Under the pieces are notes generated by a model that saw only the letters and a list, made by a program, of their open reading frames with translations, did not search any database and was not told the DNA's origin. A DNA stretch of 64,000 nt, from positions 1-64,000 of the IMG/VR virus record IMGVR_UViG_3300025133_005699; one strand, given 5' to 3'. The stretch comes from a virus. Shown piece after piece: positions 1-64,000 of this stretch. The first letter of the stretch is position 1. Every line of letters starts with the position of its first letter. The position numbers and the translations under genes were made by a program.

Positions 1-38
1 TGTTTGATAACTCTTACGTTGTGTGTTGCATTAATCAT
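1..38 (-). CDS. 5' end of a small hypothetical gene running off the window (MINATHNVRVIK...)
   Basis: ATG at 38-36, preceded by an AAAGGA Shine-Dalgarno (SD) and a perfect sigma70 promoter; frame open to the edge. Confidence 0.5.
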   Translation of the reverse strand, partial: MINATHNVRVIK

Positions 39-83
39 ATCGTTGTTTCCTTTGTTGTTTGTATCGTTGTTTGTCATACTTAA

Positions 84-112
84 ATTATATACTAAATGGG
101 TCATTGTGTCAA
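84..112 (-). promoter_or_regulatory. Consensus sigma70-type promoter (early/host RNAP)
   Basis: Minus strand reads TTGACA-17 bp-TATAAT exactly. Confidence 0.85.
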
Positions 113-125
113 TAGCAATCGTTAA

Positions 126-314
126 TTAATTATATCTTTTTAGCAAGTATTTTTTATCGTTACTATTAGCGATTGGACTAATTACATTTAGCTTATCACC
201 TATGTTTAACTTAGCGTGCGATGCGTGAATAGTATATCGAACACCTTGCAACCGTTCAACTAAGTAGCGATTGTGAACACCGTTAAATCGTAGTTCTTTT
301 TTTACTGTAAACAT
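126..314 (-). CDS. Small basic hypothetical protein (early-type gene), 62 aa
   Basis: ORF with AAAGGA SD; AT-rich small-gene context. Confidence 0.6.
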   Translation of the reverse strand: MFTVKKELRFNGVHNRYLVERLQGVRYTIHASHAKLNIGDKLNVISPIANSNDKKYLLKRYN

Positions 315-347
315 TTTGTTGTCCTTTGTTTAACTCTTATACTATTA

Positions 348-375
348 ATATCGTCATTTTAGCACAGATTCTTTA
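348..375 (-). promoter_or_regulatory. Possible sigma28 (FliA/SigD)-like promoter
   Basis: Minus strand TAAA-N16-GACGATAT versus consensus TAAA-N15-GCCGATAA. Confidence 0.35.
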
Positions 376-420
376 ATCACACAAGCCCAAATCAACCATT
401 TTCTCAGAATAATCCCAAAT

Positions 421-450
421 ACTTTTTACCCCCCTCGTGGGGGGAAAGGT
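421..450. other. GC-rich hairpin at the boundary between early-type genes and the sugar operon
   Basis: ACTTTT-TA-CCCCCC-TCGT-GGGGGG-AAAGGT inverted repeat. Confidence 0.5.
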
Positions 451-611
451 GCCCCCGTCGGCGGCCGCCCTAGTAGGTCAGGGTAGTTGTTTGTTCAGTA
501 GAAAAGTAGCTGCCTGTTTGTGTTTGCCCCGTGGTGGTGTAAACGAAAAGTAACATAAAATATATCAATGTATTAGCTAATCCTTCTCGACTGGCCCCCA
601 CCTCGCCCCTT

Positions 612-1268
612 TTAGCTCCAAATCTCGTAATTAGATATATCTTTGTATTTCCATGATCCTCCCGAATCATCATTGTTTTCTTTTGTCCTGTCAAATAGTT
701 CTATACCACGAGCAGCTTGCTCAGGAGGCATATACATGTTCCATCCCACTATCGTTGGCTCAGGCATTTCATCGTGGGGTACACGCCTGTCCCTTCCTTC
801 GTATTCAGCTAGCTTAAGCCAGTCAACGGCTTCCGCATCGTCTGTTAGTATCATTCCCCCTTTAGCGATTGGCAATATCTTTCTAATATGAAAAGATAGA
901 CATTGGTATGACCCCTTAACATACATATCTTTAGTGAATCTTGTAGCACCATCTATAATCGGATATGGGTCTAGCTGATAAGCTCCAGACCATTCAAGGT
1001 CAGTAAACTCGACTTCACACCCAGCATGTATAACGCTTTGAGGTACAGACAGGTATGTCTTTTTAGGAACTTTAACCTTGCCGGTTGCATTGAGATACTT
1101 GAGGCAAAGAAAAAGGCTATTGGTACAACTGTCTGTTGCAACAGCATACTTACTACCCGCATACTTGGCAACCTTGTGTTCAAACGCCTCCACAATATCC
1201 CAAGGGTCGTTAATGATGTATCCGTCCTTTTCTAGGGACGAGATAGTTTTTTTTAATGGACTATACAT
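612..1268 (-). CDS. DegT/DnrJ/EryC1/StrS-family PLP sugar aminotransferase (short form, 218 aa)
   Basis: FEHKVAKYAGSKYAVATDSCT, IIDGA, SFHIRKILPIAKGGMI (PLP lysine motif). Confidence 0.85.
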   Translation of the reverse strand: MYSPLKKTISSLEKDGYIINDPWDIVEAFEHKVAKYAGSKYAVATDSCTNSLFLCLKYLNATGKVKVPKKTYLSVPQSVIHAGCEVEFTDLEWSGAYQLDPYPIIDGATRFTKDMYVKGSYQCLSFHIRKILPIAKGGMILTDDAEAVDWLKLAEYEGRDRRVPHDEMPEPTIVGWNMYMPPEQAARGIELFDRTKENNDDSGGSWKYKDISNYEIWS

Positions 1269-1269
1269 T

Positions 1270-2022
1270 TTACCACTCTATAATAGGAGAGTCGTGGTAC
1301 CGACCTCCGTTGTATTTTTTGTCTATTTTTTCTGTGAATTCATCCATCGAATATGATCCGCCCCAAGAATCTATATCATGATACAATATGTATCCACTTT
1401 CACTATTTCGGACAAGAGGCAAATAGGTGTCCTGTAGGTCGTGGTGCAGTTCGCAAATGGCGTGATTACTAATAACCAAATCAAACTTAAAATCATACCA
1501 CGGTTGAACTTCGTCTGGGCAAATTTTGGTAATTTGTATTGCATGGTGGCTCAAGTATTTTTCTTGAAGCTCTAAAACTATTGGAATGTCTACCATGTAA
1601 ACTTCAGATATGTCAATCAAATCTGACAGTATTTTTATTTGTCCGCCATAACCACCACCTATTTCTAAAACTTTAATATTTTTTTTATTTTTAACCAATT
1701 CTTTTATTTGATGGGCTATGGCCATGTATTTCACTGTACCCGTACCTATAGACCCTTTGAATAGTTCGCTCTCCCGTTTTTCGCCACCACCTATCGTGTC
1801 ATTCTCTTTAAACTTTTCTAGTAGTTCATCGCTAATATTTTTGTCTCTAAGTAGGCCACAGCACCCATTAAACTCTGAGAGACTAACATGCTCTAATATG
1901 CCCCTATATCTCGGATCTGATTTAAACTCCCCTAGTCCGTCTTTAACAGCCTTTTGAACGGCCTCAAGATAGTCTCCATCACCCTCCCAGTTTTTTATAT
2001 AACTCATTTTTATTTTCTCCAT
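1270..2022 (-). CDS. SAM-dependent (putative sugar O-) methyltransferase
   Basis: VLEIGGGYGG motif I, YMVD, FDLVISNHAICE. Confidence 0.8.
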   Translation of the reverse strand: MEKIKMSYIKNWEGDGDYLEAVQKAVKDGLGEFKSDPRYRGILEHVSLSEFNGCCGLLRDKNISDELLEKFKENDTIGGGEKRESELFKGSIGTGTVKYMAIAHQIKELVKNKKNIKVLEIGGGYGGQIKILSDLIDISEVYMVDIPIVLELQEKYLSHHAIQITKICPDEVQPWYDFKFDLVISNHAICELHHDLQDTYLPLVRNSESGYILYHDIDSWGGSYSMDEFTEKIDKKYNGGRYHDSPIIEW

Positions 2023-2687
2023 TCATATAATCTATAGTAATCTCCGAGCACAAACTTTCTGCTGGCCGTAGCGGAGCTTTTAGCCGCAGACTCATCGTAT
2101 TTATCATAAGGCAATACCCTGAAGTCCATACTAACCCTAGTCCTGCCTGTTTTGTTTTCTTTATTTCCGTGGATACATTTGTTGCCATAGAATATAGTGT
2201 AATCTCCCACTTCCATTTCTACTGGCTTAAAATCGCCTAGACCGGGAACTGATTCTAACCACATTGCATTAGAGTCCCACATTTTAGTGAGGGCGACCTG
2301 AAAGTTAATCTCCCAGTCTGGATGGTTGTGATTTTCATCAGAGTCGTGATGCCACTTGTGAATGGCCTGATCGTTTGGTATGTGCACCCTGAAGCTGGGG
2401 AAAGTCTGGTAGACGAATGACCCTTCGAACATTGGGGCAACCACGTTCTTAATAAAAGCCTCGTAGACCGCCTTTACATCGTCCCCTTTGTCAGAATTTA
2501 AGGCACCATAGAATGTAGAGTGAAAATCTGTCCTTGTTTCGTTGTCAAAGTTAAGCTTATCTGGCGGCATCAAGTCGCTTCTAAGCTCGTGTAAATTATG
2601 TAGCTCCCCTTGCGGAACGCCAAATATCTTTTCAACCTCTCCACAAAAGTTATAATTGTCAGTGTCATAAGTGCTGATTACGCTCAT
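2010..2687 (-). CDS. 2OG-Fe(II) dioxygenase (PhyH/StrG-like)
   Basis: WHHD (HxD), distal CIHGN, RVSMDFR 2OG-binding motif. Confidence 0.75.
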   Translation of the reverse strand: MSVISTYDTDNYNFCGEVEKIFGVPQGELHNLHELRSDLMPPDKLNFDNETRTDFHSTFYGALNSDKGDDVKAVYEAFIKNVVAPMFEGSFVYQTFPSFRVHIPNDQAIHKWHHDSDENHNHPDWEINFQVALTKMWDSNAMWLESVPGLGDFKPVEMEVGDYTIFYGNKCIHGNKENKTGRTRVSMDFRVLPYDKYDESAAKSSATASRKFVLGDYYRLYEWRK

Positions 2688-3262
2688 TATTTTCTCCTCG
2701 ATAGCATGTGACCCTCAATCCACGATGGATCAAAGTTTTTCATATTGTATTGGTCTTGAATATCTTTGAAGTGAAGGTTTTCAAAACCCATGTCGTGCAT
2801 AAGCTCTTCTGACTTGAACTTAGCAGAATTAAGATTATTTCTTCCCAAGAAGTATCCTCCCTTAATAATATTCTTAGCTGCCCATTTTTGCCCATAAATT
2901 TTTAGCTCTGGTGTTTTAGGAAAACTTCCGAGATCATTATGGCAGAAAGCTATTGGTATGTTGTCCACTTCGGAAAGCTCCATGCAATCCTTCTCGATTA
3001 CGCAGTCATGTCCGATTGGATTATGTAAGTCATAACCAATACATCTATCTCGGCCAAAGTGATCGCACAATAAATCAAGTGCAACACATCTGTTTGTGCC
3101 AAGCAGGACTATGTATCCGTCTTTAGGAATGTCCTGAAGCTGAAGGATAACTTTTTCAAGTATTTGATATCCGTAATAGTTTTTTCCGTAGTTGTCTACA
3201 TCCGAATGCTCTTCTGGGCTATCGTACCAGTATTCTTTACTGTAAAATTGTTTTTCTGACAT
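2687..3262 (-). CDS. Methyltransferase-like (degenerate SAM fold) protein
   Basis: IVLLGT...CIGYDL, IIKGGYFL; operon context. Confidence 0.45.
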   Translation of the reverse strand: MSEKQFYSKEYWYDSPEEHSDVDNYGKNYYGYQILEKVILQLQDIPKDGYIVLLGTNRCVALDLLCDHFGRDRCIGYDLHNPIGHDCVIEKDCMELSEVDNIPIAFCHNDLGSFPKTPELKIYGQKWAAKNIIKGGYFLGRNNLNSAKFKSEELMHDMGFENLHFKDIQDQYNMKNFDPSWIEGHMLSRRK

Positions 3263-3263
3263 T

Positions 3264-4148
3264 TTATCTTTCTTCTATGTCCTGTAGGTTTACAAGCTTC
3301 CACTCGTCTTTATATTGTTTTATATATTTATACCTTTTTTCGTCATCCACAAATAGAGATACTCCCGGACTTTCTATACTCCACTCGTTTACATGCTCCC
3401 CTCCTTCTGGAACCGGAACAAATATCTCAGAAGCGCTTGATAAAAACGCGGCAAACCAAGAAAAGGTACTTTGTGACATTATTATTTTGTTAAAAGATTT
3501 TATTGTATTAAAGTCTTCTATGGTGCTTCCAGCAACCAGCTCAGGGCTGTACTTGTCAAGGCTTTCCATGTATTTGTGAAACATTGGATGGTCTATTGTT
3601 TCTGGATCAGAGCAAATGTAAAGTCTGTCAAAAGACATAGACTCCAAAGCCTTATGGAAGTATTCTGTCGGCATTACATACGGGTTCTCTTCTAGGTCTC
3701 CCAGTATACAATCACCAAGCCTAAGATGTATAATGGCGTCGTGTTTAGTTTGACCAACATCTTTATACTCTGTTTTTAGCCACTGTCTAATCTGTTTTTT
3801 ATATGGTTTATAGTATTCATATTTTTGAAAGAACGCCATAGGGCCGATAGCTATCGCAGCATCCTTAATCTTTATCGCTTTGTCCATATTAAAGTCTGAG
3901 TCCGATCTAATCACAACATTTCCATAACCCTTTGCTATGGCCTCAACGAGACATCTGCTTGTCTGACTACTGAATTGTTGAACTTTACGTGGAGACATAC
4001 AGTCCCCATCAACCAACTCTCTCGTTCCAAGAAATCCGTTTATTGGCCTGTTGTCAAGGTAAAATCCCATGCGGCTGGCAAGGATTCTGCCAAGGCAATA
4101 TTGTAACAATGTGTTACCGAGACCTCCACTATAGTTTACAATAATCAT
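3264..4148 (-). CDS. GT11 alpha-1,2-fucosyltransferase-like glycosyltransferase
   Basis: GGLGNTLLQY, HLRLGD (HxRxxD), SQSTFSWFAAFLS. Confidence 0.85.
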   Translation of the reverse strand: MIIVNYSGGLGNTLLQYCLGRILASRMGFYLDNRPINGFLGTRELVDGDCMSPRKVQQFSSQTSRCLVEAIAKGYGNVVIRSDSDFNMDKAIKIKDAAIAIGPMAFFQKYEYYKPYKKQIRQWLKTEYKDVGQTKHDAIIHLRLGDCILGDLEENPYVMPTEYFHKALESMSFDRLYICSDPETIDHPMFHKYMESLDKYSPELVAGSTIEDFNTIKSFNKIIMSQSTFSWFAAFLSSASEIFVPVPEGGEHVNEWSIESPGVSLFVDDEKRYKYIKQYKDEWKLVNLQDIEER

Positions 4149-4162
4149 ATAATTTTACTCCT

Positions 4163-4342
4163 TTAGTATTTTAGTCTTGGTATATCACGCACAGCATCCA
4201 CTATAGCTACAAAAAATGGGTGAGATATAAATATCATAGATATAATTGCAAAAATCGCACACCCAACCATAAATTTTGACAAGTCTAGTGTCTTATAGTC
4301 TTTAGGATCATAACTAGGAGGTCTATAGGGATTCACACTCAT
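4163..4342 (-). CDS. 59-aa membrane peptide with N-terminal NPYxxP motif (missing from the ORF track)
   Basis: MSVNPYRPPSYDPKDYKTLDLSKFMVGCAIFAIISMIFISHPFFVAIVDAVRDIPRLKY; stop abuts the SD of the GT11 gene. Confidence 0.7.
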   Translation of the reverse strand: MSVNPYRPPSYDPKDYKTLDLSKFMVGCAIFAIISMIFISHPFFVAIVDAVRDIPRLKY

Positions 4343-4493
4343 TATTTATTCCCATATGGTTAATAATTATATTAAACTCCACCACTAAAATCGCCCCTTA
4401 TGTTTTTCATGCTAATATTTACAGACCCATTTAGGCCCTAATTTTAAATATCTATACCTATTTCCGTAGGTTTTTGTAAAAAGACTTATTTTA

Positions 4494-4509
4494 TGTGTAT
4501 ATTTATTTA
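4494..4509 (+). promoter_or_regulatory. Late promoter motif TGTGTATW-N6-TR, copy 1
   Basis: TGTGTATA tttatt TA upstream of the acidic protein/sigma/terminase operon. Confidence 0.7.
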
Positions 4510-4571
4510 CAAAACACCTACAATGTTGTATACAATTGTAACACTTTTAACACAGATAAAATGGAGTTCCC

Positions 4572-4871
4572 ATGCCAAGTAATAAAGATGAACCAAAAGA
4601 AATTGAATCCGAATTCGTAGCCAGAGCCTCTGAAGAGCTAGAAGATGCAGTAGCGGAAGAATTGGAAGTCGAAGACCCCTCTGTAGAAGAAGCGGCGGCG
4701 ATTATCGAAGAGCTTTCTGTCGAAATCCCGGTAGTTGAAGAAGCTGTTGAAGCTAAAGAAGTTTGTGAAGCCGAGTGTGAAGCTCAGTGTGAAGCTGAGT
4801 GTGAAGAAGAGGCTTCGGCTCAGGAGCCAGACTCCGATGATCCTCCGGTCCGTATGAGGGGGCCTCAATAG
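4572..4871 (+). CDS. Very acidic 99-aa protein with (CExx)4 repeat
   Basis: GGAG SD; Glu-rich; 12-bp tandem repeat at about 4763-4810. Confidence 0.7.
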   Translation: MPSNKDEPKEIESEFVARASEELEDAVAEELEVEDPSVEEAAAIIEELSVEIPVVEEAVEAKEVCEAECEAQCEAECEEEASAQEPDSDDPPVRMRGPQ

Positions 4872-5375
4872 TTGAAAATACCTAGTAATATGTCAGAGCA
4901 AGAAGTTGTTGATATAATTACTAAGGTTAGCGAAAGACTGTCCAACAAATTCACGTTCGCATTCTATACTACTGAAGATATAAAGCAGGAAGCTTTTATT
5001 ATAGGTATGGAGGCGCTTGAAAGATATGATGAGAGTAAACCTTTAGAGAATTTCTTATTTGTCCACATGGCGAATAGATTAAAGAATTTTAAAAGAGATA
5101 ACTACTTTCGTCAGGACGAAGGTAAGGCAGAGAAGGTACAGAAGAGGAAAAAGAATCTTCTAGAGCCTGCTAACTTAGAAAATTTCAGCGTCGCTCGTGA
5201 AGAGGAGGACTTATTGTCCAAAATATCTAATTCCGAAATAATGGAGTTAGTCAAGAGGAGTATACCCTCAAATATGAGGTCGGACTATTTAAGATTGTGT
5301 GCCGGAGTCTCAGTATCCAAAAATAGGAAAGCAGAGATAGAGGCAGTAATCAGGGAGATAATTGAAGGCGAATGA
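4872..5375 (+). CDS. Phage sigma70-family factor (region 2; probable late sigma), TTG start
   Basis: EDIKQEAFIIGMEALERYDESKPLENFLFVHMANRLKNFKR resembles sigma region 2; only 167 aa. Confidence 0.75.
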   Translation: MKIPSNMSEQEVVDIITKVSERLSNKFTFAFYTTEDIKQEAFIIGMEALERYDESKPLENFLFVHMANRLKNFKRDNYFRQDEGKAEKVQKRKKNLLEPANLENFSVAREEEDLLSKISNSEIMELVKRSIPSNMRSDYLRLCAGVSVSKNRKAEIEAVIREIIEGE

Positions 5376-6169
5376 AGCGAGGGCGTTTTTCAGTAGAAGA
5401 GACACAATATATCGAGCAAAATTGCGAGGCTCTTTCTCCAGAGGCCATAGCCGATCATCTTGATCGTAGTGCTTCGTCTATAACTGCGTGGATCGAAGAG
5501 AATGTAGGGTTCTCGGCGAAACAGAAAAAGGAAGTCGAGGCCCATCGGGAACTCAGACAGAAACCTTACTGGGGCGAACTATTAAAGCAGTTCTCTGAGT
5601 CAGAATTGGACTTATTTCAGTTCCACTTCAAAAAGATGTGGGCGCAGTTCAAAGATGACGTGTTTCACACAGAAGAAATCCAAATCGTGGATACCATCAA
5701 GCTCGAAATTCTAATGAATCGCATCTTAACGAGTCAAAATGAAAACCTGACAGACATTGAGGCGACGCAGCTCCTAATTCAGGTCGAGAAGGAACAAGAT
5801 ACTGCGGATCAAGACCGTGACTACATCTCGTCACTAGAGCGCCAAGTATCTATGGCTAGGGCGGCGCATGAGACGCTATCTAAGGATTATAAAGATCTCC
5901 AGACACGTAAAGCAATAATGCTTAAAGATCTTAAGGGAACGAGAGAGCAGCGTATTAAACAAATCGAAGACTCTAAGCTGACGTTTGCATCGCTGGTGAA
6001 ACAGATATCATCAGATCCTACTTTCAGAAGCCAGATAGGAATGGAAATGGAAAAAATGCGTTTGGCAACTGAAGCTGAGAAAGAGCGTTTATCACAGTAT
6101 ATTCAATATGAGGATGGACAGATAGATCAACCATTTCTGTCCGCAGAAACCACTAAAGGAGGAAAATAA
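5372..6169 (+). CDS. HTH plus coiled-coil protein, probable terminase small subunit
   Basis: N-terminal Myb/HTH-like segment KRGRFSVEETQYIEQN...EAIADHLDRS; coiled coil; upstream of TerL. Confidence 0.5.
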   Translation: MKRGRFSVEETQYIEQNCEALSPEAIADHLDRSASSITAWIEENVGFSAKQKKEVEAHRELRQKPYWGELLKQFSESELDLFQFHFKKMWAQFKDDVFHTEEIQIVDTIKLEILMNRILTSQNENLTDIEATQLLIQVEKEQDTADQDRDYISSLERQVSMARAAHETLSKDYKDLQTRKAIMLKDLKGTREQRIKQIEDSKLTFASLVKQISSDPTFRSQIGMEMEKMRLATEAEKERLSQYIQYEDGQIDQPFLSAETTKGGK

Positions 6170-6170
6170 T

Positions 6171-7337
6171 ATGAAGACCGCAATTATATTTGGGGTGACA
6201 GGCCAAGACGGTAGTTATTTAGCCGACTTGCTACTTTCTAAAAAATATAAGGTAGTAGGAGTCGCTAGACGTAGTAGCGTGGATACGACGGAGAGAATCG
6301 GCGAGCAATTAAAGCATCGCAACTTCTTACTCGTCGAGGGAGATATTACCGACGGATTTTGTGTTGCAGACATTATTAATAAACATGAGCCGGATGAAGT
6401 ATATAATCTTGCCGCACAGTCGCACGTAGGTACCTCATTTAAGCAGCCGACACTAACTTGGGACGTAACTGCCGCTGGATGTTTAAACATCTTAGAAGCG
6501 ATCAGAGCGTGTCCTAGAAGGGAACAAATTAAGTTTTATCAAGCGTCTTCGAGTGAAATGTTTGGTAAAAATTACTCAGTCTCCGGAACTGAACCAAGTG
6601 TGGGGGATACTCTCCTTGGGGTTGGCTCTACAATAAAATATCAAGACGAAGACACACCTTTCATTCCTCAGTCACCTTATGCTATCGCCAAACTAGCTGC
6701 GCACCACCTTGTGAGGAACTATAGAGATAGCTATGAGATATTTGGGTGTTGTGGTATATTGTTTAATCATGAGAGCGAGCGACGAGGAGAAAACTTCGTA
6801 ACCAGAAAGATTACTAAGTGGATAGCTAGATTCTTGGCTTGGGAGAAAAAAAATTCCACCGAAATACCATATGACTGTAGATTTGGCATTGGGGAAGAGG
6901 GCATTAGTATGCCAAGAGAACGACAGTTCATGGATATGATAGCAACACCTCGCTTTCCTAAACTCAGGCTTGGAAATTTAGATGCACAGAGAGATTGGGG
7001 TCACGCGAAAGATTATGTGCGGGCTATGTGGCTTATGCTACAAGAAGATATTCCTGAAGACTATGTTGTAGCGACAGGAAAGACTCATAGCGTTAGAGAT
7101 TTCTTAGATATTGCTTTTGAGAGAGCTGGAATAAGTGGCTGGGAAGATTTCGTATTTATTGATCCAGAATTCTTCAGACCGGCAGAGGTTGATTATCTAT
7201 TAGGTATTCCAGACAAAGCAAAGAACCAGCTTGGCTGGGAGCCTGAAATTTCGTTTGAGCAATTAGTACACAATATGATTGATGGAGATTTAGATGAGGA
7301 ACTACTCAGACCCAAGCTACAAGAAGTTCAGGACTGA
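6171..7337 (+). CDS. gmd: GDP-mannose 4,6-dehydratase
   Basis: GVTGQDGSYL, YNLAAQSHV, YQASSSEMFG, SPYAIAK, LFNHES, RDWGHAKDYV. Confidence 0.97.
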   Translation: MKTAIIFGVTGQDGSYLADLLLSKKYKVVGVARRSSVDTTERIGEQLKHRNFLLVEGDITDGFCVADIINKHEPDEVYNLAAQSHVGTSFKQPTLTWDVTAAGCLNILEAIRACPRREQIKFYQASSSEMFGKNYSVSGTEPSVGDTLLGVGSTIKYQDEDTPFIPQSPYAIAKLAAHHLVRNYRDSYEIFGCCGILFNHESERRGENFVTRKITKWIARFLAWEKKNSTEIPYDCRFGIGEEGISMPRERQFMDMIATPRFPKLRLGNLDAQRDWGHAKDYVRAMWLMLQEDIPEDYVVATGKTHSVRDFLDIAFERAGISGWEDFVFIDPEFFRPAEVDYLLGIPDKAKNQLGWEPEISFEQLVHNMIDGDLDEELLRPKLQEVQD

Positions 7338-7560
7338 CGTTCTGAAGAGAGATAAGTTTACCTGTAAGATGTGCAAGTCTAAGGGTGTTAAGGGCAAACG
7401 TAAAAAACTGTATGTTCACCACATTAGAAAATGGGCTAGCGCGTCTTCGTTGAGATACGAAGTAAGCAATGGAATATCTCTTTGCTATAATTGCCACAAA
7501 GAGGTTACAGGTAAAGAAGAACACTACGAATATTATTTATTAGGATTATTGGAGAGGTAA
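7294..7560 (+). CDS. HNH endonuclease
   Basis: VLKRDKFTCKMC...VHHI...NGISLCYNCH. Confidence 0.85.
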   Translation: MRNYSDPSYKKFRTDVLKRDKFTCKMCKSKGVKGKRKKLYVHHIRKWASASSLRYEVSNGISLCYNCHKEVTGKEEHYEYYLLGLLER

Positions 7561-8210
7561 TGGAAAACATTTTACCAAGAGAAGCAGAGCATCAACTACC
7601 AGAATGGCTTACGGGCCAGATGTCCGACCTAGAAAGACAAAAACTTTTTGATTGGGTTTATACGAGTGAGCCCTCTACGGTAGTAGAAATCGGTGGTGGG
7701 TCAGGAGGAGGTTCTACTTTTTCTATAGCTGAGGCTATGGCTAGACTGCGGGACGAGGGCAAGTGTCAAAACTCTGTTCTTCTAACCGCAGATCCGCAAA
7801 ATGGACCGGCTAGAGAGTTTTATGGGCAGAACGAAAGGTATAAGGACTTTATCAAGTTCCTATCGTTTTCTTCAGAATTTGAGTATATTTTTCCAAGTCA
7901 GATTTTGCCCTCTCCTGATTTTCTATTCTTTGATGGGCCCGAAGATCCCACTCTTAATTTAGAAGATTTTAAGTTTTTTGACAATATAGTAAAAAGCGGT
8001 TGTAAGTTTTCATGTCACGACTGGGAGACATCACCAAGAGCTTTTGATGGAGCTACATCCGTTAAGGCTTCAATGTTGAGGCCATATCTAGAAGGTCTTG
8101 AAACATGGGAAACCTCGGAGTACTTGTCTGGACTAGATGGTGAGTGGCCAAACTTAGACCCCGAATCTAGAGCAGTATCTGTAGGGTTAATATGTATGGT
8201 GAAAAAATAA
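7560..8210 (+). CDS. Class I SAM methyltransferase (Methyltransf_24-like)
   Basis: VVEIGGGSGGGST, DFLFFDG, CHDW. Confidence 0.75.
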   Translation: MENILPREAEHQLPEWLTGQMSDLERQKLFDWVYTSEPSTVVEIGGGSGGGSTFSIAEAMARLRDEGKCQNSVLLTADPQNGPAREFYGQNERYKDFIKFLSFSSEFEYIFPSQILPSPDFLFFDGPEDPTLNLEDFKFFDNIVKSGCKFSCHDWETSPRAFDGATSVKASMLRPYLEGLETWETSEYLSGLDGEWPNLDPESRAVSVGLICMVKK

Positions 8211-8228
8211 CACGGAGACACTAAACAG

Positions 8229-8744
8229 GTGGCAAAGAAAATACCAAACTATACCGTCATTAAAGACACCAGAGAGCAGCGTGGCTGGATTTTTAACAAA
8301 TCCGACCGATGTGACGGTATGCGTGTCGAAACGCTTAAGACGGGCGACTACACGCTCAAGGGCTTCGAGGAAATGGTTTGTATGGAGCGAAAGTTTAGTG
8401 TGGAAGAAATAGCCACCAATTTAGGCAAAAAGAAAAAGGCTTTTGGAGAAGAGATGAAAAGAATGAGGGAATTTCCCTTTAAGTTCATTATCTGTGAGTT
8501 TACTTTGGATGATTTGGTTAATTATCCGAACTCTATCTTTTCTGAGGAGATGAAGAAAGCAAGACCGGAATTTACAAAAAGTAAAATAGCAGAGAGAAAA
8601 GTCACAGGGAAGTACTTATTAAAAGCCCTTATGGAATACCAGATATGGAATGGAGTACATATTTTGTTCTGTGGAGATAAGACAAATGGGTTCTATGTCG
8701 CTAGCAGTATTTTTAAGAGATTAAACGAGATGTTTCATGAGTAG
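8229..8744 (+). CDS. ERCC4/XPF-type structure-specific endonuclease
   Basis: DTREQ, LKTGDY, MERK motifs. Confidence 0.85.
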   Translation: MAKKIPNYTVIKDTREQRGWIFNKSDRCDGMRVETLKTGDYTLKGFEEMVCMERKFSVEEIATNLGKKKKAFGEEMKRMREFPFKFIICEFTLDDLVNYPNSIFSEEMKKARPEFTKSKIAERKVTGKYLLKALMEYQIWNGVHILFCGDKTNGFYVASSIFKRLNEMFHE

Positions 8745-9384
8745 ACCTACTAATTATTCAGCACTATCAAATTGGCATGACTATGGGGTTTTGTCTAGCA
8801 CGCGAGAAATATTCCTTTCTCCAGCAGATGATGATGGACTGTCTTCTAAAGACGCAGTAACATTTATCAAGAACCTAGTAATGCTTGAATCTTTAAGTTC
8901 TAACCCTGTTGTTATACATCAATACAACGTGGGTGGAGACCAGAGCGCCGGACTAGCTATCTATGATGCGATTATAGCCAGTAAGTGCAAGTTTTTGTTT
9001 ATCTGCTATGGTTCCGCATCTTCGATGGGGAGTATAATCCCACAGGCCGTCTTTGGAAAAGGTATCAGGGCGACACACGCTAATTGTGAGTGGGTTATCC
9101 ACGAAGGGGCTTGTGAGCTTAGCGGAACGACAAAACAGTTTATATCTAACGCAGAGGCTCTTAAACGCAGTAAAAATGCAATGTATGATATATATACTAA
9201 GTGCTGCAAGAAGGGCTCGGCTTTTAAGGGTAAGAAACCCGAAGAGATTAAAGCTATACTTAAGCGTAGACTGAATGTAAAAGAAGACTGGATACTTAGC
9301 GGGGAGCAGGCGGTAGAGTATGGGTTCGCCGATGTTTTAATTAGAGGGAAAAACTCTGTAGAAACCCTATTGAAAAAAATATGA
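8737..9384 (+). CDS. clpP: ClpP-family protease subunit
   Basis: REIFL, GGDQSAGLAIYDAI, ASSMGS (catalytic Ser), IHE, EDWILSGEQAVEYGFAD. Confidence 0.85.
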   Translation: MSRPTNYSALSNWHDYGVLSSTREIFLSPADDDGLSSKDAVTFIKNLVMLESLSSNPVVIHQYNVGGDQSAGLAIYDAIIASKCKFLFICYGSASSMGSIIPQAVFGKGIRATHANCEWVIHEGACELSGTTKQFISNAEALKRSKNAMYDIYTKCCKKGSAFKGKKPEEIKAILKRRLNVKEDWILSGEQAVEYGFADVLIRGKNSVETLLKKI

Positions 9385-11381
9385 GCGAAAAAAACATAAT
9401 AAAGACTATAGAGGATGCTTGGCTAGGCGTAGACCTAAGGGAAGAAGATTTATTCAACCCTATGGATTTTCTTTTTTATGATAACGATCCAGAAAAGATG
9501 CTAGAGAGAACAGCATGGCTCATGATGAGACCGGAGTATTTCTCTTTTGTTTGTAAATATGTTCTTAATATTGAGCTGTCCCCTTTTCAGTCTCTCATAC
9601 TCCAAGAAGTTTGGAACAAGAAATTCCCAATGCTTATCGGTAGTCGTGGTATGGGTAAATCATTCCTACTCTCTGTGTATCCTTTGCTAAGAGCCTTGTT
9701 TATGCCTAGACGAAAAATCATTGTCGTCGGTGCGGCCTTTAGGCAGTCTAAAGTTCTATTTGAGTATATGGACACCATTTGGAAGAACGCACCCGTCCTG
9801 AGAGATCTGTGCGGCTCTAACAGCGGTCCCAGAAGAGACGTTGACCGATGTGTTATGCATATTGGAGATAGCACTATAACCTGTTTACCTCTGGGTGATG
9901 GAAGCAAGATTCGTGGTCAGCGTGCGAACGATATTATTGCAGACGAATTTGCGTCTATTCCACGAGAGATTTTTGAAAACGTTGTTGCTGGTTTTGCTGC
10001 TGTAGCATCCTCCCCTATTGAGAAGGTCAAAGCTAAGGCTAGACAGAAAAAAGCGGTTGAGCTTGGGGTAGAATACAAAGAGAAGGAGACAGGACTGGCT
10101 GACGATAAGTCAAACCAAATTATCTTATCTGGTACCGCTTATTATGATTTCAATCACTTTGCTGAATATTGGAAGAGATATAGAGACATCATAAATAGTC
10201 AGGGCGATAAAGCTAAACTCAGGGAGATCTTTGGAGACGATGCTCCAGAGGATTTTGCTTGGGAAGAGTATTCTGTAATTCGTATGCCCGTAACAACTAT
10301 TCCCGCAGGCTTTATGGATGAGGGTCAGGTAGCAAGAGCGAGAGCAACAATTCACTCCGGTATCTTCCAGATGGAATATGGGGCGTGTTTTACTACAGAT
10401 AGTCAGGGATTCTTTAAAAGGTCTTTAATTGAGGGGTGCATTGCCTCTCCAGAAAACAGCATAAAGATAAACGGCGAGGATATTAATTTTGAATCGCAGC
10501 TAAAGGGAGATCCAAACAAACAATATATTTTTGGCGTTGACCCTGCATCAGAAGTTGATAACTTTAGCATTGTTGTATTAGAGGTAAACAAAGACCATAG
10601 ACGTATTGTTCATTGCTGGACTACAAACAGGAGTCAACATAGAGAGAAGCTCAAGTCTCATCTTGTTGAGGAGGATGATTTTTATTCATACTGCGCCAGA
10701 AAGATTAGAAACCTTATGAGGGTATTCCCTTGCGTGGAAATAGCTCTTGATGCTCAGGGTGGTGGTATAGCCGTCATGGAAGCCCTGCACGACAAAGACA
10801 AGGTTCAGGAGGGCGAGGTCAAGATATGGCCGGTCATAGATTACGATAAGCCCAAAGATACAGATGACGAACCCGGATTACACATATTGCGGATGTGTCA
10901 GTTTGCAAAATACGACTGGCTCGCAGAAGCTAATCATGGACTCAGAAAAGACTTTGAAGATAAGCTCGTTTTATTCCCAGACTTCGACGCCGTGAGTCTC
11001 GGTCTTTCTGCTGAAGATGACGGAATACACGGAAGAGTGTATGATACGCTAGAGGACTGTGTTATGGAGATAGAGGAGCTTAAGAATGAGCTATCTATGA
11101 TTATAATGACACAAACAGGACTAGGTAGAGAAAAGTGGGATACTCCTGAAGTAAAGGTAGCAGCAGGTAGAAAAAGGCGACTAAGAAAAGACCGTTACTC
11201 TTCTTTGATTATGGCCAACATGTCTGCCAGACAGATGTTTGTAGAGAGAACAGTACGGACTTATGACCACTATGGCGGGTTTGCCGAAAAGTCGGCAGAA
11301 AAGAACGATAATGACAAGGACGATGGCCCCTTGTATCAAGGCCCTGCATGGTTTACAGAAAATATGGGCGATATATACTAA
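9381..11381 (+). CDS. terL: Terminase large subunit
   Basis: Walker A GSRGMGKS, IRGQRA, Walker B IIADEFA, nuclease GVDPA, KDRYSS. Confidence 0.92.
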   Translation: MSEKNIIKTIEDAWLGVDLREEDLFNPMDFLFYDNDPEKMLERTAWLMMRPEYFSFVCKYVLNIELSPFQSLILQEVWNKKFPMLIGSRGMGKSFLLSVYPLLRALFMPRRKIIVVGAAFRQSKVLFEYMDTIWKNAPVLRDLCGSNSGPRRDVDRCVMHIGDSTITCLPLGDGSKIRGQRANDIIADEFASIPREIFENVVAGFAAVASSPIEKVKAKARQKKAVELGVEYKEKETGLADDKSNQIILSGTAYYDFNHFAEYWKRYRDIINSQGDKAKLREIFGDDAPEDFAWEEYSVIRMPVTTIPAGFMDEGQVARARATIHSGIFQMEYGACFTTDSQGFFKRSLIEGCIASPENSIKINGEDINFESQLKGDPNKQYIFGVDPASEVDNFSIVVLEVNKDHRRIVHCWTTNRSQHREKLKSHLVEEDDFYSYCARKIRNLMRVFPCVEIALDAQGGGIAVMEALHDKDKVQEGEVKIWPVIDYDKPKDTDDEPGLHILRMCQFAKYDWLAEANHGLRKDFEDKLVLFPDFDAVSLGLSAEDDGIHGRVYDTLEDCVMEIEELKNELSMIIMTQTGLGREKWDTPEVKVAAGRKRRLRKDRYSSLIMANMSARQMFVERTVRTYDHYGGFAEKSAEKNDNDKDDGPLYQGPAWFTENMGDIY

Positions 11382-11384
11382 TAC

Positions 11385-11400
11385 TGTGTATATCTAAATG
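11385..11400 (+). promoter_or_regulatory. Late promoter motif, copy 2
   Basis: TGTGTATA tctaaa TG upstream of portal. Confidence 0.75.
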
Positions 11401-11440
11401 TAATAGAATTATCAATACTATTGTTTAAGGAACAATACAA

Positions 11441-13543
11441 ATGGCAGACGACCTTTATTTAACATGGGGAAACGACCAAGAGCGCAGCAAGGCCTATGAA
11501 GCATCTTCTGACGCCGTTCATGCTTATGACGGCATACAAAAGTCCTTTGCTTACGACAATAGAACGTTCTTAGATATTGAATCTTCTCGCTCAGTTCGTC
11601 CTAGTTTTCATAAAGGTGATTATACTGCCTTTCGTCCCGGCGAAGCCGTTCCAACACATCAAAAACGCATCATAAAGGCATGCATGCAAGCATATGATAA
11701 GGTTGGCATTATCAGAAATGTTATCGATCTGATGGGGGATTTTGCCTCTCAGGGGATTACTCTTGTCCATCCAAACAAGACAATTGAAAGATTCTATAGA
11801 AAATGGTTCGAGCAAATTGGTGGCTTAGATAGGTCAGAGAGATTCTTAAATTATCTTTACAGATGTGGAAACGTTACGGTAAAGAGAAACACTGCTAGAA
11901 TAAGCAAGAAAAAAGAATCTGAACTCAAGAGAAGTACTGCTGCCGCAGATATGAAGATTGAAAATATAGACGTTACCAAGAGAGAGGTTCCTTGGAAGTA
12001 TGATTTTCTCAACCCTTTAGCTGTCGATGTTAAAAATGTTGATGCGTCGATGTTTACCGGAGATCTCGAATATGTACTAAAAGTATCAAAGACAACCGTG
12101 AATTCTTTGATGATGTCTGGTAGCGGAAAGCGACCGAGCTTACCTACCGAGATGATGAAAAGGTTTGCACAGGGCGAAAGAGAAATTCCGCTAGATAAAG
12201 ACAAAGTTAGAATGTTCCATTACAAAAAAGATGACTGGAACCTTTGGGCAAACCCAATGATTTATGCGATCCTTGATGATATTATTATGCTGGAAAAAAT
12301 GAAGCTCGCAGACCTAGCGGCTCTTGATGGGGCTATATCTAACGTTAGGTTGTGGAGAATTGGCGATTTAGACCATAAGATTATACCGACCAAAGCGGCT
12401 ATTAATAAACTTAGAGACATCCTTGCTAGTAACGTCGGTGGCGGAACCATGGATTTAGTATGGGGTCCTGAGATTGACTTTAAAGAAAGCAGTACACAGG
12501 TATATAAATTTTTAGGTTCAGAAAAATACCAGCCAGTATTGACAAGCGTATATGCGGGCCTTGGAATTCCTCCAACCCTAACTGGCGCGGCCTCTGGTGG
12601 TGGGTATACCAATAACTTTGTCAGTCTGAAAACCTTAGTAGAAAGACTCGAATATGGCCGAGAGATATTAAAAGGGTTTTGGCAGCACGAAATTAAGCTT
12701 GTCCAGAAAGCTATGGGTTTTAGATTTCCCGCAGAACTTCACTTCGACTCAATTATATTGTCAGACGAAGCAGCGCAGAAACAATTACTAGTTCAATTAG
12801 CAGACAGAGACATTATATCTCATGAAACGCTTCTCGAAAGATTTAGAGAGTTACCAGCCATTGAAAAGATTAGAGTACGTAGAGAAGAACGGACTAGAGT
12901 TAAGGATGCACTCGCGCCCAAGAAGGCTGGCCCATATCACAACCCACAACACAAAGAAGATATTGCCAAGATTGCGCTTACCAAAGACGTTTTGGATAAT
13001 GATATATATCTTGAGAATTTAGGTCTTCCTACATCTGAAATTGATCAGATAAATAAAATAGAGGTTGATGATGCCCCAAAACCAGTAGTAGAGGACACAA
13101 ATCCTGCATCTCCCGACCCAAAGGGTGGCAGGCCCAATAATTCTAGAGATCAACAGAAGAGAAAAGAAAAGCGAGTTCTACCTCGCAGCAAGGGCGATGT
13201 ATCTACTACGCTATGGGCTTATGAAGCACAGAAAGATATTTCTGAGTTAGTTATGCCTATGGCTCTAGCTCACTTCAAAAAGAAGAACGCTCGAAGCTTA
13301 ACAAAATCAGAGTTTGACCAGCTAGAATATCTCAAGCTCTGTATCTTAACCGGCGTCAAGCCATATATGGATATTGATGCGGATGTAATAAAAGCTATCA
13401 TTGACTCTGATACAAAACCATCAGATGGTTTTAAGAATGAAATAGAAATCTCTATTGCTGACTTTTCACAAACACAGAACAGAAAACCTAGTGTTGATGA
13501 AATGCGCTATATATACGCCTCTACTTTTGCTAGTTTTACCTAA
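11441..13543 (+). CDS. Portal protein
   Basis: Directly after TerL; 700 aa; IIRNVIDLMGDF, GLGIPPTL, C-terminal GGRP. Confidence 0.8.
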   Translation: MADDLYLTWGNDQERSKAYEASSDAVHAYDGIQKSFAYDNRTFLDIESSRSVRPSFHKGDYTAFRPGEAVPTHQKRIIKACMQAYDKVGIIRNVIDLMGDFASQGITLVHPNKTIERFYRKWFEQIGGLDRSERFLNYLYRCGNVTVKRNTARISKKKESELKRSTAAADMKIENIDVTKREVPWKYDFLNPLAVDVKNVDASMFTGDLEYVLKVSKTTVNSLMMSGSGKRPSLPTEMMKRFAQGEREIPLDKDKVRMFHYKKDDWNLWANPMIYAILDDIIMLEKMKLADLAALDGAISNVRLWRIGDLDHKIIPTKAAINKLRDILASNVGGGTMDLVWGPEIDFKESSTQVYKFLGSEKYQPVLTSVYAGLGIPPTLTGAASGGGYTNNFVSLKTLVERLEYGREILKGFWQHEIKLVQKAMGFRFPAELHFDSIILSDEAAQKQLLVQLADRDIISHETLLERFRELPAIEKIRVRREERTRVKDALAPKKAGPYHNPQHKEDIAKIALTKDVLDNDIYLENLGLPTSEIDQINKIEVDDAPKPVVEDTNPASPDPKGGRPNNSRDQQKRKEKRVLPRSKGDVSTTLWAYEAQKDISELVMPMALAHFKKKNARSLTKSEFDQLEYLKLCILTGVKPYMDIDADVIKAIIDSDTKPSDGFKNEIEISIADFSQTQNRKPSVDEMRYIYASTFASFT

Positions 13544-13566
13544 AAAAATAGTCAAACTGTATTTTT

Positions 13567-13582
13567 TGTGTATTACCTCTTG
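13567..13582 (+). promoter_or_regulatory. Late promoter motif, copy 3
   Basis: TGTGTATT acctct TG; predicted +1 is the first G of the GAGGAG SD. Confidence 0.65.
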
Positions 13583-13594
13583 AGGAGTATTCAC

Positions 13595-15085
13595 ATGAAA
13601 GCATATGCACAAGAAATAGCAGACGGTATTCAAGACCTAGTAGAAAACAACTGTACGATTGCGTACTGTTCCCCTATAGATCTGGAAATAACCGATGAAG
13701 AAAAGGCTATTGCCTTATCTCATGCGGGCGTTGATGATAAAGAAGATAAGCAGTTTGATCTTTATTACCTTAGTTCTGTTCTGGTGAGTAGCGGCTGGAA
13801 TAAAAACGATGATGTTTTTGACCCCCAAGAAATGTGGTCAGCACGCTCAACCCCCGAAGACAAACAATTTAATTATATGCACGACGAAAAAGACATTATT
13901 GGTCACATTACAGGAAACTATGTGGTTGATTTTGGTGGTAAGTCTTTAGATGGAACTGTTGACTGGAGTCAAGCTGGTTCTCCTGAGGACTTTAATATTA
14001 TCACAAACGCCGTGCTCTATAAGTCTTGGAGTGATATGGATCTCCAAGTACGTATGGCTAATATTATAGAAGAGATTGAGGAAGGAAACCGATGGTTCGT
14101 ATCCATGGAATGTTTGTTCCCAAATTTTGATTACGCTTTGAGAAATTCTCAAGGTGAGACCAAAGTTGTTGCGAGAGAAGAGGCTTCTGCATTTTTGTCG
14201 AAGCACCTTCGATCCTATGGTGGAACAGGAAAGTATGAGGGTTATGAAGTGGGTAGATTATTAAGAAATATATCTTTCTCTGGCAAGGGCTTGGTTTCTA
14301 AACCTGCTAATCCTCGAAGTATCATTTTAAATGATAGTCAAAGTTTTAGTGAATGTAAAAGTAAATTTATTACTGTTTCATCAATAAAGGAGACTAAAAT
14401 GTCCGATGTTTTACAGAAACAGTTGGATGAGCTAAAGGCTGAGTTGGCCGAAGCACGTCTAACTAACGAAACTATGAAGCAGGAGATGGAAACTCAGAAG
14501 ACTGAAGCGATTGAATCTCAATTGCAAACGTTTGAAGAAACTATTTCTGCTAAAGACGAGGCTGCTGCCTCTCTTGAGTCTCAAGTCACGGAAGCTCTAG
14601 CTAGAGTGGAAGAACTTGAGGTATCATTGGCTTCAGCTGAAGCCGCCAAAGAAGAAGCTATTGCTAAAGTAGCCGAAATTGAAAAAGCCGCCGCTCTCGA
14701 AAAGAGAATTGCTGCTTTAACCGAAGCTGGTCTTGAAGGCGAAGAGCTGGACGAGGCTATTGCTAAGTTTGAAGATCTTGATCAAGAGACTTTCGAGTTT
14801 ATTGTTGCAAAAATGCCACCTTGGCTCAACAAAGACAAGAAAGACGACGAAGATAAAGACGAAGACAAGAAGGACGAGAAAGCCTCTAAGGCCGACGACG
14901 AACTTCTTGAAGAAGAGGTTGACGAGTCCGAAGCATCTGCTGAAGATCTCGAAGAAGTAGAAGTGGAAGAGAACATTGCAATGGCTGAAGCTATTGACGA
15001 AGACGACCCTTCGGTTGAACTTCGCTCGACAGCTAGCGATTGGTTTGGTTCTTTACTTAAATCAACGGCTAATCTTAAGAAATAA
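13595..15085 (+). CDS. Prohead protease fused to coiled-coil scaffold (start revised to ATG 13595)
   Basis: GAGGAG SD; NKNDDVF, NYMH, VSMEC, FSGKGLVSKPANPRS; acidic coiled-coil C-terminal half. Confidence 0.8.
   Translation: MKAYAQEIADGIQDLVENNCTIAYCSPIDLEITDEEKAIALSHAGVDDKEDKQFDLYYLSSVLVSSGWNKNDDVFDPQEMWSARSTPEDKQFNYMHDEKDIIGHITGNYVVDFGGKSLDGTVDWSQAGSPEDFNIITNAVLYKSWSDMDLQVRMANIIEEIEEGNRWFVSMECLFPNFDYALRNSQGETKVVAREEASAFLSKHLRSYGGTGKYEGYEVGRLLRNISFSGKGLVSKPANPRSIILNDSQSFSECKSKFITVSSIKETKMSDVLQKQLDELKAELAEARLTNETMKQEMETQKTEAIESQLQTFEETISAKDEAAASLESQVTEALARVEELEVSLASAEAAKEEAIAKVAEIEKAAALEKRIAALTEAGLEGEELDEAIAKFEDLDQETFEFIVAKMPPWLNKDKKDDEDKDEDKKDEKASKADDELLEEEVDESEASAEDLEEVEVEENIAMAEAIDEDDPSVELRSTASDWFGSLLKSTANLKK
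14399..15085 (+). CDS. Nested in-frame scaffold protein (internal start)
   Basis: AAGGAG SD then ATG at 14399, in frame, at the start of the coiled coil. Confidence 0.6.
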   Translation: MSDVLQKQLDELKAELAEARLTNETMKQEMETQKTEAIESQLQTFEETISAKDEAAASLESQVTEALARVEELEVSLASAEAAKEEAIAKVAEIEKAAALEKRIAALTEAGLEGEELDEAIAKFEDLDQETFEFIVAKMPPWLNKDKKDDEDKDEDKKDEKASKADDELLEEEVDESEASAEDLEEVEVEENIAMAEAIDEDDPSVELRSTASDWFGSLLKSTANLKK

Positions 15086-15103
15086 TTAAAAGGAGAATAG
15101 ATA

Positions 15104-15568
15104 ATGGCTCTTAAATCAGATAGAAATGAAGTTCAAACTGACATTAGTTTCTTCATGAATGAAGTTGCTACTAGAGGTGGTATTGCTTCGATGAGCACTG
15201 CTGGTAGTGGTGCAGCTATGGATCAGGGCGTAGCCTTGGTTACGTATGCAGCATCTGCCTCAGGTCAAGTCCCTATGGGATTGTTGCTGAACGATATGGT
15301 CAATCTTGACCTTACTCGCCAGCATATTAATCAACATAAGGATGAAGTGCAAAAGGGTGGTAAAGTTACCATTCTTCGTAAAGGCTATGTTGTCACCAAT
15401 AATATTGAAGGTACTACACCTACTGCTGGAGCACAAGCTTTCCCAGCACATAGTGGTAATCTTTCAATTACAGATATTGTTGGCGACGGAACTGGTTCCG
15501 CTATTGGTCGATTCTTGTCTACTGTAGACCAAGATGGATATGCCAAAGTAGAAATTAACCTACCGTAA
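15104..15568 (+). CDS. Head decoration/capsid cement protein
   Basis: 154-aa beta/Gly-rich protein between scaffold and capsid genes; strong SD. Confidence 0.6.
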   Translation: MALKSDRNEVQTDISFFMNEVATRGGIASMSTAGSGAAMDQGVALVTYAASASGQVPMGLLLNDMVNLDLTRQHINQHKDEVQKGGKVTILRKGYVVTNNIEGTTPTAGAQAFPAHSGNLSITDIVGDGTGSAIGRFLSTVDQDGYAKVEINLP

Positions 15569-15597
15569 TTTTTAGCTCATAAAAGGAGAATAATAAT

Positions 15598-16602
15598 ATG
15601 AATATGAAAGAACGTCCTTCCGATGAATTCATCGCATTGCTAAAACAATCCGGTAGTTCAGATAAAGCAGTGGCTATCGAGGCTCAGCGAGAAATCGCAA
15701 AAGCTTTGGAAACGCCACTACGTAAAGGAGTTTTGTTCGGCGATGTCGTAACTTCAATTTATGAAGCTATGCCACTTGAGCCGGGCGCAACCCCTGAATT
15801 CCCACTCGACCTTCTTGCTCCGGGTACGGAAAGCGAACATGTCGCTTATACCAATCCGGGTCACGGTCGTATTCCAGAACGTAGCGTCGAAGGCGATTAC
15901 GTAATGGTTAACACTTACGGCATTACTAGCTCGATTGATTTCTTGCTTAAGTATGCTCGTGAGGCTAACTGGAACGTTGTTGCTCGCGCAATGCAGGTTT
16001 TGGAATCATCTTTTGTCAAAAAGATCAACGACGATGGCTGGCACACATTGCTCGCCGCTGCTGTTGATAGAAATATTTTAGTTTATGATGCAGACGCTGC
16101 GGTTGGTCAATTTACCAAGCGTATTGTTTCGCTCATGAAGACAGTTATGAGACGTAATGGTGGTGGTAATAGCGTTACCGCTAACGGCCGCCTTACAGAC
16201 ATGTACCTGTCTCCAGAAGCTATTGAAGATATCCGTAACTGGGGTGTCGATCAGCTTGATGAAGTTTCACGACGTGAAATCTATCAATCGGCTGACGACG
16301 GAGCTCCTTTGACGAGACTCTTCGGTGTTAACTTGCACGACTTGTTCGAGTTTGGTGACGGTCAAGAATATCAAAATTACTTCACGAGTGATCTTGGTGG
16401 TTCGTTGGCTAGTACAGACGTCGAGCTTATCATTGGTCTTGACCAAGCAAGTAGCGATAGTTTTGTAATGCCTCTTAAAAAGGAAGTTGAAGTTTATGAA
16501 GACGAAGCTCTTCACCGACATCAACGCCAAGGGTATTACGGCTGGGCTGAAATCGGCTTTGGTGTACTAGATAATAGAAGAGTTCTCGCTGGCTCATTCT
16601 AA
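15598..16602 (+). CDS. Major capsid protein (HK97 fold inferred)
   Basis: Position, 334 aa, strong SD, C-terminal GYYGWAEIGFGVLD; followed by a terminator. Confidence 0.8.
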   Translation: MNMKERPSDEFIALLKQSGSSDKAVAIEAQREIAKALETPLRKGVLFGDVVTSIYEAMPLEPGATPEFPLDLLAPGTESEHVAYTNPGHGRIPERSVEGDYVMVNTYGITSSIDFLLKYAREANWNVVARAMQVLESSFVKKINDDGWHTLLAAAVDRNILVYDADAAVGQFTKRIVSLMKTVMRRNGGGNSVTANGRLTDMYLSPEAIEDIRNWGVDQLDEVSRREIYQSADDGAPLTRLFGVNLHDLFEFGDGQEYQNYFTSDLGGSLASTDVELIIGLDQASSDSFVMPLKKEVEVYEDEALHRHQRQGYYGWAEIGFGVLDNRRVLAGSF

Positions 16603-16628
16603 TTTAGGTACTTTACCTGAGTTTAAAG

Positions 16629-16663
16629 AACCGTCCTGTTGGCAACAATGGGGCGGTTTTTTT
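16629..16663 (+). terminator. Rho-independent terminator after the capsid gene
   Basis: AACCGTCC...GGGCGGTT stem followed by a T run. Confidence 0.8.
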
Positions 16664-16671
16664 GTAGTTTT

Positions 16672-16687
16672 TGTGTATACATAGTTG
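16672..16687 (+). promoter_or_regulatory. Late promoter motif, copy 4
   Basis: TGTGTATA catagt TG just after the terminator. Confidence 0.75.
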
Positions 16688-16719
16688 AATGAGCTTTAAT
16701 ATGAACTTAGGGGTAAAGT

Positions 16720-17487
16720 ATGGAACTGCTAATAAAAACAAACAGTGTAGAAGGCGACACCTCATATAAAGATGGGGATATTGTGCAGGCGTTCTCTTAC
16801 GAGCGCATACATTTAACCAATGCTCAGGTAATATGCAATGTAAATAACTTTCCTCTTGACGATGTTACAGGGTTGAGAGTTAATGATTCATTGCTCATGA
16901 AATACCTAGAAAGAGCGTCTTTGTATAGGTTTGAGCGCACTGGAGCTGATACGGTGAAGAAAATAAACCTATCAACACTAGGAGAAGAAATTCTTGGAGC
17001 AGAAAGTATAGACGTTTCGGAATTCCTTAAAAACAGACTAAAAAGCCCTAGACACAAAGTGTTTGGGTCTTCTGGATCAGAAATTTGGTATGGAGATTCG
17101 AGAGAATTAGATATAGATGCCATGTGGGACGATATAGAAGCCCATTCAGACAGTTTGAAGTCCGAAAATAGCAGTTGGCCATTTACAGAAATAGAGAAAA
17201 AACATCTGTTGATATTAAATTCATCGGGCTTTAGAAACGACACAGTTACAGAAATTTCCAATGACACCGCCAGCGATAGACAATCGTCAGCTATCAGCGG
17301 AACAGATATGGTCGCCAAGAGACAGTGGCAGGTTCCTTACTGGGATTTGGCTCAAGACTTGGGGATTAATATTGATGATGTAAGAAATAAAGATATTACA
17401 TTAGACGGAAGGAAGCCGGTACCTGAAAGACCCTACATAGATAACTTGAATGTAGACAAGGTTGTCGCGGGAATTATCACACTATAA
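16720..17487 (+). CDS. Hypothetical, probably virion-associated protein
   Basis: 255-aa ORF in the late structural cluster. Confidence 0.6.
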   Translation: MELLIKTNSVEGDTSYKDGDIVQAFSYERIHLTNAQVICNVNNFPLDDVTGLRVNDSLLMKYLERASLYRFERTGADTVKKINLSTLGEEILGAESIDVSEFLKNRLKSPRHKVFGSSGSEIWYGDSRELDIDAMWDDIEAHSDSLKSENSSWPFTEIEKKHLLILNSSGFRNDTVTEISNDTASDRQSSAISGTDMVAKRQWQVPYWDLAQDLGINIDDVRNKDITLDGRKPVPERPYIDNLNVDKVVAGIITL

Positions 17488-17517
17488 TTTATACATATTA
17501 TTACAGGAGTATATGTC

Positions 17518-17931
17518 ATGACTGCAATGTCAAACTATTTGGAAAATAAGCTTATAGACCACCTCTTGAGGGGCACGTCTTATAGTCAACCAGACGTTTA
17601 TGTGGGGCTAGTAGGTAAATACGATGCAGCTCAACTTGAGGCTGGAACCCTTACCCATGAACTATCTGGCGGGTCTTACGCTAGGGTTGGTAGTATTCGC
17701 GGAGATTCATATTGGAGTGCGGGCTCTACTAACGGCCTTACAGATAATGAAAACGCCATAACATTTCCTGCCGCGACCAGCGAGTGGGGTCATGTGTCAG
17801 GTGTTTTTATAGCAGATGCAACTAGCACCGGAAACGTTTTGCTGTATGGGTCATTGACAGCCACTAAGTTTGTTGAGAATACAGACCAGTTTATCATTTC
17901 GGCGGGTGATTTTGATATTACCTTTGCTTAA
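17518..17931 (+). CDS. Fibre-associated structural protein
   Basis: MSNYLENKLIDHLLRG...YARV...NENAITFPAATSEWG pattern typical of small phage fibre-base proteins. Confidence 0.6.
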   Translation: MTAMSNYLENKLIDHLLRGTSYSQPDVYVGLVGKYDAAQLEAGTLTHELSGGSYARVGSIRGDSYWSAGSTNGLTDNENAITFPAATSEWGHVSGVFIADATSTGNVLLYGSLTATKFVENTDQFIISAGDFDITFA

Positions 17932-17951
17932 TTTTATAAGGAGCATAGGCA

Positions 17952-20900
17952 ATGGCTTTAGTACTTAAAGATAGAGTAAAAGAAACTACCACAACTACCG
18001 GAACCGGGACGATAACTCTTGCCGGAGCTGTGACTGGTTATCAGGCTTTTTCTGCTATTGGTGACGGCAATACAACCCATTATGTTATCGAAGACGCTAA
18101 TGGTACTGGTTGGGAAGTCGGTATTGGGACGTATACTTTGTCGGGAACCACCTTGGCTAGGACGACCGTGCTTGCAAGCACCAACAGTGATAGTCAAATA
18201 ACCCTGAGTAGCGGCACGCACACTGTTTTTTGTGGTTATCCCGCCGGGAAATCCGTAAATACTGCCGATAACCTTTCGGTAATGGCAGCTACTACATCCG
18301 CTCAGTTGGCAGGAGTGATATCAGATGAAACAGGTAGTGGTTCAGTGGTGTTTGCTACAAGTCCTACGTTGGTAACTCCAGCCTTAGGAACACCTTCGGC
18401 ATTAGTTGCTACTAACGCAACCGGAACCGCTGCGAGTTTAACCGCTGGAACCTCCACGCTAGCAACCAGCATTACGGTTAGTGCTAACAATACTGCCGAT
18501 GAGACCGTTTATCCGCTCTTTGTAGACGGAGCAACGGGAACTCAGGGCGCTGAGACTGACACGGGATTAACGTATAACCCAAGTAGTGGGCTTCTTACGT
18601 CTACACTCTTTGCTGGAGCTTTAACTGGCAATGTTACGGGTGATGTCTCTGGCAGCTCAGGTAGCTGCACAGGCAACGCCGCTACGGTAACAAACGGAGT
18701 CTACACCACCAGCAAAATTAACGTATTAGCTGCTACAACTTCCTCTGAATTGGCGGGAGTAATATCGGACGAAACGGGCAGCGGGGCATTAGTATTCGCC
18801 AATAGTCCGACACTGGTAACACCTGCTCTAGGGACGCCTTCAGCACTAGTCGCTACCAATGCAAGCGGAACTGCTGCTAGTTTAACCGCTGGAACAGCTA
18901 CTGTCGCAACAACTGTTACTATTACAGATAACGAAAGCACAAACGAAAATAACGCTATTATTTTCACCGCTGGTGGAGATCTAGACGGTGGCAATCTTGG
19001 TTTGGAATCTGACGGAGATTTACATTACAATCCAAGTACAGGAACTGTAACCGCCACAGTCTTTGTTGGTGCCTTGACAGGTAACGTTACGGGTAACGTT
19101 TCTGGCAGTTCGGGTAGTTGTACGGGTAACGCGGCTACCGCTACGGCGTTGGCCAGCTCTAGAACAATCGGCATGACAGGTGATGTCGTATGGACTTCTG
19201 CTAGTTTTGACGGAAGTGGAAATGTAACCGGGACATCTGCAATACAAGCTAACTCTGTTGATGGAACAATGATCGCTTTGGGGTCGGATGCTCAGGGTGA
19301 CATTATGTACTATACTGGTACTGACTGGGCTAGGCTTGGGGCGGGAACATCAGGGCATTATTTAAAGACACAAGGTACTAGCGCCAATCCAGTTTGGGCT
19401 TCTGTTGGTGGCGGAACTGCTACAGCGGTAACCGTGGCTGACGAATCTACCGATGAGACATGTTTTCCGTTGTTCGTCACTGCTGCAACTGGCGATTTGG
19501 GGCCGAAGTCAGGTAGTAATCTAACATTTAATTCCAATACGGGTGTTTTAACGGCAACAGGGTTTGCTGGTCCTCTTACGGGTAACGTAACCGGAAACGC
19601 GAGCGGAACTGCTGCGACTGTCACTGGCGGCACGCAGGCTTCTATTACAACGTTAGCAAATGTTACTACCGTTGGTACTATTGGGACGGGTGTATGGCAA
19701 GGTACCGCAATTGACGGAGCTTATATTGATATCGAAGGCACCGAGGTTAAGTCTACCGGAGAAACCGGCGGAAGCAAGTTTCTTCGGGAAGATGGGGACG
19801 GTACATGTAGCTGGCAGACCGTTAGCGGCGGAGGCGGTGGAGATATTACAGGAGTAACCGCTGGGACCGGGCTTAACGGCGGCGGAGCCAGTGGTGCTGT
19901 GACTTTGAACGTAGATGCCGCACAAACTGTTATTACCTCTCTTTTTGCTACAGATATTAAGATTGGTGAAGATGATGAGACTAAGATTGATTTTGAAGAT
20001 GTTAACACAATTAACTTTTACGCAGGAAATGAAAAACAATTAATTTTAACTGACGGAGCATTAACGCCGGGAACTAACAATATTGTTGACCTTGGAACAG
20101 ACGCTTTGGAGTTTAAAGACGCTTGGTTTGATGGTACTGTAACTTCCGACGCCTTTGCTGGCCCTCTCACTGGTAATGTAACTGGGGATGTCTCCGGCAG
20201 TTCGGGTAGCTGTACAGGTAACGCTGCTACAGTAACAAATGGCGTTTATACTAGTAATAACCTTTCGGTTATGGCCGCCACAACATCTGCTCAGCTGGCG
20301 GGAGTAATATCAGATGAGACTGGTAGTGGAGCATTGGTATTCGCCAATAGCCCAACATTGGTAACACCCGCGTTAGGGACACCATCGGCTCTGGTTGCGA
20401 CTAACGCAAGCGGAACTGCCGCTAACCTAACTGCTGGAACCGCCACGGTAGCCACTACTGTTACGATTACAGACAACGAAAGCACAAATGAAGATAACGC
20501 AATTATCTTTGCCGCAGGCGCCGACCTAGACGGAGGTAATTTGGGTCTGGAGTCCGATGGAACACTAACTTACAATCCAAGCACAGGAACAGTTACCTCT
20601 ACAGTCTTTGCTGGCGCCTTGACTGGTAACGCATCCGGTAGCTCTGGTAGCTGTACTGGCAATGCTGCTACCGCAACCGCACTAGCAAGCGCGAGAACTA
20701 TCAATGGAGTGTCTTTCGATGGTACTGGCAATATAACTGTAACTGCGGCAGGAAGCACCTTGTCTGATACGGTTACTGTCGCTAAAGGCGGTACTGGAGC
20801 AACTTCTCTTACTGATGGTGGTATTCTTTTAGGTAGTGGAACTGGTGCTATTACGGCGCTAGCTGTTTTAGGCGATGGTGTTATCGTGGTTGGTGACAAT

Positions 20901-22151
20901 TCCACCGACCCTACGACAATTACCGCATTCACCGCCTCAGACGGAGTTCTTAAACATGAAGTTGGCGGGCTGGAACTCGACATATCCGGCATTGCTATTG
21001 GCGACGTGCTGGCAGGTACAGGTACTGGAGCGGTTGGTATTGTAACCTCTACCGGGCATAGCGATGGTGACGTTCTTACCATACAAGCCGATGGAACCGT
21101 TGACTGGGAAGCCGTTTCTGGTGGTGGTGGTGGTATATCGTGGGATGGTTCTACGGCAAATGGTATTGCCACATTTAAAGATTCGGACGAGGCAACCGTA
21201 GAGTCTAACTTAACATTCGATGGATCGGCATTAACCTGCATAGGTACAATAACAGTTGGTGTTGACGGCACAGGGCATGACGTGAAATTCTTTGGCGCAA
21301 CATCTGGTAGATATTTGTTGTGGGACGAAGCTAACGACAGACTAAAGTACCGTGATAATGTAAAAGCTGTGTTTGGAAACAATAATGATTTAGAAATATA
21401 TCATGATGCAACGGACTCAGTTATTAAAAGTAATACTGCTAAATTAAAAGTACTAACTGATAAATATAGACTTAATAATAATGCTGATGATGAAAGTATG
21501 ATATATGCAGAGGCTGATGCAGCTGTTAAATTATACTACAATGGTGGTGCAAAAATAGAGACCACAAACACCGGCATTGATGTGACTGGTGAGGTTAAAG
21601 GTGATAGTTTAGATATAGACGGTAACTCCCAGCTTGATGGTACAGTAACGGTTGGTGTTGATGATACTGGTTATGATGTTAAGTTTTTTGGTGCTACTTC
21701 TGGTTCTTACTTAGAGTGGGACGAGAGCGAAGATAGATTAAATTTAGTTGGTGGTTCATATGTTCAAGAAGCTGTCCCGGCTAACGATACACCCACAGCG
21801 TCTTCCGCAAGAACTCTTACTTTTGATTTAAGTACTGGTAATTATCAAAATCAATCTTTACCTTCCAATAGCGGTGTCGGCACTGTAAACAAGATAATAT
21901 TTGCTAATGCAAAAAGAGGGCAAAGGTTTATCATTAGACTTACGCAACATGCATCCTCTGCAAACACGGTCTCTTGGGCTGATGTTGATTCTGACGCTAG
22001 CAATACAGCAGCAACGGTTAGGTGGGCTGGAGATATAACCCCAACCATGTCTACCGCAACAGCCCATACAGATGTTTATGGATTCCTCTGCACGAATGAC
22101 GCTGGAACCGCTTTTGATGGATTTATTATAGGTCAGGATTTACCAGACTAA
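17952..22151 (+). CDS. Long Thr/Gly/Ser-rich fibre protein with internal repeats, 1399 aa
   Basis: N-terminus [19 protein letters not shown]; 3x [27 protein letters not shown]; repeated GALTGNVTG and YNPSTG units. Confidence 0.8.
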
Positions 22152-22519
22152 TGGCAAGAAATACTATTACAATATATTCTAGCGTTGCTTTAAGTAGCTG
22201 TTCTGGCTCTGGCCCAACCTATACGGCAAACTATGGGTCTTCCGTGGCTAATGCTCAGGTTGGAGACTGGATTACCGCAAACAAAAGAGCAGCAGGAGCA
22301 GGGGGAAGTAGTACGATAGAATCAGTATATACTTATCAAGTTACTGCAATAACTGACGCTGACACTCTTACTGTAAAATATATATCAGACACAGCTGGTA
22401 GTGGCGATGACTCTCCGTGTGATCTACCCTCCGGCACAGGCAGTTCTGGGTCTCCAGACAAAGCCCCCCATAAATTTACAAGAGATTTGGGAGCCGCATT
22501 TTTAATGTTTGTTGATTAA
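22151..22519 (+). CDS. Small Ser/Gly/Thr-rich structural protein
   Basis: Translationally coupled to the fibre gene (TAATG). Confidence 0.55.
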   Translation: MARNTITIYSSVALSSCSGSGPTYTANYGSSVANAQVGDWITANKRAAGAGGSSTIESVYTYQVTAITDADTLTVKYISDTAGSGDDSPCDLPSGTGSSGSPDKAPHKFTRDLGAAFLMFVD

Positions 22520-22541
22520 GTTAAGGATTTAGGAGAAAAGT

Positions 22542-23552
22542 ATGGAAAAATGTCAATGTGCACAGTCGGGATTTTGTGAGTTTTTCAGACAGGAAATGAC
22601 TTATAGCCCGCCAAATTGGCAATGGTGCCAAAACGCCACTCCGGGAGAAAGAGCGCAATACAAGATAGATTGCGATAAAAAACACAATAGAAACGAAAAA
22701 TTTCTTGGTACCGAATATATAAAAACCTCACAGCTTGTTGAAGACTGTAGAGATCTTCTATTACCTCAAATAGGCCATCTAAACTTAAAAGGCGTGCTCG
22801 GAATACCAAGGTCTGGAATGTTTCCAGCCAGTATGATTGCCTTATGGTTAAATTTGCCACTCTATACAATGAATAAGTCTTCCCATGAGCTTGAGGTCAT
22901 GTCGGCCTGCTCAGAATTTGGTGGGATAAGGATGAGAGACTATGAGGGTTCTGGAGGTAAGGTTTTAATTGTTGATGATACAGTCTACGCAGGTACGGCA
23001 ATTGTAGACATAAGAGAGAAAATAAAAGAGGACGCGATTTATGCTACTGTTTATGCTCATCCCGACTCGCTAGACAAGGTAGACTTTTTTGCAAAATCAC
23101 TCATGCCTCCCCATATACTCGAATGGAACCTATTTAATTGCGTGTACATAGAAAGTGCTCTCTTAGATTTTGATGGAATACTCTGTCCAAATGTTCCATA
23201 TAACAAATGCATAAATGAAGAAGATTATATAGAATATATAAAGAATGTTGAGCCATTCTATCACAGGATACCCAAAACCCGTTGTCGTGGAATAGTTACG
23301 GCAAGACTTGAAAAATATCGAGACATAACAGAGGAGTGGCTAGAGAGGCACGGAATAAGATATGGTTCTCTAGAAATGTATCCAACAGAAAAAGAGGAAA
23401 TTCGGGATAAAAATCATATACAGGAAGCGGCCAATTTCAAAGCTGATCACTTCAAAAGATCTAGTGCTCACTTTTTCGTAGAAAGCGAGTTGCCCGAAGC
23501 CGTCATAATAAGAAGGGAAAGCGGTAAGTTTGTAATTTGCCCGGAGGAATAA
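22542..23552 (+). CDS. Phosphoribosyltransferase plus HAD-like fusion with Cys-rich N-terminus
   Basis: GIPRSG, LIVDDTVYAGTA (PRPP loop), LDFDGILC, IVTAR. Confidence 0.8.
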   Translation: MEKCQCAQSGFCEFFRQEMTYSPPNWQWCQNATPGERAQYKIDCDKKHNRNEKFLGTEYIKTSQLVEDCRDLLLPQIGHLNLKGVLGIPRSGMFPASMIALWLNLPLYTMNKSSHELEVMSACSEFGGIRMRDYEGSGGKVLIVDDTVYAGTAIVDIREKIKEDAIYATVYAHPDSLDKVDFFAKSLMPPHILEWNLFNCVYIESALLDFDGILCPNVPYNKCINEEDYIEYIKNVEPFYHRIPKTRCRGIVTARLEKYRDITEEWLERHGIRYGSLEMYPTEKEEIRDKNHIQEAANFKADHFKRSSAHFFVESELPEAVIIRRESGKFVICPEE

Positions 23553-23555
23553 AGT

Positions 23556-24080
23556 ATGATATATTTACCACAAAGAGCTGTTTTTATTCACATACCTAGA
23601 GCCGCAGGAAATTCTGTCACAGGCGCAATAGCTGGAGTCTGTGCAGGGAAGGGGATCGATATAATACTCGGAACGGGTGGAGATATAAAAAACTGGCAAG
23701 GTATGAAGCGTCACGCAAGAGCAGTCGCGCTGAAAGAAATCATAGATGAGTGGGATGACATATACAAGTTTGCTATTCATCGCCCTATGAAAGATAGAGT
23801 AAAAAGTGTCGCTAGGTTAATACAAAGAGATTTGGATAATGGGGTGCATGAAGATGCTACCTGTCCAGAGGCTTGGAAAAAGGTTCTCAAAAACGAAGAC
23901 GAAAATTACTGGCAAGTTTTTATGAGTCACACGATTGACTGGTATACTAGGGGGACTGACGGAGAGAGTCTAGGGGTAGAGACTTATGACTTCTCTGAAA
24001 TAAATAATCAATGGCATGATATATGTAATAAGTGCGATATACCTCAATGCTCTCTCCCAAGATTAAATTCGAGTAAATAA
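23556..24080 (+). CDS. Sulfotransferase family 2-like protein
   Basis: FIHIPRAAGNSV (PAPS loop), YKFAIHRP..DR..S, LPRLNSS. Confidence 0.75.
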   Translation: MIYLPQRAVFIHIPRAAGNSVTGAIAGVCAGKGIDIILGTGGDIKNWQGMKRHARAVALKEIIDEWDDIYKFAIHRPMKDRVKSVARLIQRDLDNGVHEDATCPEAWKKVLKNEDENYWQVFMSHTIDWYTRGTDGESLGVETYDFSEINNQWHDICNKCDIPQCSLPRLNSSK

Positions 24081-24081
24081 A

Positions 24082-24843
24082 ATGAGACTTATTGATCTAT
24101 CTCTATTTGAACCAATTTTTGAACCACTGTCTGGACTAACCGTGGGCATAGTAGACGGAATAGGTAATATAGGCGATCAGTTACTGTATTTGGCTGCTAG
24201 ACAATTTTGCAAAGAGTTTAACATAGAACATTTTACGGTTAACGCCCTAGCTGAAAATCCTATACCAAAGTGCGATAAGCTACTACTTTTTGGTGGTGGC
24301 AATATTGGTTTTCCACCGGCTGTAGCGATAAGAAGGAAAGCGTTTGAGTCAGGTATTCCATGCTGGCTTTTGCCTCAAAGCGTAATAAGGCATGAAGATC
24401 TTCAGTGCGAGAAAGTGTTTTTTAGAGAGTCTATTAGTCGAGACATTATTGGTTATGGAGAAATAGCTCCGGACTTAGCATTGGGATTTGACTTTCCGGA
24501 GTCGGCTATCAATAAAAACGGATCTGAAATTTTTCTTAGAAGAAACGGTGGATCTGTACATCACCACGTAAGAGTTCAATTAAAGGTAGACCCTGCTATG
24601 TTCTGTCACACTCCGGAAGACTACTGGAGCCTGACAGATGAATTTGAGGAAATCACAACAGACAGGTTGCATTTAGCTATATGTTCCCTAGCTATGCAGA
24701 CCAAAACGACACTATTGCCTATAAACTACCACAAGAACATGGCTATGTTTAAAGAATGGTTAGAGCCACTTGGATGCCTTTGGAAAGATCAGGTTCTCTC
24801 TAATGACACCTCAGACACTCTGGAAGACAGGTTTCTAAAATGA
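24082..24843 (+). CDS. Polysaccharide pyruvyl transferase family protein
   Basis: GNIGDQL, GGGN, LPQS, FRE..S, PDLAL, TDRLH. Confidence 0.85.
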   Translation: MRLIDLSLFEPIFEPLSGLTVGIVDGIGNIGDQLLYLAARQFCKEFNIEHFTVNALAENPIPKCDKLLLFGGGNIGFPPAVAIRRKAFESGIPCWLLPQSVIRHEDLQCEKVFFRESISRDIIGYGEIAPDLALGFDFPESAINKNGSEIFLRRNGGSVHHHVRVQLKVDPAMFCHTPEDYWSLTDEFEEITTDRLHLAICSLAMQTKTTLLPINYHKNMAMFKEWLEPLGCLWKDQVLSNDTSDTLEDRFLK

Positions 24844-25850
24844 AATTCTGTGGAAACCCGTTCAATACTCTACATGTTCATCCCGCAAGCTATATAACAT
24901 GTTGTCCCAGCTGGTTCACAAGCCACTTAGAGGTGATGGTGGAAGGTAGATATGAAAACTTATGGAAGGTATGGAATCATGAAAAGTTTCAAAAGTTAAG
25001 GGAGTCTTGGCTTAATCAAGATAATTCTTTATGTAAAAACTGCGTTCTGCCCTTGTTAGAAAACAACGCTACGCCCGTTGCTGGTAGGGTAGATCCTCCA
25101 ATAAAGAGCTATATGACTCCTGTAATGACAAGAGGGCCGTCTGTTATTGTTTTTTCAAATGATATGACTTGCAATCTACATTGTTGGTCTTGTAGATCTA
25201 AGCCCATAATTGAGAAACGCCAAGATGAAATATTTAGACAGACAAGAAACGTACTAGATACTTTTCACGACAGTATAAAATTTATTTCTGCTATAGGGTC
25301 TGGAGATCCTTTAGCAAGTCCTGCTTGGCTTAAAATATTACAAACCTTTGATATTAAAAAATACGATAATCTCGATATTGAATTATTTACTAATGGTCTA
25401 TTAATCCCTAAGTATTGGGACTCTCTTTCTCACATTCATGGCAATATAACTAGAATCAAAATGAGTGTTGATGCCGCAAGTAAAGATATATATGAAAAGA
25501 CTAGACTTGGAGGAAAGTTTGAGGATCTTAATAAAGCTATGAAGTTTATATCTAAGCTAGGTAAGGATTTTATATTAAACATGGTAGTTGAATCAGATAA
25601 TTTTACGGATATCCCTTTGTTTATTGAAAGAGCCGTAGAGCATAATTCTACAAGGGTTAATCTCACAATGTTAAGAGATTGGCCCGACATAAGAGGGGGA
25701 ACCTCCACGTTTAAAGAGAAGAGTTTGGCAAATGTAAACCATCCAAAATATGAGGAGTTTTTAAAATTACTACAAAACAATGAAGATCTATTGTCACATC
25801 CGATAGTTGATGCTTCTCGTATTAGACCTGAGGGTCATGCAATTTTGTAA
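24840..25850 (+). CDS. Radical SAM protein with N-terminal SPASM/twitch-like domain
   Basis: CGNPF...ITCC...CKNC; CNLHCWSC; GSGDP; FTNG. Confidence 0.85.
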   Translation: MKFCGNPFNTLHVHPASYITCCPSWFTSHLEVMVEGRYENLWKVWNHEKFQKLRESWLNQDNSLCKNCVLPLLENNATPVAGRVDPPIKSYMTPVMTRGPSVIVFSNDMTCNLHCWSCRSKPIIEKRQDEIFRQTRNVLDTFHDSIKFISAIGSGDPLASPAWLKILQTFDIKKYDNLDIELFTNGLLIPKYWDSLSHIHGNITRIKMSVDAASKDIYEKTRLGGKFEDLNKAMKFISKLGKDFILNMVVESDNFTDIPLFIERAVEHNSTRVNLTMLRDWPDIRGGTSTFKEKSLANVNHPKYEEFLKLLQNNEDLLSHPIVDASRIRPEGHAIL

Positions 25851-25894
25851 TAATAACCAGAAAGATTTTATATTATTTTTAGATCCATAAACAT

Positions 25895-25910
25895 TGTGTA
25901 TATAACATTA
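25895..25910 (+). promoter_or_regulatory. Late promoter motif, copy 5
   Basis: TGTGTATA taacat TA. Confidence 0.75.
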
Positions 25911-25947
25911 AGCGATTGATAACATCTTAACTTAAAAGGGGGTATAA

Positions 25948-26508
25948 ATGAGTTTTTCAGCAGCCCCATTTTCATCGGCGCCCTTTTCCTCTGTACCAGT
26001 AGTTAGCACAACAACTATTTCAGGAGCTGCCAGTATTTCGGCATCAGTCGCAGTTTCTGCTGCTGGATCAACCAAGAAAAGCGCAGCTGCATCTATCTCA
26101 GGCTCCATAGCAGTTTCTGTTACTGCGAAAGCTAAGAACACTGGCGCGACATCTATAACGGCAACAATCTCAGTCACCAAAGCAGAGGCGATGACCAAGT
26201 TACTTGGGTCTGCTTCTATATCGGGTTCAATTTCCACCGCAACAACGGGAGCCGTCAAAAGGTTTGCCGCCTCTAGCATGGCTGCCAGCGTAACCATATC
26301 GGCTGCCGGTACCGTCTCCGATAGCATCCTTGGTGCTGCTTCATTGCTTACTAGCTCTAGTGTTTCAGTTGCTGGAAAAATAAGTCAATTCCCAGATACC
26401 GAAGAGTTTATTGTGTATATCAATACGGATATAGGCAAGGTTGCGTCTATTAATACAGCAAAAAATGTGGACGCTAGCATAGAAACATTAAGAATATTTG
26501 AGGGGTAA
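25948..26508 (+). CDS. Ser/Ala-rich repetitive virion protein
   Basis: MSFSAAPFSSAPFSS; repeated GAASIS units of about 20 aa. Confidence 0.65.
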   Translation: MSFSAAPFSSAPFSSVPVVSTTTISGAASISASVAVSAAGSTKKSAAASISGSIAVSVTAKAKNTGATSITATISVTKAEAMTKLLGSASISGSISTATTGAVKRFAASSMAASVTISAAGTVSDSILGAASLLTSSSVSVAGKISQFPDTEEFIVYINTDIGKVASINTAKNVDASIETLRIFEG

Positions 26509-26510
26509 CT

Positions 26511-26819
26511 ATGGCATCTAACGAAATACATGTTAACGATATAGGGACTACGTTCCAACTAACGTTCAAAGACGACGGCTCTGTTGTTAATATTAGTTCT
26601 GCCACTATTACTATAATGCTTCAGGGGCCCGACGATGCAACACTATCGAAAAGTGGCGCTCTTGTTAGCGACGGTACCGACGGAAAAGCTAAATATGTAA
26701 CAGTTTCTGGAGACTTATCTTCCCCGGGAACTTGGAAACTTCAGGGAAAACTCGTGATTGGGGCTACCACCTATTTTAGTGATGTCCATACTTTTATGGT
26801 TCATAAGAATTTAGTATAA
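26511..26819 (+). CDS. BppU-like Ig-fold fibre/baseplate adaptor
   Basis: NDIGTTFQLTFKD...VNISSAT...GKAKY...GDL..PGTW.LQ. Confidence 0.55.
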   Translation: MASNEIHVNDIGTTFQLTFKDDGSVVNISSATITIMLQGPDDATLSKSGALVSDGTDGKAKYVTVSGDLSSPGTWKLQGKLVIGATTYFSDVHTFMVHKNLV

Positions 26820-26831
26820 AGGGATAAGCAT

Positions 26832-27896
26832 ATGGCCAATGTAGCAAGAACGATAGGTACAGTCGGGCGTGACTATAGCACTATAGCTGCGTGGGAATCT
26901 GATTTAGCCGATACCAGTATTTATGCGTCTGGAGACAGCGCCGAGGCAAGCTGCTATGCCGACAGTGATTTTAGTGAAACCTTATCTATTAATGGGGTAT
27001 TTGACCTTTCGGGTATACACCTTACTTGCGATGTGACACAGAGGCACGACGGAACAGCTGGGTCGGGAGTTGTCATCAAGCCAGCAAGTGCAGGCTCCTA
27101 TACTGTTAATGTCTTTGAAAGCAATACTACTATATCTTGGCTAGAAATAAATGGGAATGATAGTGGTGCATACGGACTGCGTTTCAATACGGGGCTCTCT
27201 GGTTGTAGTGTTCAGAACTGTTTAATACATAACTTTGGAAGTACTTCTGTTAGTTCCACAGATGTCTACATAATGAGAAATCGCAGTCCCGTGAGTTTTA
27301 CTAATAATTTTATTTTTAACAATACCAGTGGATCAAGCGCAGATCTTTTTGTTCACCATTCGGATACTTCGGTGGCGTCTTATGTGTACAACAACACATA
27401 TTACTATAATAACGTAGGGGATAGTAGCTCAAATGATGGGTATATATTTTACGGCACCTTGGAGAACGAAGGGTCCGTAGCTAAGAACATAGTAGTATTA
27501 AGATATAGCGATAGCTACTGGAACGCTAAACATAGTAGTGCCACCTTAGATTACTGGGGCGCGGTTGGAGCTATAACTGGAGTAAGTAATGTTACAACAG
27601 ATACATACGCCAACTCTTTTATTGACACCTCTACTAGCGATCCTGATTTACACCTAAAGACTGGCTGTAATTTTATAGACGCTGCCGTTGACGTAGGGAC
27701 AAGCCCGACGAATGTAGAGATTGATATTAACGGGAATAATAGAGATACTGGTGGTGTTACGTGGGACTTGGGCGCACATGAATTTGGACTGTCCCCACCT
27801 TCTGCTGTAGGGAAAAAGATAAAAGCGAATACGAGATTTCACCTTTTTCATGGCGTGGAAGGTTTTGGGGCCTTTTCTACCGAGTTTAATTTTTAA
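26832..27896 (+). CDS. Parallel beta-helix (pectin lyase-like) virion protein
   Basis: RDYSTIAAWE, Asn-ladder repeats (VQNCLIHN, FTNNFIFNN, VYNNTYYYN), DINGNNR...WDLGAHE. Confidence 0.65.
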   Translation: MANVARTIGTVGRDYSTIAAWESDLADTSIYASGDSAEASCYADSDFSETLSINGVFDLSGIHLTCDVTQRHDGTAGSGVVIKPASAGSYTVNVFESNTTISWLEINGNDSGAYGLRFNTGLSGCSVQNCLIHNFGSTSVSSTDVYIMRNRSPVSFTNNFIFNNTSGSSADLFVHHSDTSVASYVYNNTYYYNNVGDSSSNDGYIFYGTLENEGSVAKNIVVLRYSDSYWNAKHSSATLDYWGAVGAITGVSNVTTDTYANSFIDTSTSDPDLHLKTGCNFIDAAVDVGTSPTNVEIDINGNNRDTGGVTWDLGAHEFGLSPPSAVGKKIKANTRFHLFHGVEGFGAFSTEFNF

Positions 27897-27915
27897 TATT
27901 ATTTATAGGACATTT

Positions 27916-27931
27916 TGTGTATAGTTAGATA
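27916..27931 (+). promoter_or_regulatory. Late promoter motif, copy 6
   Basis: TGTGTATA gttaga TA. Confidence 0.75.
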
Positions 27932-27961
27932 GTATTAACTTTATTTAGAAAGGAAATTATA

Positions 27962-28471
27962 ATGGCTTGGACAACAGATTTGGTTCTTTTTGTCAGAACG
28001 CTAATTGGAGATTTAGATAGCTCCAAATATGCCGACTCTAGACTAGAGCAGATTATAGCTGTAGCCGCCTACAAGGTGTACGATCAAGCTGATTTTAGTT
28101 ATACATACGTAGTAGATATTGCAACAAAAGAAATTACCCCAGATCCAGTAGATAACAAAGATACGGATTTCACTGTTCTTACAGCCTATCAGGCTGCCTG
28201 TATTATTTTAGGGAGTGAAGTAAAGACAGAATCGGCAAATTCCCTATCTTTAAGAGATGGCCCTTCTGCTATTGATCTTAGGGGTGTATCAACAGCCCTG
28301 AATAGTTTATATCAAGATCTTTCTACAAAATTTGAAGAGTTAATGAATACTTATAAAACAACTAACAGTATACACGGTCAGGCAGTTCTTGGTCCTTATA
28401 GTCCCGGAAGCGCTGGTATCGGAAATTCTTACGGGTACGGTGGTCGATCAGGCTCTGTATTTCGAAATTAA
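27962..28471 (+). CDS. Head-tail adaptor-like protein
   Basis: VRTLIGD...Y.DSRL helical pattern; first gene of the neck cluster. Confidence 0.55.
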   Translation: MAWTTDLVLFVRTLIGDLDSSKYADSRLEQIIAVAAYKVYDQADFSYTYVVDIATKEITPDPVDNKDTDFTVLTAYQAACIILGSEVKTESANSLSLRDGPSAIDLRGVSTALNSLYQDLSTKFEELMNTYKTTNSIHGQAVLGPYSPGSAGIGNSYGYGGRSGSVFRN

Positions 28472-28487
28472 TAAAAGGAGATAAATA

Positions 28488-28715
28488 ATGGCTATAGACG
28501 TAGCACAAAAAGCTAAAACTGGTGATGATCAGCCGAATGGTGGAGAAGGTATTGTTGGTGTCGCAGGAGCTAAAGGCTTAACTGCCGCCAATAAAATTGA
28601 TTCCAATCATTCTGTTTCTGCTGGAAAATCAGCATCTTTAATTGACCAACCAACAGACGTAATGTATTCAAATCTCAAAGATAGATTTGATGATTATAAT
28701 ACTTATAGCGCATAA
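28488..28715 (+). CDS. Small hypothetical virion protein
   Basis: AAGGAG SD, 75 aa. Confidence 0.6.
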   Translation: MAIDVAQKAKTGDDQPNGGEGIVGVAGAKGLTAANKIDSNHSVSAGKSASLIDQPTDVMYSNLKDRFDDYNTYSA

Positions 28716-28726
28716 GGAGAACTAAT

Positions 28727-29020
28727 ATGGCAGCCGTACCAAATTTTTTAACCGGCAGAAAAAGCAGTATCGGCACAACTGCTCTGCAACTAACAACGAC
28801 TAGTCATGTATCGCGTGGCGTTCAGGTCATAGCTGACTCTACTAACTCAGTTAAGATTTATGTAGGTATTTCTACGGTCACTACGGATGCCGCAGATGGA
28901 ACTGATGGGTTCCCATTGGCTGCCGGAGAAAGTATTGTCATTCCGGTTAGCGACCCCAGTTTAGTGTATGTTAGAGCCCCAAGCGGAACTAGTTCAAAAG
29001 TATTCTTTATAGCGGTATAA
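28727..29020 (+). CDS. Small beta-rich virion protein
   Basis: N..KIYVG...GFPLAAGES pattern; strong SD. Confidence 0.55.
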   Translation: MAAVPNFLTGRKSSIGTTALQLTTTSHVSRGVQVIADSTNSVKIYVGISTVTTDAADGTDGFPLAAGESIVIPVSDPSLVYVRAPSGTSSKVFFIAV

Positions 29021-29023
29021 AAT

Positions 29024-29536
29024 ATGCCTATAGTAATCCCTACAGGCGTTTTTAACGTCTATAATGAGGCGGTCACTCTTTTTGAGAGGGTCGCCACGTT
29101 AGTATATCCAGAAAAAAAAGAACAGTGTCCTAACTGTTATTTGGATACTCTAGGTACTCGCACGCGATCTGTTAGCGTGTACAAGACTGGCGGCCCTTAT
29201 CCTTTTGGTAGAGGTATGCCGTGCCCTTACTGTGATGGCAGAGGCTACAAGGCAATTGAAGTTGAAGAGGATGTTAATATTAGAATATACTGGGAGCCTC
29301 GCCAATGGAAAGATGTTGGCATGGCTATAAATTTACCAGAGGGCTCAATACAGATAATATCAAAAATGACAGACTTACCAAAGCTAGATAAAGCTAAATA
29401 TCTAATACCTAAGTCTTATGGAGATATAAGTAATTACCACACTATGAAGTTTACTAAGGCTAGTGCCGCTTATCCTCAGGGGTTTAAGCAAAACCCAGAG
29501 AAATACGCCGTTACCTTTTGGACAAGGAATGGATAA
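29024..29536 (+). CDS. Head-closure/neck-like protein with Zn-finger insert
   Basis: CPNC...CPYCDGRG; neck-cluster position. Confidence 0.5.
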   Translation: MPIVIPTGVFNVYNEAVTLFERVATLVYPEKKEQCPNCYLDTLGTRTRSVSVYKTGGPYPFGRGMPCPYCDGRGYKAIEVEEDVNIRIYWEPRQWKDVGMAINLPEGSIQIISKMTDLPKLDKAKYLIPKSYGDISNYHTMKFTKASAAYPQGFKQNPEKYAVTFWTRNG

Positions 29537-29538
29537 TA

Positions 29539-30159
29539 ATGGCTAACATTAAACTAATACAGAGTGTCGCTCAAATAGAGAAAGAGATTATGCAAGCTCT
29601 TGTTAAAGAGGTTAATTATGTCTTTAGAAACTCTATGGGTAAAATGCTATCGCCAATAAGAAGGATCGTTTCGTCTGCAATAGAATCAAGTCCAGTGATA
29701 TCATCGCTAAATGGGGGTATTCTTAGAGCTGACTTTGGTATCCCTAAAGGCAAAGACGTCACAAGCGCGATTGTTGCATCTGTTGCAAACTCCACAGTCA
29801 TTAGCATGAAAAGATTTTCAGTCGCCGGTAAAAAGATTTCGGGCGGCCTCTTTATACATGTACAGCCTTCTAGCTTTGCTAATTTATTATCTCTATCAGT
29901 CGGAGAGATTATTACAGAAAAAGGGACGCGATTACCTTGGTTAGAATGGTTGCTCACCTTAGGAGATCAAGTCATTATTGCTGATTTTGGGGTTGAATAT
30001 ACTAGCGCCGGGAGAAGTGGTGCGGGTCACATGACATCGCAGGCGAGGCCTTTTAAGGTTAATACTAGCTTCTCTGGAACTACCGGAAATAACTTTATTA
30101 CCAGAGCGTTGGATAGGCATGTGGGCGAAATCGCTAAGGTTATAGAGAGGAGTATATAA
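29539..30159 (+). CDS. Neck/tail-completion-like protein (start likely ATG 29539)
   Basis: LPWLEWLL, NNFITRAL; position. Confidence 0.5.
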   Translation: MANIKLIQSVAQIEKEIMQALVKEVNYVFRNSMGKMLSPIRRIVSSAIESSPVISSLNGGILRADFGIPKGKDVTSAIVASVANSTVISMKRFSVAGKKISGGLFIHVQPSSFANLLSLSVGEIITEKGTRLPWLEWLLTLGDQVIIADFGVEYTSAGRSGAGHMTSQARPFKVNTSFSGTTGNNFITRALDRHVGEIAKVIERSI

Positions 30160-31151
30160 TGGCAGAAAACGAACAATATAAACATTTAAGAGGTATTGTA
30201 AACACCCAAGACGCCAATCTATCGAACACCCTTCTAGAAAACTTTATATCTTTTTACGATTGGGGCTTTACTGATGTTGGCGCTTTTTATAATATAGAAA
30301 TCCCCCAGTCTGGTATCTATGGTGGAGACAGACATAAGCTTCGAGTTGTCGATGACCCTAATTATACGGATGGTCAGGCGTGGGAAGGGTATCGCTCTAA
30401 TTGGGTTTGGGAAACAGGTGTTCTAAATTCAGAACAACCAATAAGAATTTCTGGCGTTTTTGTTGGAGGTACGTTTAGGGCTACTGGTAATGTAGAACAG
30501 CCTTATCATATAAATTACCCAGACGGCAGGGTTGTTTTTGACACCGCTGTTTCTACCAGTACCGAAGTTAAATTAGAATATGCACATAAATGGGTTAATG
30601 TTATTCCCGCAGAGGGCGTGCCTTGGTTTAGGCAAATTCAGCAAGGCTCTTTCAGGGCTGATAATACAACCTTTACGCAGTTTGGGTCTGGCGACTGGGC
30701 ACAGCTAGGTCAAACCAGAGTTCAGCTACCTACTATTGCTGTAGAGGTAGACCCCACAAAATCACTACAGGGTTATCAATTGGGTGGTGGACAGATAATA
30801 AATTCAGACGTGGTTTTCTATGTTATTACAGAAACCCACTGGGAATGTAGCAATTTAATGGATCAAATAGCCTATCAAAATGATAGAAATATATGGCTGT
30901 TTGATACAAACAAAATAGCTGTATCTGGGGTATATCCTCTTGATTATAGGGGAGAGCTTAATGAAAATGCTTTACCTAGCGGTCTTTATCCTCAGTTGGT
31001 AGATGACGCACCAAATGTAAGTGATCCATCTTATAATCTTAGATATAAAAAGTGTTTTATAAGCGATACAAGATCGCAACCTATAACGGAGCTATCGCCA
31101 GAGCTATACATGGGAACAGTTCGATGTTCCACGCAAGTTAGAGCAATCTAG
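30159..31151 (+). CDS. Tail terminator-like protein
   Basis: QLPTIAVE...YQLGGG; immediately precedes the tail tube gene. Confidence 0.5.
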   Translation: MAENEQYKHLRGIVNTQDANLSNTLLENFISFYDWGFTDVGAFYNIEIPQSGIYGGDRHKLRVVDDPNYTDGQAWEGYRSNWVWETGVLNSEQPIRISGVFVGGTFRATGNVEQPYHINYPDGRVVFDTAVSTSTEVKLEYAHKWVNVIPAEGVPWFRQIQQGSFRADNTTFTQFGSGDWAQLGQTRVQLPTIAVEVDPTKSLQGYQLGGGQIINSDVVFYVITETHWECSNLMDQIAYQNDRNIWLFDTNKIAVSGVYPLDYRGELNENALPSGLYPQLVDDAPNVSDPSYNLRYKKCFISDTRSQPITELSPELYMGTVRCSTQVRAI

Positions 31152-31169
31152 CCTGCTTTTTATGTTTTT

Positions 31170-31185
31170 TGTGTATATATTTATA
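31170..31185 (+). promoter_or_regulatory. Late promoter motif, copy 7
   Basis: TGTGTATA tattta TA. Confidence 0.75.
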
Positions 31186-31243
31186 ACTAACCCAGAGGGC
31201 CAGAGGTGGATAGTTATACATATATGTTAATAAGGAGAAAATT

Positions 31244-32272
31244 ATGGCGCTGAATAATAGAATTTTCTATGCGTGTCAAGCGGTTGCAGTTTGCAATACG
31301 GGTTATCCCCCGACGGATGGTGCGTCTTCAAACGTCGCGTTTGTGAAAGGCGTTCAGTCGGTTGGTATTACGAGTAACTTTACTTTAGACCAAGCATTTG
31401 AACTGGGCCAAATTGAAATTTATGAGAACTCGGAAGAAATCGCCGATATTGAAGTTACTATTGAAAAAGTTATTGATGGAGACAAGCTTATTTATGGATC
31501 TGCTTGTGGTAATTCTGTCAAGACTGATATGGTCGCGGCAGGTAAGAAAAAGTGTGATATCTACTTAGCTATCTATACAGACGCTGCTTCAAGTACGAGT
31601 GCTACTACACCCGTTCAGGTTGTAATGTGTTCTGGTATGTTTGTTAGCTCTGTTTCTTACACTTATCCTTCTGATGGTAATGCCACAGAGTCGTGTTCCT
31701 TTGTTGGGAATGATAAATTCTGGACAGATGGGGCCAACGCCTCGGCAGCAAACCCAAAAACCGCATTTGGTAGTCCGACCACTGATTTTGATGGTGCGGA
31801 TGTTCCATCATCGGGTCTTGTAAGAAGAACAAATGTTGATATTGAAAACTGTAGTCTTCCAGCAGCCGTGAAGTCACAATCTTCGGGCGCTGGTGGAAAA
31901 AGTGGAGGTCATCATATCGTAAGCATGAGTGCAAGTACTGACTTTGGTCGTGAAAGTATCATGGAACTCGGTAAATTTGGCCCTTATCACAGATACGCAG
32001 GCTTCCCAGTTGAAGTAACTAGCGAATTTGAGGTAACGGCAGCTAGTGGTGACTTAGTTAATGTTTCAGGTAGTCATCCTAATCTTCACGCCACAGGTGA
32101 GCAGATTACGCTTAAAGATGATGCCGGTACGGTCATTGACTTGGGTAATAAGAACAAGCTATCTTCGGTTTCTTATTCTGGTGGCGACACTGGTGGTGGA
32201 AACGCAACAGTTACTTATTCTTACTCAACATTCAATACGTTCAACATCAATGGTGGTGGAACTTATTGGTAG
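31244..32272 (+). CDS. Major tail tube protein
   Basis: GVQSVGITSNFTLDQAFELGQ; internal duplication (two ELG motifs, two SSVSY...GNAT motifs); strong SD. Confidence 0.7.
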   Translation: MALNNRIFYACQAVAVCNTGYPPTDGASSNVAFVKGVQSVGITSNFTLDQAFELGQIEIYENSEEIADIEVTIEKVIDGDKLIYGSACGNSVKTDMVAAGKKKCDIYLAIYTDAASSTSATTPVQVVMCSGMFVSSVSYTYPSDGNATESCSFVGNDKFWTDGANASAANPKTAFGSPTTDFDGADVPSSGLVRRTNVDIENCSLPAAVKSQSSGAGGKSGGHHIVSMSASTDFGRESIMELGKFGPYHRYAGFPVEVTSEFEVTAASGDLVNVSGSHPNLHATGEQITLKDDAGTVIDLGNKNKLSSVSYSGGDTGGGNATVTYSYSTFNTFNINGGGTYW

Positions 32273-32279
32273 TAGATAA

Positions 32280-32330
32280 TTCGCGATAGTCGCTAGCACA
32301 CAATTCGGGACGTGTGCGGTGGCAAGCGAA
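32280..32330 (+). other. Structured intergenic hairpin
   Basis: TTCGC/GCGAA, GTCGCT/GGTGGC, GCACAC/GTGTGC, 10-nt loop; no U tract. Confidence 0.55.
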
Positions 32331-32365
32331 AAAGAGACGTTGGAATGGACTAAGGAAGGGTTTAG

Positions 32366-33415
32366 ATGTCAAATATAGATATCGAAAAAGCTTTATATAG
32401 AATTATACAAGGTCGCTTGCGCTATAAGGTGCGAGACGGCCTTGTTCTATATATACATGAGCCTACACCAGAGCTAGTCTATGAGTCTTATGACGTTTAC
32501 GATGAAGCCTACGAAAAGGCCTACTGGAGAGGTGTCTACGTTAAAGAAGAAGTCCTCCCCATACTCTTAGAAAACGATTACTGGAGCCCTCTAGACGACA
32601 AAGAGGCAGAAAGAGTCCAGAAGGAAATTGAAGACAAAAAGCTAGAAGCCTTTAAACAATTTATCCACAAGAAGCAGCTCGGCGCCATTAAAAGGGAAAT
32701 ATTCTACCTAGAGAAAAAATGGCAAAAGCTATATCTAAAAAAGAATTCTCTAGACCATGTAACATGCGCGGGATGCGCAGAGCTAACTAGAAACCAATGG
32801 CTTATTGAGAAGACAACAAGATTTCCTGATGGTTCTTCCTATAGTTGGAAAGAAGCCTCTGTCCCTAGCGCTACGAACTATAGAGCCTCTAGTGCTATTT
32901 CACAAGGGATGTATAGGTCTGTTGCTAGATCTGACACTTGGCGAGGAATGTGGGGCGCGGGCAAAGGAACAGAAATATTTGGGGTGCCCTTTTCTAGGAT
33001 TACGCAAGAGCAGGCTAGACTTTGCATGTACGCTAGAATGTATGATAACGTGGCGGAAAGTCCGGAAGCTCCCATAGAGGAGATAATAGCGGATGATATT
33101 TGTCTTGATGGATGGTTCATAGATCAGAAGAAAAAACAAGACAAGCAGAAGAAACAAAACCAAGTTGATGGGATGATCTCGAATGATAAGATTAAGAACT
33201 CTGGAGAGGTGTTTGTTATGGCTCAAGACAAAGAAGACGCCCAAGAAGTATACGATCTCAACGATGGGATGGCCAGAAGCACAGTACATCAGAGACAAGC
33301 ACAAATAGACGGGCAAGAGGACATGATGAAGTTCCAAGAGCTTGCAGACGTTAAACAAGATATAGGAATACAAAGACAACAACAGTTTAGTCAATCACTT
33401 AAAAATAGGAGATAA
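32366..33415 (+). CDS. Tail assembly chaperone-like protein (paralog A, with C-terminal extension)
   Basis: Between tube and TMP; N-terminal half aligns by eye with 33782..34786. Confidence 0.55.
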   Translation: MSNIDIEKALYRIIQGRLRYKVRDGLVLYIHEPTPELVYESYDVYDEAYEKAYWRGVYVKEEVLPILLENDYWSPLDDKEAERVQKEIEDKKLEAFKQFIHKKQLGAIKREIFYLEKKWQKLYLKKNSLDHVTCAGCAELTRNQWLIEKTTRFPDGSSYSWKEASVPSATNYRASSAISQGMYRSVARSDTWRGMWGAGKGTEIFGVPFSRITQEQARLCMYARMYDNVAESPEAPIEEIIADDICLDGWFIDQKKKQDKQKKQNQVDGMISNDKIKNSGEVFVMAQDKEDAQEVYDLNDGMARSTVHQRQAQIDGQEDMMKFQELADVKQDIGIQRQQQFSQSLKNRR

Positions 33416-33426
33416 AGGAATGAAAA

Positions 33427-33789
33427 ATGGATGATTACAATGCTTTACTGAAGCAGTCCCTTGACCTAAAGGGCAAGAGACAGGAAAAGTATAAAGAGCT
33501 ATCGAAGGATAGGCTGTATAAAATAGCTAAGAAAAAAATACAGACAACTATGATCGGTGCTTTGGATACGATAGAGAAAAGCTTTGGTTTTTTGTGGGAG
33601 TCCGATGAAGAATTAACTAATGAGCAAGTTCAACTTAAAACTATTTTTGAAGATGCTCGCTCACAAATTCTAGATCGGGGAAATACCCAAATGAGAAACC
33701 TAGAGGCGGAAATGACACAGTACGACATTTCTTGGAACAGACATACAATTAATTTACCAGTAGTAGAAAAAGGAGAAGATAATGAGTGA
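33427..33789 (+). CDS. Hypothetical helical protein
   Basis: 120-aa ORF with its own SD. Confidence 0.6.
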   Translation: MDDYNALLKQSLDLKGKRQEKYKELSKDRLYKIAKKKIQTTMIGALDTIEKSFGFLWESDEELTNEQVQLKTIFEDARSQILDRGNTQMRNLEAEMTQYDISWNRHTINLPVVEKGEDNE

Positions 33790-34786
33790 TAAGAAGGATA
33801 AAGATTTTGTAGAGGTTAACGCTAAAGACAAGAACGATAAAGACGTTACTGTCTGGGTTAAAAGACCTTCTACGGCAGAGTACAAGGATTCTCAGATTGA
33901 GTATAATAAGGCTTTTCGCGAAGCGTTAGAAGGCGGAGCTATTCTTAAGAAAAAGCTTGGCGAATACATGAGGTCTCAGGGGCTTTGGGATGATGCTAAA
34001 GATTCTGAAGAAAAGAAACTTCTTGCGGCAGTAGCAAAAGAAGAAGGCAAGCTCAAAAAGGGTGGTATCCCTCTTGAAGATGCTAAACAGATTGCGCTTG
34101 ACTTGAGAAAGACGCGCGCTAAATTTAGAACTCTAATCGCGGAGAGAACTTTGTTGGACTCTAATACCGTTGAGGGCCAATCTGACAATGCTCGCTTTAA
34201 TGCTCTAGTAACACTCTGTGTTTTGGATACAGATAAGATTACGCCAGTGTTTGAAGACTTGGCTCAGTATGATAAAAAGGGTGACGAGCCTTGGGCCATT
34301 GAAGCCGCTAGTGAGTTAGCTTCTTTGATTTATGAGTTAGATCCTAATTATGATAATACTCTTGAAGAAAACAAATTCCTCAAGAATTATAACTTTGCTA
34401 ATAAAGAAAATGAGCTGATTAATTCTGACGGGCATGCAATTTTTCTAGATCAGGAAACAGGCAAAGAACACCTGATCGAAACAGAAGGTATGCGATTTGT
34501 TGCTTATCGCACAGAAGAAGGTTATCAAAAGCAGGATGAAGAAGATAGATATTTCGTTAATAAAGACGGAGTTGAAATTGATGAAGATGGTAATCCTGTT
34601 GTAGATGACTTTGTTCCATTCTTGGATGATTCTGGCAAACCTATCCCTGTGCCTATTAGCGCAGAAGAGGCGGAAAAAGCTGCGGAAGAAGCCGAAACCA
34701 ATGAAGAAGAGGCTGAGACAGCTGAGGGCGAAGAAACCACATCAAAAAAGCGTGGTAGACCAAAAAAGACTGAAGAAGTTACATAA
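33782..34786 (+). CDS. Tail assembly chaperone-like protein (paralog B)
   Basis: VWVKRPSTAE...; acidic C-terminus; directly upstream of TMP. Confidence 0.6.
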   Translation: MSDKKDKDFVEVNAKDKNDKDVTVWVKRPSTAEYKDSQIEYNKAFREALEGGAILKKKLGEYMRSQGLWDDAKDSEEKKLLAAVAKEEGKLKKGGIPLEDAKQIALDLRKTRAKFRTLIAERTLLDSNTVEGQSDNARFNALVTLCVLDTDKITPVFEDLAQYDKKGDEPWAIEAASELASLIYELDPNYDNTLEENKFLKNYNFANKENELINSDGHAIFLDQETGKEHLIETEGMRFVAYRTEEGYQKQDEEDRYFVNKDGVEIDEDGNPVVDDFVPFLDDSGKPIPVPISAEEAEKAAEEAETNEEEAETAEGEETTSKKRGRPKKTEEVT

Positions 34787-34789
34787 TTT

Positions 34790-34805
34790 TGTGTATATAA
34801 ACGTG
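34790..34805 (+). promoter_or_regulatory. Late promoter motif, copy 8
   Basis: TGTGTATA taaacg TG. Confidence 0.75.
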
Positions 34806-34814
34806 GACAGTCTT

Positions 34815-34864
34815 AAAGGGGTAGCAAACGATACATATATGTATTTCGAGCTGCCCCTTTTTTT
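34815..34864 (+). terminator. Terminator-like hairpin in the TMP leader
   Basis: AAAGGGGTAGC...GCTGCCCCTTT stem with inner ATACAT/ATGTAT palindrome, then a T run. Confidence 0.75.
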
Positions 34865-34891
34865 ATATCAAACAGAGCATGAGAGGAGAAT

Positions 34892-37800
34892 ATGTCAAAA
34901 TTCAATTTAACAGCGCAGTTGAGCTTGGCGCCTCCTACAAACGTTCCTCAAATAGTTAGGCAGGTTAATCAGCAGCTTCAGGGTATACAGATGCAGATTA
35001 ACCCTGTTGTTAATGCCAAATCTCTTAACCAAGCAAATCAGGCTGTTCAGAGGGTTGGAGTAAGTGCAAAGGTTACTTCCAAAAATCTAAATACTGCTGC
35101 CGGTTCGGCAAACAGTTTGGGTTCTGCATTAGGGGCGGCGGCTAGAAGGTTCGCCTCTATTACGTTGGCTACGGGTTTCTTCTTAGCCTTGACTAGAGCT
35201 CTAGGTTCTGCTGTTGGTAGGGCTATCGAGTTTGAGAAAGAGATGTTGAAAATTTCTCAGGTTACTGGTAAATCAGTGCGGTCACTTAGGGATCTCAGTA
35301 ATGAGGTAACAAGACTGTCTGGTAATCTAGGTGTATCCTCCGAAGAATTATTAAATGCTGCGAGAACTTTATCTCAGGCAGGTTTTGCTGCCGACAAGGT
35401 AACTGGGGCGTTGAAGGTTTTAGCTCAGACTGATTTAGCTGCTACGTTTGATAACATTAAAGACACGACAGAAGGCGCTATAGCTATTCTTAGTCAGTTT
35501 AGAAAAGAAGTTCGGGCGGCGGGCGGAGAAGTTCAGTTCTTAGAAATGGCTATGGACTCCATTAACGCAGTCTCTAAGAGTTTTGCTGTCGAGTCTGCCG
35601 ACCTTATCTCTGTGGTCAGAAGGACTGGTGGTGTATTCGAGGCTGCCGGTGGTAAGCTAAATGAATTGATTGCCTTGTTTACATCTGTTCGTGCGACAAC
35701 CCGTGAAACCGCTGATACTATTGCTACTGGTTTTAGAACTATCTTTACTCGTATCCAGAGGTCTGAAACTATTGATAGCCTTAGAGAGCTAGGTATTGTT
35801 CTTCAGGATACTGAGGGCAAATTTGTTGGCCCAATGCAGGCTATAGCGAGACTCTCTGCCGGATTACAAGCTCTTGATCCGAGAGACTTTAGATTTAATG
35901 AGATTGTAGAACAGCTTGGTGGATTCCGTCAAATTGGTAAGGTTATCCCTCTTATTAAACAGTATACCACGTCTACTGAGGCCTTAGCGGTAGCGAATAA
36001 CGCGATGGGTTCTACCGCTAGAGATGCAGGTATTGCTCAACAGGGTCTTGGCAACCAGTTTGCACAGCTGAAAGAAAAGTTTGATGCCACTGTTCGTTCT
36101 TTGGCTGATAGTGATACATTTCAAACCCTAGCCACATCGGCAATTAAAATGGCTGAAGCCATATTGAGAATTGTTGATGCCCTTGAGCCATTGCTTCCTA
36201 TGTTGACTGCTCTGGCGGCATTTAAGTTAGGTCAAATTGCAATTCCGGCGTTTGGTAAATTTGCCGGTATTAGCGCAAATGCGGGTGGTAAAATACACGG
36301 CTTCGCTGGTGGTGGTATGGTTCCCGGTCGAGGAAATAGAGATACAGTTCCGGCGATGTTAGAGCCCGGTGAGTTCGTTATGCGCAAATCCGCAGTCAAG
36401 AAAATTGGCGCGAACAATATAGCACAGATGAATAATGGCTATGCTGCGGGTGGTATTGTTACTGGGAGACGAAATAATTATGGTTTTAAGCCAAACAAAA
36501 AAACTTTTGATAAAGCCTTGACGCCGGAAGATAAAGCGCGATTGTTAGGTACGTCAGAATTGGCATCTAAAGAGACATCTGAGGACGCCAAAGTTTTAGC
36601 TGCTATTGGTAAAGCGAATGCAACTTATGGCCTATCTACAGGCACGGTTCCGGGTGGTTTTTCTCTTGACGCATCAACTAAGCAGGTTAAAGAAATAACA
36701 AGTGACAAGCCTTTAGGCAGCATCCCTCTTACCAAAATGACAGCTAAGGATTTTCAAATATTTGCCAAGGGCATTATGGCAAAAGTGCCGGGATCTACCA
36801 TTGATGATGTAGCTCAGGCACAGAGATCAGGCGTTACGACTAATGCAACCATGCAGGCTTCGTCATACCCTATTGCTTCTATTGTAGAAAGTGGTGTGAG
36901 GTCCCAAGTAGACAGCGATCTGCAAGCTAGTGCTGCGCAAGGACTAAAAGACTCTGTTGAAGAGACAATATCAAGATTACAGTCTAGTGACGCGGGTGCA
37001 ACCGTTAAGAATATGGGACTAACACTCAGTAGGGGTGCAGCACAACGAGCTGCGACAACCACCTCGAAAGATGAGCAAGCAGTTTCCTCGATGGTCGGGT
37101 TTTTGTTTGAGGGTGTTATTGATGCTATGTCGGGTGCAACACCTGCGGGAGAGAGAGCTAGTTTTGACTTACCAAGAGAGTCTGTAAGCTCAGCAAGACC
37201 TGAGTTAGTGAAATTGTTTGGTTCGCAGGCTAACCAAATGAAAATGGCCGAAGTCAAATCTTCTTTTGGAAAGCTATCCCAAATTCCAACAAAACTAAAA
37301 ACATTTATAGGCGAACAAAGCAAAGTAGGACAAAGAACAACGGGAATAGATTTAAAGCGTGTAGGCTTCGCCAAAGGAGGTAAACCAAAAGGCACAGACA
37401 CTGTTCCCGCAATGCTCACACCCGGTGAGTTTGTAATGAAAAAATCCGCCGCTCAGGGTATAGGTTATTCCAACCTTCATAGAATGAATCAATCTAATGG
37501 TGTTAATGGATATGCCGCCGGTGGTATTGTTACTGGGACAAGAGGGTTTTACGGGAATGGAGTGCCCGGTGGAGGCGCGTCTATAGGAACTATTCCCGGC
37601 ATAGAAAGCGCGTCTAAAGGCTTTACACAACTTGCTAAAAGTATAGGGGATCTTGTTGGACAGCTGATAAGAGCTGGCGAATCTATTACATTGGGCGCAA
37701 ATTCAGCGTCTGAAAAGCTGGTTCAGGGTGCAAATGTACTTGGGCCGGAACTCAGTCAGGCGGGTCAGGCATTTATAGGTTTGCCCGCAACGATTTTGAA

Positions 37801-40800
37801 CCTGTTGGATGATGGAGCAGTTCAGCTCGGAACTGGCCTAGCAGACGCCGCCAAAGGAATAGGCTCTATAGACAATATAATGATAGAAGCCCTTACGGCA
37901 TCATTAGCCCCTTTCACAGCAGCTATGGCAGATGCTTCCAAGGGAATTAGCGCTGTTGACAACATAATGAACACCACTATGACAGGAGCAATGGCACCAC
38001 TCAAAACATCACTGTCATTGCTTGATGGAGAATTTAAGAAGTTTGGTAAAGAGCTAATGCTTAAGCTCAAATATTTTGATATTTTAAAGAAAGCCAATAC
38101 TGATCTAGTTACCGTTATGAACGATCTCGGCAAGAAGCTTATAGAAAAGGGTGATGATTTTGACATATTGAAACCACCTATTGCCACTGTCGAGCAGGCA
38201 CTTATTAGGGTTTCTGGTTACCTGAACAACTTTTATCAGATCTTTACGCCACTTGCGGGGGCTGTGCGGCAACTTTCTGTCGCCATGCAGAATCAGGCGG
38301 GAACAATAGCTGCAAGCGGTGCAGGAGTTGCGGCAGGAGCGGGCGGTGCGGCACTACAGGGGCCCATGACTCAGCTAGCCGCGAACATGTCTAGGGCAGC
38401 CAAAATTATGAGCAATATTGCAATCATTGGTGCTAGCCTTCAGCGGGCGATGGCTAATATGGTTGCGTCCCTTAATTCGGGTAAAGGTAGTATAAATAAT
38501 ATAACTATTAATTCCGCAGCCACAGCTCAGGAATTAGCCGAGCTAAAGGCTGAACTAGCAAAGGCCCAAGCTAGAATACTAGAGTTGGAAACTGCCGCAG
38601 CGCAAGCCTCCACCCAAATGAAAAAGACTGGCGCTAGTGGTGGCGCAGCCGCCGGAGGCATGATGATGGGTGGTGGTGGTGGTGGTGGTGGCCAAATGGG
38701 GAACAACCTAATGATGGCGGGCATGGCGGCGGGGATGGTTGCCCAGAGCATGGACGGGCTGAACGACAAAACAAAAACTTTCGTGACAGATCTTACCATG
38801 ATTGGTATGATGTTGGGGATGGTTGCAATGTCCTTTTCTCCTATACTAGCGGGCCTGTTTGTACTGACTGGATCTTCGACCACAGCCGCTGCGGCACTTT
38901 CCGCACAGACTGCGGCGACAGCTGTTGAAGTTGCGGCATCTGAAGCGGCGACTTTAGCGAAAATGCAGGAGACAGGTGCCGGATTCTCCGCAGCCGCGAT
39001 AGATGCACAGAAAACGGTTGCCGGTGGTGCTGCTACCATAGCCGATAGACTCAAAACCGTTGCTGCCGCCGATGCGGCGAAGGCAGATGCAATGAAAGCC
39101 AGTGCCGCCATGCTGGCAGGCGGAGTTATGGCAGGTATGGCGATAGCCGCCACTTATGTTATAATGAGAAGTAAGGCGCTTGGTGAACAGGCGAAAAAGC
39201 TAACCGAGGAATATCAAGATTCTATAAAAGGGTTGCAGGAGGGTGGCGCAGGTACGAATCTCGCAGACGCTCAGGCTAAAGTTAGAGCTGCCCTTCAGAA
39301 AGAGGCAGAAGCCGCTGGGGCTACATTCAGTGGTTTCTTAGCGATGACGGCAGCGGCTATTGTAGTTGTCGTCTCTGCGATTGCCCTATTTATCGCGGGG
39401 GTTGCCACGGGTGGTCTGGCTTGGGCGGCTGCGGCAGCCATTTTTATTGGGGCGGCTGGAGCTGCTGGGGCGGAAATAGGGGCGGCGTTTGCAACGGCCG
39501 AGGAGGCGATAGGGGCGTCTACTGACGCTTTAGTAGCATCAACGTTCCATGCCGCCACAGCTCTGAACGGACTTACTGCGGCAAACCAAGCTATGGAACT
39601 TGAGCAGCTTAGCGGCGTTGCGTTAATGGAGAGACAAGGACAGGCTTTTGACGACTTCTATGCTTCTTCTCTCCAAGCCGCCGGAGCTATGGCGTCTTTT
39701 CAGGGGATGGAAGCTGGTATGGATCAGGAGTTCAGGGGTGAGATGATGGACTCAGACGTCTTTGAGGCCGTCAAGGATGGTGGGGTTGATGCAATGAAGG
39801 AGTTAAGTCAGGCATGGTTTAAAATGGCTTCCGACATGAAGAACGGCATGAATAGTGCTGTAGACGAAATGATTAAAGGTGGTAAATCTGCCAAAGACGC
39901 GATGGATAGCGCCGCAATACAGGGTCAGCTTAAAAAGTACGGAGCTGCCGTCGAGATGGCTACGCGACTCCAGATGATGATGAGCGGACTCCAAAAACAA
40001 GCAGCTAAACAGCAGCTGGGGCTTGCTGGCATGACAGACGCAGAAATGTCTCGGGCTCAGCGCCTTCAGGTGATGGCGAGGGAAAAAGAGCTTATAGATG
40101 CGCAATCCGCTGATACAGCTAAGAAAGCGTCAGCCGCTCAAGAAAAATCAATGCGGGACAGGTTAGAAGCTGAGGCAAAAGCGAAAAAGGCTGCGGCAGA
40201 AAAGCTCGCTGCGGACATAGCTCTCGCAAAACAGGCATATCGATCTGCTTTAGCGTTAAGCACGTTTGAGGTTGCCATGGTTGGGCTGAGCGGCGCGATG
40301 AGCATGGCAGATATGGAATTTGGGGCCCTTACCGGCAGTATAAAACAGTTTAAATCAGTTAACGATAAACTAATTTCCACCTTAGCCTCTGGAAATGTTT
40401 CTCCCGAGGCTGAACAAGCAGCAATGGCTACGGCTGGCCAATTTGGACTAGAGGGGGAGACAGTCGCTCTTATTCAAAAAATGAAAGATAACGAAAAAAT
40501 ACGAAAAGTATTGACCGAAAAGGGGATGGAGGCATTTAGTGGAGCACTTGAGGAGAGCGCAGCAAATTTAAGGTTTGATGAATTCATGAGAGATCAGGGT
40601 ATTGATCTGTCTGGACTTGACGCTGACATAAGAACAGAAATTATGAATATGCTAGAGGATGGGCTTCAGCCGGGCGAGATTGAAGAAATCATGAATAAAA
40701 TAAATGGCGCCAATGAAGAGCAGATAAAGGTGCTTGCGGAACTAGCCAAAGCACAGAATGATTATGTTGGTGCTCTGTTTAAATTTGGTGGTGAGGTAGT

Positions 40801-43800
40801 AAAGCTCAATGAACTATATGCTAAGGCTATTAGTAATGTAATTAGCGTCCAGCTAAAGGGAGCAGAGCGCCTAGCTAAGGCTCAAGGAAGAGACATGACC
40901 GTGGGAGATGTTAGGGCGGCAGAAGAAGCTAAAAGAAGAGCGCCATTACAGGCAAGAGGTCTTGTTGGAGGTGGAGTCGGCGCTACGCAAATACAGCTAG
41001 AAAGAAACAGACAGAAGGCTAGGGAGCTGGCCAATAGAGTTAAGGCAGAGGCTGAGGGCGGTCAAGACGCAGAAACAATAACCAATCTACAAAACGAACA
41101 AAAAAACCTAGCATCTGAGACCAACGCTCTTACGGAGAACCTTAAGAAACTTTCAGATCAGTCTAAGTTGGCCGCCGCCATTATGGGCGAGATAGATAAA
41201 GAAAAGGGAAAACGGGAGACAATAAGAGGTTTAATCTCCGAGTTTACCTTTGCTAGTAATCAGGGCCGGAAGGATATGGATAGGAATTTCATGGCTCTCC
41301 AGAGGGTGATGGAGACTGGGAGCTTGAATAGTATTCCGGACGAGATGAGGTCTGCTGTTGGAGGGTTATTAGGAACCCTTGAGGATATAGCGATTGGGCC
41401 ACAAGGTCAAACGGGTGGAGAAATCAAGAAGATGCTAGAGATGCAGATGGCTAACCAGCTTAAGATTAGAGCTACTGGTAGGCCGCTTACTGCGGAAGAG
41501 ATGCAGAGAATATTTGATAAAACAACAAAAGAAGAGAAACTTATAGATGACCTAAAAGCTCTTAATGCCGAAGAGGTTGCGGCGGCGACGGCTCTCGCTG
41601 ATCATCAAGCAGATAAGATTGACGACTTGTTGGTGGGAATTGAGAGACTCATTGCAACCCTAGAGGCTGCGCAAGCGAATGCTGGTAATGCGGCACAAGG
41701 TGCGATGCAGCAGATGCAGATACAAGGGCCTATGCATGGAGGGTTAATTCAGAGATTCGCAGAGGGTGGAACAACAAAAGCAGCAAGATATACATCGAGC
41801 AGTAAAAATATGTTCCAGCCGCGAGGCACAGATACTGTTCCCGCCATGCTTACTCCGGGTGAGTTTGTTATGCAGAAGAGCGCCGTGGATAGTATTGGGT
41901 TATCAACCCTAAGTTCTATGAATAGTGGCAAGAAGCCTATCTATAGGCAGGCGGGTGGTCCTGTTACGAGTTGGACGAATTTTAACCAAGAACAACTCAA
42001 TAAAGGTGTTCAGATATCGCCAGAATTACAGAAGATCCAAGACACTATTTTAAACGGTATAACTAATAGTATTAACAGTATCGATAAGTTAAATTTTGCA
42101 GAGCTTAATCCTGCGATTGATGGTAAAAAAATAATAGAGGCCGATACGGGCTGGCCGATGGGCGGAGCGAATTGGAAAAATTTTGAAATGGATACTGGGG
42201 CTGGCGGTGCTGTTTTTCTACAAAACGGTGCCTTAGCTAGGGCTGCGCTAAACGATAAGGCGAAGCAGGGGATTAAGGCGTGGAGTCTGCTGGCAACCCC
42301 TCTTGGTGCAATCAATGACCCCCTTCTGATGGCAAACCTTATGTTACAAAAATATGAGGGAAAAGATGCTGCTAGAGCTATCCAAGCCCATAGATTCTTT
42401 TACAATAAAACATATCCGAATGGTGGCCGCATAGGAAACAATAAAAACACGCTCGCTTATGACTGGTGGGATATTGACGAAAATACTGGGACTCGTAATA
42501 CGCTAACGGCTCTTGTGACCTCTTCAAGTACAGACGACGATACGATTCAGGGGGATATTTCAGGTGGCCTTATTCAAAGCGTAATGGGTTCTGGGCAGAT
42601 TAGGGACTGGTATAAGGATGGTGGAACAGGCGACTTGGGCTATAAAGATCTCGATAATGTTAAAAATGTGGAACGCACGGGCCCAGCGATGGCAAATATA
42701 TTTAAGCAATATACCGAAAATTCTACATGGCCATGGAAATCACATTCTTCAGATCTATATGGAGGGACTAGTGTAGCCGGTATAAATTATGGACTACCCT
42801 ATCCTCCTAGCGAAGAACGTGGATTAATAATTCCAAACCGAGCAACCGCCGGAACCCTTATGGGTAATCCGGGCAAGCAACAGTTTCAATGGTTGAGTGG
42901 TTCTCGTTTTAGGGGGACCAAGTCTGTAGAACAAAACGAAGAGTACTACCGCGCTTTGCTTAAGAGTGGGGAATTTAATGATGTGAAAATGCCGCTCTTC
43001 GTTATAGATCAGCTTGCTGGGGGAGCTATGAAGTCCGCATCTTCTGCTTATGGTAGCTTTTTGCACGACAATTTATTTAACGAAGCAATGCAGGGTCAGC
43101 TTAAAGAGTTTTATACAGACCCAAACGCGGCGACCGCAGAATTTCAAATGGGCAACATAGCCAACGCACTTACAAATGCCGCATATGGTAACTGGTCGGG
43201 TACACCCAACGCACAGGCTATGCTCAAAGTTGATGGTGCGATATCCGCAATGCCAAACTTTGAGCTAGATACGGCTGCAAAATCTGGGTTTACTGGCGGG
43301 CCTTTTGGAGACACTGAGGTAGCAAAGGCCTTTAAGGGAAAAGTTGGATACATTCCTTGGAGTCTTCAGCATGAGCCAGTGTTAAATCGCGGACTACTAC
43401 AGAATCTTATGGACATGCAGGCGAATGCCACGGGGAGACTCGCCGCAGCTAACAACATAACTAACGGTTGGGGCGCAGAGTTCACAAACCTTTGGAAGAA
43501 TAGCGACGCTGAAAATAAAGGTCAGTCGGCGGAATTTCTCGCAACAAAGATTTCAGAGCTTTTTAATAAGATAGAGGGAGGAAATGATGTTTGGGGAGCA
43601 CCTCTTTTGGGTGTCATCAAACAACAACAAGAAGCCGCTGCCGCCGACGCAGCAGCACAAGAAGCCGCCGCTGTGGAAGAGGTTGAAGGTAGGGTCGTGC
43701 CAAATCTAGATGTTTTCTATGGCGGTGATGCTCAAAAAGCACAGGCTTTACTGACGGCTCTTGGAGAATATCCGGGTCGCGACAAAGCACCAAAAGGTAT

Positions 43801-45559
43801 ATATCGAATGCCAGCATACTCAGGATTACGCGGAGAGGAGGGTGTCATTGATGAAAAAACGGGCAACCCAAGGCGAATCTTCGCCATAACAGATATCAAG
43901 CGTAATAAAGATCATTTTGATGCAATGTTCCCGTTCTTTAAGGAACTCAGTAACGAGATTTTGGGTATGGCAGGACAGGGCTATATTACGTCAGCTTCTA
44001 CGGATGGAGGTGTTGGGTTTAATCCACAGAAAATGGCAGACCTTGGCGGAGGAATAGGTGGGGCGAGTAGGGATGCTCTAGCGCGTTGGTCAACGCTGGA
44101 GGATGTATCCAGTTGGTATGGTAAAGACGGACTCCCAGATAGAGAAGCAGAGAAGATGATTGGCCTGTTTTGGAATTTTAAAAAGGTAAACACAGCTCTT
44201 AAAAAGATGCAGGGAAATGCACGAACAGCAATGCGAATGGCTGAGGAGCAAAATAACGGAATGTGGGCTAGATCTGGCCTGTTTGGTGGCGATGTCAAAA
44301 ATTATCCAGACTGGCTGAAACCCGCACAAAGAAATCAACCAAATCAACGACCAAACCAACAGCCAAACCAACCCCAGCAGATTCCCCAACAAAACGCACA
44401 AGGCCAAGCATTCGCAACAGGTGGCCCAGTAGGAATAGACTGGTCTCCAAGAGGAACTGACACCGTTCCCGCGATGCTAACACCCGGCGAGTTTGTTATG
44501 AAAAAATCCGCCGTAGACAAGTACGGCATAGGCTTTATGGCTGCTATTAATGAAGGCAGAGGAGGTTCTGGAGGATATATGCACGAAGGTGGTGTTGCTA
44601 GTGGTAGTGTTTCACAGTTTGGCCCACAAGAAGACTTGCGTATCGATAGAGTGTTAAGCAACACGAAAACAACCTCCAACACCGTTAAGAAGATAGCGGG
44701 CATGATAACCAATGTGGACAATAAAACCACTAATCAGGAAGACCTATTAAATAGTTTTAACACAATGAGTGAAGCTGATTCGGCACTTTCCGCCCAAATC
44801 CAGTCGGGACTCTCCGCCATACTCAATCAGCGAATAGACCTCCCCGAAGATCTTGGTGAGGGTATTGTTGGTCGTCTAACAGGTGAATTTTTGGCTCAGC
44901 TTGGCACCCTCAGACAGGAGATGGACACAGAGCATACAGACCTAAAGAAACAAAATCGACGAATGCTGAAGCGGACGCGGGGGAATTTCGGTATATTGGC
45001 AGGCGCCATACCAGCAATGATGAGACCTTTTAATCCGGCGGGACCCCCTCAGTTTATGGCCACGGGAGGTATGGCTAGAGGAACCGACACTGTTCCCGCA
45101 ATGTTAACTCCCGGCGAATTTGTAATGAAGAAAAGCGCTGTTGATAAGTATGGCGTAGGCTTTATGAGAAGCCTTAATAATGGTGCCTCTCCTACATCAA
45201 GGTCAAGAGGTGTACAATACCTTAAAAATGGAGACTTGGCAACATCGGGTGGCGGAAACCTCTTTGCGGGGGTCGGAGATATTGTTTCTTCAATTAGTGA
45301 CTCTTTATCTGCCTTTACTCAAGCTTTTAGCTTATTTAGTGGGCTTTCTAACCTGCTAAGCAATACAATTAATAGTATGGCAGACATGAACATAACCCAT
45401 AATATTAACATTAATGGAAGCGTAAACATTCCGGGCTTCTCAAAGAGGGCAGTCAAAAAGATAATTAACGCCGTAGTTGAAGAGGTTGTTGATGACGTAG
45501 ACGCGAAGATAGACCAAGCTTTTGCAGAGCGAGACAGGAACAACGAGAACAGAACATAA
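34892..45559 (+). CDS. Tape measure protein, 3555 aa, with five repeated modules and cargo-like regions
   Basis: TP901-type N-terminal TMP domain (FEKEMLKISQVTG, INAVSKSFAVES, IATGFRTIFTRIQ), Ala-rich helical and hydrophobic spans. Confidence 0.9.
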   Translation: MSKFNLTAQLSLAPPTNVPQIVRQVNQQLQGIQMQINPVVNAKSLNQANQAVQRVGVSAKVTSKNLNTAAGSANSLGSALGAAARRFASITLATGFFLALTRALGSAVGRAIEFEKEMLKISQVTGKSVRSLRDLSNEVTRLSGNLGVSSEELLNAARTLSQAGFAADKVTGALKVLAQTDLAATFDNIKDTTEGAIAILSQFRKEVRAAGGEVQFLEMAMDSINAVSKSFAVESADLISVVRRTGGVFEAAGGKLNELIALFTSVRATTRETADTIATGFRTIFTRIQRSETIDSLRELGIVLQDTEGKFVGPMQAIARLSAGLQALDPRDFRFNEIVEQLGGFRQIGKVIPLIKQYTTSTEALAVANNAMGSTARDAGIAQQGLGNQFAQLKEKFDATVRSLADSDTFQTLATSAIKMAEAILRIVDALEPLLPMLTALAAFKLGQIAIPAFGKFAGISANAGGKIHGFAGGGMVPGRGNRDTVPAMLEPGEFVMRKSAVKKIGANNIAQMNNGYAAGGIVTGRRNNYGFKPNKKTFDKALTPEDKARLLGTSELASKETSEDAKVLAAIGKANATYGLSTGTVPGGFSLDASTKQVKEITSDKPLGSIPLTKMTAKDFQIFAKGIMAKVPGSTIDDVAQAQRSGVTTNATMQASSYPIASIVESGVRSQVDSDLQASAAQGLKDSVEETISRLQSSDAGATVKNMGLTLSRGAAQRAATTTSKDEQAVSSMVGFLFEGVIDAMSGATPAGERASFDLPRESVSSARPELVKLFGSQANQMKMAEVKSSFGKLSQIPTKLKTFIGEQSKVGQRTTGIDLKRVGFAKGGKPKGTDTVPAMLTPGEFVMKKSAAQGIGYSNLHRMNQSNGVNGYAAGGIVTGTRGFYGNGVPGGGASIGTIPGIESASKGFTQLAKSIGDLVGQLIRAGESITLGANSASEKLVQGANVLGPELSQAGQAFIGLPATILNLLDDGAVQLGTGLADAAKGIGSIDNIMIEALTASLAPFTAAMADASKGISAVDNIMNTTMTGAMAPLKTSLSLLDGEFKKFGKELMLKLKYFDILKKANTDLVTVMNDLGKKLIEKGDDFDILKPPIATVEQALIRVSGYLNNFYQIFTPLAGAVRQLSVAMQNQAGTIAASGAGVAAGAGGAALQGPMTQLAANMSRAAKIMSNIAIIGASLQRAMANMVASLNSGKGSINNITINSAATAQELAELKAELAKAQARILELETAAAQASTQMKKTGASGGAAAGGMMMGGGGGGGGQMGNNLMMAGMAAGMVAQSMDGLNDKTKTFVTDLTMIGMMLGMVAMSFSPILAGLFVLTGSSTTAAAALSAQTAATAVEVAASEAATLAKMQETGAGFSAAAIDAQKTVAGGAATIADRLKTVAAADAAKADAMKASAAMLAGGVMAGMAIAATYVIMRSKALGEQAKKLTEEYQDSIKGLQEGGAGTNLADAQAKVRAALQKEAEAAGATFSGFLAMTAAAIVVVVSAIALFIAGVATGGLAWAAAAAIFIGAAGAAGAEIGAAFATAEEAIGASTDALVASTFHAATALNGLTAANQAMELEQLSGVALMERQGQAFDDFYASSLQAAGAMASFQGMEAGMDQEFRGEMMDSDVFEAVKDGGVDAMKELSQAWFKMASDMKNGMNSAVDEMIKGGKSAKDAMDSAAIQGQLKKYGAAVEMATRLQMMMSGLQKQAAKQQLGLAGMTDAEMSRAQRLQVMAREKELIDAQSADTAKKASAAQEKSMRDRLEAEAKAKKAAAEKLAADIALAKQAYRSALALSTFEVAMVGLSGAMSMADMEFGALTGSIKQFKSVNDKLISTLASGNVSPEAEQAAMATAGQFGLEGETVALIQKMKDNEKIRKVLTEKGMEAFSGALEESAANLRFDEFMRDQGIDLSGLDADIRTEIMNMLEDGLQPGEIEEIMNKINGANEEQIKVLAELAKAQNDYVGALFKFGGEVVKLNELYAKAISNVISVQLKGAERLAKAQGRDMTVGDVRAAEEAKRRAPLQARGLVGGGVGATQIQLERNRQKARELANRVKAEAEGGQDAETITNLQNEQKNLASETNALTENLKKLSDQSKLAAAIMGEIDKEKGKRETIRGLISEFTFASNQGRKDMDRNFMALQRVMETGSLNSIPDEMRSAVGGLLGTLEDIAIGPQGQTGGEIKKMLEMQMANQLKIRATGRPLTAEEMQRIFDKTTKEEKLIDDLKALNAEEVAAATALADHQADKIDDLLVGIERLIATLEAAQANAGNAAQGAMQQMQIQGPMHGGLIQRFAEGGTTKAARYTSSSKNMFQPRGTDTVPAMLTPGEFVMQKSAVDSIGLSTLSSMNSGKKPIYRQAGGPVTSWTNFNQEQLNKGVQISPELQKIQDTILNGITNSINSIDKLNFAELNPAIDGKKIIEADTGWPMGGANWKNFEMDTGAGGAVFLQNGALARAALNDKAKQGIKAWSLLATPLGAINDPLLMANLMLQKYEGKDAARAIQAHRFFYNKTYPNGGRIGNNKNTLAYDWWDIDENTGTRNTLTALVTSSSTDDDTIQGDISGGLIQSVMGSGQIRDWYKDGGTGDLGYKDLDNVKNVERTGPAMANIFKQYTENSTWPWKSHSSDLYGGTSVAGINYGLPYPPSEERGLIIPNRATAGTLMGNPGKQQFQWLSGSRFRGTKSVEQNEEYYRALLKSGEFNDVKMPLFVIDQLAGGAMKSASSAYGSFLHDNLFNEAMQGQLKEFYTDPNAATAEFQMGNIANALTNAAYGNWSGTPNAQAMLKVDGAISAMPNFELDTAAKSGFTGGPFGDTEVAKAFKGKVGYIPWSLQHEPVLNRGLLQNLMDMQANATGRLAAANNITNGWGAEFTNLWKNSDAENKGQSAEFLATKISELFNKIEGGNDVWGAPLLGVIKQQQEAAAADAAAQEAAAVEEVEGRVVPNLDVFYGGDAQKAQALLTALGEYPGRDKAPKGIYRMPAYSGLRGEEGVIDEKTGNPRRIFAITDIKRNKDHFDAMFPFFKELSNEILGMAGQGYITSASTDGGVGFNPQKMADLGGGIGGASRDALARWSTLEDVSSWYGKDGLPDREAEKMIGLFWNFKKVNTALKKMQGNARTAMRMAEEQNNGMWARSGLFGGDVKNYPDWLKPAQRNQPNQRPNQQPNQPQQIPQQNAQGQAFATGGPVGIDWSPRGTDTVPAMLTPGEFVMKKSAVDKYGIGFMAAINEGRGGSGGYMHEGGVASGSVSQFGPQEDLRIDRVLSNTKTTSNTVKKIAGMITNVDNKTTNQEDLLNSFNTMSEADSALSAQIQSGLSAILNQRIDLPEDLGEGIVGRLTGEFLAQLGTLRQEMDTEHTDLKKQNRRMLKRTRGNFGILAGAIPAMMRPFNPAGPPQFMATGGMARGTDTVPAMLTPGEFVMKKSAVDKYGVGFMRSLNNGASPTSRSRGVQYLKNGDLATSGGGNLFAGVGDIVSSISDSLSAFTQAFSLFSGLSNLLSNTINSMADMNITHNININGSVNIPGFSKRAVKKIINAVVEEVVDDVDAKIDQAFAERDRNNENRT
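36302..36454 (+). repeat. TMP module 1
   Basis: FAGGG..RDTVPAMLEPGEFVMRKSAV..IG..MN.GYAAGG. Confidence 0.9.
37367..37525 (+). repeat. TMP module 2
   Basis: FAKGG..GTDTVPAMLTPGEFVMKKSAA..IG..MN..GYAAGG. Confidence 0.9.
41756..41959 (+). repeat. TMP module 3
   Basis: FAEGG..GTDTVPAMLTPGEFVMQKSAV..IG..MN..YRQAGG. Confidence 0.9.
44411..44593 (+). repeat. TMP module 4
   Basis: FATGG..GTDTVPAMLTPGEFVMKKSAVDKYG..IN..YMHEGG. Confidence 0.9.
45053..45232 (+). repeat. TMP module 5
   Basis: FMATGG..GTDTVPAMLTPGEFVMKKSAVDKYG..LN..YLKNG. Confidence 0.9.
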
Positions 45560-48500
45560 TGGCAACAAAATCACTACATATACAGAATGATCAGACCGAC
45601 GATGCTGGTGTATACCAGCGTAACAGGGGTGCGGATCTTTTTATGGAAGCTCCCGGCGGAATTCAGCAGTTTACAAACTTTGACGCCAAAGTTACGTCTT
45701 ATAACAATAGTGGTAACGAGGTCAAAGCGGGATTCTTTGATAGCCCATATAGATATAGGGAAGTGTTCAGAACATACGGCAACGCCACCAATATGCCTTT
45801 CGAGTATGAGAATGGCCAGTACTCCCCAAGCGACATAAAGATTCTTGATGATATAGCTATCGTTGCCTATAAAGAGCATAGCCAATCAGTTTATACTGTT
45901 AATCAGGAACTAGAAGGCGGGCATGTCATTATAAAAGTTACATATGAAAAGACTGGCGAAAAGGTTGAAGCTTTTAGAAGTGTTGATCTTAATAGCGGGT
46001 TGGTCATTCCGGACCTTGGAACCGCAGCTAGAAACTTAACGGAGTTTACTGGTAGCAACGAGATACCGGGCACTAATGCTGGCATAAATGCTGGATATAG
46101 TATTCAACCTATTGGAGATGTTGCTGATGCTTTGGGGATAGGTCCGACTACTGAGAGTGGAAGTACTGGGCCATGCGCTGATGGTTTAGTAGGGGATACT
46201 TGGACTTGGAATATGTCCGAAGAGGAGCCGGGATGGACAATAACCTCTCCGGGGGAATGTGCAGCGGCAGGGTGCGGCAGCCTGCCTCCTGCTTATGAGG
46301 GGGGGTCTGATCTTGAAACAGGAGTAGGGCGTTGTGGTGTGGATGATACGATTGTATATGATCCGTTTGTATCCGATGATGATATCCCGAAGAAGGTTAA
46401 CGAGGGGGTTCAAGGTTGCGCAGGTCCGACAATGCCCGCAGACGCACTAGAGAATAAAGACAGCGCAATATTCTTCAGTCAGGTAAAGAACAAAAAGGGC
46501 GAAATTATTGACGTTCTTCAGGGGCTTGTGGTTGATTTTACACACGGTTCAACACCTGATGACGCAACACTGTTAAGCCTCAAGAGCATGTCTAATGCTA
46601 ACTTGATATGGGTAGATGAGTGCTCCGCCGATTACGTGACTTACTATTATAAGGTTCCGGTCCCGCTGTCAGGTTACTACTACCAATACGGACAGAAGAC
46701 CCAGTGCGGAAGAGTGGATATTTTTGAGCGGCGTAGCGGGACTATAACAGCTGTTGACGGGAATAAGATTACGGTAACAGGACCAACTGGAGATGGTGAG
46801 TTTGATATTCATCTGCTGAATGACTACGATAGAATTAAAATTGTTTCTGGGGTAAACGAAACTAAAAAAGATCACCCCCATCCTATTAACGGAATTAAGT
46901 ACGTTAAACGACTTCCTGATTTGTATAATTCTGAAACAGAGAAATATGATATCCCTGTGGATAATCAGTATTATATATATGATGATGAAAACTTAACAAT
47001 GGAAACAGAGACCTCGTCTCTTAGGGGTACCGATGGGCTACTATGGGCTTTTCAGCCGGACGACCCTAACTCTCGCACCGCAATGCCGTGGAGCACCGCT
47101 GGTTCGAACAAAGGCGCAGTTGGGGTTTGGAGATATAAGCAAACATTGTTTTCCCCTCACGGCCTCAACGGAGATGGTGTGATATCTCGCGGGACTACAC
47201 CCTATATAAACGCGATGGGCATAGCGCCAATATCTGATTATGGGGGTGGATATGATGGCGCAATGGAGGACGATATAGAAAGAGTCAGCGATATTCGCAA
47301 TGCTATGCATTTAATGGCGTGGGGATATAGGTTTGGTCAGGCAATAGATATTATAAAACAGCCCGGCACAGATTATTACTGGCTTGCTATTAGCGAGCTG
47401 GGGAATATAGCCAATGCAGATAGTGGAATGACTTATTTTGGGGAGATTCAGACTGTTACTGGCATGAGCCCTGTAGTTAACGTTCCGACTTACGATGAGG
47501 AGGGCAAAATTAACGGATATATAAAACGAGGTATAGGTCTACAAGCAGCTATTGACTTCGGTCTAGATCCCACAACGAAGGGGCTAGCCACGATATTTAT
47601 AAATCATGAGACTGGTAAATATGATCAATCTATCGACTGGAACAACATAGGAAACTATTCTTACGGCGGGTTCGAGGATGATATAAAAAGCGCGAAGAAG
47701 GGTATAACCACAACTATTGTTTCTCCCTTTGGGTATCAATCCGTTCCGCCACTTAGCAAAGGATATGGGAAGGTTTGGCTTTACAAGGTAAGCATGAATA
47801 GTGCTGACTCTGCTATTCAGGCAATAGAAACCCCTGAGGAGATTAATGCGGGAACAAGAAATGGTCACGTTTCCTCAACTTCCGTTTTTACAAGGCGCCT
47901 GATGGATGTGTTCGCAACGGTCGGAGGTTTGTACTGGTTTAGAGCATGGATTTCTAACCTTAAGGCTGGACTGACTGGGTCGCCAAAACATTTCAAGACC
48001 CATAGAAGTAATGTCAACACCGGCAGTTTTGGCACCACGGCTTCTGATCAAATCCATTATAATTTTGGATACCCCGAAAGATGGGCACCTTCATGGATAG
48101 ATGGAGACGAAGACGAATATGGAAATCCGGGCGGATTTGATTCGGGTACGGGTGCTGATCTGCCCGACGGCGGTATGATGGGCGGCATGGGTATGGGCGG
48201 TGACGGTATGGGCGGTGACGGTATGGGCGGTGACGGTATGGGCGGTGACGGTGGCGACGGAGTCGAACCTGTCAGTCGTTCCGCTGGTACAAACCTATTG
48301 TTTGTTAAGTCGCAGAAGTTCGTAGCTGAGCTAATTACATATCAAGAAGAGTTCTCAAAAACGTGGGGCGATTCCGACGGGGGTGTTGATTTGTTTCGAG
48401 AATGGGTGATTCCTTATTATAGGACTAACGAGTCTCCGTTTCACCCCTATCAAACATCCATGAATGCCATGACTAATGGCTTTAAATTCGCTGACGGGTT

Positions 48501-51500
48501 TGGCTTTAATATATGTATGAAGGTTGACGATATTACAGATGGAAATAAGCCAATAATAGCTATTGCAAATACGGTATTCCCATATTTACCCAGTATTAGT
48601 AGAACGGCGGACGCTGCCCTGCAATCAATGCAGCAAGAATTAGATAGGCTTAAAAGGAGGGGGTATGAAGACGCAAACACTCAGAGCTTTATAGACAGAC
48701 ATACCAAAACGAATGAGTTTATTACAGACTTTCTTAGTGATGGAAGCGGAGAAGCTATAGATCTTGCCAGTATGGCTAGAAATGGATCAATTTTCATACA
48801 TAATTGTAACCAGCCGGTAAATACTCAGGAGTTAGACTACACGTTAAGAGTCTCCCGGATGGACGCTATCCCCGAAGACCCTCGACTTGGTTGGCTAAAT
48901 AAGAAATATCAAGGAAATTATTTTTATGAGTACAACTATTGGTATAGCGATCCCCCATCGATGATGTTTAGAGATGGGTCACTTCTTGTCGGCACAGATG
49001 AGGGTCGAATTAAAGTGTTTAAAGAGGAGTCTCTATCAACGCATAGATATAAAGCTAAACGGATGCAGAACTATCCGACTCAACACAGTAGGTTTATCAC
49101 CATTGGCGGCGTTGATTACCTTCTTCCAGAAAATAAAGCGGCTGGGGGCTTTGCGGGGGGTATGGATACGGGCCAGAGCATAATGGACGGCGATATGGGC
49201 GGTGATATGGGCGGCGGCATGGGCGGCGGCATGGGCGACAACAGCTATATACCAGACACACCCGTAGAGGGTTCGGGCTATAAGTATTTTACCGACGAAG
49301 AGAAAAAACACATGAAGAAAGGCTTCTGGGCGAATAACGGGATGCTCGGCGATAGCGGCACCTCCGAGGGGGATGTGGATTATCTCGATACGTGGGTATG
49401 GAACGCGGGCCCGGGTGGCTACGACTACATGATAGACAGCGGTGTAACTGGATGGGCCAGCCTCCAGAGCCTCCTCGACGCTGGGCATGGCAGAGAAAGT
49501 TATGCTCCCGCTGGTTTTGTACCAATGATAACGGAAGATGATAAACCGGCAGATTATGTTTCCGTTTATCGCAATTACTCTCACTACTATATCAATCCTA
49601 CTAGCGATGTTCTCACGACCCCTATTATGCCAGTGGGTGAACGTTTCATGCACACAGCAACCATATCCAAAGACAGGCACCCTGCTTATACTCTTGAGAA
49701 CCAGAAAGACCCAAGGGTTCTACCCAAAGACGAAAGGAATATATTACTTGGTCAGCCTTTTGGGTATCTATTTAGATGTGATAATGGACTTCTCGTTACT
49801 CACGGAGCTTCTTATACTAACGAGTTTGATATTGAGGGCAAGAGTCTAGCCCATAGGTTATATCTATACGAGGTAAATAAGGATGGGTTTTTTGACTTCT
49901 TCCAGAAGATAACTCCGGCTACTAGCAATATGGCCAATGGGCTTATTCCCACAAACGGCATTCAGAATAAATACAATAGAGATGGCAATACTACTAGATA
50001 TCGCACATTAGATATTCCAAAAGAATCTGTACCAAATTATGTCAATATCTTTCCCGAAGGATCTATAACTTTTGAAGAGAAGATAGAAGAAAGCAGAACA
50101 ATAGCATACCTAATGAAAAATATGTATGACGTTCTGTCTGGGATGGTGGTATTGATGACTCCTTACGGGAATGCCGTATTTAGCGATAGCGGAGCCTCTA
50201 AGAGCTATGATTTTATTAGCGACCACAGAAGCTCTCAGGTGTCTCCGTATTTCTCATTCACAGAAGAGTTTAATGCAAAAAATCCATATAACCTTAACAA
50301 TATGTACTCATATCGTGAGGGTCTTGGCATTGATTACCCCGCAAATATCTATGATGTAAATGATGAGCATAGCGGCCTATGTGCCTTCTATAACATAGAA
50401 ACCAGCTCATCACAATATAACTCAATTAGAATATTAAAAAGTGTAATATTTACAATTGATGTAGAAGAAAATACCACCCTTAAGGGTGCGGATGACTCTG
50501 ACATTGCACAAGTTTTGCCGATTTTAACATTCTATAAAGACGACCCTAGAAAGACAATAACACAAACGGCAGTTGCTGATGCGATGGGGGGCGGAACCAA
50601 GCTGCCTTATGGGCCTAATTCGGTTTACAATCCTAACTCGCCACACAGCCCTCTCTACGCCGATGGACTTCAAGATAGCGCAGCCCTAATAAAATATCCT
50701 ACTTATCGCAGAACCAGTGTTGCTGGAGATCAGGGTTGGCGCGCAACAGTAGTCATAGATGGGCCTACTCTGTCCGCTCTTTCCGCGCATGGGTCGTTAA
50801 TTAAGAATTCTAACGACAACAAGACTATTCTTTATAATGATGGAAATGGATATACAGATGGGTCTTACAGTCAAACGTTTGATGATGTAAACAAAGCTAG
50901 CTTTGATTCTAGGGCTCAGGTTGAAAGCACTTTAGTTGTAGGTCTGATGTCTCATAACACTCAAACTTCAGACTTTGACGGAATCTATAGAACGAAGTGG
51001 GTAGCTGGGGACGAGAATAAAGGAACGTGGGGTCAAGAACTTAACTATATCCCATACAGTAAGCCATTTGATATTTCCTCCAACGTGCACTCATTTATAA
51101 ATAAAGCTAAAATATCATCCGTTAAGCTTGCTTACAATGACTATGATCTTGGAGATATAAGGAGGTTTCGGTGTGCATCTTTCCGTGAGAATCAACACTC
51201 ACCATCTGTTTTTTTTACGCGCCTTGAGGGAAATGATGCTCCGACAAAATTTGCACAGCCGGGCACTGAAGGGTTTTTAAGAATGGGAAGATCTAAAACC
51301 CCTGCGCTTTTTGATATAGAAGGTACAGTTCTTGGTGGCACAAATAGTGAATCTATACAGATAGTACAATCTGCTAGTTATGATTTTTGGGGTGAATGGG
51401 CCGTTAATTACGTTGCGGATTACGTTAGTCACTCTTCAGATATTCAAAAACCAGAGTTCTTAAGTCTCTCAATATACTCTGCACCCCAAAGCTCTAAAAG

Positions 51501-54500
51501 CTTTAATATGTCAACATCTGGTCATGTTGTTTCTAGTGGATTGGCTCCTACTTACATAGGCGGTGTCGCGAGTCATTCTGATAGTATGCCACTCAAAATT
51601 GGATCTACTCCAGCTGTGAATTATCTGGGGTTATCTCTTCCTGTTCCGCTTGGATTTAGATGTGGCGGAACATCTCTGTTTACCCCAACAGCATTTGGTA
51701 ACACCATAGTTAGCGGTATGTCGGCTCAATTTCCGGGCGGAACTGGCGTAAATAAAGGTGTGGCGCTATCTGTAGGTATGCCTTATAGTAGTGGAGGAAT
51801 GAGGCTTGCAATGGGTCAGCCACATTTAGGTAGTGGCAATATGAATGTTGCAATGTCTGGAGTGTATGGCTCCTATAATAGCATACCATGCATAGAGGGG
51901 AATTTATATCTTAACGCTACTCATGTCGATAACGCCAATATACCTTTAAACTTAGGTAGGCTTTCAGATAGTGGAAATATGCCACTATACATGAGAACAC
52001 CAGACCCTGCGTCCGGAGTCATGAACCTAACCATTAATACAGAACCATTTAATAGCAATAACGCTTCATATCCATCTGGGCTTCATCTTCACCAAAAGGG
52101 GTTTGCAGAAAAGACAGCAAATACAAGCCTGTATATTGGTGAGCAGGCTAGTGCGGGCTCTGCACCTCTGTTCTTAATGCAGCCACACAGGCTTCCGTTT
52201 ATAGACCCACAGTCACCGCCAACATTTGAGGGTGATGACACAATGCAGATACCCAATCTTTATGTGTCTGGAGCCGCTGTTCCTACTGCTAATAGTTTAG
52301 ATGATAATTTTCATCATCAAAAACAGATCGTTCGGGAAAATTCACAGCTTGACTATAGCTCTAACGCAGAGTCTATTATTTCTTACAATAGCTCGAACTC
52401 TCTATCTAGGAATGCATTTATTCCAAACGGGTCACATGACTATGGCGTAAAAAGGATTTCTAAAGTCGGAAGCAGTCTAGAAAGCTATAACGGGTTGGGC
52501 ACAACCTCTTTCTATAACAATGAAATGTCTAGGCAGGCAATAGATTCAAATGGAACATATTTAGCGGTTGGCACGAATTCTAGCCTCGTGTCCAATATGC
52601 CACCTTTGCAGATTTTTAATATTTTAGATGAAAGCTCTGTCAAGTTAGCATATACATACACTGAGTTTAAGGAAGACCTTGTAGATTTGAGCATTTCTAA
52701 TGCTAGTGAGGTTATGTTTTATTATAAAGACGTTAAGATCTCACCAGAAAATAAAATAGCAGTTTCCGTAAGGGCTCAGTTTAATGAGTATATTTCTGAT
52801 ATGATATTCATATTAGAGGAAAAAGCGTTCGATAGATTATCAACAACAAAAAATGCTTTTGATGAGTGCGCAATAAAGCCTCAAAAAAGACTTAACGTTA
52901 CCATCGAATCTTTCAAGAGGTGGAAAATCACATCAGCATTTACTTCTAGCTCTTGGAAAAAAACGACCAGCGTAGATAAGATTCTGAATAGGGTTATGGG
53001 CGAATCTATATCTTGGAAGGGTGAAGACCTATACTACGGAAAACAAAGTACGCGGTTTGCCAATATTTACGCTAGGTATGAATCGGATGATTATGCAACA
53101 GAAAACAAAGCGTTTGGATTCAACCAGACGCGCGACGCTGCGGGATACAACAGCAATATAAACAATATACCAGCAGGAACAAAAACTGGATTTGGATCAA
53201 AAATTCAGCTTGCGGGAGACTTCGCTTTTGTTGGTGCTCCACTGCTCGACCCATACATTGCAAACAATAATCTTTCTGCTGTTAATGCCGCATCGCCAGA
53301 TGGAGCCGTTTACATATTCAAATATGATAGTGGGTGGTCGTATGTTGATGCAATTTATAGTGGCGGATTAATCTCTTCTGCTATTGCAGGAGTGGATAGT
53401 TGTGCTTATGATGCAAAACTGTTTGGTTATGATTTAGATTATGATTCTAAGTCTGGATACCTATCTGTGGGTGAACCAATGTCTAATACAGTATATCAGT
53501 TTAATATCAACGCTGCGGGAACGCCTTCGCTATTGAATTCTTACTCTAGTACAGACAGCAAGTTTGGAACTTTTGTTAATTCTGTATCGGCAGGACTGAT
53601 AACAAATACAAAGTCTAAAATACAAGATGTAGTATATTCTCAAGATTTTGAGTTCTCAACAGAAGAAATAGAATCCGAAATTCAGCAATATGTACCCGGC
53701 ATCAATGTTATAAACAGCGTTTCTCACGAGATAGTGTCAGTCCAGAAGGCTACCCTTATCGGTGAAGAAAAGCTATTGGTGACGCGAGATTTTGAGGTCA
53801 ATTACGGTGCTGGAAGAATCAAGAAAATACAAAAGATATCACTCTTGGACCTGCGAGATATAAACGGCACGCTGTATATCTCTGGCCCATCACCCGTTTC
53901 TGATTCACTAAACCTAAGTGTTCTCATTCCTTCGGGAGGGGCTACTGGAGATTTAGGTATAACATTCGGGTCAATCGGGACTGGCGTCGCGATGCCATTA
54001 CATCTAACTAATTATATTGGTAGTGGAGAAGCTCCTCTATATATGAGGGCACCATTACAGCATCCTCAAACCCTCTATATGAGCGCTGACTTTACACCGG
54101 CTACATCAGAGTCTTCATTAGTTACGGCAGGGCCACTTTATGCTAGCAACGCTTCTGATCTTAGTATTGAGGGCAAAACTGCTCGGGACTTGTCTTCCTC
54201 AGTATTTGTTCTTGGGGGAAGAGAAGGGGGCGGAGGAATGGCTCAAATGGGCGTGAATATGAGGATTGCTCAGGTTGATCTTTATCCTACATCTGGCCAG
54301 CAAGATGTTTTAATTACTGGTATCGGACATGGAACCGGAAATATCACGGGCAGTCCTTCTCTTTGGCTTGGTGCTGGGGATTATGGGCCTGCTAGCGGAA
54401 CAACCTTCATGAGAATGGAAGCACCTCCATCGGCAGAGGTTAGTGCTTCTAAAGGCTTGGCAATCATTACAGATCCCGCGTCGGGAGTAGCTGAGAACAC

Positions 54501-54822
54501 AGCCACCCTAATGATGCCTAACACACAAACTATTGAGGTAAACCCCACCATACTAAGAGAGGCTCAACCTCTACATATAATTTCTTATGTTCAAAGCTCT
54601 GGAAATAAGAATCTGGTTGTATGGAGAGAAGGTGTTGGTGGAGGAACAGAGGCAGAGGCAGATACTAGCCTAACGCTAACCAGTATTACATCAGCATCGG
54701 GCGTAAATGTGTATATGTCAGGGGGATATATATCTACAAACACAGCAAGTCTTACACTTCCAGAGGTTTACACGACACCTAGTGGAGATCCAGATTTGTT
54801 CATAAGAGGTTATAGCGAGTAA
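45559..54822 (+). CDS. Giant tail-tip/adhesin-like protein, 3087 aa, with FG-GAP-like propeller motifs and beta-strand repeats
   Basis: GFGSKIQLAGDFAFVGAP..DGAVYIF, LFGYDLD, FGQAIDI; periodic PLYM/TLYI-type strands; coupled to TMP stop (TAATG). Confidence 0.65.
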   Translation: MATKSLHIQNDQTDDAGVYQRNRGADLFMEAPGGIQQFTNFDAKVTSYNNSGNEVKAGFFDSPYRYREVFRTYGNATNMPFEYENGQYSPSDIKILDDIAIVAYKEHSQSVYTVNQELEGGHVIIKVTYEKTGEKVEAFRSVDLNSGLVIPDLGTAARNLTEFTGSNEIPGTNAGINAGYSIQPIGDVADALGIGPTTESGSTGPCADGLVGDTWTWNMSEEEPGWTITSPGECAAAGCGSLPPAYEGGSDLETGVGRCGVDDTIVYDPFVSDDDIPKKVNEGVQGCAGPTMPADALENKDSAIFFSQVKNKKGEIIDVLQGLVVDFTHGSTPDDATLLSLKSMSNANLIWVDECSADYVTYYYKVPVPLSGYYYQYGQKTQCGRVDIFERRSGTITAVDGNKITVTGPTGDGEFDIHLLNDYDRIKIVSGVNETKKDHPHPINGIKYVKRLPDLYNSETEKYDIPVDNQYYIYDDENLTMETETSSLRGTDGLLWAFQPDDPNSRTAMPWSTAGSNKGAVGVWRYKQTLFSPHGLNGDGVISRGTTPYINAMGIAPISDYGGGYDGAMEDDIERVSDIRNAMHLMAWGYRFGQAIDIIKQPGTDYYWLAISELGNIANADSGMTYFGEIQTVTGMSPVVNVPTYDEEGKINGYIKRGIGLQAAIDFGLDPTTKGLATIFINHETGKYDQSIDWNNIGNYSYGGFEDDIKSAKKGITTTIVSPFGYQSVPPLSKGYGKVWLYKVSMNSADSAIQAIETPEEINAGTRNGHVSSTSVFTRRLMDVFATVGGLYWFRAWISNLKAGLTGSPKHFKTHRSNVNTGSFGTTASDQIHYNFGYPERWAPSWIDGDEDEYGNPGGFDSGTGADLPDGGMMGGMGMGGDGMGGDGMGGDGMGGDGGDGVEPVSRSAGTNLLFVKSQKFVAELITYQEEFSKTWGDSDGGVDLFREWVIPYYRTNESPFHPYQTSMNAMTNGFKFADGFGFNICMKVDDITDGNKPIIAIANTVFPYLPSISRTADAALQSMQQELDRLKRRGYEDANTQSFIDRHTKTNEFITDFLSDGSGEAIDLASMARNGSIFIHNCNQPVNTQELDYTLRVSRMDAIPEDPRLGWLNKKYQGNYFYEYNYWYSDPPSMMFRDGSLLVGTDEGRIKVFKEESLSTHRYKAKRMQNYPTQHSRFITIGGVDYLLPENKAAGGFAGGMDTGQSIMDGDMGGDMGGGMGGGMGDNSYIPDTPVEGSGYKYFTDEEKKHMKKGFWANNGMLGDSGTSEGDVDYLDTWVWNAGPGGYDYMIDSGVTGWASLQSLLDAGHGRESYAPAGFVPMITEDDKPADYVSVYRNYSHYYINPTSDVLTTPIMPVGERFMHTATISKDRHPAYTLENQKDPRVLPKDERNILLGQPFGYLFRCDNGLLVTHGASYTNEFDIEGKSLAHRLYLYEVNKDGFFDFFQKITPATSNMANGLIPTNGIQNKYNRDGNTTRYRTLDIPKESVPNYVNIFPEGSITFEEKIEESRTIAYLMKNMYDVLSGMVVLMTPYGNAVFSDSGASKSYDFISDHRSSQVSPYFSFTEEFNAKNPYNLNNMYSYREGLGIDYPANIYDVNDEHSGLCAFYNIETSSSQYNSIRILKSVIFTIDVEENTTLKGADDSDIAQVLPILTFYKDDPRKTITQTAVADAMGGGTKLPYGPNSVYNPNSPHSPLYADGLQDSAALIKYPTYRRTSVAGDQGWRATVVIDGPTLSALSAHGSLIKNSNDNKTILYNDGNGYTDGSYSQTFDDVNKASFDSRAQVESTLVVGLMSHNTQTSDFDGIYRTKWVAGDENKGTWGQELNYIPYSKPFDISSNVHSFINKAKISSVKLAYNDYDLGDIRRFRCASFRENQHSPSVFFTRLEGNDAPTKFAQPGTEGFLRMGRSKTPALFDIEGTVLGGTNSESIQIVQSASYDFWGEWAVNYVADYVSHSSDIQKPEFLSLSIYSAPQSSKSFNMSTSGHVVSSGLAPTYIGGVASHSDSMPLKIGSTPAVNYLGLSLPVPLGFRCGGTSLFTPTAFGNTIVSGMSAQFPGGTGVNKGVALSVGMPYSSGGMRLAMGQPHLGSGNMNVAMSGVYGSYNSIPCIEGNLYLNATHVDNANIPLNLGRLSDSGNMPLYMRTPDPASGVMNLTINTEPFNSNNASYPSGLHLHQKGFAEKTANTSLYIGEQASAGSAPLFLMQPHRLPFIDPQSPPTFEGDDTMQIPNLYVSGAAVPTANSLDDNFHHQKQIVRENSQLDYSSNAESIISYNSSNSLSRNAFIPNGSHDYGVKRISKVGSSLESYNGLGTTSFYNNEMSRQAIDSNGTYLAVGTNSSLVSNMPPLQIFNILDESSVKLAYTYTEFKEDLVDLSISNASEVMFYYKDVKISPENKIAVSVRAQFNEYISDMIFILEEKAFDRLSTTKNAFDECAIKPQKRLNVTIESFKRWKITSAFTSSSWKKTTSVDKILNRVMGESISWKGEDLYYGKQSTRFANIYARYESDDYATENKAFGFNQTRDAAGYNSNINNIPAGTKTGFGSKIQLAGDFAFVGAPLLDPYIANNNLSAVNAASPDGAVYIFKYDSGWSYVDAIYSGGLISSAIAGVDSCAYDAKLFGYDLDYDSKSGYLSVGEPMSNTVYQFNINAAGTPSLLNSYSSTDSKFGTFVNSVSAGLITNTKSKIQDVVYSQDFEFSTEEIESEIQQYVPGINVINSVSHEIVSVQKATLIGEEKLLVTRDFEVNYGAGRIKKIQKISLLDLRDINGTLYISGPSPVSDSLNLSVLIPSGGATGDLGITFGSIGTGVAMPLHLTNYIGSGEAPLYMRAPLQHPQTLYMSADFTPATSESSLVTAGPLYASNASDLSIEGKTARDLSSSVFVLGGREGGGGMAQMGVNMRIAQVDLYPTSGQQDVLITGIGHGTGNITGSPSLWLGAGDYGPASGTTFMRMEAPPSAEVSASKGLAIITDPASGVAENTATLMMPNTQTIEVNPTILREAQPLHIISYVQSSGNKNLVVWREGVGGGTEAEADTSLTLTSITSASGVNVYMSGGYISTNTASLTLPEVYTTPSGDPDLFIRGYSE
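48190..48249 (+). repeat. Four perfect 15-bp tandem repeats GGTATGGGCGGTGAC encoding (GMGGD)4
   Basis: Read directly from sequence. Confidence 0.95.
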
Positions 54823-54833
54823 GGAGTTAATTT

Positions 54834-56309
54834 ATGGCAGTTACATTTAATCCAGTTGGGGGAGACTCAATCACAATCGGCGGTACAGCCGCTACGGGGC
54901 CTTTCCCTAAATATTCAGTTTCTACCGAAAGGGTAGAGGCGTCGGACGGCACCCTTATAGATATGACATACAGCATATCTGTAACTGGTCAGATTATAGC
55001 TAGTGGAGACATGGTAGATGCTGGTGCCAGACAGGATAGTTTACATGAAGCAATGATAGCTAAACTAGTAGCTATGGAAAATGATATTCCTGTTGGAACT
55101 CTGGAAATAGTTGCCTATGGTGGGCGCGCAAATGTTTTGAATTTTAATGACGCAACACTCACAAGTATAAGCTTTGGTGAACAAGATGACGACACCGCCG
55201 GAACTCAAGTTGGGGATTATACTTTTGAGTTTACCGCCCATAAAAGAAGTTCTACTAAAACTGGTAGTTCGTACAGTCTAGCCAGTGCAGAAGAGAGTTG
55301 GGATATATCTGAGAACGCTGAGCGATATTACGCAAGTAATGATTTCACCAACCTTCCTAGCAAGACTTATACTATAACCCACACAGTAAGTGCTGCCGGA
55401 TATAACAAAGTTACAGATACTACGTTTAATGATTCTGGATGGGCTCAAGCTAAAGACTGGGTTCTCAGTAGGTTGGTTACTACTCCCGCAACAACTATCA
55501 CACAAAGTGTTGCAGGACAAGACAGGTTCACGGATTTTCAGGGAATCTACATGGGCGAAAGCTCTAGCGACTTTATTGACCTAAGCACCGATAGCGCATA
55601 CAACCATAGTCGAGTGGCGCAGTCAGACCTTCCCGGCGGCTCATATTCTGTTACAGAAACATGGTACATATCTAAACTCGCGGTCACGCATGATTTTGAT
55701 ATGTCGTTAGATACGGGAGAAGATGGAGTAACCAATATTACAGTTAATGGTAGCATACAGGGGCTTAACACATCTTCTTTTGCTACAAGATCTGAAGATA
55801 AAATTACACAGGCGGAGGGCGTTCTTGATAATTGTTTAACTCAGGCTTATGGGTTAGCAAATACCTTTTATCAAGCAACTATTACGTCTGCTACACCTCT
55901 TAGTACCTCAGAAATGTCTAAAAGTGTATCTAAAAATAGAACAACTGGTGTTATAACCTATAGTTTAAGCTATAATGATAATGAGTTAGAGTCAGATGAT
56001 ACAATAACTGAAAGTCTTCAAATTTCAGACGATAACGAAGATCGGTCAAACAATGTTGTTGCCATAATACAAATTATAGGTAAAACTGATGGCCCTATTT
56101 TTCAGAATATGGGAACAACCACTGAAAGGAAAAGGAGTGCAAGCTTGGAATGGACAATGAAAAGAGCTAATAGGAGCAGTAAGCCCTCTGCGGATGCTCT
56201 CGCTGCTGTTAATGCGTATAAACCTACAGGAGCGTATCAGCTGAGTAAGTCAGAAAGTTGGACACCCTCAACTGGCGGATATTCTTTATCAATAGAATGG
56301 ACATATTAG
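54834..56309 (+). CDS. Distal tail/baseplate-type protein
   Basis: Ser/Thr-rich beta protein, 491 aa, repeated YSxTExW-like strands; AAGGAG SD. Confidence 0.5.
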   Translation: MAVTFNPVGGDSITIGGTAATGPFPKYSVSTERVEASDGTLIDMTYSISVTGQIIASGDMVDAGARQDSLHEAMIAKLVAMENDIPVGTLEIVAYGGRANVLNFNDATLTSISFGEQDDDTAGTQVGDYTFEFTAHKRSSTKTGSSYSLASAEESWDISENAERYYASNDFTNLPSKTYTITHTVSAAGYNKVTDTTFNDSGWAQAKDWVLSRLVTTPATTITQSVAGQDRFTDFQGIYMGESSSDFIDLSTDSAYNHSRVAQSDLPGGSYSVTETWYISKLAVTHDFDMSLDTGEDGVTNITVNGSIQGLNTSSFATRSEDKITQAEGVLDNCLTQAYGLANTFYQATITSATPLSTSEMSKSVSKNRTTGVITYSLSYNDNELESDDTITESLQISDDNEDRSNNVVAIIQIIGKTDGPIFQNMGTTTERKRSASLEWTMKRANRSSKPSADALAAVNAYKPTGAYQLSKSESWTPSTGGYSLSIEWTY

Positions 56310-56310
56310 C

Positions 56311-59300
56311 ATGGTACAATTAACAGAGCCTTTAAAAATGTTCGGCGTATACGTCGAATCTTTTACGTCGTCGGTTGGATATGGCGCGGAATCCAGCACT
56401 ATGCAGATGACCCTCGTAGAAGATCCAGACGATAACATTACAATAAAGCACTCTCTTGATGGTGGAGCTACATTTGTAGATGGGTTTCCAGAGGTTGGCA
56501 CAGTGTGCCAGTTTGCTTTTGAGGGGTTTGAGTTTGTAGGTATATTCCAGAGGTATAACTATTCTGAGTCTACTGGTGGTAGAAAGTATGACGTAACTTT
56601 TGAGTCTCCATCTAAAATTCTTGATGGCGTACAGGTTATATTGAGTGGGTTTGAGGGTACTGGATTTTGGGATAAACCATTTTACCCTTCTACTGATTGG
56701 AATTTCACTAGCCAACTTAACAATGTTTATAACCCCTTTGGTATTAAAGAAAACTACACTTGGGGAGGAACGTTTGGCTATTCTGATTATAACTCAGCTG
56801 GCTTTCCTGTCGTAGACGACCCAAACCAAACAGGGTTGGCGGCTAAGGGTCTCCTCACCATGATAGAGGAGATATCTCAGTCTAAGTATACTTACGACAA
56901 TCCAAACGGAGCCGCGATACATACTTCAGTTAACTCTAGCGGTGAAGAGCTGATAGGTGGGCCCATATGTTATGGCGACAGTAAATTTGTCATAGACTTT
57001 GGAAATCTAAAAACTATTGTGCCGGATTTCTTCAGGCTAAAGGGGCCCACCAAAAGTATAAATGCTATACTTCAAGAGTGCTGTGAATTGATTGTTCATG
57101 ATTATGTTACGATCATAGACCCTGTATATACTCAGGTACAAACAGGGTATAGCGTTGCCCGCCCCACTAGCTTTGCTCCCGGTGTTCCGCAGGGTCAATA
57201 CAAAAAGGTTATTAGAAATGGAGTAGTTCCAATTCAATATGATGTAAATGGTAACGTCACAGGGCCGGTAATATCATTTAAGTACTTAGATAAGTCTGAG
57301 CAGCCCAGACCGGGCGTTGTCGCAGACCTTGTTGCGGCGGCAAAACAAAACGATACTCTTATTTCTGCTAATAATGGTCAGGAATATGCTGATGTCGTTA
57401 CACAAAAAATGATTATTGGAGATCAAGCTACTCGCGTATGGGAAGCGGGTATGGAATATCTTATTCCCGTATATGGAAAAGATCTTAACGGTAACTGGCT
57501 AGTAGGAACGGGGTTTGGCGATCAAGATTTCGCTCCAGTGGCGCTCGGTAATGGTGGAGTGTATCAGGCTCGTATTCAGGAGTTTAGGTCTGCAATGTCG
57601 GGATTTGAGCAGTGGCAATTATATCATGAGCTAGGGGGATTTTATGGGTATAGCAATGTGGGCAACCCTCTTTACGGTTCAATAGCTATGGGTACTTCGG
57701 CAGCTATGAGCGCCTTTCTCCAAAACACGATGCCGGGTGGCGCTGTCTTACCCGGCTTTAATGGAGATTGGCATAGAAGGATGTTAATGGATGGGAGGGG
57801 GGCAGCTTCAGAAGGCGCGGGTCGCGGTCAGCAAAAAGAGATATTTGACGCGGTTTTAAATGCGGCTACAAACTATTGGGGTAAGACATACTTTGTATTG
57901 CTCCCCGTAGAGCCGGGCGGCTATGATAACAATATTAGATATAAGAATGCATTTGAAACAGAAGCAGCTTGGGAAATAACTGATGCTGGCTGGGACCCTG
58001 ATTTTCGTGTTAAAGACATAAGTATGTATAATGATGAGGGCGCACTAAAAGCTTGCGCCGGATATTATCCCTCTATTTCATCAGGCAGAACAAGTGCAGC
58101 CAAGATGAAAGATTTTGGGAATATAGAAAAAACTGTACCTTATACACTTCCCGGATCTACCACACTAGTAGGGTCAGAGATAAAGGTTGATAAGCAGATC
58201 TACTGGATGAATAATCCATACCATCAGAATAATAATAATCCATATGATGATGTAAGTGCTATGGTACATATAGAGTGCCCACAAGTATGGGAATTTGACC
58301 CTAATGCAAGCGAAAAGGCTGCTTTAGATTCCACGATGGGGCTCGGGGCATTCTCGGCTGCATTCCTGCACACTCCCGGGTGGGGGGGAAGTATCGATGT
58401 AGAGGGTGAGCAATACTGGCTGGAGGTGGAAAATCCGGATACTGGCAATAAGACAACGGAATACTACAACACATCTAGCTATTCATCATTTGAAAACGAG
58501 ATGATGGCAATGAGATATTCGCCAAGGGTTGTTAGGCCTTTTAAGGTTTCAATTCCTCAAAAGAGCAATCGCTATAGCTGGGGTCCTTGGTATAGGTTTA
58601 GCACTAAAATAGGTAAGGCTGAGGTAGAACAAAACAGTCAGTTAAAACCTGAAACATTTGGAAGTAGAGCGCTTTTAGATAAAGCCGGTGCGGCTTTAAC
58701 TTATGCTGGAACTGCTGATTTATATGCTTCTGAGTCTGGGTCTGTTGATTTAGCTGAATTCCCACAATACAACATTGCAGATAGGTTTGACACAAACGGC
58801 CCATATATTACAAAGATGGATGTCTCCGTTGGTACGGGTGGGATTACTACAAAATATCAGTTCTCTACATGGACTAGGAATTTTGGTAAGATAGCTAAGT
58901 ATAATATTGACCGAATAGCGAAGATAAACAAAGATAAAATTAAGGCCCAGAAAGAGGGAACTGTCGCTCGGTTTAGCACTAATCAAAAGAGCTCTGTAAA
59001 TGCATTACAGCAGCATGCCAATGTCCTTAATCCCATAGATACAAACTTCATGAGTGGACTTCAGGTTCCTGCTCTTCCCGCTGGCGGCGCTAACTCCAAT
59101 TCGCTTGGGTCAACTGTTATGTCTATGTCTACAAAAAATGCGGCGTCTTTACATTTTTCTTCTGGTCGAGGTGTTAGCTTTCACGGCAAGAATGCGCCCA
59201 GTTATAATTTTAGCTTTGGATGTACTCCCGAGCAGCTATGGTCTCCGGTCGGTATAAGAAAAGCACCCACCGAGGGAAAAGATCCGCAAGGCAATCCAGA

Positions 59301-60096
59301 CATTCTACCTTACATTTGGGAGCCGACTAAGGGGGAAAATATAGATGAAGATGCCGATACGTCTGGTGGAGCAGATCATTTTTATAACCAGCACGTATCT
59401 CCTACTTCCAGAGATTTAGACCCATATGCTTTGAGTAGGGATGATCCAAATATGCCTGCGAGAATGAAAGAATTCGTTAAGCTTGATTTTGGGGCAGTTC
59501 TGATGGATGACTTTAATTGGCTAATTGGTAAGAGTCCCCTTACGGGCGAAACAAACAACATGCATCTATCTTTCAATGGTAATACTGTTCCTAGCGATGT
59601 TGACGAGGTAAGAACATTTGGCTTGCGTGGCCCACTACTGCTGTCTGGTTGGGGTTATGACGTTATGGGGCATCCTGTTCCCGGAAAGGCAGATGGTAAT
59701 TTTGAACCACTTAATCCCGCAGAAAATAGAGCGAGCTGGAAAACCGGCCCTGTTGATTTAAAATGGGACGATGAGCGTCAGGTTTGGGCTGGCGGACTTC
59801 AGTTTGTAGAGGGGATTCTCGAAACCAAGATTGAACCAGCTGAAGATGCTATTGATACGCCAGACACTACGGGCACAATGAAAGTATATAGGCGTACCAA
59901 TAAGGTCGCAGGGATGGAATGGAGCGAGGAAGACGAACATGGAGAATATGGAATTATAACCCTTACAAACCGTGACCCCTCTTTGTCTGTTGATCCCGGC
60001 GCCGCTGACTATGATATATATGTAATGGCGGTGAGGATTAATCAAGAGTGGCGAGTAGTTTATGTAAGTTGTGACAACAAAAGCACAGGAGCATAA
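56311..60096 (+). CDS. Tail-tip hub/baseplate-type protein, 1261 aa
   Basis: FTSSVGYG..SSTMQMTLVED N-terminus; GPYITKMDVSVGTGGITTKYQFST; position. Confidence 0.5.
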   Translation: MVQLTEPLKMFGVYVESFTSSVGYGAESSTMQMTLVEDPDDNITIKHSLDGGATFVDGFPEVGTVCQFAFEGFEFVGIFQRYNYSESTGGRKYDVTFESPSKILDGVQVILSGFEGTGFWDKPFYPSTDWNFTSQLNNVYNPFGIKENYTWGGTFGYSDYNSAGFPVVDDPNQTGLAAKGLLTMIEEISQSKYTYDNPNGAAIHTSVNSSGEELIGGPICYGDSKFVIDFGNLKTIVPDFFRLKGPTKSINAILQECCELIVHDYVTIIDPVYTQVQTGYSVARPTSFAPGVPQGQYKKVIRNGVVPIQYDVNGNVTGPVISFKYLDKSEQPRPGVVADLVAAAKQNDTLISANNGQEYADVVTQKMIIGDQATRVWEAGMEYLIPVYGKDLNGNWLVGTGFGDQDFAPVALGNGGVYQARIQEFRSAMSGFEQWQLYHELGGFYGYSNVGNPLYGSIAMGTSAAMSAFLQNTMPGGAVLPGFNGDWHRRMLMDGRGAASEGAGRGQQKEIFDAVLNAATNYWGKTYFVLLPVEPGGYDNNIRYKNAFETEAAWEITDAGWDPDFRVKDISMYNDEGALKACAGYYPSISSGRTSAAKMKDFGNIEKTVPYTLPGSTTLVGSEIKVDKQIYWMNNPYHQNNNNPYDDVSAMVHIECPQVWEFDPNASEKAALDSTMGLGAFSAAFLHTPGWGGSIDVEGEQYWLEVENPDTGNKTTEYYNTSSYSSFENEMMAMRYSPRVVRPFKVSIPQKSNRYSWGPWYRFSTKIGKAEVEQNSQLKPETFGSRALLDKAGAALTYAGTADLYASESGSVDLAEFPQYNIADRFDTNGPYITKMDVSVGTGGITTKYQFSTWTRNFGKIAKYNIDRIAKINKDKIKAQKEGTVARFSTNQKSSVNALQQHANVLNPIDTNFMSGLQVPALPAGGANSNSLGSTVMSMSTKNAASLHFSSGRGVSFHGKNAPSYNFSFGCTPEQLWSPVGIRKAPTEGKDPQGNPDILPYIWEPTKGENIDEDADTSGGADHFYNQHVSPTSRDLDPYALSRDDPNMPARMKEFVKLDFGAVLMDDFNWLIGKSPLTGETNNMHLSFNGNTVPSDVDEVRTFGLRGPLLLSGWGYDVMGHPVPGKADGNFEPLNPAENRASWKTGPVDLKWDDERQVWAGGLQFVEGILETKIEPAEDAIDTPDTTGTMKVYRRTNKVAGMEWSEEDEHGEYGIITLTNRDPSLSVDPGAADYDIYVMAVRINQEWRVVYVSCDNKSTGA

Positions 60097-60098
60097 CT

Positions 60099-63000
60099 AT
60101 GGGTAGGCCAGCGTGCAGCTCTTGTTGTAAAGTAATAGAAATCCTCCCTACGAGGAGCGGGTGTCGTGACCAATACTATAAAGTATATTATAAGTTAGGG
60201 GGTGGCGGATGGAAGACGTCCGATGAATATGATGACCACTTGCAAAATAATGAGCTTAAGTTAGGCGACAAAATAGGTGCTGCTTGGCGTTCCACCCGCA
60301 ATAAATCCCCAGCGACAGCCACAGTCACCATAACTGATGTTGCTGAGCTTGCTATCGGAGACAAAGTGACTCTGCGGGCAACAGATGCCCCAGCTACGGA
60401 TATTGATTTTAGCGTAGCCTTGGCCGGACCTAATACTTGGGCTGTTGCCTTAACAAACGCCGCCACGGCAACTAGCTTGGCAGCAGCGATTGACGACCAC
60501 CCCGATTTTAGCGCTTCGGCAGTCGGTGAGGTTGTAACGATCACGCAGGAAACCAAGGGGCTGGCAGGAAACACCCCCGTGACGTTAACAGATGCCGGAA
60601 TTGCTGGCATGACCTCGACAGATTTCGTTGATGGCAGCGATAGTAAAGCCCACAGATTCCCCTTCGATTGGAGTGGTCGCCGTTGGGACGGATCGATGGG
60701 CTACAACGCCGTTTTTCCATATACCATTACCAACATAGTGGCGACGGGACCAAATGGTGAACCTACTAAGATTGAACTTACACCTCTACCTTGGGGTGGC
60801 TATCCGGCAGTCGGTAGCCCCTTCGTGATCGACGTAACAGAAACAAGCACCTATGAACTAAGAAAAGAGGACGGCATTGTCGTGTGGAATAAGAAGGGTT
60901 TTAAAGGTCTAACAGCAATAAAGTATGTCCTTACCAAGTCTGATTATGGTGAATACCTTTTGGGCAAAACAGAAGATTGGCCCGCAGTCAGCTGTTGGAC
61001 TTTCGGTCAGGACTTTTATAATCCAAACGATACAGATGCTGAGATAATGGATAATTTCAAATCTGGGGATCAAGACGTTGGCTGGCATCTACCAGCCCGT
61101 TGGACCGCTACGATTGGCGATGCTAATGGGCAAAATATAGTAGTTACTAAACAGATTTCTGGGAACATCTCGCGCGCAAGTTTCGAAAGAAAGCCAAGCC
61201 CAGATCATATACCACCAACCGTGTTGATGAATGTTGACTGTAGGGATAATCTAGGGGTCGATCAATCTGGTCGCATAGACTGTCTGCCCTCAGAGAAAGA
61301 TGCTTTTGGTCAATGCCCGACTGTTAAGCCGGTTCTTGCTTGGAAAGATTGGTTAATCAACAACGGCTATCTAAAGCCCGGCACTTACGGGGGAGTTGTA
61401 GATTCAGGTAAACCTAGTAATTTCTCAGTTCAGGTTACAGATTATTTTGTAGAACATACTACAAAAATAACCCACAATGGAAAAATAATATCTGACACCG
61501 TTACAGAGACGCTCTATAAGACCGAGCGGAGGCTATTTAATTTTGGAGTTGATACCTACGCGGGAACTTGCACCAGCTTCCGAATGGGTATGAAGATATC
61601 AGGCCAAGGGGGGGCCGTTTCAAGTACATTGTGGGGCACCAACATGGACGAGTATACTTCGCTAAGTTACTGTCTTACGTATCCATTTTTTAGCCATGAA
61701 CACGGTACATATTATTTCCGCAACGGTGTGGATGTCGATTTCACCCCACCTCCAGACGGAACAATAGAGGATACGGATGGAATAGAATTTTATCATGCAG
61801 ATAAAAAATTGTTTAACAAAATAAGTGTAGAGTCTACAGAGTTTAGGGTGTTCAACCCATACTCGAATGCAGGCCCTGAGGGGGTGGGGAGAGTGGTAAC
61901 AGGTAGCGAGCTTGAGGACTATACTACCATTGATCCACGTTTTAAACCCCAAAACCCATATCCGTACTATGGAGGTATACAGGCCGCAGAACATGGGGAC
62001 AGTCTTAACACTTGGCAAACGTGGTATGTAACTCCGCCGAGCGCTATATATACTGACAACAAGCTGAGCCTTTCGAGAGAAGAGCCTCAAAGTATAGTGG
62101 CGGAGGATCAATCTCTAGATAAGATAGTGGAACTCCCAGTGGGTTGGCCTAGAGTTGATGGAAAGCTCGGTCAGTCAGTTGAAACATTTGAAAAATATAT
62201 GCTCTCGAACCCCAGAAAACACGAAGAAGGCGGCCCATATATTGATATTATTTTTGTGTCATTCAGAACGAAGAGGGGTGCTGATGAATCTGGGATAGAT
62301 ATTGAAGAAGGTATGGAAGTATATCATCCTGTGGGAGATGATGATAAATATACCATTAAACAAATATTAGAACAGGGGCCAAATCTTAAGCCTACCAAAG
62401 TCAGGATTAGTAGTGGTAGGATCATGAATGATAAGGTTGTTGATGTATCAGAGATTGAGCTATTAGAAGACGTACTTCAATACACTATGTGTGAACGTAC
62501 ATATAAATTACAGTTGGTATACCTCAAAGCTTTGAGCACAAAAGAGGGTAAAGATTATTATAATCCATTTAAATATAGGGTTACGCGGATTGATCTTATT
62601 AATCCGGACATTGATATAGATCGTGTAGGGAGTGAGATTTCCGGGAGCCCACAGATGGTAGATATTGAGGTGGGCGTTAAGGTTTTATATCCTATTGGGC
62701 AGTTTGACGCGAATGGTGATGCGATAGTTCCCGATGAATACACTATTGACGAAATAGTGGAGCCTGCGCCAGACTCTGAAAACGCTGGAGACGAACCCAC
62801 TAAGGTTAGGCTTAGCAACCCATTAGCCGGTGCTGATGGAGATGTGGTTGACGTGTCAGAGATTGAGCTGATAAACCCAAATGAAAACCCGACCTATATA
62901 AAGATGACGAATAACTGGACGCTTGATGTGTGGGATAGTCGAGCCGATTGGCTTGAAAGGGCCTACGGTTTTGATGTTTTTGGAGAAAGTTATTATTTGA

Positions 63001-63518
63001 GCCTAACCGAAGGAAACCCTGCAAATTTAGAGCCCGTTAAGTCATTACCAAAAGGTGTACGTAACACCCTTGTTACTAGTGAATTCGCCTTTGAAGAGTA
63101 TACTAGTACAACGGAGGAACTGGTAGACAAAAGAAAACAGGGTGCGACATATGGACAACATTCAAGGGAGAAAGGTGTCGAAAATGATAATATCTTTGCC
63201 AGCAGAGACAAGATGTTTCCGAAACAAACTCATTGGGTTATTGGAACGTATAATATGGGACGAGAGGCCCTAGCGTTCCAACACAAAGAAGATGGCACAG
63301 CGATGAGGCATAGCGGCGGCGCGAGGGTGACAAACCCGAAGGCTGGCTTGGGGGGTGGGTTTCCCAACGGGCAAGGTGGGAATCCTTGGAATTCCTATTA
63401 TCTTGGTCCACGCTGGGAGAATAGACAGCTACCTCAATCCGGGTATTTCTTTGGTGGAGGTTTCAAATTAAAATTTTATTTACAGGATATAGATGAATGG
63501 AAAAAAAAGCAGCTATAG
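60099..63518 (+). CDS. Large mosaic tail/receptor-binding-type protein, 1139 aa
   Basis: N-terminal CSSCC; three YTI..PTK..DV.E units; late tail cluster. Confidence 0.5.
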   Translation: MGRPACSSCCKVIEILPTRSGCRDQYYKVYYKLGGGGWKTSDEYDDHLQNNELKLGDKIGAAWRSTRNKSPATATVTITDVAELAIGDKVTLRATDAPATDIDFSVALAGPNTWAVALTNAATATSLAAAIDDHPDFSASAVGEVVTITQETKGLAGNTPVTLTDAGIAGMTSTDFVDGSDSKAHRFPFDWSGRRWDGSMGYNAVFPYTITNIVATGPNGEPTKIELTPLPWGGYPAVGSPFVIDVTETSTYELRKEDGIVVWNKKGFKGLTAIKYVLTKSDYGEYLLGKTEDWPAVSCWTFGQDFYNPNDTDAEIMDNFKSGDQDVGWHLPARWTATIGDANGQNIVVTKQISGNISRASFERKPSPDHIPPTVLMNVDCRDNLGVDQSGRIDCLPSEKDAFGQCPTVKPVLAWKDWLINNGYLKPGTYGGVVDSGKPSNFSVQVTDYFVEHTTKITHNGKIISDTVTETLYKTERRLFNFGVDTYAGTCTSFRMGMKISGQGGAVSSTLWGTNMDEYTSLSYCLTYPFFSHEHGTYYFRNGVDVDFTPPPDGTIEDTDGIEFYHADKKLFNKISVESTEFRVFNPYSNAGPEGVGRVVTGSELEDYTTIDPRFKPQNPYPYYGGIQAAEHGDSLNTWQTWYVTPPSAIYTDNKLSLSREEPQSIVAEDQSLDKIVELPVGWPRVDGKLGQSVETFEKYMLSNPRKHEEGGPYIDIIFVSFRTKRGADESGIDIEEGMEVYHPVGDDDKYTIKQILEQGPNLKPTKVRISSGRIMNDKVVDVSEIELLEDVLQYTMCERTYKLQLVYLKALSTKEGKDYYNPFKYRVTRIDLINPDIDIDRVGSEISGSPQMVDIEVGVKVLYPIGQFDANGDAIVPDEYTIDEIVEPAPDSENAGDEPTKVRLSNPLAGADGDVVDVSEIELINPNENPTYIKMTNNWTLDVWDSRADWLERAYGFDVFGESYYLSLTEGNPANLEPVKSLPKGVRNTLVTSEFAFEEYTSTTEELVDKRKQGATYGQHSREKGVENDNIFASRDKMFPKQTHWVIGTYNMGREALAFQHKEDGTAMRHSGGARVTNPKAGLGGGFPNGQGGNPWNSYYLGPRWENRQLPQSGYFFGGGFKLKFYLQDIDEWKKKQL

Positions 63519-64000
63519 GCATTAACGGACAAAGCTTTGCGGGACAATGCTATCGATGTTGGACATCATGTGGTAGCGAAATAGCTAAGTTTGCAAGTAA
63601 ATTTCCTCAGGGTATTTCTGTTGACGCTCAAAATGGCGCCAGTAATCCTAACCTTTTATATACAATAATCGGCGATCTTAGCGAATCGCGGCTTTATGAC
63701 CAGTCATCCTATTGGGATGAGAATCCCGGGTATAGTCTTTTTCCTGTAAATCTTACGGATGGGGTTTTTACTGTTCGGAACAAAGAAGCAACTATAGATG
63801 GCTGTGAACCTGAGGAAGAGAGAATAATCCCCAACTTTTGGGACCCCAGCGAGCCGCCACGGATTGTTCCTGCGGTTGATTGTATAGGCCCTCCTAATTG
63901 TGGCTATTGGACAAATCCAAATAATCCCCAAACCGGTGGTCCATCCCCCGATCTGAGTACCAAGAAGTGGGTGAAAGGCGACTGTACGACCACACAAGAC
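63497..64000 (+). CDS. Partial Cys/Pro/Trp-rich tail-region protein running off the window (MEKKAAIGINGQSFAGQCYRC...)
   Basis: ATG at 63497 with CAGGA SD; 168 codons open to the edge; not in the ORF track. Confidence 0.7.
   Translation, partial: MEKKAAIGINGQSFAGQCYRCWTSCGSEIAKFASKFPQGISVDAQNGASNPNLLYTIIGDLSESRLYDQSSYWDENPGYSLFPVNLTDGVFTVRNKEATIDGCEPEEERIIPNFWDPSEPPRIVPAVDCIGPPNCGYWTNPNNPQTGGPSPDLSTKKWVKGDCTTTQD

What the first reader, a model, noticed from the sequence alone, without database searches (positions are those of the whole stretch)
34892..45559. Tape measure protein built as a polyprotein: five AxGG-bracketed modules separating cargo blocks
Seen: five copies of a 50-70 aa module, [F/M]AxGG-linker-DTVPAML(T/E)PGEFVMxKSA-xxx-G-xxxxxxxN-linker-xxxGG, at 36302, 37367, 41756, 44411 and 45053 (the closing motif is degenerate in copy 5). 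They divide the protein into the N-terminal TMP domain, a ~300-aa globular block, a long helical/hydrophobic block, an ~800-aa Trp/Tyr/Gly-rich non-helical block, a ~150-aa block and a C-terminal tail. Knowledge (from memory): lambda gpH has one related FATGG...GEFV...YATGG segment near its C-terminus, and gpH is proteolytically processed during tail assembly. Inference: the module is a processing or release element, multiplied here so that the tail lumen carries several separate proteins that are ejected with the DNA. This would be a TMP-based effector delivery system. The module DNA is still similar between copies, so it could also anchor cassette swapping by recombination.
Basis: partly seen in the sequence, partly recalled or inferred. 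Interest (0 to 1): 0.9.

Follow-up and report, generated by a model that had tools for sequence, protein, structure and literature searches.

The report
Giant tape measure with swappable cassettes
The 3,555-residue tail tape measure protein of an uncultured marine phage carries five copies of a short junction motif, also present once in phage lambda's gpH; the motifs separate highly variable blocks that related phages swap by recombination, which suggests passenger proteins injected with the DNA, though release by cleavage is not shown.

Summary
ORF 34892-45559 encodes 3,555 aa with a PhageMin_Tail domain and five copies of a 50-70 aa module (HMM i-E 1e-22 to 1e-27). The module is homologous to lambda gpH 732-786. 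No Pfam or NCBIfam model matched it, and it is unresolved in the solved tails.

- All 121 large relatives carry 2-8 modules, and protein length rises with module number (r=0.80).
- The modules are old, position-specific paralogues.
- In a near-identical IMG/VR phage, S2, S4a and S5 are replaced while the flanks stay 92-100% identical. Five of six breakpoints lie at module edges. Three further loci share the S2 breakpoints.
- Some relatives hold an ADP-ribosyltransferase domain exactly between two modules. A cultured cyanophage virion protein has the module just upstream of a glucosaminidase.
- Lambda's single module starts the cleaved gpHC fragment.

Not shown: any cleavage here, any protease, or any function for this phage's own cassettes. 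S2 has a conserved G-E...D...K core, but the model is helical and gave no informative fold match. S4 has only seven relatives among 1.84 billion representatives.

I rate this a new variant of a known kind. An earlier first-stage note covers this same stretch from an overlapping window of the same genome.

The parts
34892..45559 (+). Tape measure protein gene, 3,555 aa, no cysteine
   Evidence: ORF. PF10145 at aa 137-341. The N-terminal part hits 14 PHROG families annotated as tape measure protein. Composition.
34892..36301 (+). Conserved N-terminal domain (aa 1-470), ending in a hydrophobic stretch
   Evidence: 44-94% identical in 117 of 121 relatives. 386 metagenomic relatives found.
36302..36460 (+). 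Module 1 (FAGGG...DTVPAMLEPGEFVMRKSA...YAAGG)
   Evidence: All 79 first-position modules in related loci match it best. It is a breakpoint in four relatives, at 36454-36484.
36461..37366 (+). Cassette S2 (302 aa): hypervariable, with a conserved G-x-x-F-E ... F-D ... (D/E)-x-K ... K core in its C-terminal half
   Evidence: 36 sequences are 11-31% identical. G213, E217 and K278 are invariant; F216, D236 and K266 are near-invariant. AlphaFold2 gives pLDDT above 90 for residues 146-288, all helical. No informative fold or family match.
37367..37531 (+). Module 2
   Evidence: All 52 second-position modules match it best. Similarity to relatives resumes at 37376-37397.
37532..41755 (+). S3 (about 1,408 aa): helical ruler block with Gly/Ala/Met-rich membrane-like stretches
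   Evidence: Composition and hydrophobic stretches. 96% DNA identity to the close relative.
41756..41962 (+). Module 3 (long linker between FAEGG and the core)
   Evidence: DNA identity falls from 100% to about 45% just after it.
41963..43606 (+). Cassette S4a (about 548 aa, rich in Trp/Tyr/Phe/Gly)
   Evidence: About 45% DNA identity to the close relative; the protein is still related (z=110). No family hit.
43607..44410 (+). S4b (about 268 aa), starting after a Gln/Ala/Glu linker and ending in a Gln/Pro/Asn linker
   Evidence: 94-100% DNA identity to the close relative in 90-nt bins (mostly 99-100%), higher than the backbone. Occurs joined to other N-terminal parts in P0124-P0126.
44411..44626 (+). 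Module 4
   Evidence: Identity drops at 44597-44622.
44627..45055 (+). Cassette S5 (about 143 aa)
   Evidence: No similarity to the same slot in the close relative (z=0). 77-78% identical to the slot in P0006 and P0018, whose other blocks differ.
45056..45256 (+). Module 5 (closing motif degenerate)
   Evidence: Identity returns to 93-98% at 45047. 14 of 18 last-position modules match it best.
45257..45556 (+). C-terminal tail S6 (about 100 aa). By analogy with lambda, T5 and Douge it is the part that docks in the tail tip.
   Evidence: Conserved in 47 of 121 relatives. The analogy rests on PMC10721106, PMC10038345 and PMC13033339. It is inferred, not tested.

Best explanation
This is the tape measure protein of an uncultured marine long-tailed phage, found on a 105.8-kb metagenome contig. 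It belongs to a large, undescribed family of 2,000-6,000 aa tape measure proteins.

The protein has a conserved N-terminal domain, a helical and membrane-active ruler block (S3) and a C-terminal docking tail. Between these lie five position-specific copies of a 50-70 aa junction module ([FY]AxGG, linker, DTVPAMLTPGEFV, short helix ending in N-x-G, [FY]xxGG). The module is the same element that occurs once in lambda gpH (732-786), at the start of the cleaved gpHC fragment.

The modules delimit passenger cassettes (S2, S4a/S4b, S5). Related phages replace whole cassettes by homologous recombination between modules at the same position.

I infer that the cassettes lie in the tail lumen as part of the tape measure protein. 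On infection they would leave the tail ahead of the DNA and act in the host envelope or cytoplasm. That makes the protein both a ruler and a carrier of variable, lineage-specific passengers.

Whether the passengers are cut free next to each module, as lambda gpHC is, or stay tethered is open. I put cleavage at most modules at about 35-40%.

Shown: the modules, their homology to lambda, their positional conservation, the cassette replacement at modules, and enzyme cargo in relatives. Inferred: location in the lumen, ejection, effector roles and processing.
For: - **Modules and homology.**. Homology to lambda gpH and to two copies in mycobacteriophage Douge gp16. Hits near the C-ends of many PHROG tape measure families.
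- **Family-wide architecture.** All 121 relatives of 2,000-6,000 aa have 2-8 modules. Length tracks module number (r=0.80, about 536 aa per module).
- **Position-specific paralogues.** 79/79, 52/52, 25/36 and 14/18 modules match the window's copy at the same position.
- **Independent variation.** The N domain is conserved in 117 of 121 relatives. S2 is conserved in 13, S4 in 6 and S5 in 5. The slot between modules 3 and 4 holds 25 segments in 20 unrelated clusters.
- **Cassette replacement.** Against IMGVR_UViG_3300009370_001679 the flanks are 92-100% identical, while S2 and S5 are unrelated and S4a is about 45% identical. Breakpoints lie at 36454, 37394, 41775-41991, 43577, 44622 and 45053. 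L003, L010 and L011 share the S2 breakpoints. Across 49 genes, 20 of 39 internal HSP ends lie within 45 nt of a module, against 4.3 expected.
- **Cargo.** In P0083/L047, PF03496 at 923-1135 lies between modules at 816-858 and 1147-1193. S-SCSM1 gp159, annotated as a virion protein, has the module at 605-644 and a glucosaminidase at 697-816.
- **Link to processing.** A lambda gpH* of about 78 kDa implies a cut at about 710-732, directly before the module (PMC12617516). T5 pb2 is cut between its membrane segment and its muralytic domain, and both pieces stay in the tail (PMC10038345).
Against: - No cleavage has been observed for any member of this family.
- No protease domain was found in the protein or in the neighbours that were scanned.
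- None of this phage's own cassettes has a recognisable enzyme domain. 18 of 20 diverse cassettes from relatives also have none.
- S2 is present at the same position in most relatives, so it behaves like a fixed part rather than optional cargo.
- One of the six breakpoints lies in a linker inside S4, not at a module.
- The cleaved T5 pb2 shows no detectable module, so tape measure cleavage does not need it.
- Lambda lacks the Asp and Asn that are invariant here.
- The tail lumen is narrow, so folded 300-800 aa domains in three or six copies would have to travel unfolded.
Confidence: 0.6

Rival explanations
1. True polyprotein. Each module is a processing signal. During tail maturation the protein is cut next to every module into about six separate proteins, which lie in the lumen and are ejected individually as free effectors.
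For: - Lambda's single module begins the fragment that is cleaved off gpH (PMC12617516).
- Processing of tape measure proteins at the C-terminus, the N-terminus or internally is described as common (PMC1796659).
- T5 separates its muralytic domain by cleavage (PMC10038345).
- Enzyme domains sit directly beside or between modules.
- Asp, Gly-Glu and Asn are invariant across 105 modules.
Against: - The site and catalyst of cleavage are unknown even in lambda, and the mass estimate places the cut before the module, not within it.
- No protease was detected here.
- T5 is cleaved without a detectable module.
- Only 2 of 84 loci have modules in two reading frames, and neither split falls at a module. 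Evolution therefore does not treat the pieces as separable genes.
- The Douge tape measure protein has two modules and is described as a 1,699-residue trimer, with no cleavage reported in the passages read.
Confidence: 0.3
2. Structural joints only. The modules are uncleaved staples or docking elements. They might hold the three or six chains in register on each side of non-coiled-coil inserts, or bind the tube wall, the tail chaperones or the hub. On this view the variable blocks are fast-evolving host-envelope interaction or spacer parts of one continuous protein, not effectors.
For: - The modules are strictly position-specific and ancient, as expected for structural parts with fixed partners.
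- S2 is a fixed, homologous domain in most relatives.
- Most cassettes have no enzyme signature.
- In T5, the residues before the cleavage site bind the opened hub by beta-sheet addition (PMC10038345). The module has a strand-turn-strand-like core.
Against: - ADP-ribosyltransferase and glucosaminidase domains next to modules are hard to explain as spacers.
- Unrelated sequences of 250-960 aa are tolerated in one slot. This argues against a precise structural role for the blocks themselves, though it says nothing about the modules.
Confidence: 0.3
3. Fusion relic. The internal modules are leftovers from end-to-end fusions of several shorter tape measure genes, each of which once ended in a lambda-like module and tail. 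They have no present function beyond neutral linkers.
For: - The first 525 aa (PhageMin_Tail domain, hydrophobic stretch, module) resemble a complete short tape measure protein without its tail.
- Length rises stepwise with module number.
Against: Near-invariant residues are kept across 105 diverged modules whose flanks have lost all similarity. Positional identity is conserved across hundreds of relatives. Both indicate strong purifying selection on the modules.
Confidence: 0.08

Closest known systems
Phage lambda gpH, cleaved to gpH* and gpHC
   Same: The module is homologous to gpH 732-786. In both proteins a hydrophobic or Gly-rich stretch comes before a module and a short C-terminal tail follows the last module. 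Lambda is cut close to the N-side of the module, and gpHC stays in the tail tip (PMC12617516).
   Different: Lambda has one module; this protein has five, and relatives have 2-8. Lambda has no cassettes between modules and no known enzyme. Lambda lacks the invariant Asp and Asn of the module.
Phage T5 pb2, cleaved after R1127 into pb2* and the muralytic pb2C
   Same: A tape measure protein that carries an enzyme, is cut between its membrane-inserting part and its cargo, and ejects both (PMC10038345). This is the best functional precedent.
   Different: No module is detectable in pb2. T5 has a single cargo and no evidence of cassette exchange.
Actinobacteriophage tape measure proteins with embedded motifs (TM4 gp17 Rpf-like motif; Douge gp16, Gordonia GMA4, CicholasNage)
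   Same: Small functional motifs embedded in a ruler (PMC1796659). Douge, GMA4 and CicholasNage each have two copies of the same module, with 235-400 aa between them.
   Different: They are much shorter (about 1,650-1,760 aa) and have two modules at most. No cassette-level mosaicism has been reported. The block between the CicholasNage modules gave only a weak match to a PDB LysM-domain protein (E=0.002).
Virion-packaged injected enzymes and polymorphic-toxin fusions (T4 Alt ADP-ribosyltransferase, MuF-toxin fusions); from my own knowledge, not tested here
   Same: A phage structural or internal protein carries a variable enzymatic domain into the cell with the DNA. An ADP-ribosyltransferase is among the cargo in relatives.
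   Different: Those proteins travel in the head, not as part of the tail tape measure. None uses a repeated junction module.
T4-like cyanophage tail-lumen/hub proteins (S-SCSM1 gp159, S-SM2 gp012)
   Same: One module each (i-E 1e-20 and 4e-24). In S-SCSM1 it lies about 50 aa upstream of a glucosaminidase domain, and the record calls gp159 a virion protein.
   Different: They are myophages, with a single module in a 766-950 aa protein.

Membership tests
Phage tail tape measure protein (PhageMin_Tail / TP901-type) | PF10145 domain in the N-terminal part | tested here: met
   E=1.4e-23 at aa 137-341. 14 PHROG families annotated as tape measure protein hit aa 20-458.
Phage tail tape measure protein (PhageMin_Tail / TP901-type) | Long helical protein with hydrophobic membrane-inserting segments | tested here: met
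   S3 is 55% helix-forming residues and has transmembrane-like stretches at 1297-1336, 1405-1425 and 1474-1527.
Phage tail tape measure protein (PhageMin_Tail / TP901-type) | Gene lies between the tail chaperone genes and the tail tip genes | tested here: inconclusive
   It lies downstream of terminase and capsid-like genes and upstream of ORFs of 3,087, 491, 1,261 and 1,139 aa. None of the immediate neighbours has a Pfam or PHROG hit.
Phage tail tape measure protein (PhageMin_Tail / TP901-type) | Protein length sets tail length | not testable with these tools
   There is no virion image or cultured isolate.
Lambda gpH C-terminal module | Sequence homology to gpH 732-786 (FATGG...GEFV...YATGG) | tested here: met
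   phmmer E=3.7e-4, profile search E=1.1e-4, and i-E 1.1e-9 with the 105-sequence profile.
Lambda gpH C-terminal module | Single copy next to the C-terminal tail | tested here: not met
   There are five copies. Only module 5 has the lambda-like position.
Lambda gpH C-terminal module | Proteolytic cut close to its N-side during tail maturation | not testable with these tools
   Needs virion protein chemistry. In lambda the cut is placed by mass only, at about 710-732.
Self- or protease-processed viral polyprotein | A protease domain in the protein or encoded nearby | tested here: inconclusive
   No protease family appeared in Pfam, PHROG or NCBIfam scans of the protein or in the Pfam or PHROG scans of the neighbours examined. 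Most neighbours are unannotatable, so a protease is not excluded.
Self- or protease-processed viral polyprotein | Mature products that correspond to the segments | not testable with these tools
   No proteomic data. The indirect test by gene fission gave 2 of 84 loci, neither split at a module.
D ... (D/E)xK residues in that order | tested here: met
   E217 is invariant; D236 and K266 are near-invariant in 36 sequences of 11-31% identity.
   The AlphaFold2 model (pLDDT above 90 for residues 146-288) is almost entirely helical, with only single-residue bridges at 237 and 263. Foldseek found nothing at E<=0.001. The wide structural search (VIA-align) gave only helical hairpins at Z<=6.4.
ADP-ribosyltransferase cargo (PF03496) | PF03496 domain within the protein | tested here: not met
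   Absent from this window's protein. Present in relatives P0083, P0094 and L046, where the STS and ExE motifs are visible but the first-motif Arg is not obvious.

The most novel reading that the evidence does not exclude
The [FY]AxGG-DTVPAMLTPGEFV module is a general, portable release or hand-over signal for proteins carried in phage tails. Wherever it occurs (lambda gpH, actinophage and vibriophage tape measure proteins, cyanomyophage hub proteins) the chain would be cut or unlatched beside it. In this marine family it has been multiplied, so that one gene loads the tail lumen with several separately released, recombinationally exchangeable effectors such as an ADP-ribosyltransferase or a possible nuclease. 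That would be a tail-based counterpart of polymorphic toxin systems.
Probability: 0.25. Interest if true: 0.9.

Novelty: new variant of a known kind. Interest (0 to 1): 0.66.

Why it matters
It has been known for about 50 years that lambda gpH is cut, but not how or where. The motif studied here marks that region. No Pfam or NCBIfam model matched it, and it is not resolved in the solved tail structures I checked. It occurs in phages of Vibrio, Mycobacterium, Gordonia, Stenotrophomonas and cyanobacteria.

A family in which the motif is repeated up to eight times, always at the borders of exchangeable blocks, provides a natural experiment for its function. It also shows that a tail tape measure can act as a modular carrier. 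In some members the carried block is an ADP-ribosyltransferase.

If the blocks are delivered into the host, these abundant uncultured marine phages inject a large and rapidly reshuffled set of unknown proteins. That matters for host takeover and anti-defence biology. The junction module could also be used to load foreign proteins into phage tails.

Tried and rejected
- **Family scans.** Pfam, PHROG and NCBIfam scans of every segment found nothing beyond PF10145 and the module's hits to PHROG tape measure families.
- **Phage collection.** DNA and protein searches of 50,697 phage records with the whole gene, S2 and S4 found no match. The N domain with module 1 found only a 25.6% identical Rhodococcus phage tape measure protein.
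- **ESM Atlas.** No usable hit for S2 or S4.
- **Structure of module 1 + S2 + module 2.** The single-sequence AlphaFold2 model had pLDDT 38.7 and was uninformative.
- **S2 model.** Foldseek on the PDB and the wide structural search (VIA-align) gave only generic helical matches. The S2 profile against PDB sequences found nothing. No standalone S2 homologues of 123-595 aa were found.
- **S4.** Among 1.84 billion representatives it has seven hits. Three carry modules and the rest look like tape measure fragments. Iterated HMM searches did not link the other blocks in the slot between modules 3 and 4 to S4.
- **Complex prediction.** Complex prediction with three copies of module 4 returned no verdict (score 0.02). 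It is not evidence either way.
- **Module in T5 pb2.** Not detected by the PDB sequence searches.
- **Gene fission at modules.** Not seen.
- **Actinophage blocks between modules.** Against PDB sequences, nothing for GMA4 and a weak hit to a LysM-domain protein for CicholasNage.
- **Literature.** No paper describing the motif was found in the held library. PMC3907469 is not held.
- **Idea rejected.** I considered a JAB/MPN-type protease cutting after Gly-Gly, as in lambda gpK (from memory). No such domain was found downstream.
Full report
**1. The observation**

The window holds one open frame at 34892..45559 (+) of 3,555 codons. It is followed by a 3,087-codon frame whose start overlaps its stop. 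The string DTVPAML.PGEFVM.KSA occurs five times, at aa 484, 836, 2314, 3190 and 3399. Each copy is preceded by [FM]AxGG, at nt 36302, 37367, 41756, 44411 and 45056. Copies 1-3 are followed by a second aromatic-x-AGG motif. This closing motif is altered in copy 4 and degenerate in copy 5. A profile of 105 module sequences finds only these five sites in all six frames of the window, with i-E 1.5e-22 to 2.6e-27.

**2. What the protein is**

Residues 137-341 are a PhageMin_Tail domain (PF10145, E=1.4e-23). The first 470 residues match 14 PHROG families annotated as tape measure protein. The gene lies downstream of a terminase, a minor capsid protein and a fibre protein. It lies upstream of four very large ORFs that have no Pfam hit. 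The exact protein is recorded on a 105,810-bp metagenome contig. No record among 50,697 deposited phage genomes is related, apart from a 25.6% identical actinophage tape measure protein. In metagenomes the N-terminal domain has at least 386 relatives, many from marine samples including Tara viral fractions. This is therefore the tape measure protein of a common but uncultured phage lineage.

**3. What the module is**

It also matches two sites in the mycobacteriophage Douge tape measure protein and one in a 1,158-residue tape measure protein, PDB 8rk3. It hits positions near the C-ends of many PHROG tape measure families. It occurs in 80 cultured phage records from Vibrio, Mycobacterium, Gordonia, Stenotrophomonas, Clavibacter and T4-like cyanophages. 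No Pfam or NCBIfam model matched it.

In the solved tails only the extreme C-terminal helices of the tape measure protein are resolved: lambda 818-849 and Douge 1658-1699. The module's structure is therefore unknown.

In lambda the module follows a Gly-zipper-like hydrophobic stretch (691-731). From the sequence, a gpH* of about 78 kDa and a released fragment of about 14 kDa place the cut at roughly 710-732, directly before the module. The 2025 Ur-lambda paper states that the exact site and the catalyst are unknown and that gpHC remains in the particle (PMC12617516).

**4. The architecture is a family trait**

All 121 relatives of 2,000-6,000 aa returned by the first search contain 2-8 modules, most often four. 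Protein length rises with module number (r=0.80, about 536 aa per module).

The copies are not recent repeats. Within this gene they are only 49-65% identical at the DNA level, and the longest exact run is 18 nt. Modules in relatives match the window's module of the same rank: 79/79 for the first, 52/52 for the second, 25/36 for the third and 14/18 for the last. Across 105 diverged modules Asp, Gly-Glu and Asn are invariant, and about a dozen further positions are nearly so.

**5. The blocks between modules vary independently and are exchanged at the modules**

Against the query, the N domain is 44-94% identical in 117 of 121 relatives. S2 is alignable over half its length in only 13, S4 in 6 and S5 in 5. 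Combinations are uncoupled. For example, P0006 and P0018 share S5 at 77-78% identity but S4 at only 22-27%.

The clearest case is IMGVR_UViG_3300009370_001679 (loci L001 and L002; its tape measure protein has 3,575 aa and five modules).
- DNA identity is 92.5% from 25867 to 36454.
- There is no similarity across S2 (protein z=2.5).
- Identity is 96% from 37394 to 41773.
- It is about 45% across S4a (the protein is still related, z=110).
- It is 94-100% in 90-nt bins (mostly 99-100%) from 43607 to 44596.
- There is no similarity across S5 (z=0).
- Identity returns to 93-98% from 45047.

Five of these six breakpoints lie at module edges. The sixth lies in a Gln/Ala/Glu linker inside S4. Three further loci (L003, L010, L011) lose similarity at 36480-36484 and regain it at 37376-37397. 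Over 49 tape measure genes, 20 of 39 internal ends of high-identity HSPs fall within 45 nt of a module, against 4.3 expected. Reciprocal pairs are counted twice there, so the effective sample is about half.

The slot between modules 3 and 4 holds 25 segments that fall into 20 unrelated clusters, 247-959 aa long. Iterated profile searches do not join them.

**6. What the cassettes are**

*This phage's own cassettes.* No family, fold or language-model match was found for S2, S4 or S5.

S2 belongs to a homologous but extremely diverged set (11-31% identity). It has an invariant G-x-x-F-E, a near-invariant F-D and (D/E)-x-K, and an invariant K. This is the residue order that an earlier first-stage note read as a PD-(D/E)xK nuclease. 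The AlphaFold2 model built with this alignment is confident for residues 146-288 but almost wholly helical. It finds no nuclease or other informative fold. The nuclease reading is therefore neither confirmed nor excluded.

S4 has only seven relatives among 1.84 billion representatives. Three of these carry modules, and the rest look like tape measure fragments.

*Cassettes in relatives.* P0083 (=L047) has an ADP-ribosyltransferase domain (PF03496) at 923-1135, exactly between modules at 816-858 and 1147-1193. It forms an extra module-plus-cassette unit. The STS and ExE motifs are visible. P0094 has the same domain just before a module.

In the cultured cyanophage S-SCSM1, gp159 (annotated as a virion protein) has the module at 605-644 and a glucosaminidase domain at 697-816. 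Eighteen of 20 other diverse cassettes have no Pfam hit.

**7. How it most likely works**

*Shown.* The protein is a tape measure protein whose conserved junction modules delimit exchangeable blocks. In related proteins some of those blocks are enzymes.

*From published work.* Tape measure proteins fill the tail lumen and leave it ahead of the DNA. T5 pb2 is cut between its membrane-inserting part and its muralytic domain, and both pieces stay in the tail and are expelled (PMC10038345). Lambda gpH is cut just before its module, and gpHC stays in the tip (PMC12617516).

*Inferred.* The cassettes here are passengers carried in the lumen and delivered to the host envelope or cytoplasm. S3 provides the ruler and the membrane channel, and S6 docks in the tip.

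*Open.* It is not known whether each module directs a cut. No protease, no fission at modules and no proteomic data support it. T5 is cleaved without the module. Lambda lacks the Asp and Asn that are invariant here. I put processing at most modules at about 35-40%. The main rival is that the modules are uncleaved structural joints or docking elements. A three-copy complex prediction of the module gave no verdict and is not used.

**8. Comparison with what is known, and novelty**

Enzymes embedded in tape measure proteins are known (TM4, T5 and others), and so is tape measure cleavage (lambda, T5). Four things appear to be undescribed in the library searched:
- the module as a defined, widespread element;
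- its multiplication to 2-8 position-specific copies in a large family of giant marine tape measure proteins;
- whole-cassette replacement with breakpoints at the modules;
- an ADP-ribosyltransferase as one such cassette.

I class the finding as a new variant of a known kind. Interest is moderate to high. It gives a concrete handle on the unsolved gpH cleavage question and points to tail-borne delivery of variable proteins. The central functional claim still lacks direct evidence.

An earlier first-stage note (e1-6008345) covers this same stretch from an overlapping window of the same genome. I did not look for it on other DNA in the scan's notes.

Noticed in passing
window 45559-54822 (+): A 3,087-aa ORF starts at the stop codon of the tape measure gene and has no Pfam hit. 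The three following ORFs (491, 1,261 and 1,139 aa) also have none. They are presumably tail tip and fibre proteins of an undescribed type. The first about 1.8 kb is 73-82% identical to the close relative and is itself patchy.
   Followed up: partly
window 43607-44596: S4b plus module 4 is 94-100% identical in 90-nt bins (mostly 99-100%) to IMGVR_UViG_3300009370_001679, while the surrounding backbone is 92-96% identical. This suggests a very recent transfer of this piece between the two lineages.
   Followed up: partly
window 34892-45559: The 3,555-residue protein contains no cysteine at all.
   Followed up: no
window 6171-7337 (+): A GDP-mannose 4,6-dehydratase (PF16363, E=6.6e-116) is encoded upstream of the structural genes. 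It is a sugar-nucleotide enzyme carried by the phage.
   Followed up: no
window 9381-11381, 15104-15568, 17518-17931 (+): These are the only other recognisable structural genes scanned: large terminase (PF03237), an XM1 gp53-like minor capsid protein (PF23982) and a GP4 gp80-like fibre protein (PF23140, E=5e-32). The nine ORFs scanned between 26832 and 34786, just upstream of the tape measure gene, have no PHROG hit.
   Followed up: partly
L010:1294-11920 (Ga0208030_1001697): In this relative (N domain 94% identical) the tape measure gene changes frame about 330 codons after module 3. The distal part, which carries one more module, continues in an overlapping frame. This is either an assembly error or a real frameshift. 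L008 shows a similar two-part arrangement with a 250-nt gap.
   Followed up: no
L040:10284-12755: The cassette between modules 3 and 4 of this relative has a significant hit to the eukaryotic SLA1 homology domain 1 (PF03983, E=2.3e-9). This is an unexpected family for a phage tail protein.
   Followed up: no
L091:2177-5029 (Synechococcus phage S-SCSM1 gp159) and L092:2963-5263 (S-SM2 gp012): T4-like cyanophages carry one copy of the module in a 766-950 aa protein encoded after the baseplate hub genes. The module is therefore not confined to siphophage tape measure proteins.
   Followed up: partly
window 36461-37366 and alignment A4: No homologue of the S2 domain was found as a free-standing protein of 123-595 aa. 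It was seen only inside giant tape measure proteins.
   Followed up: yes
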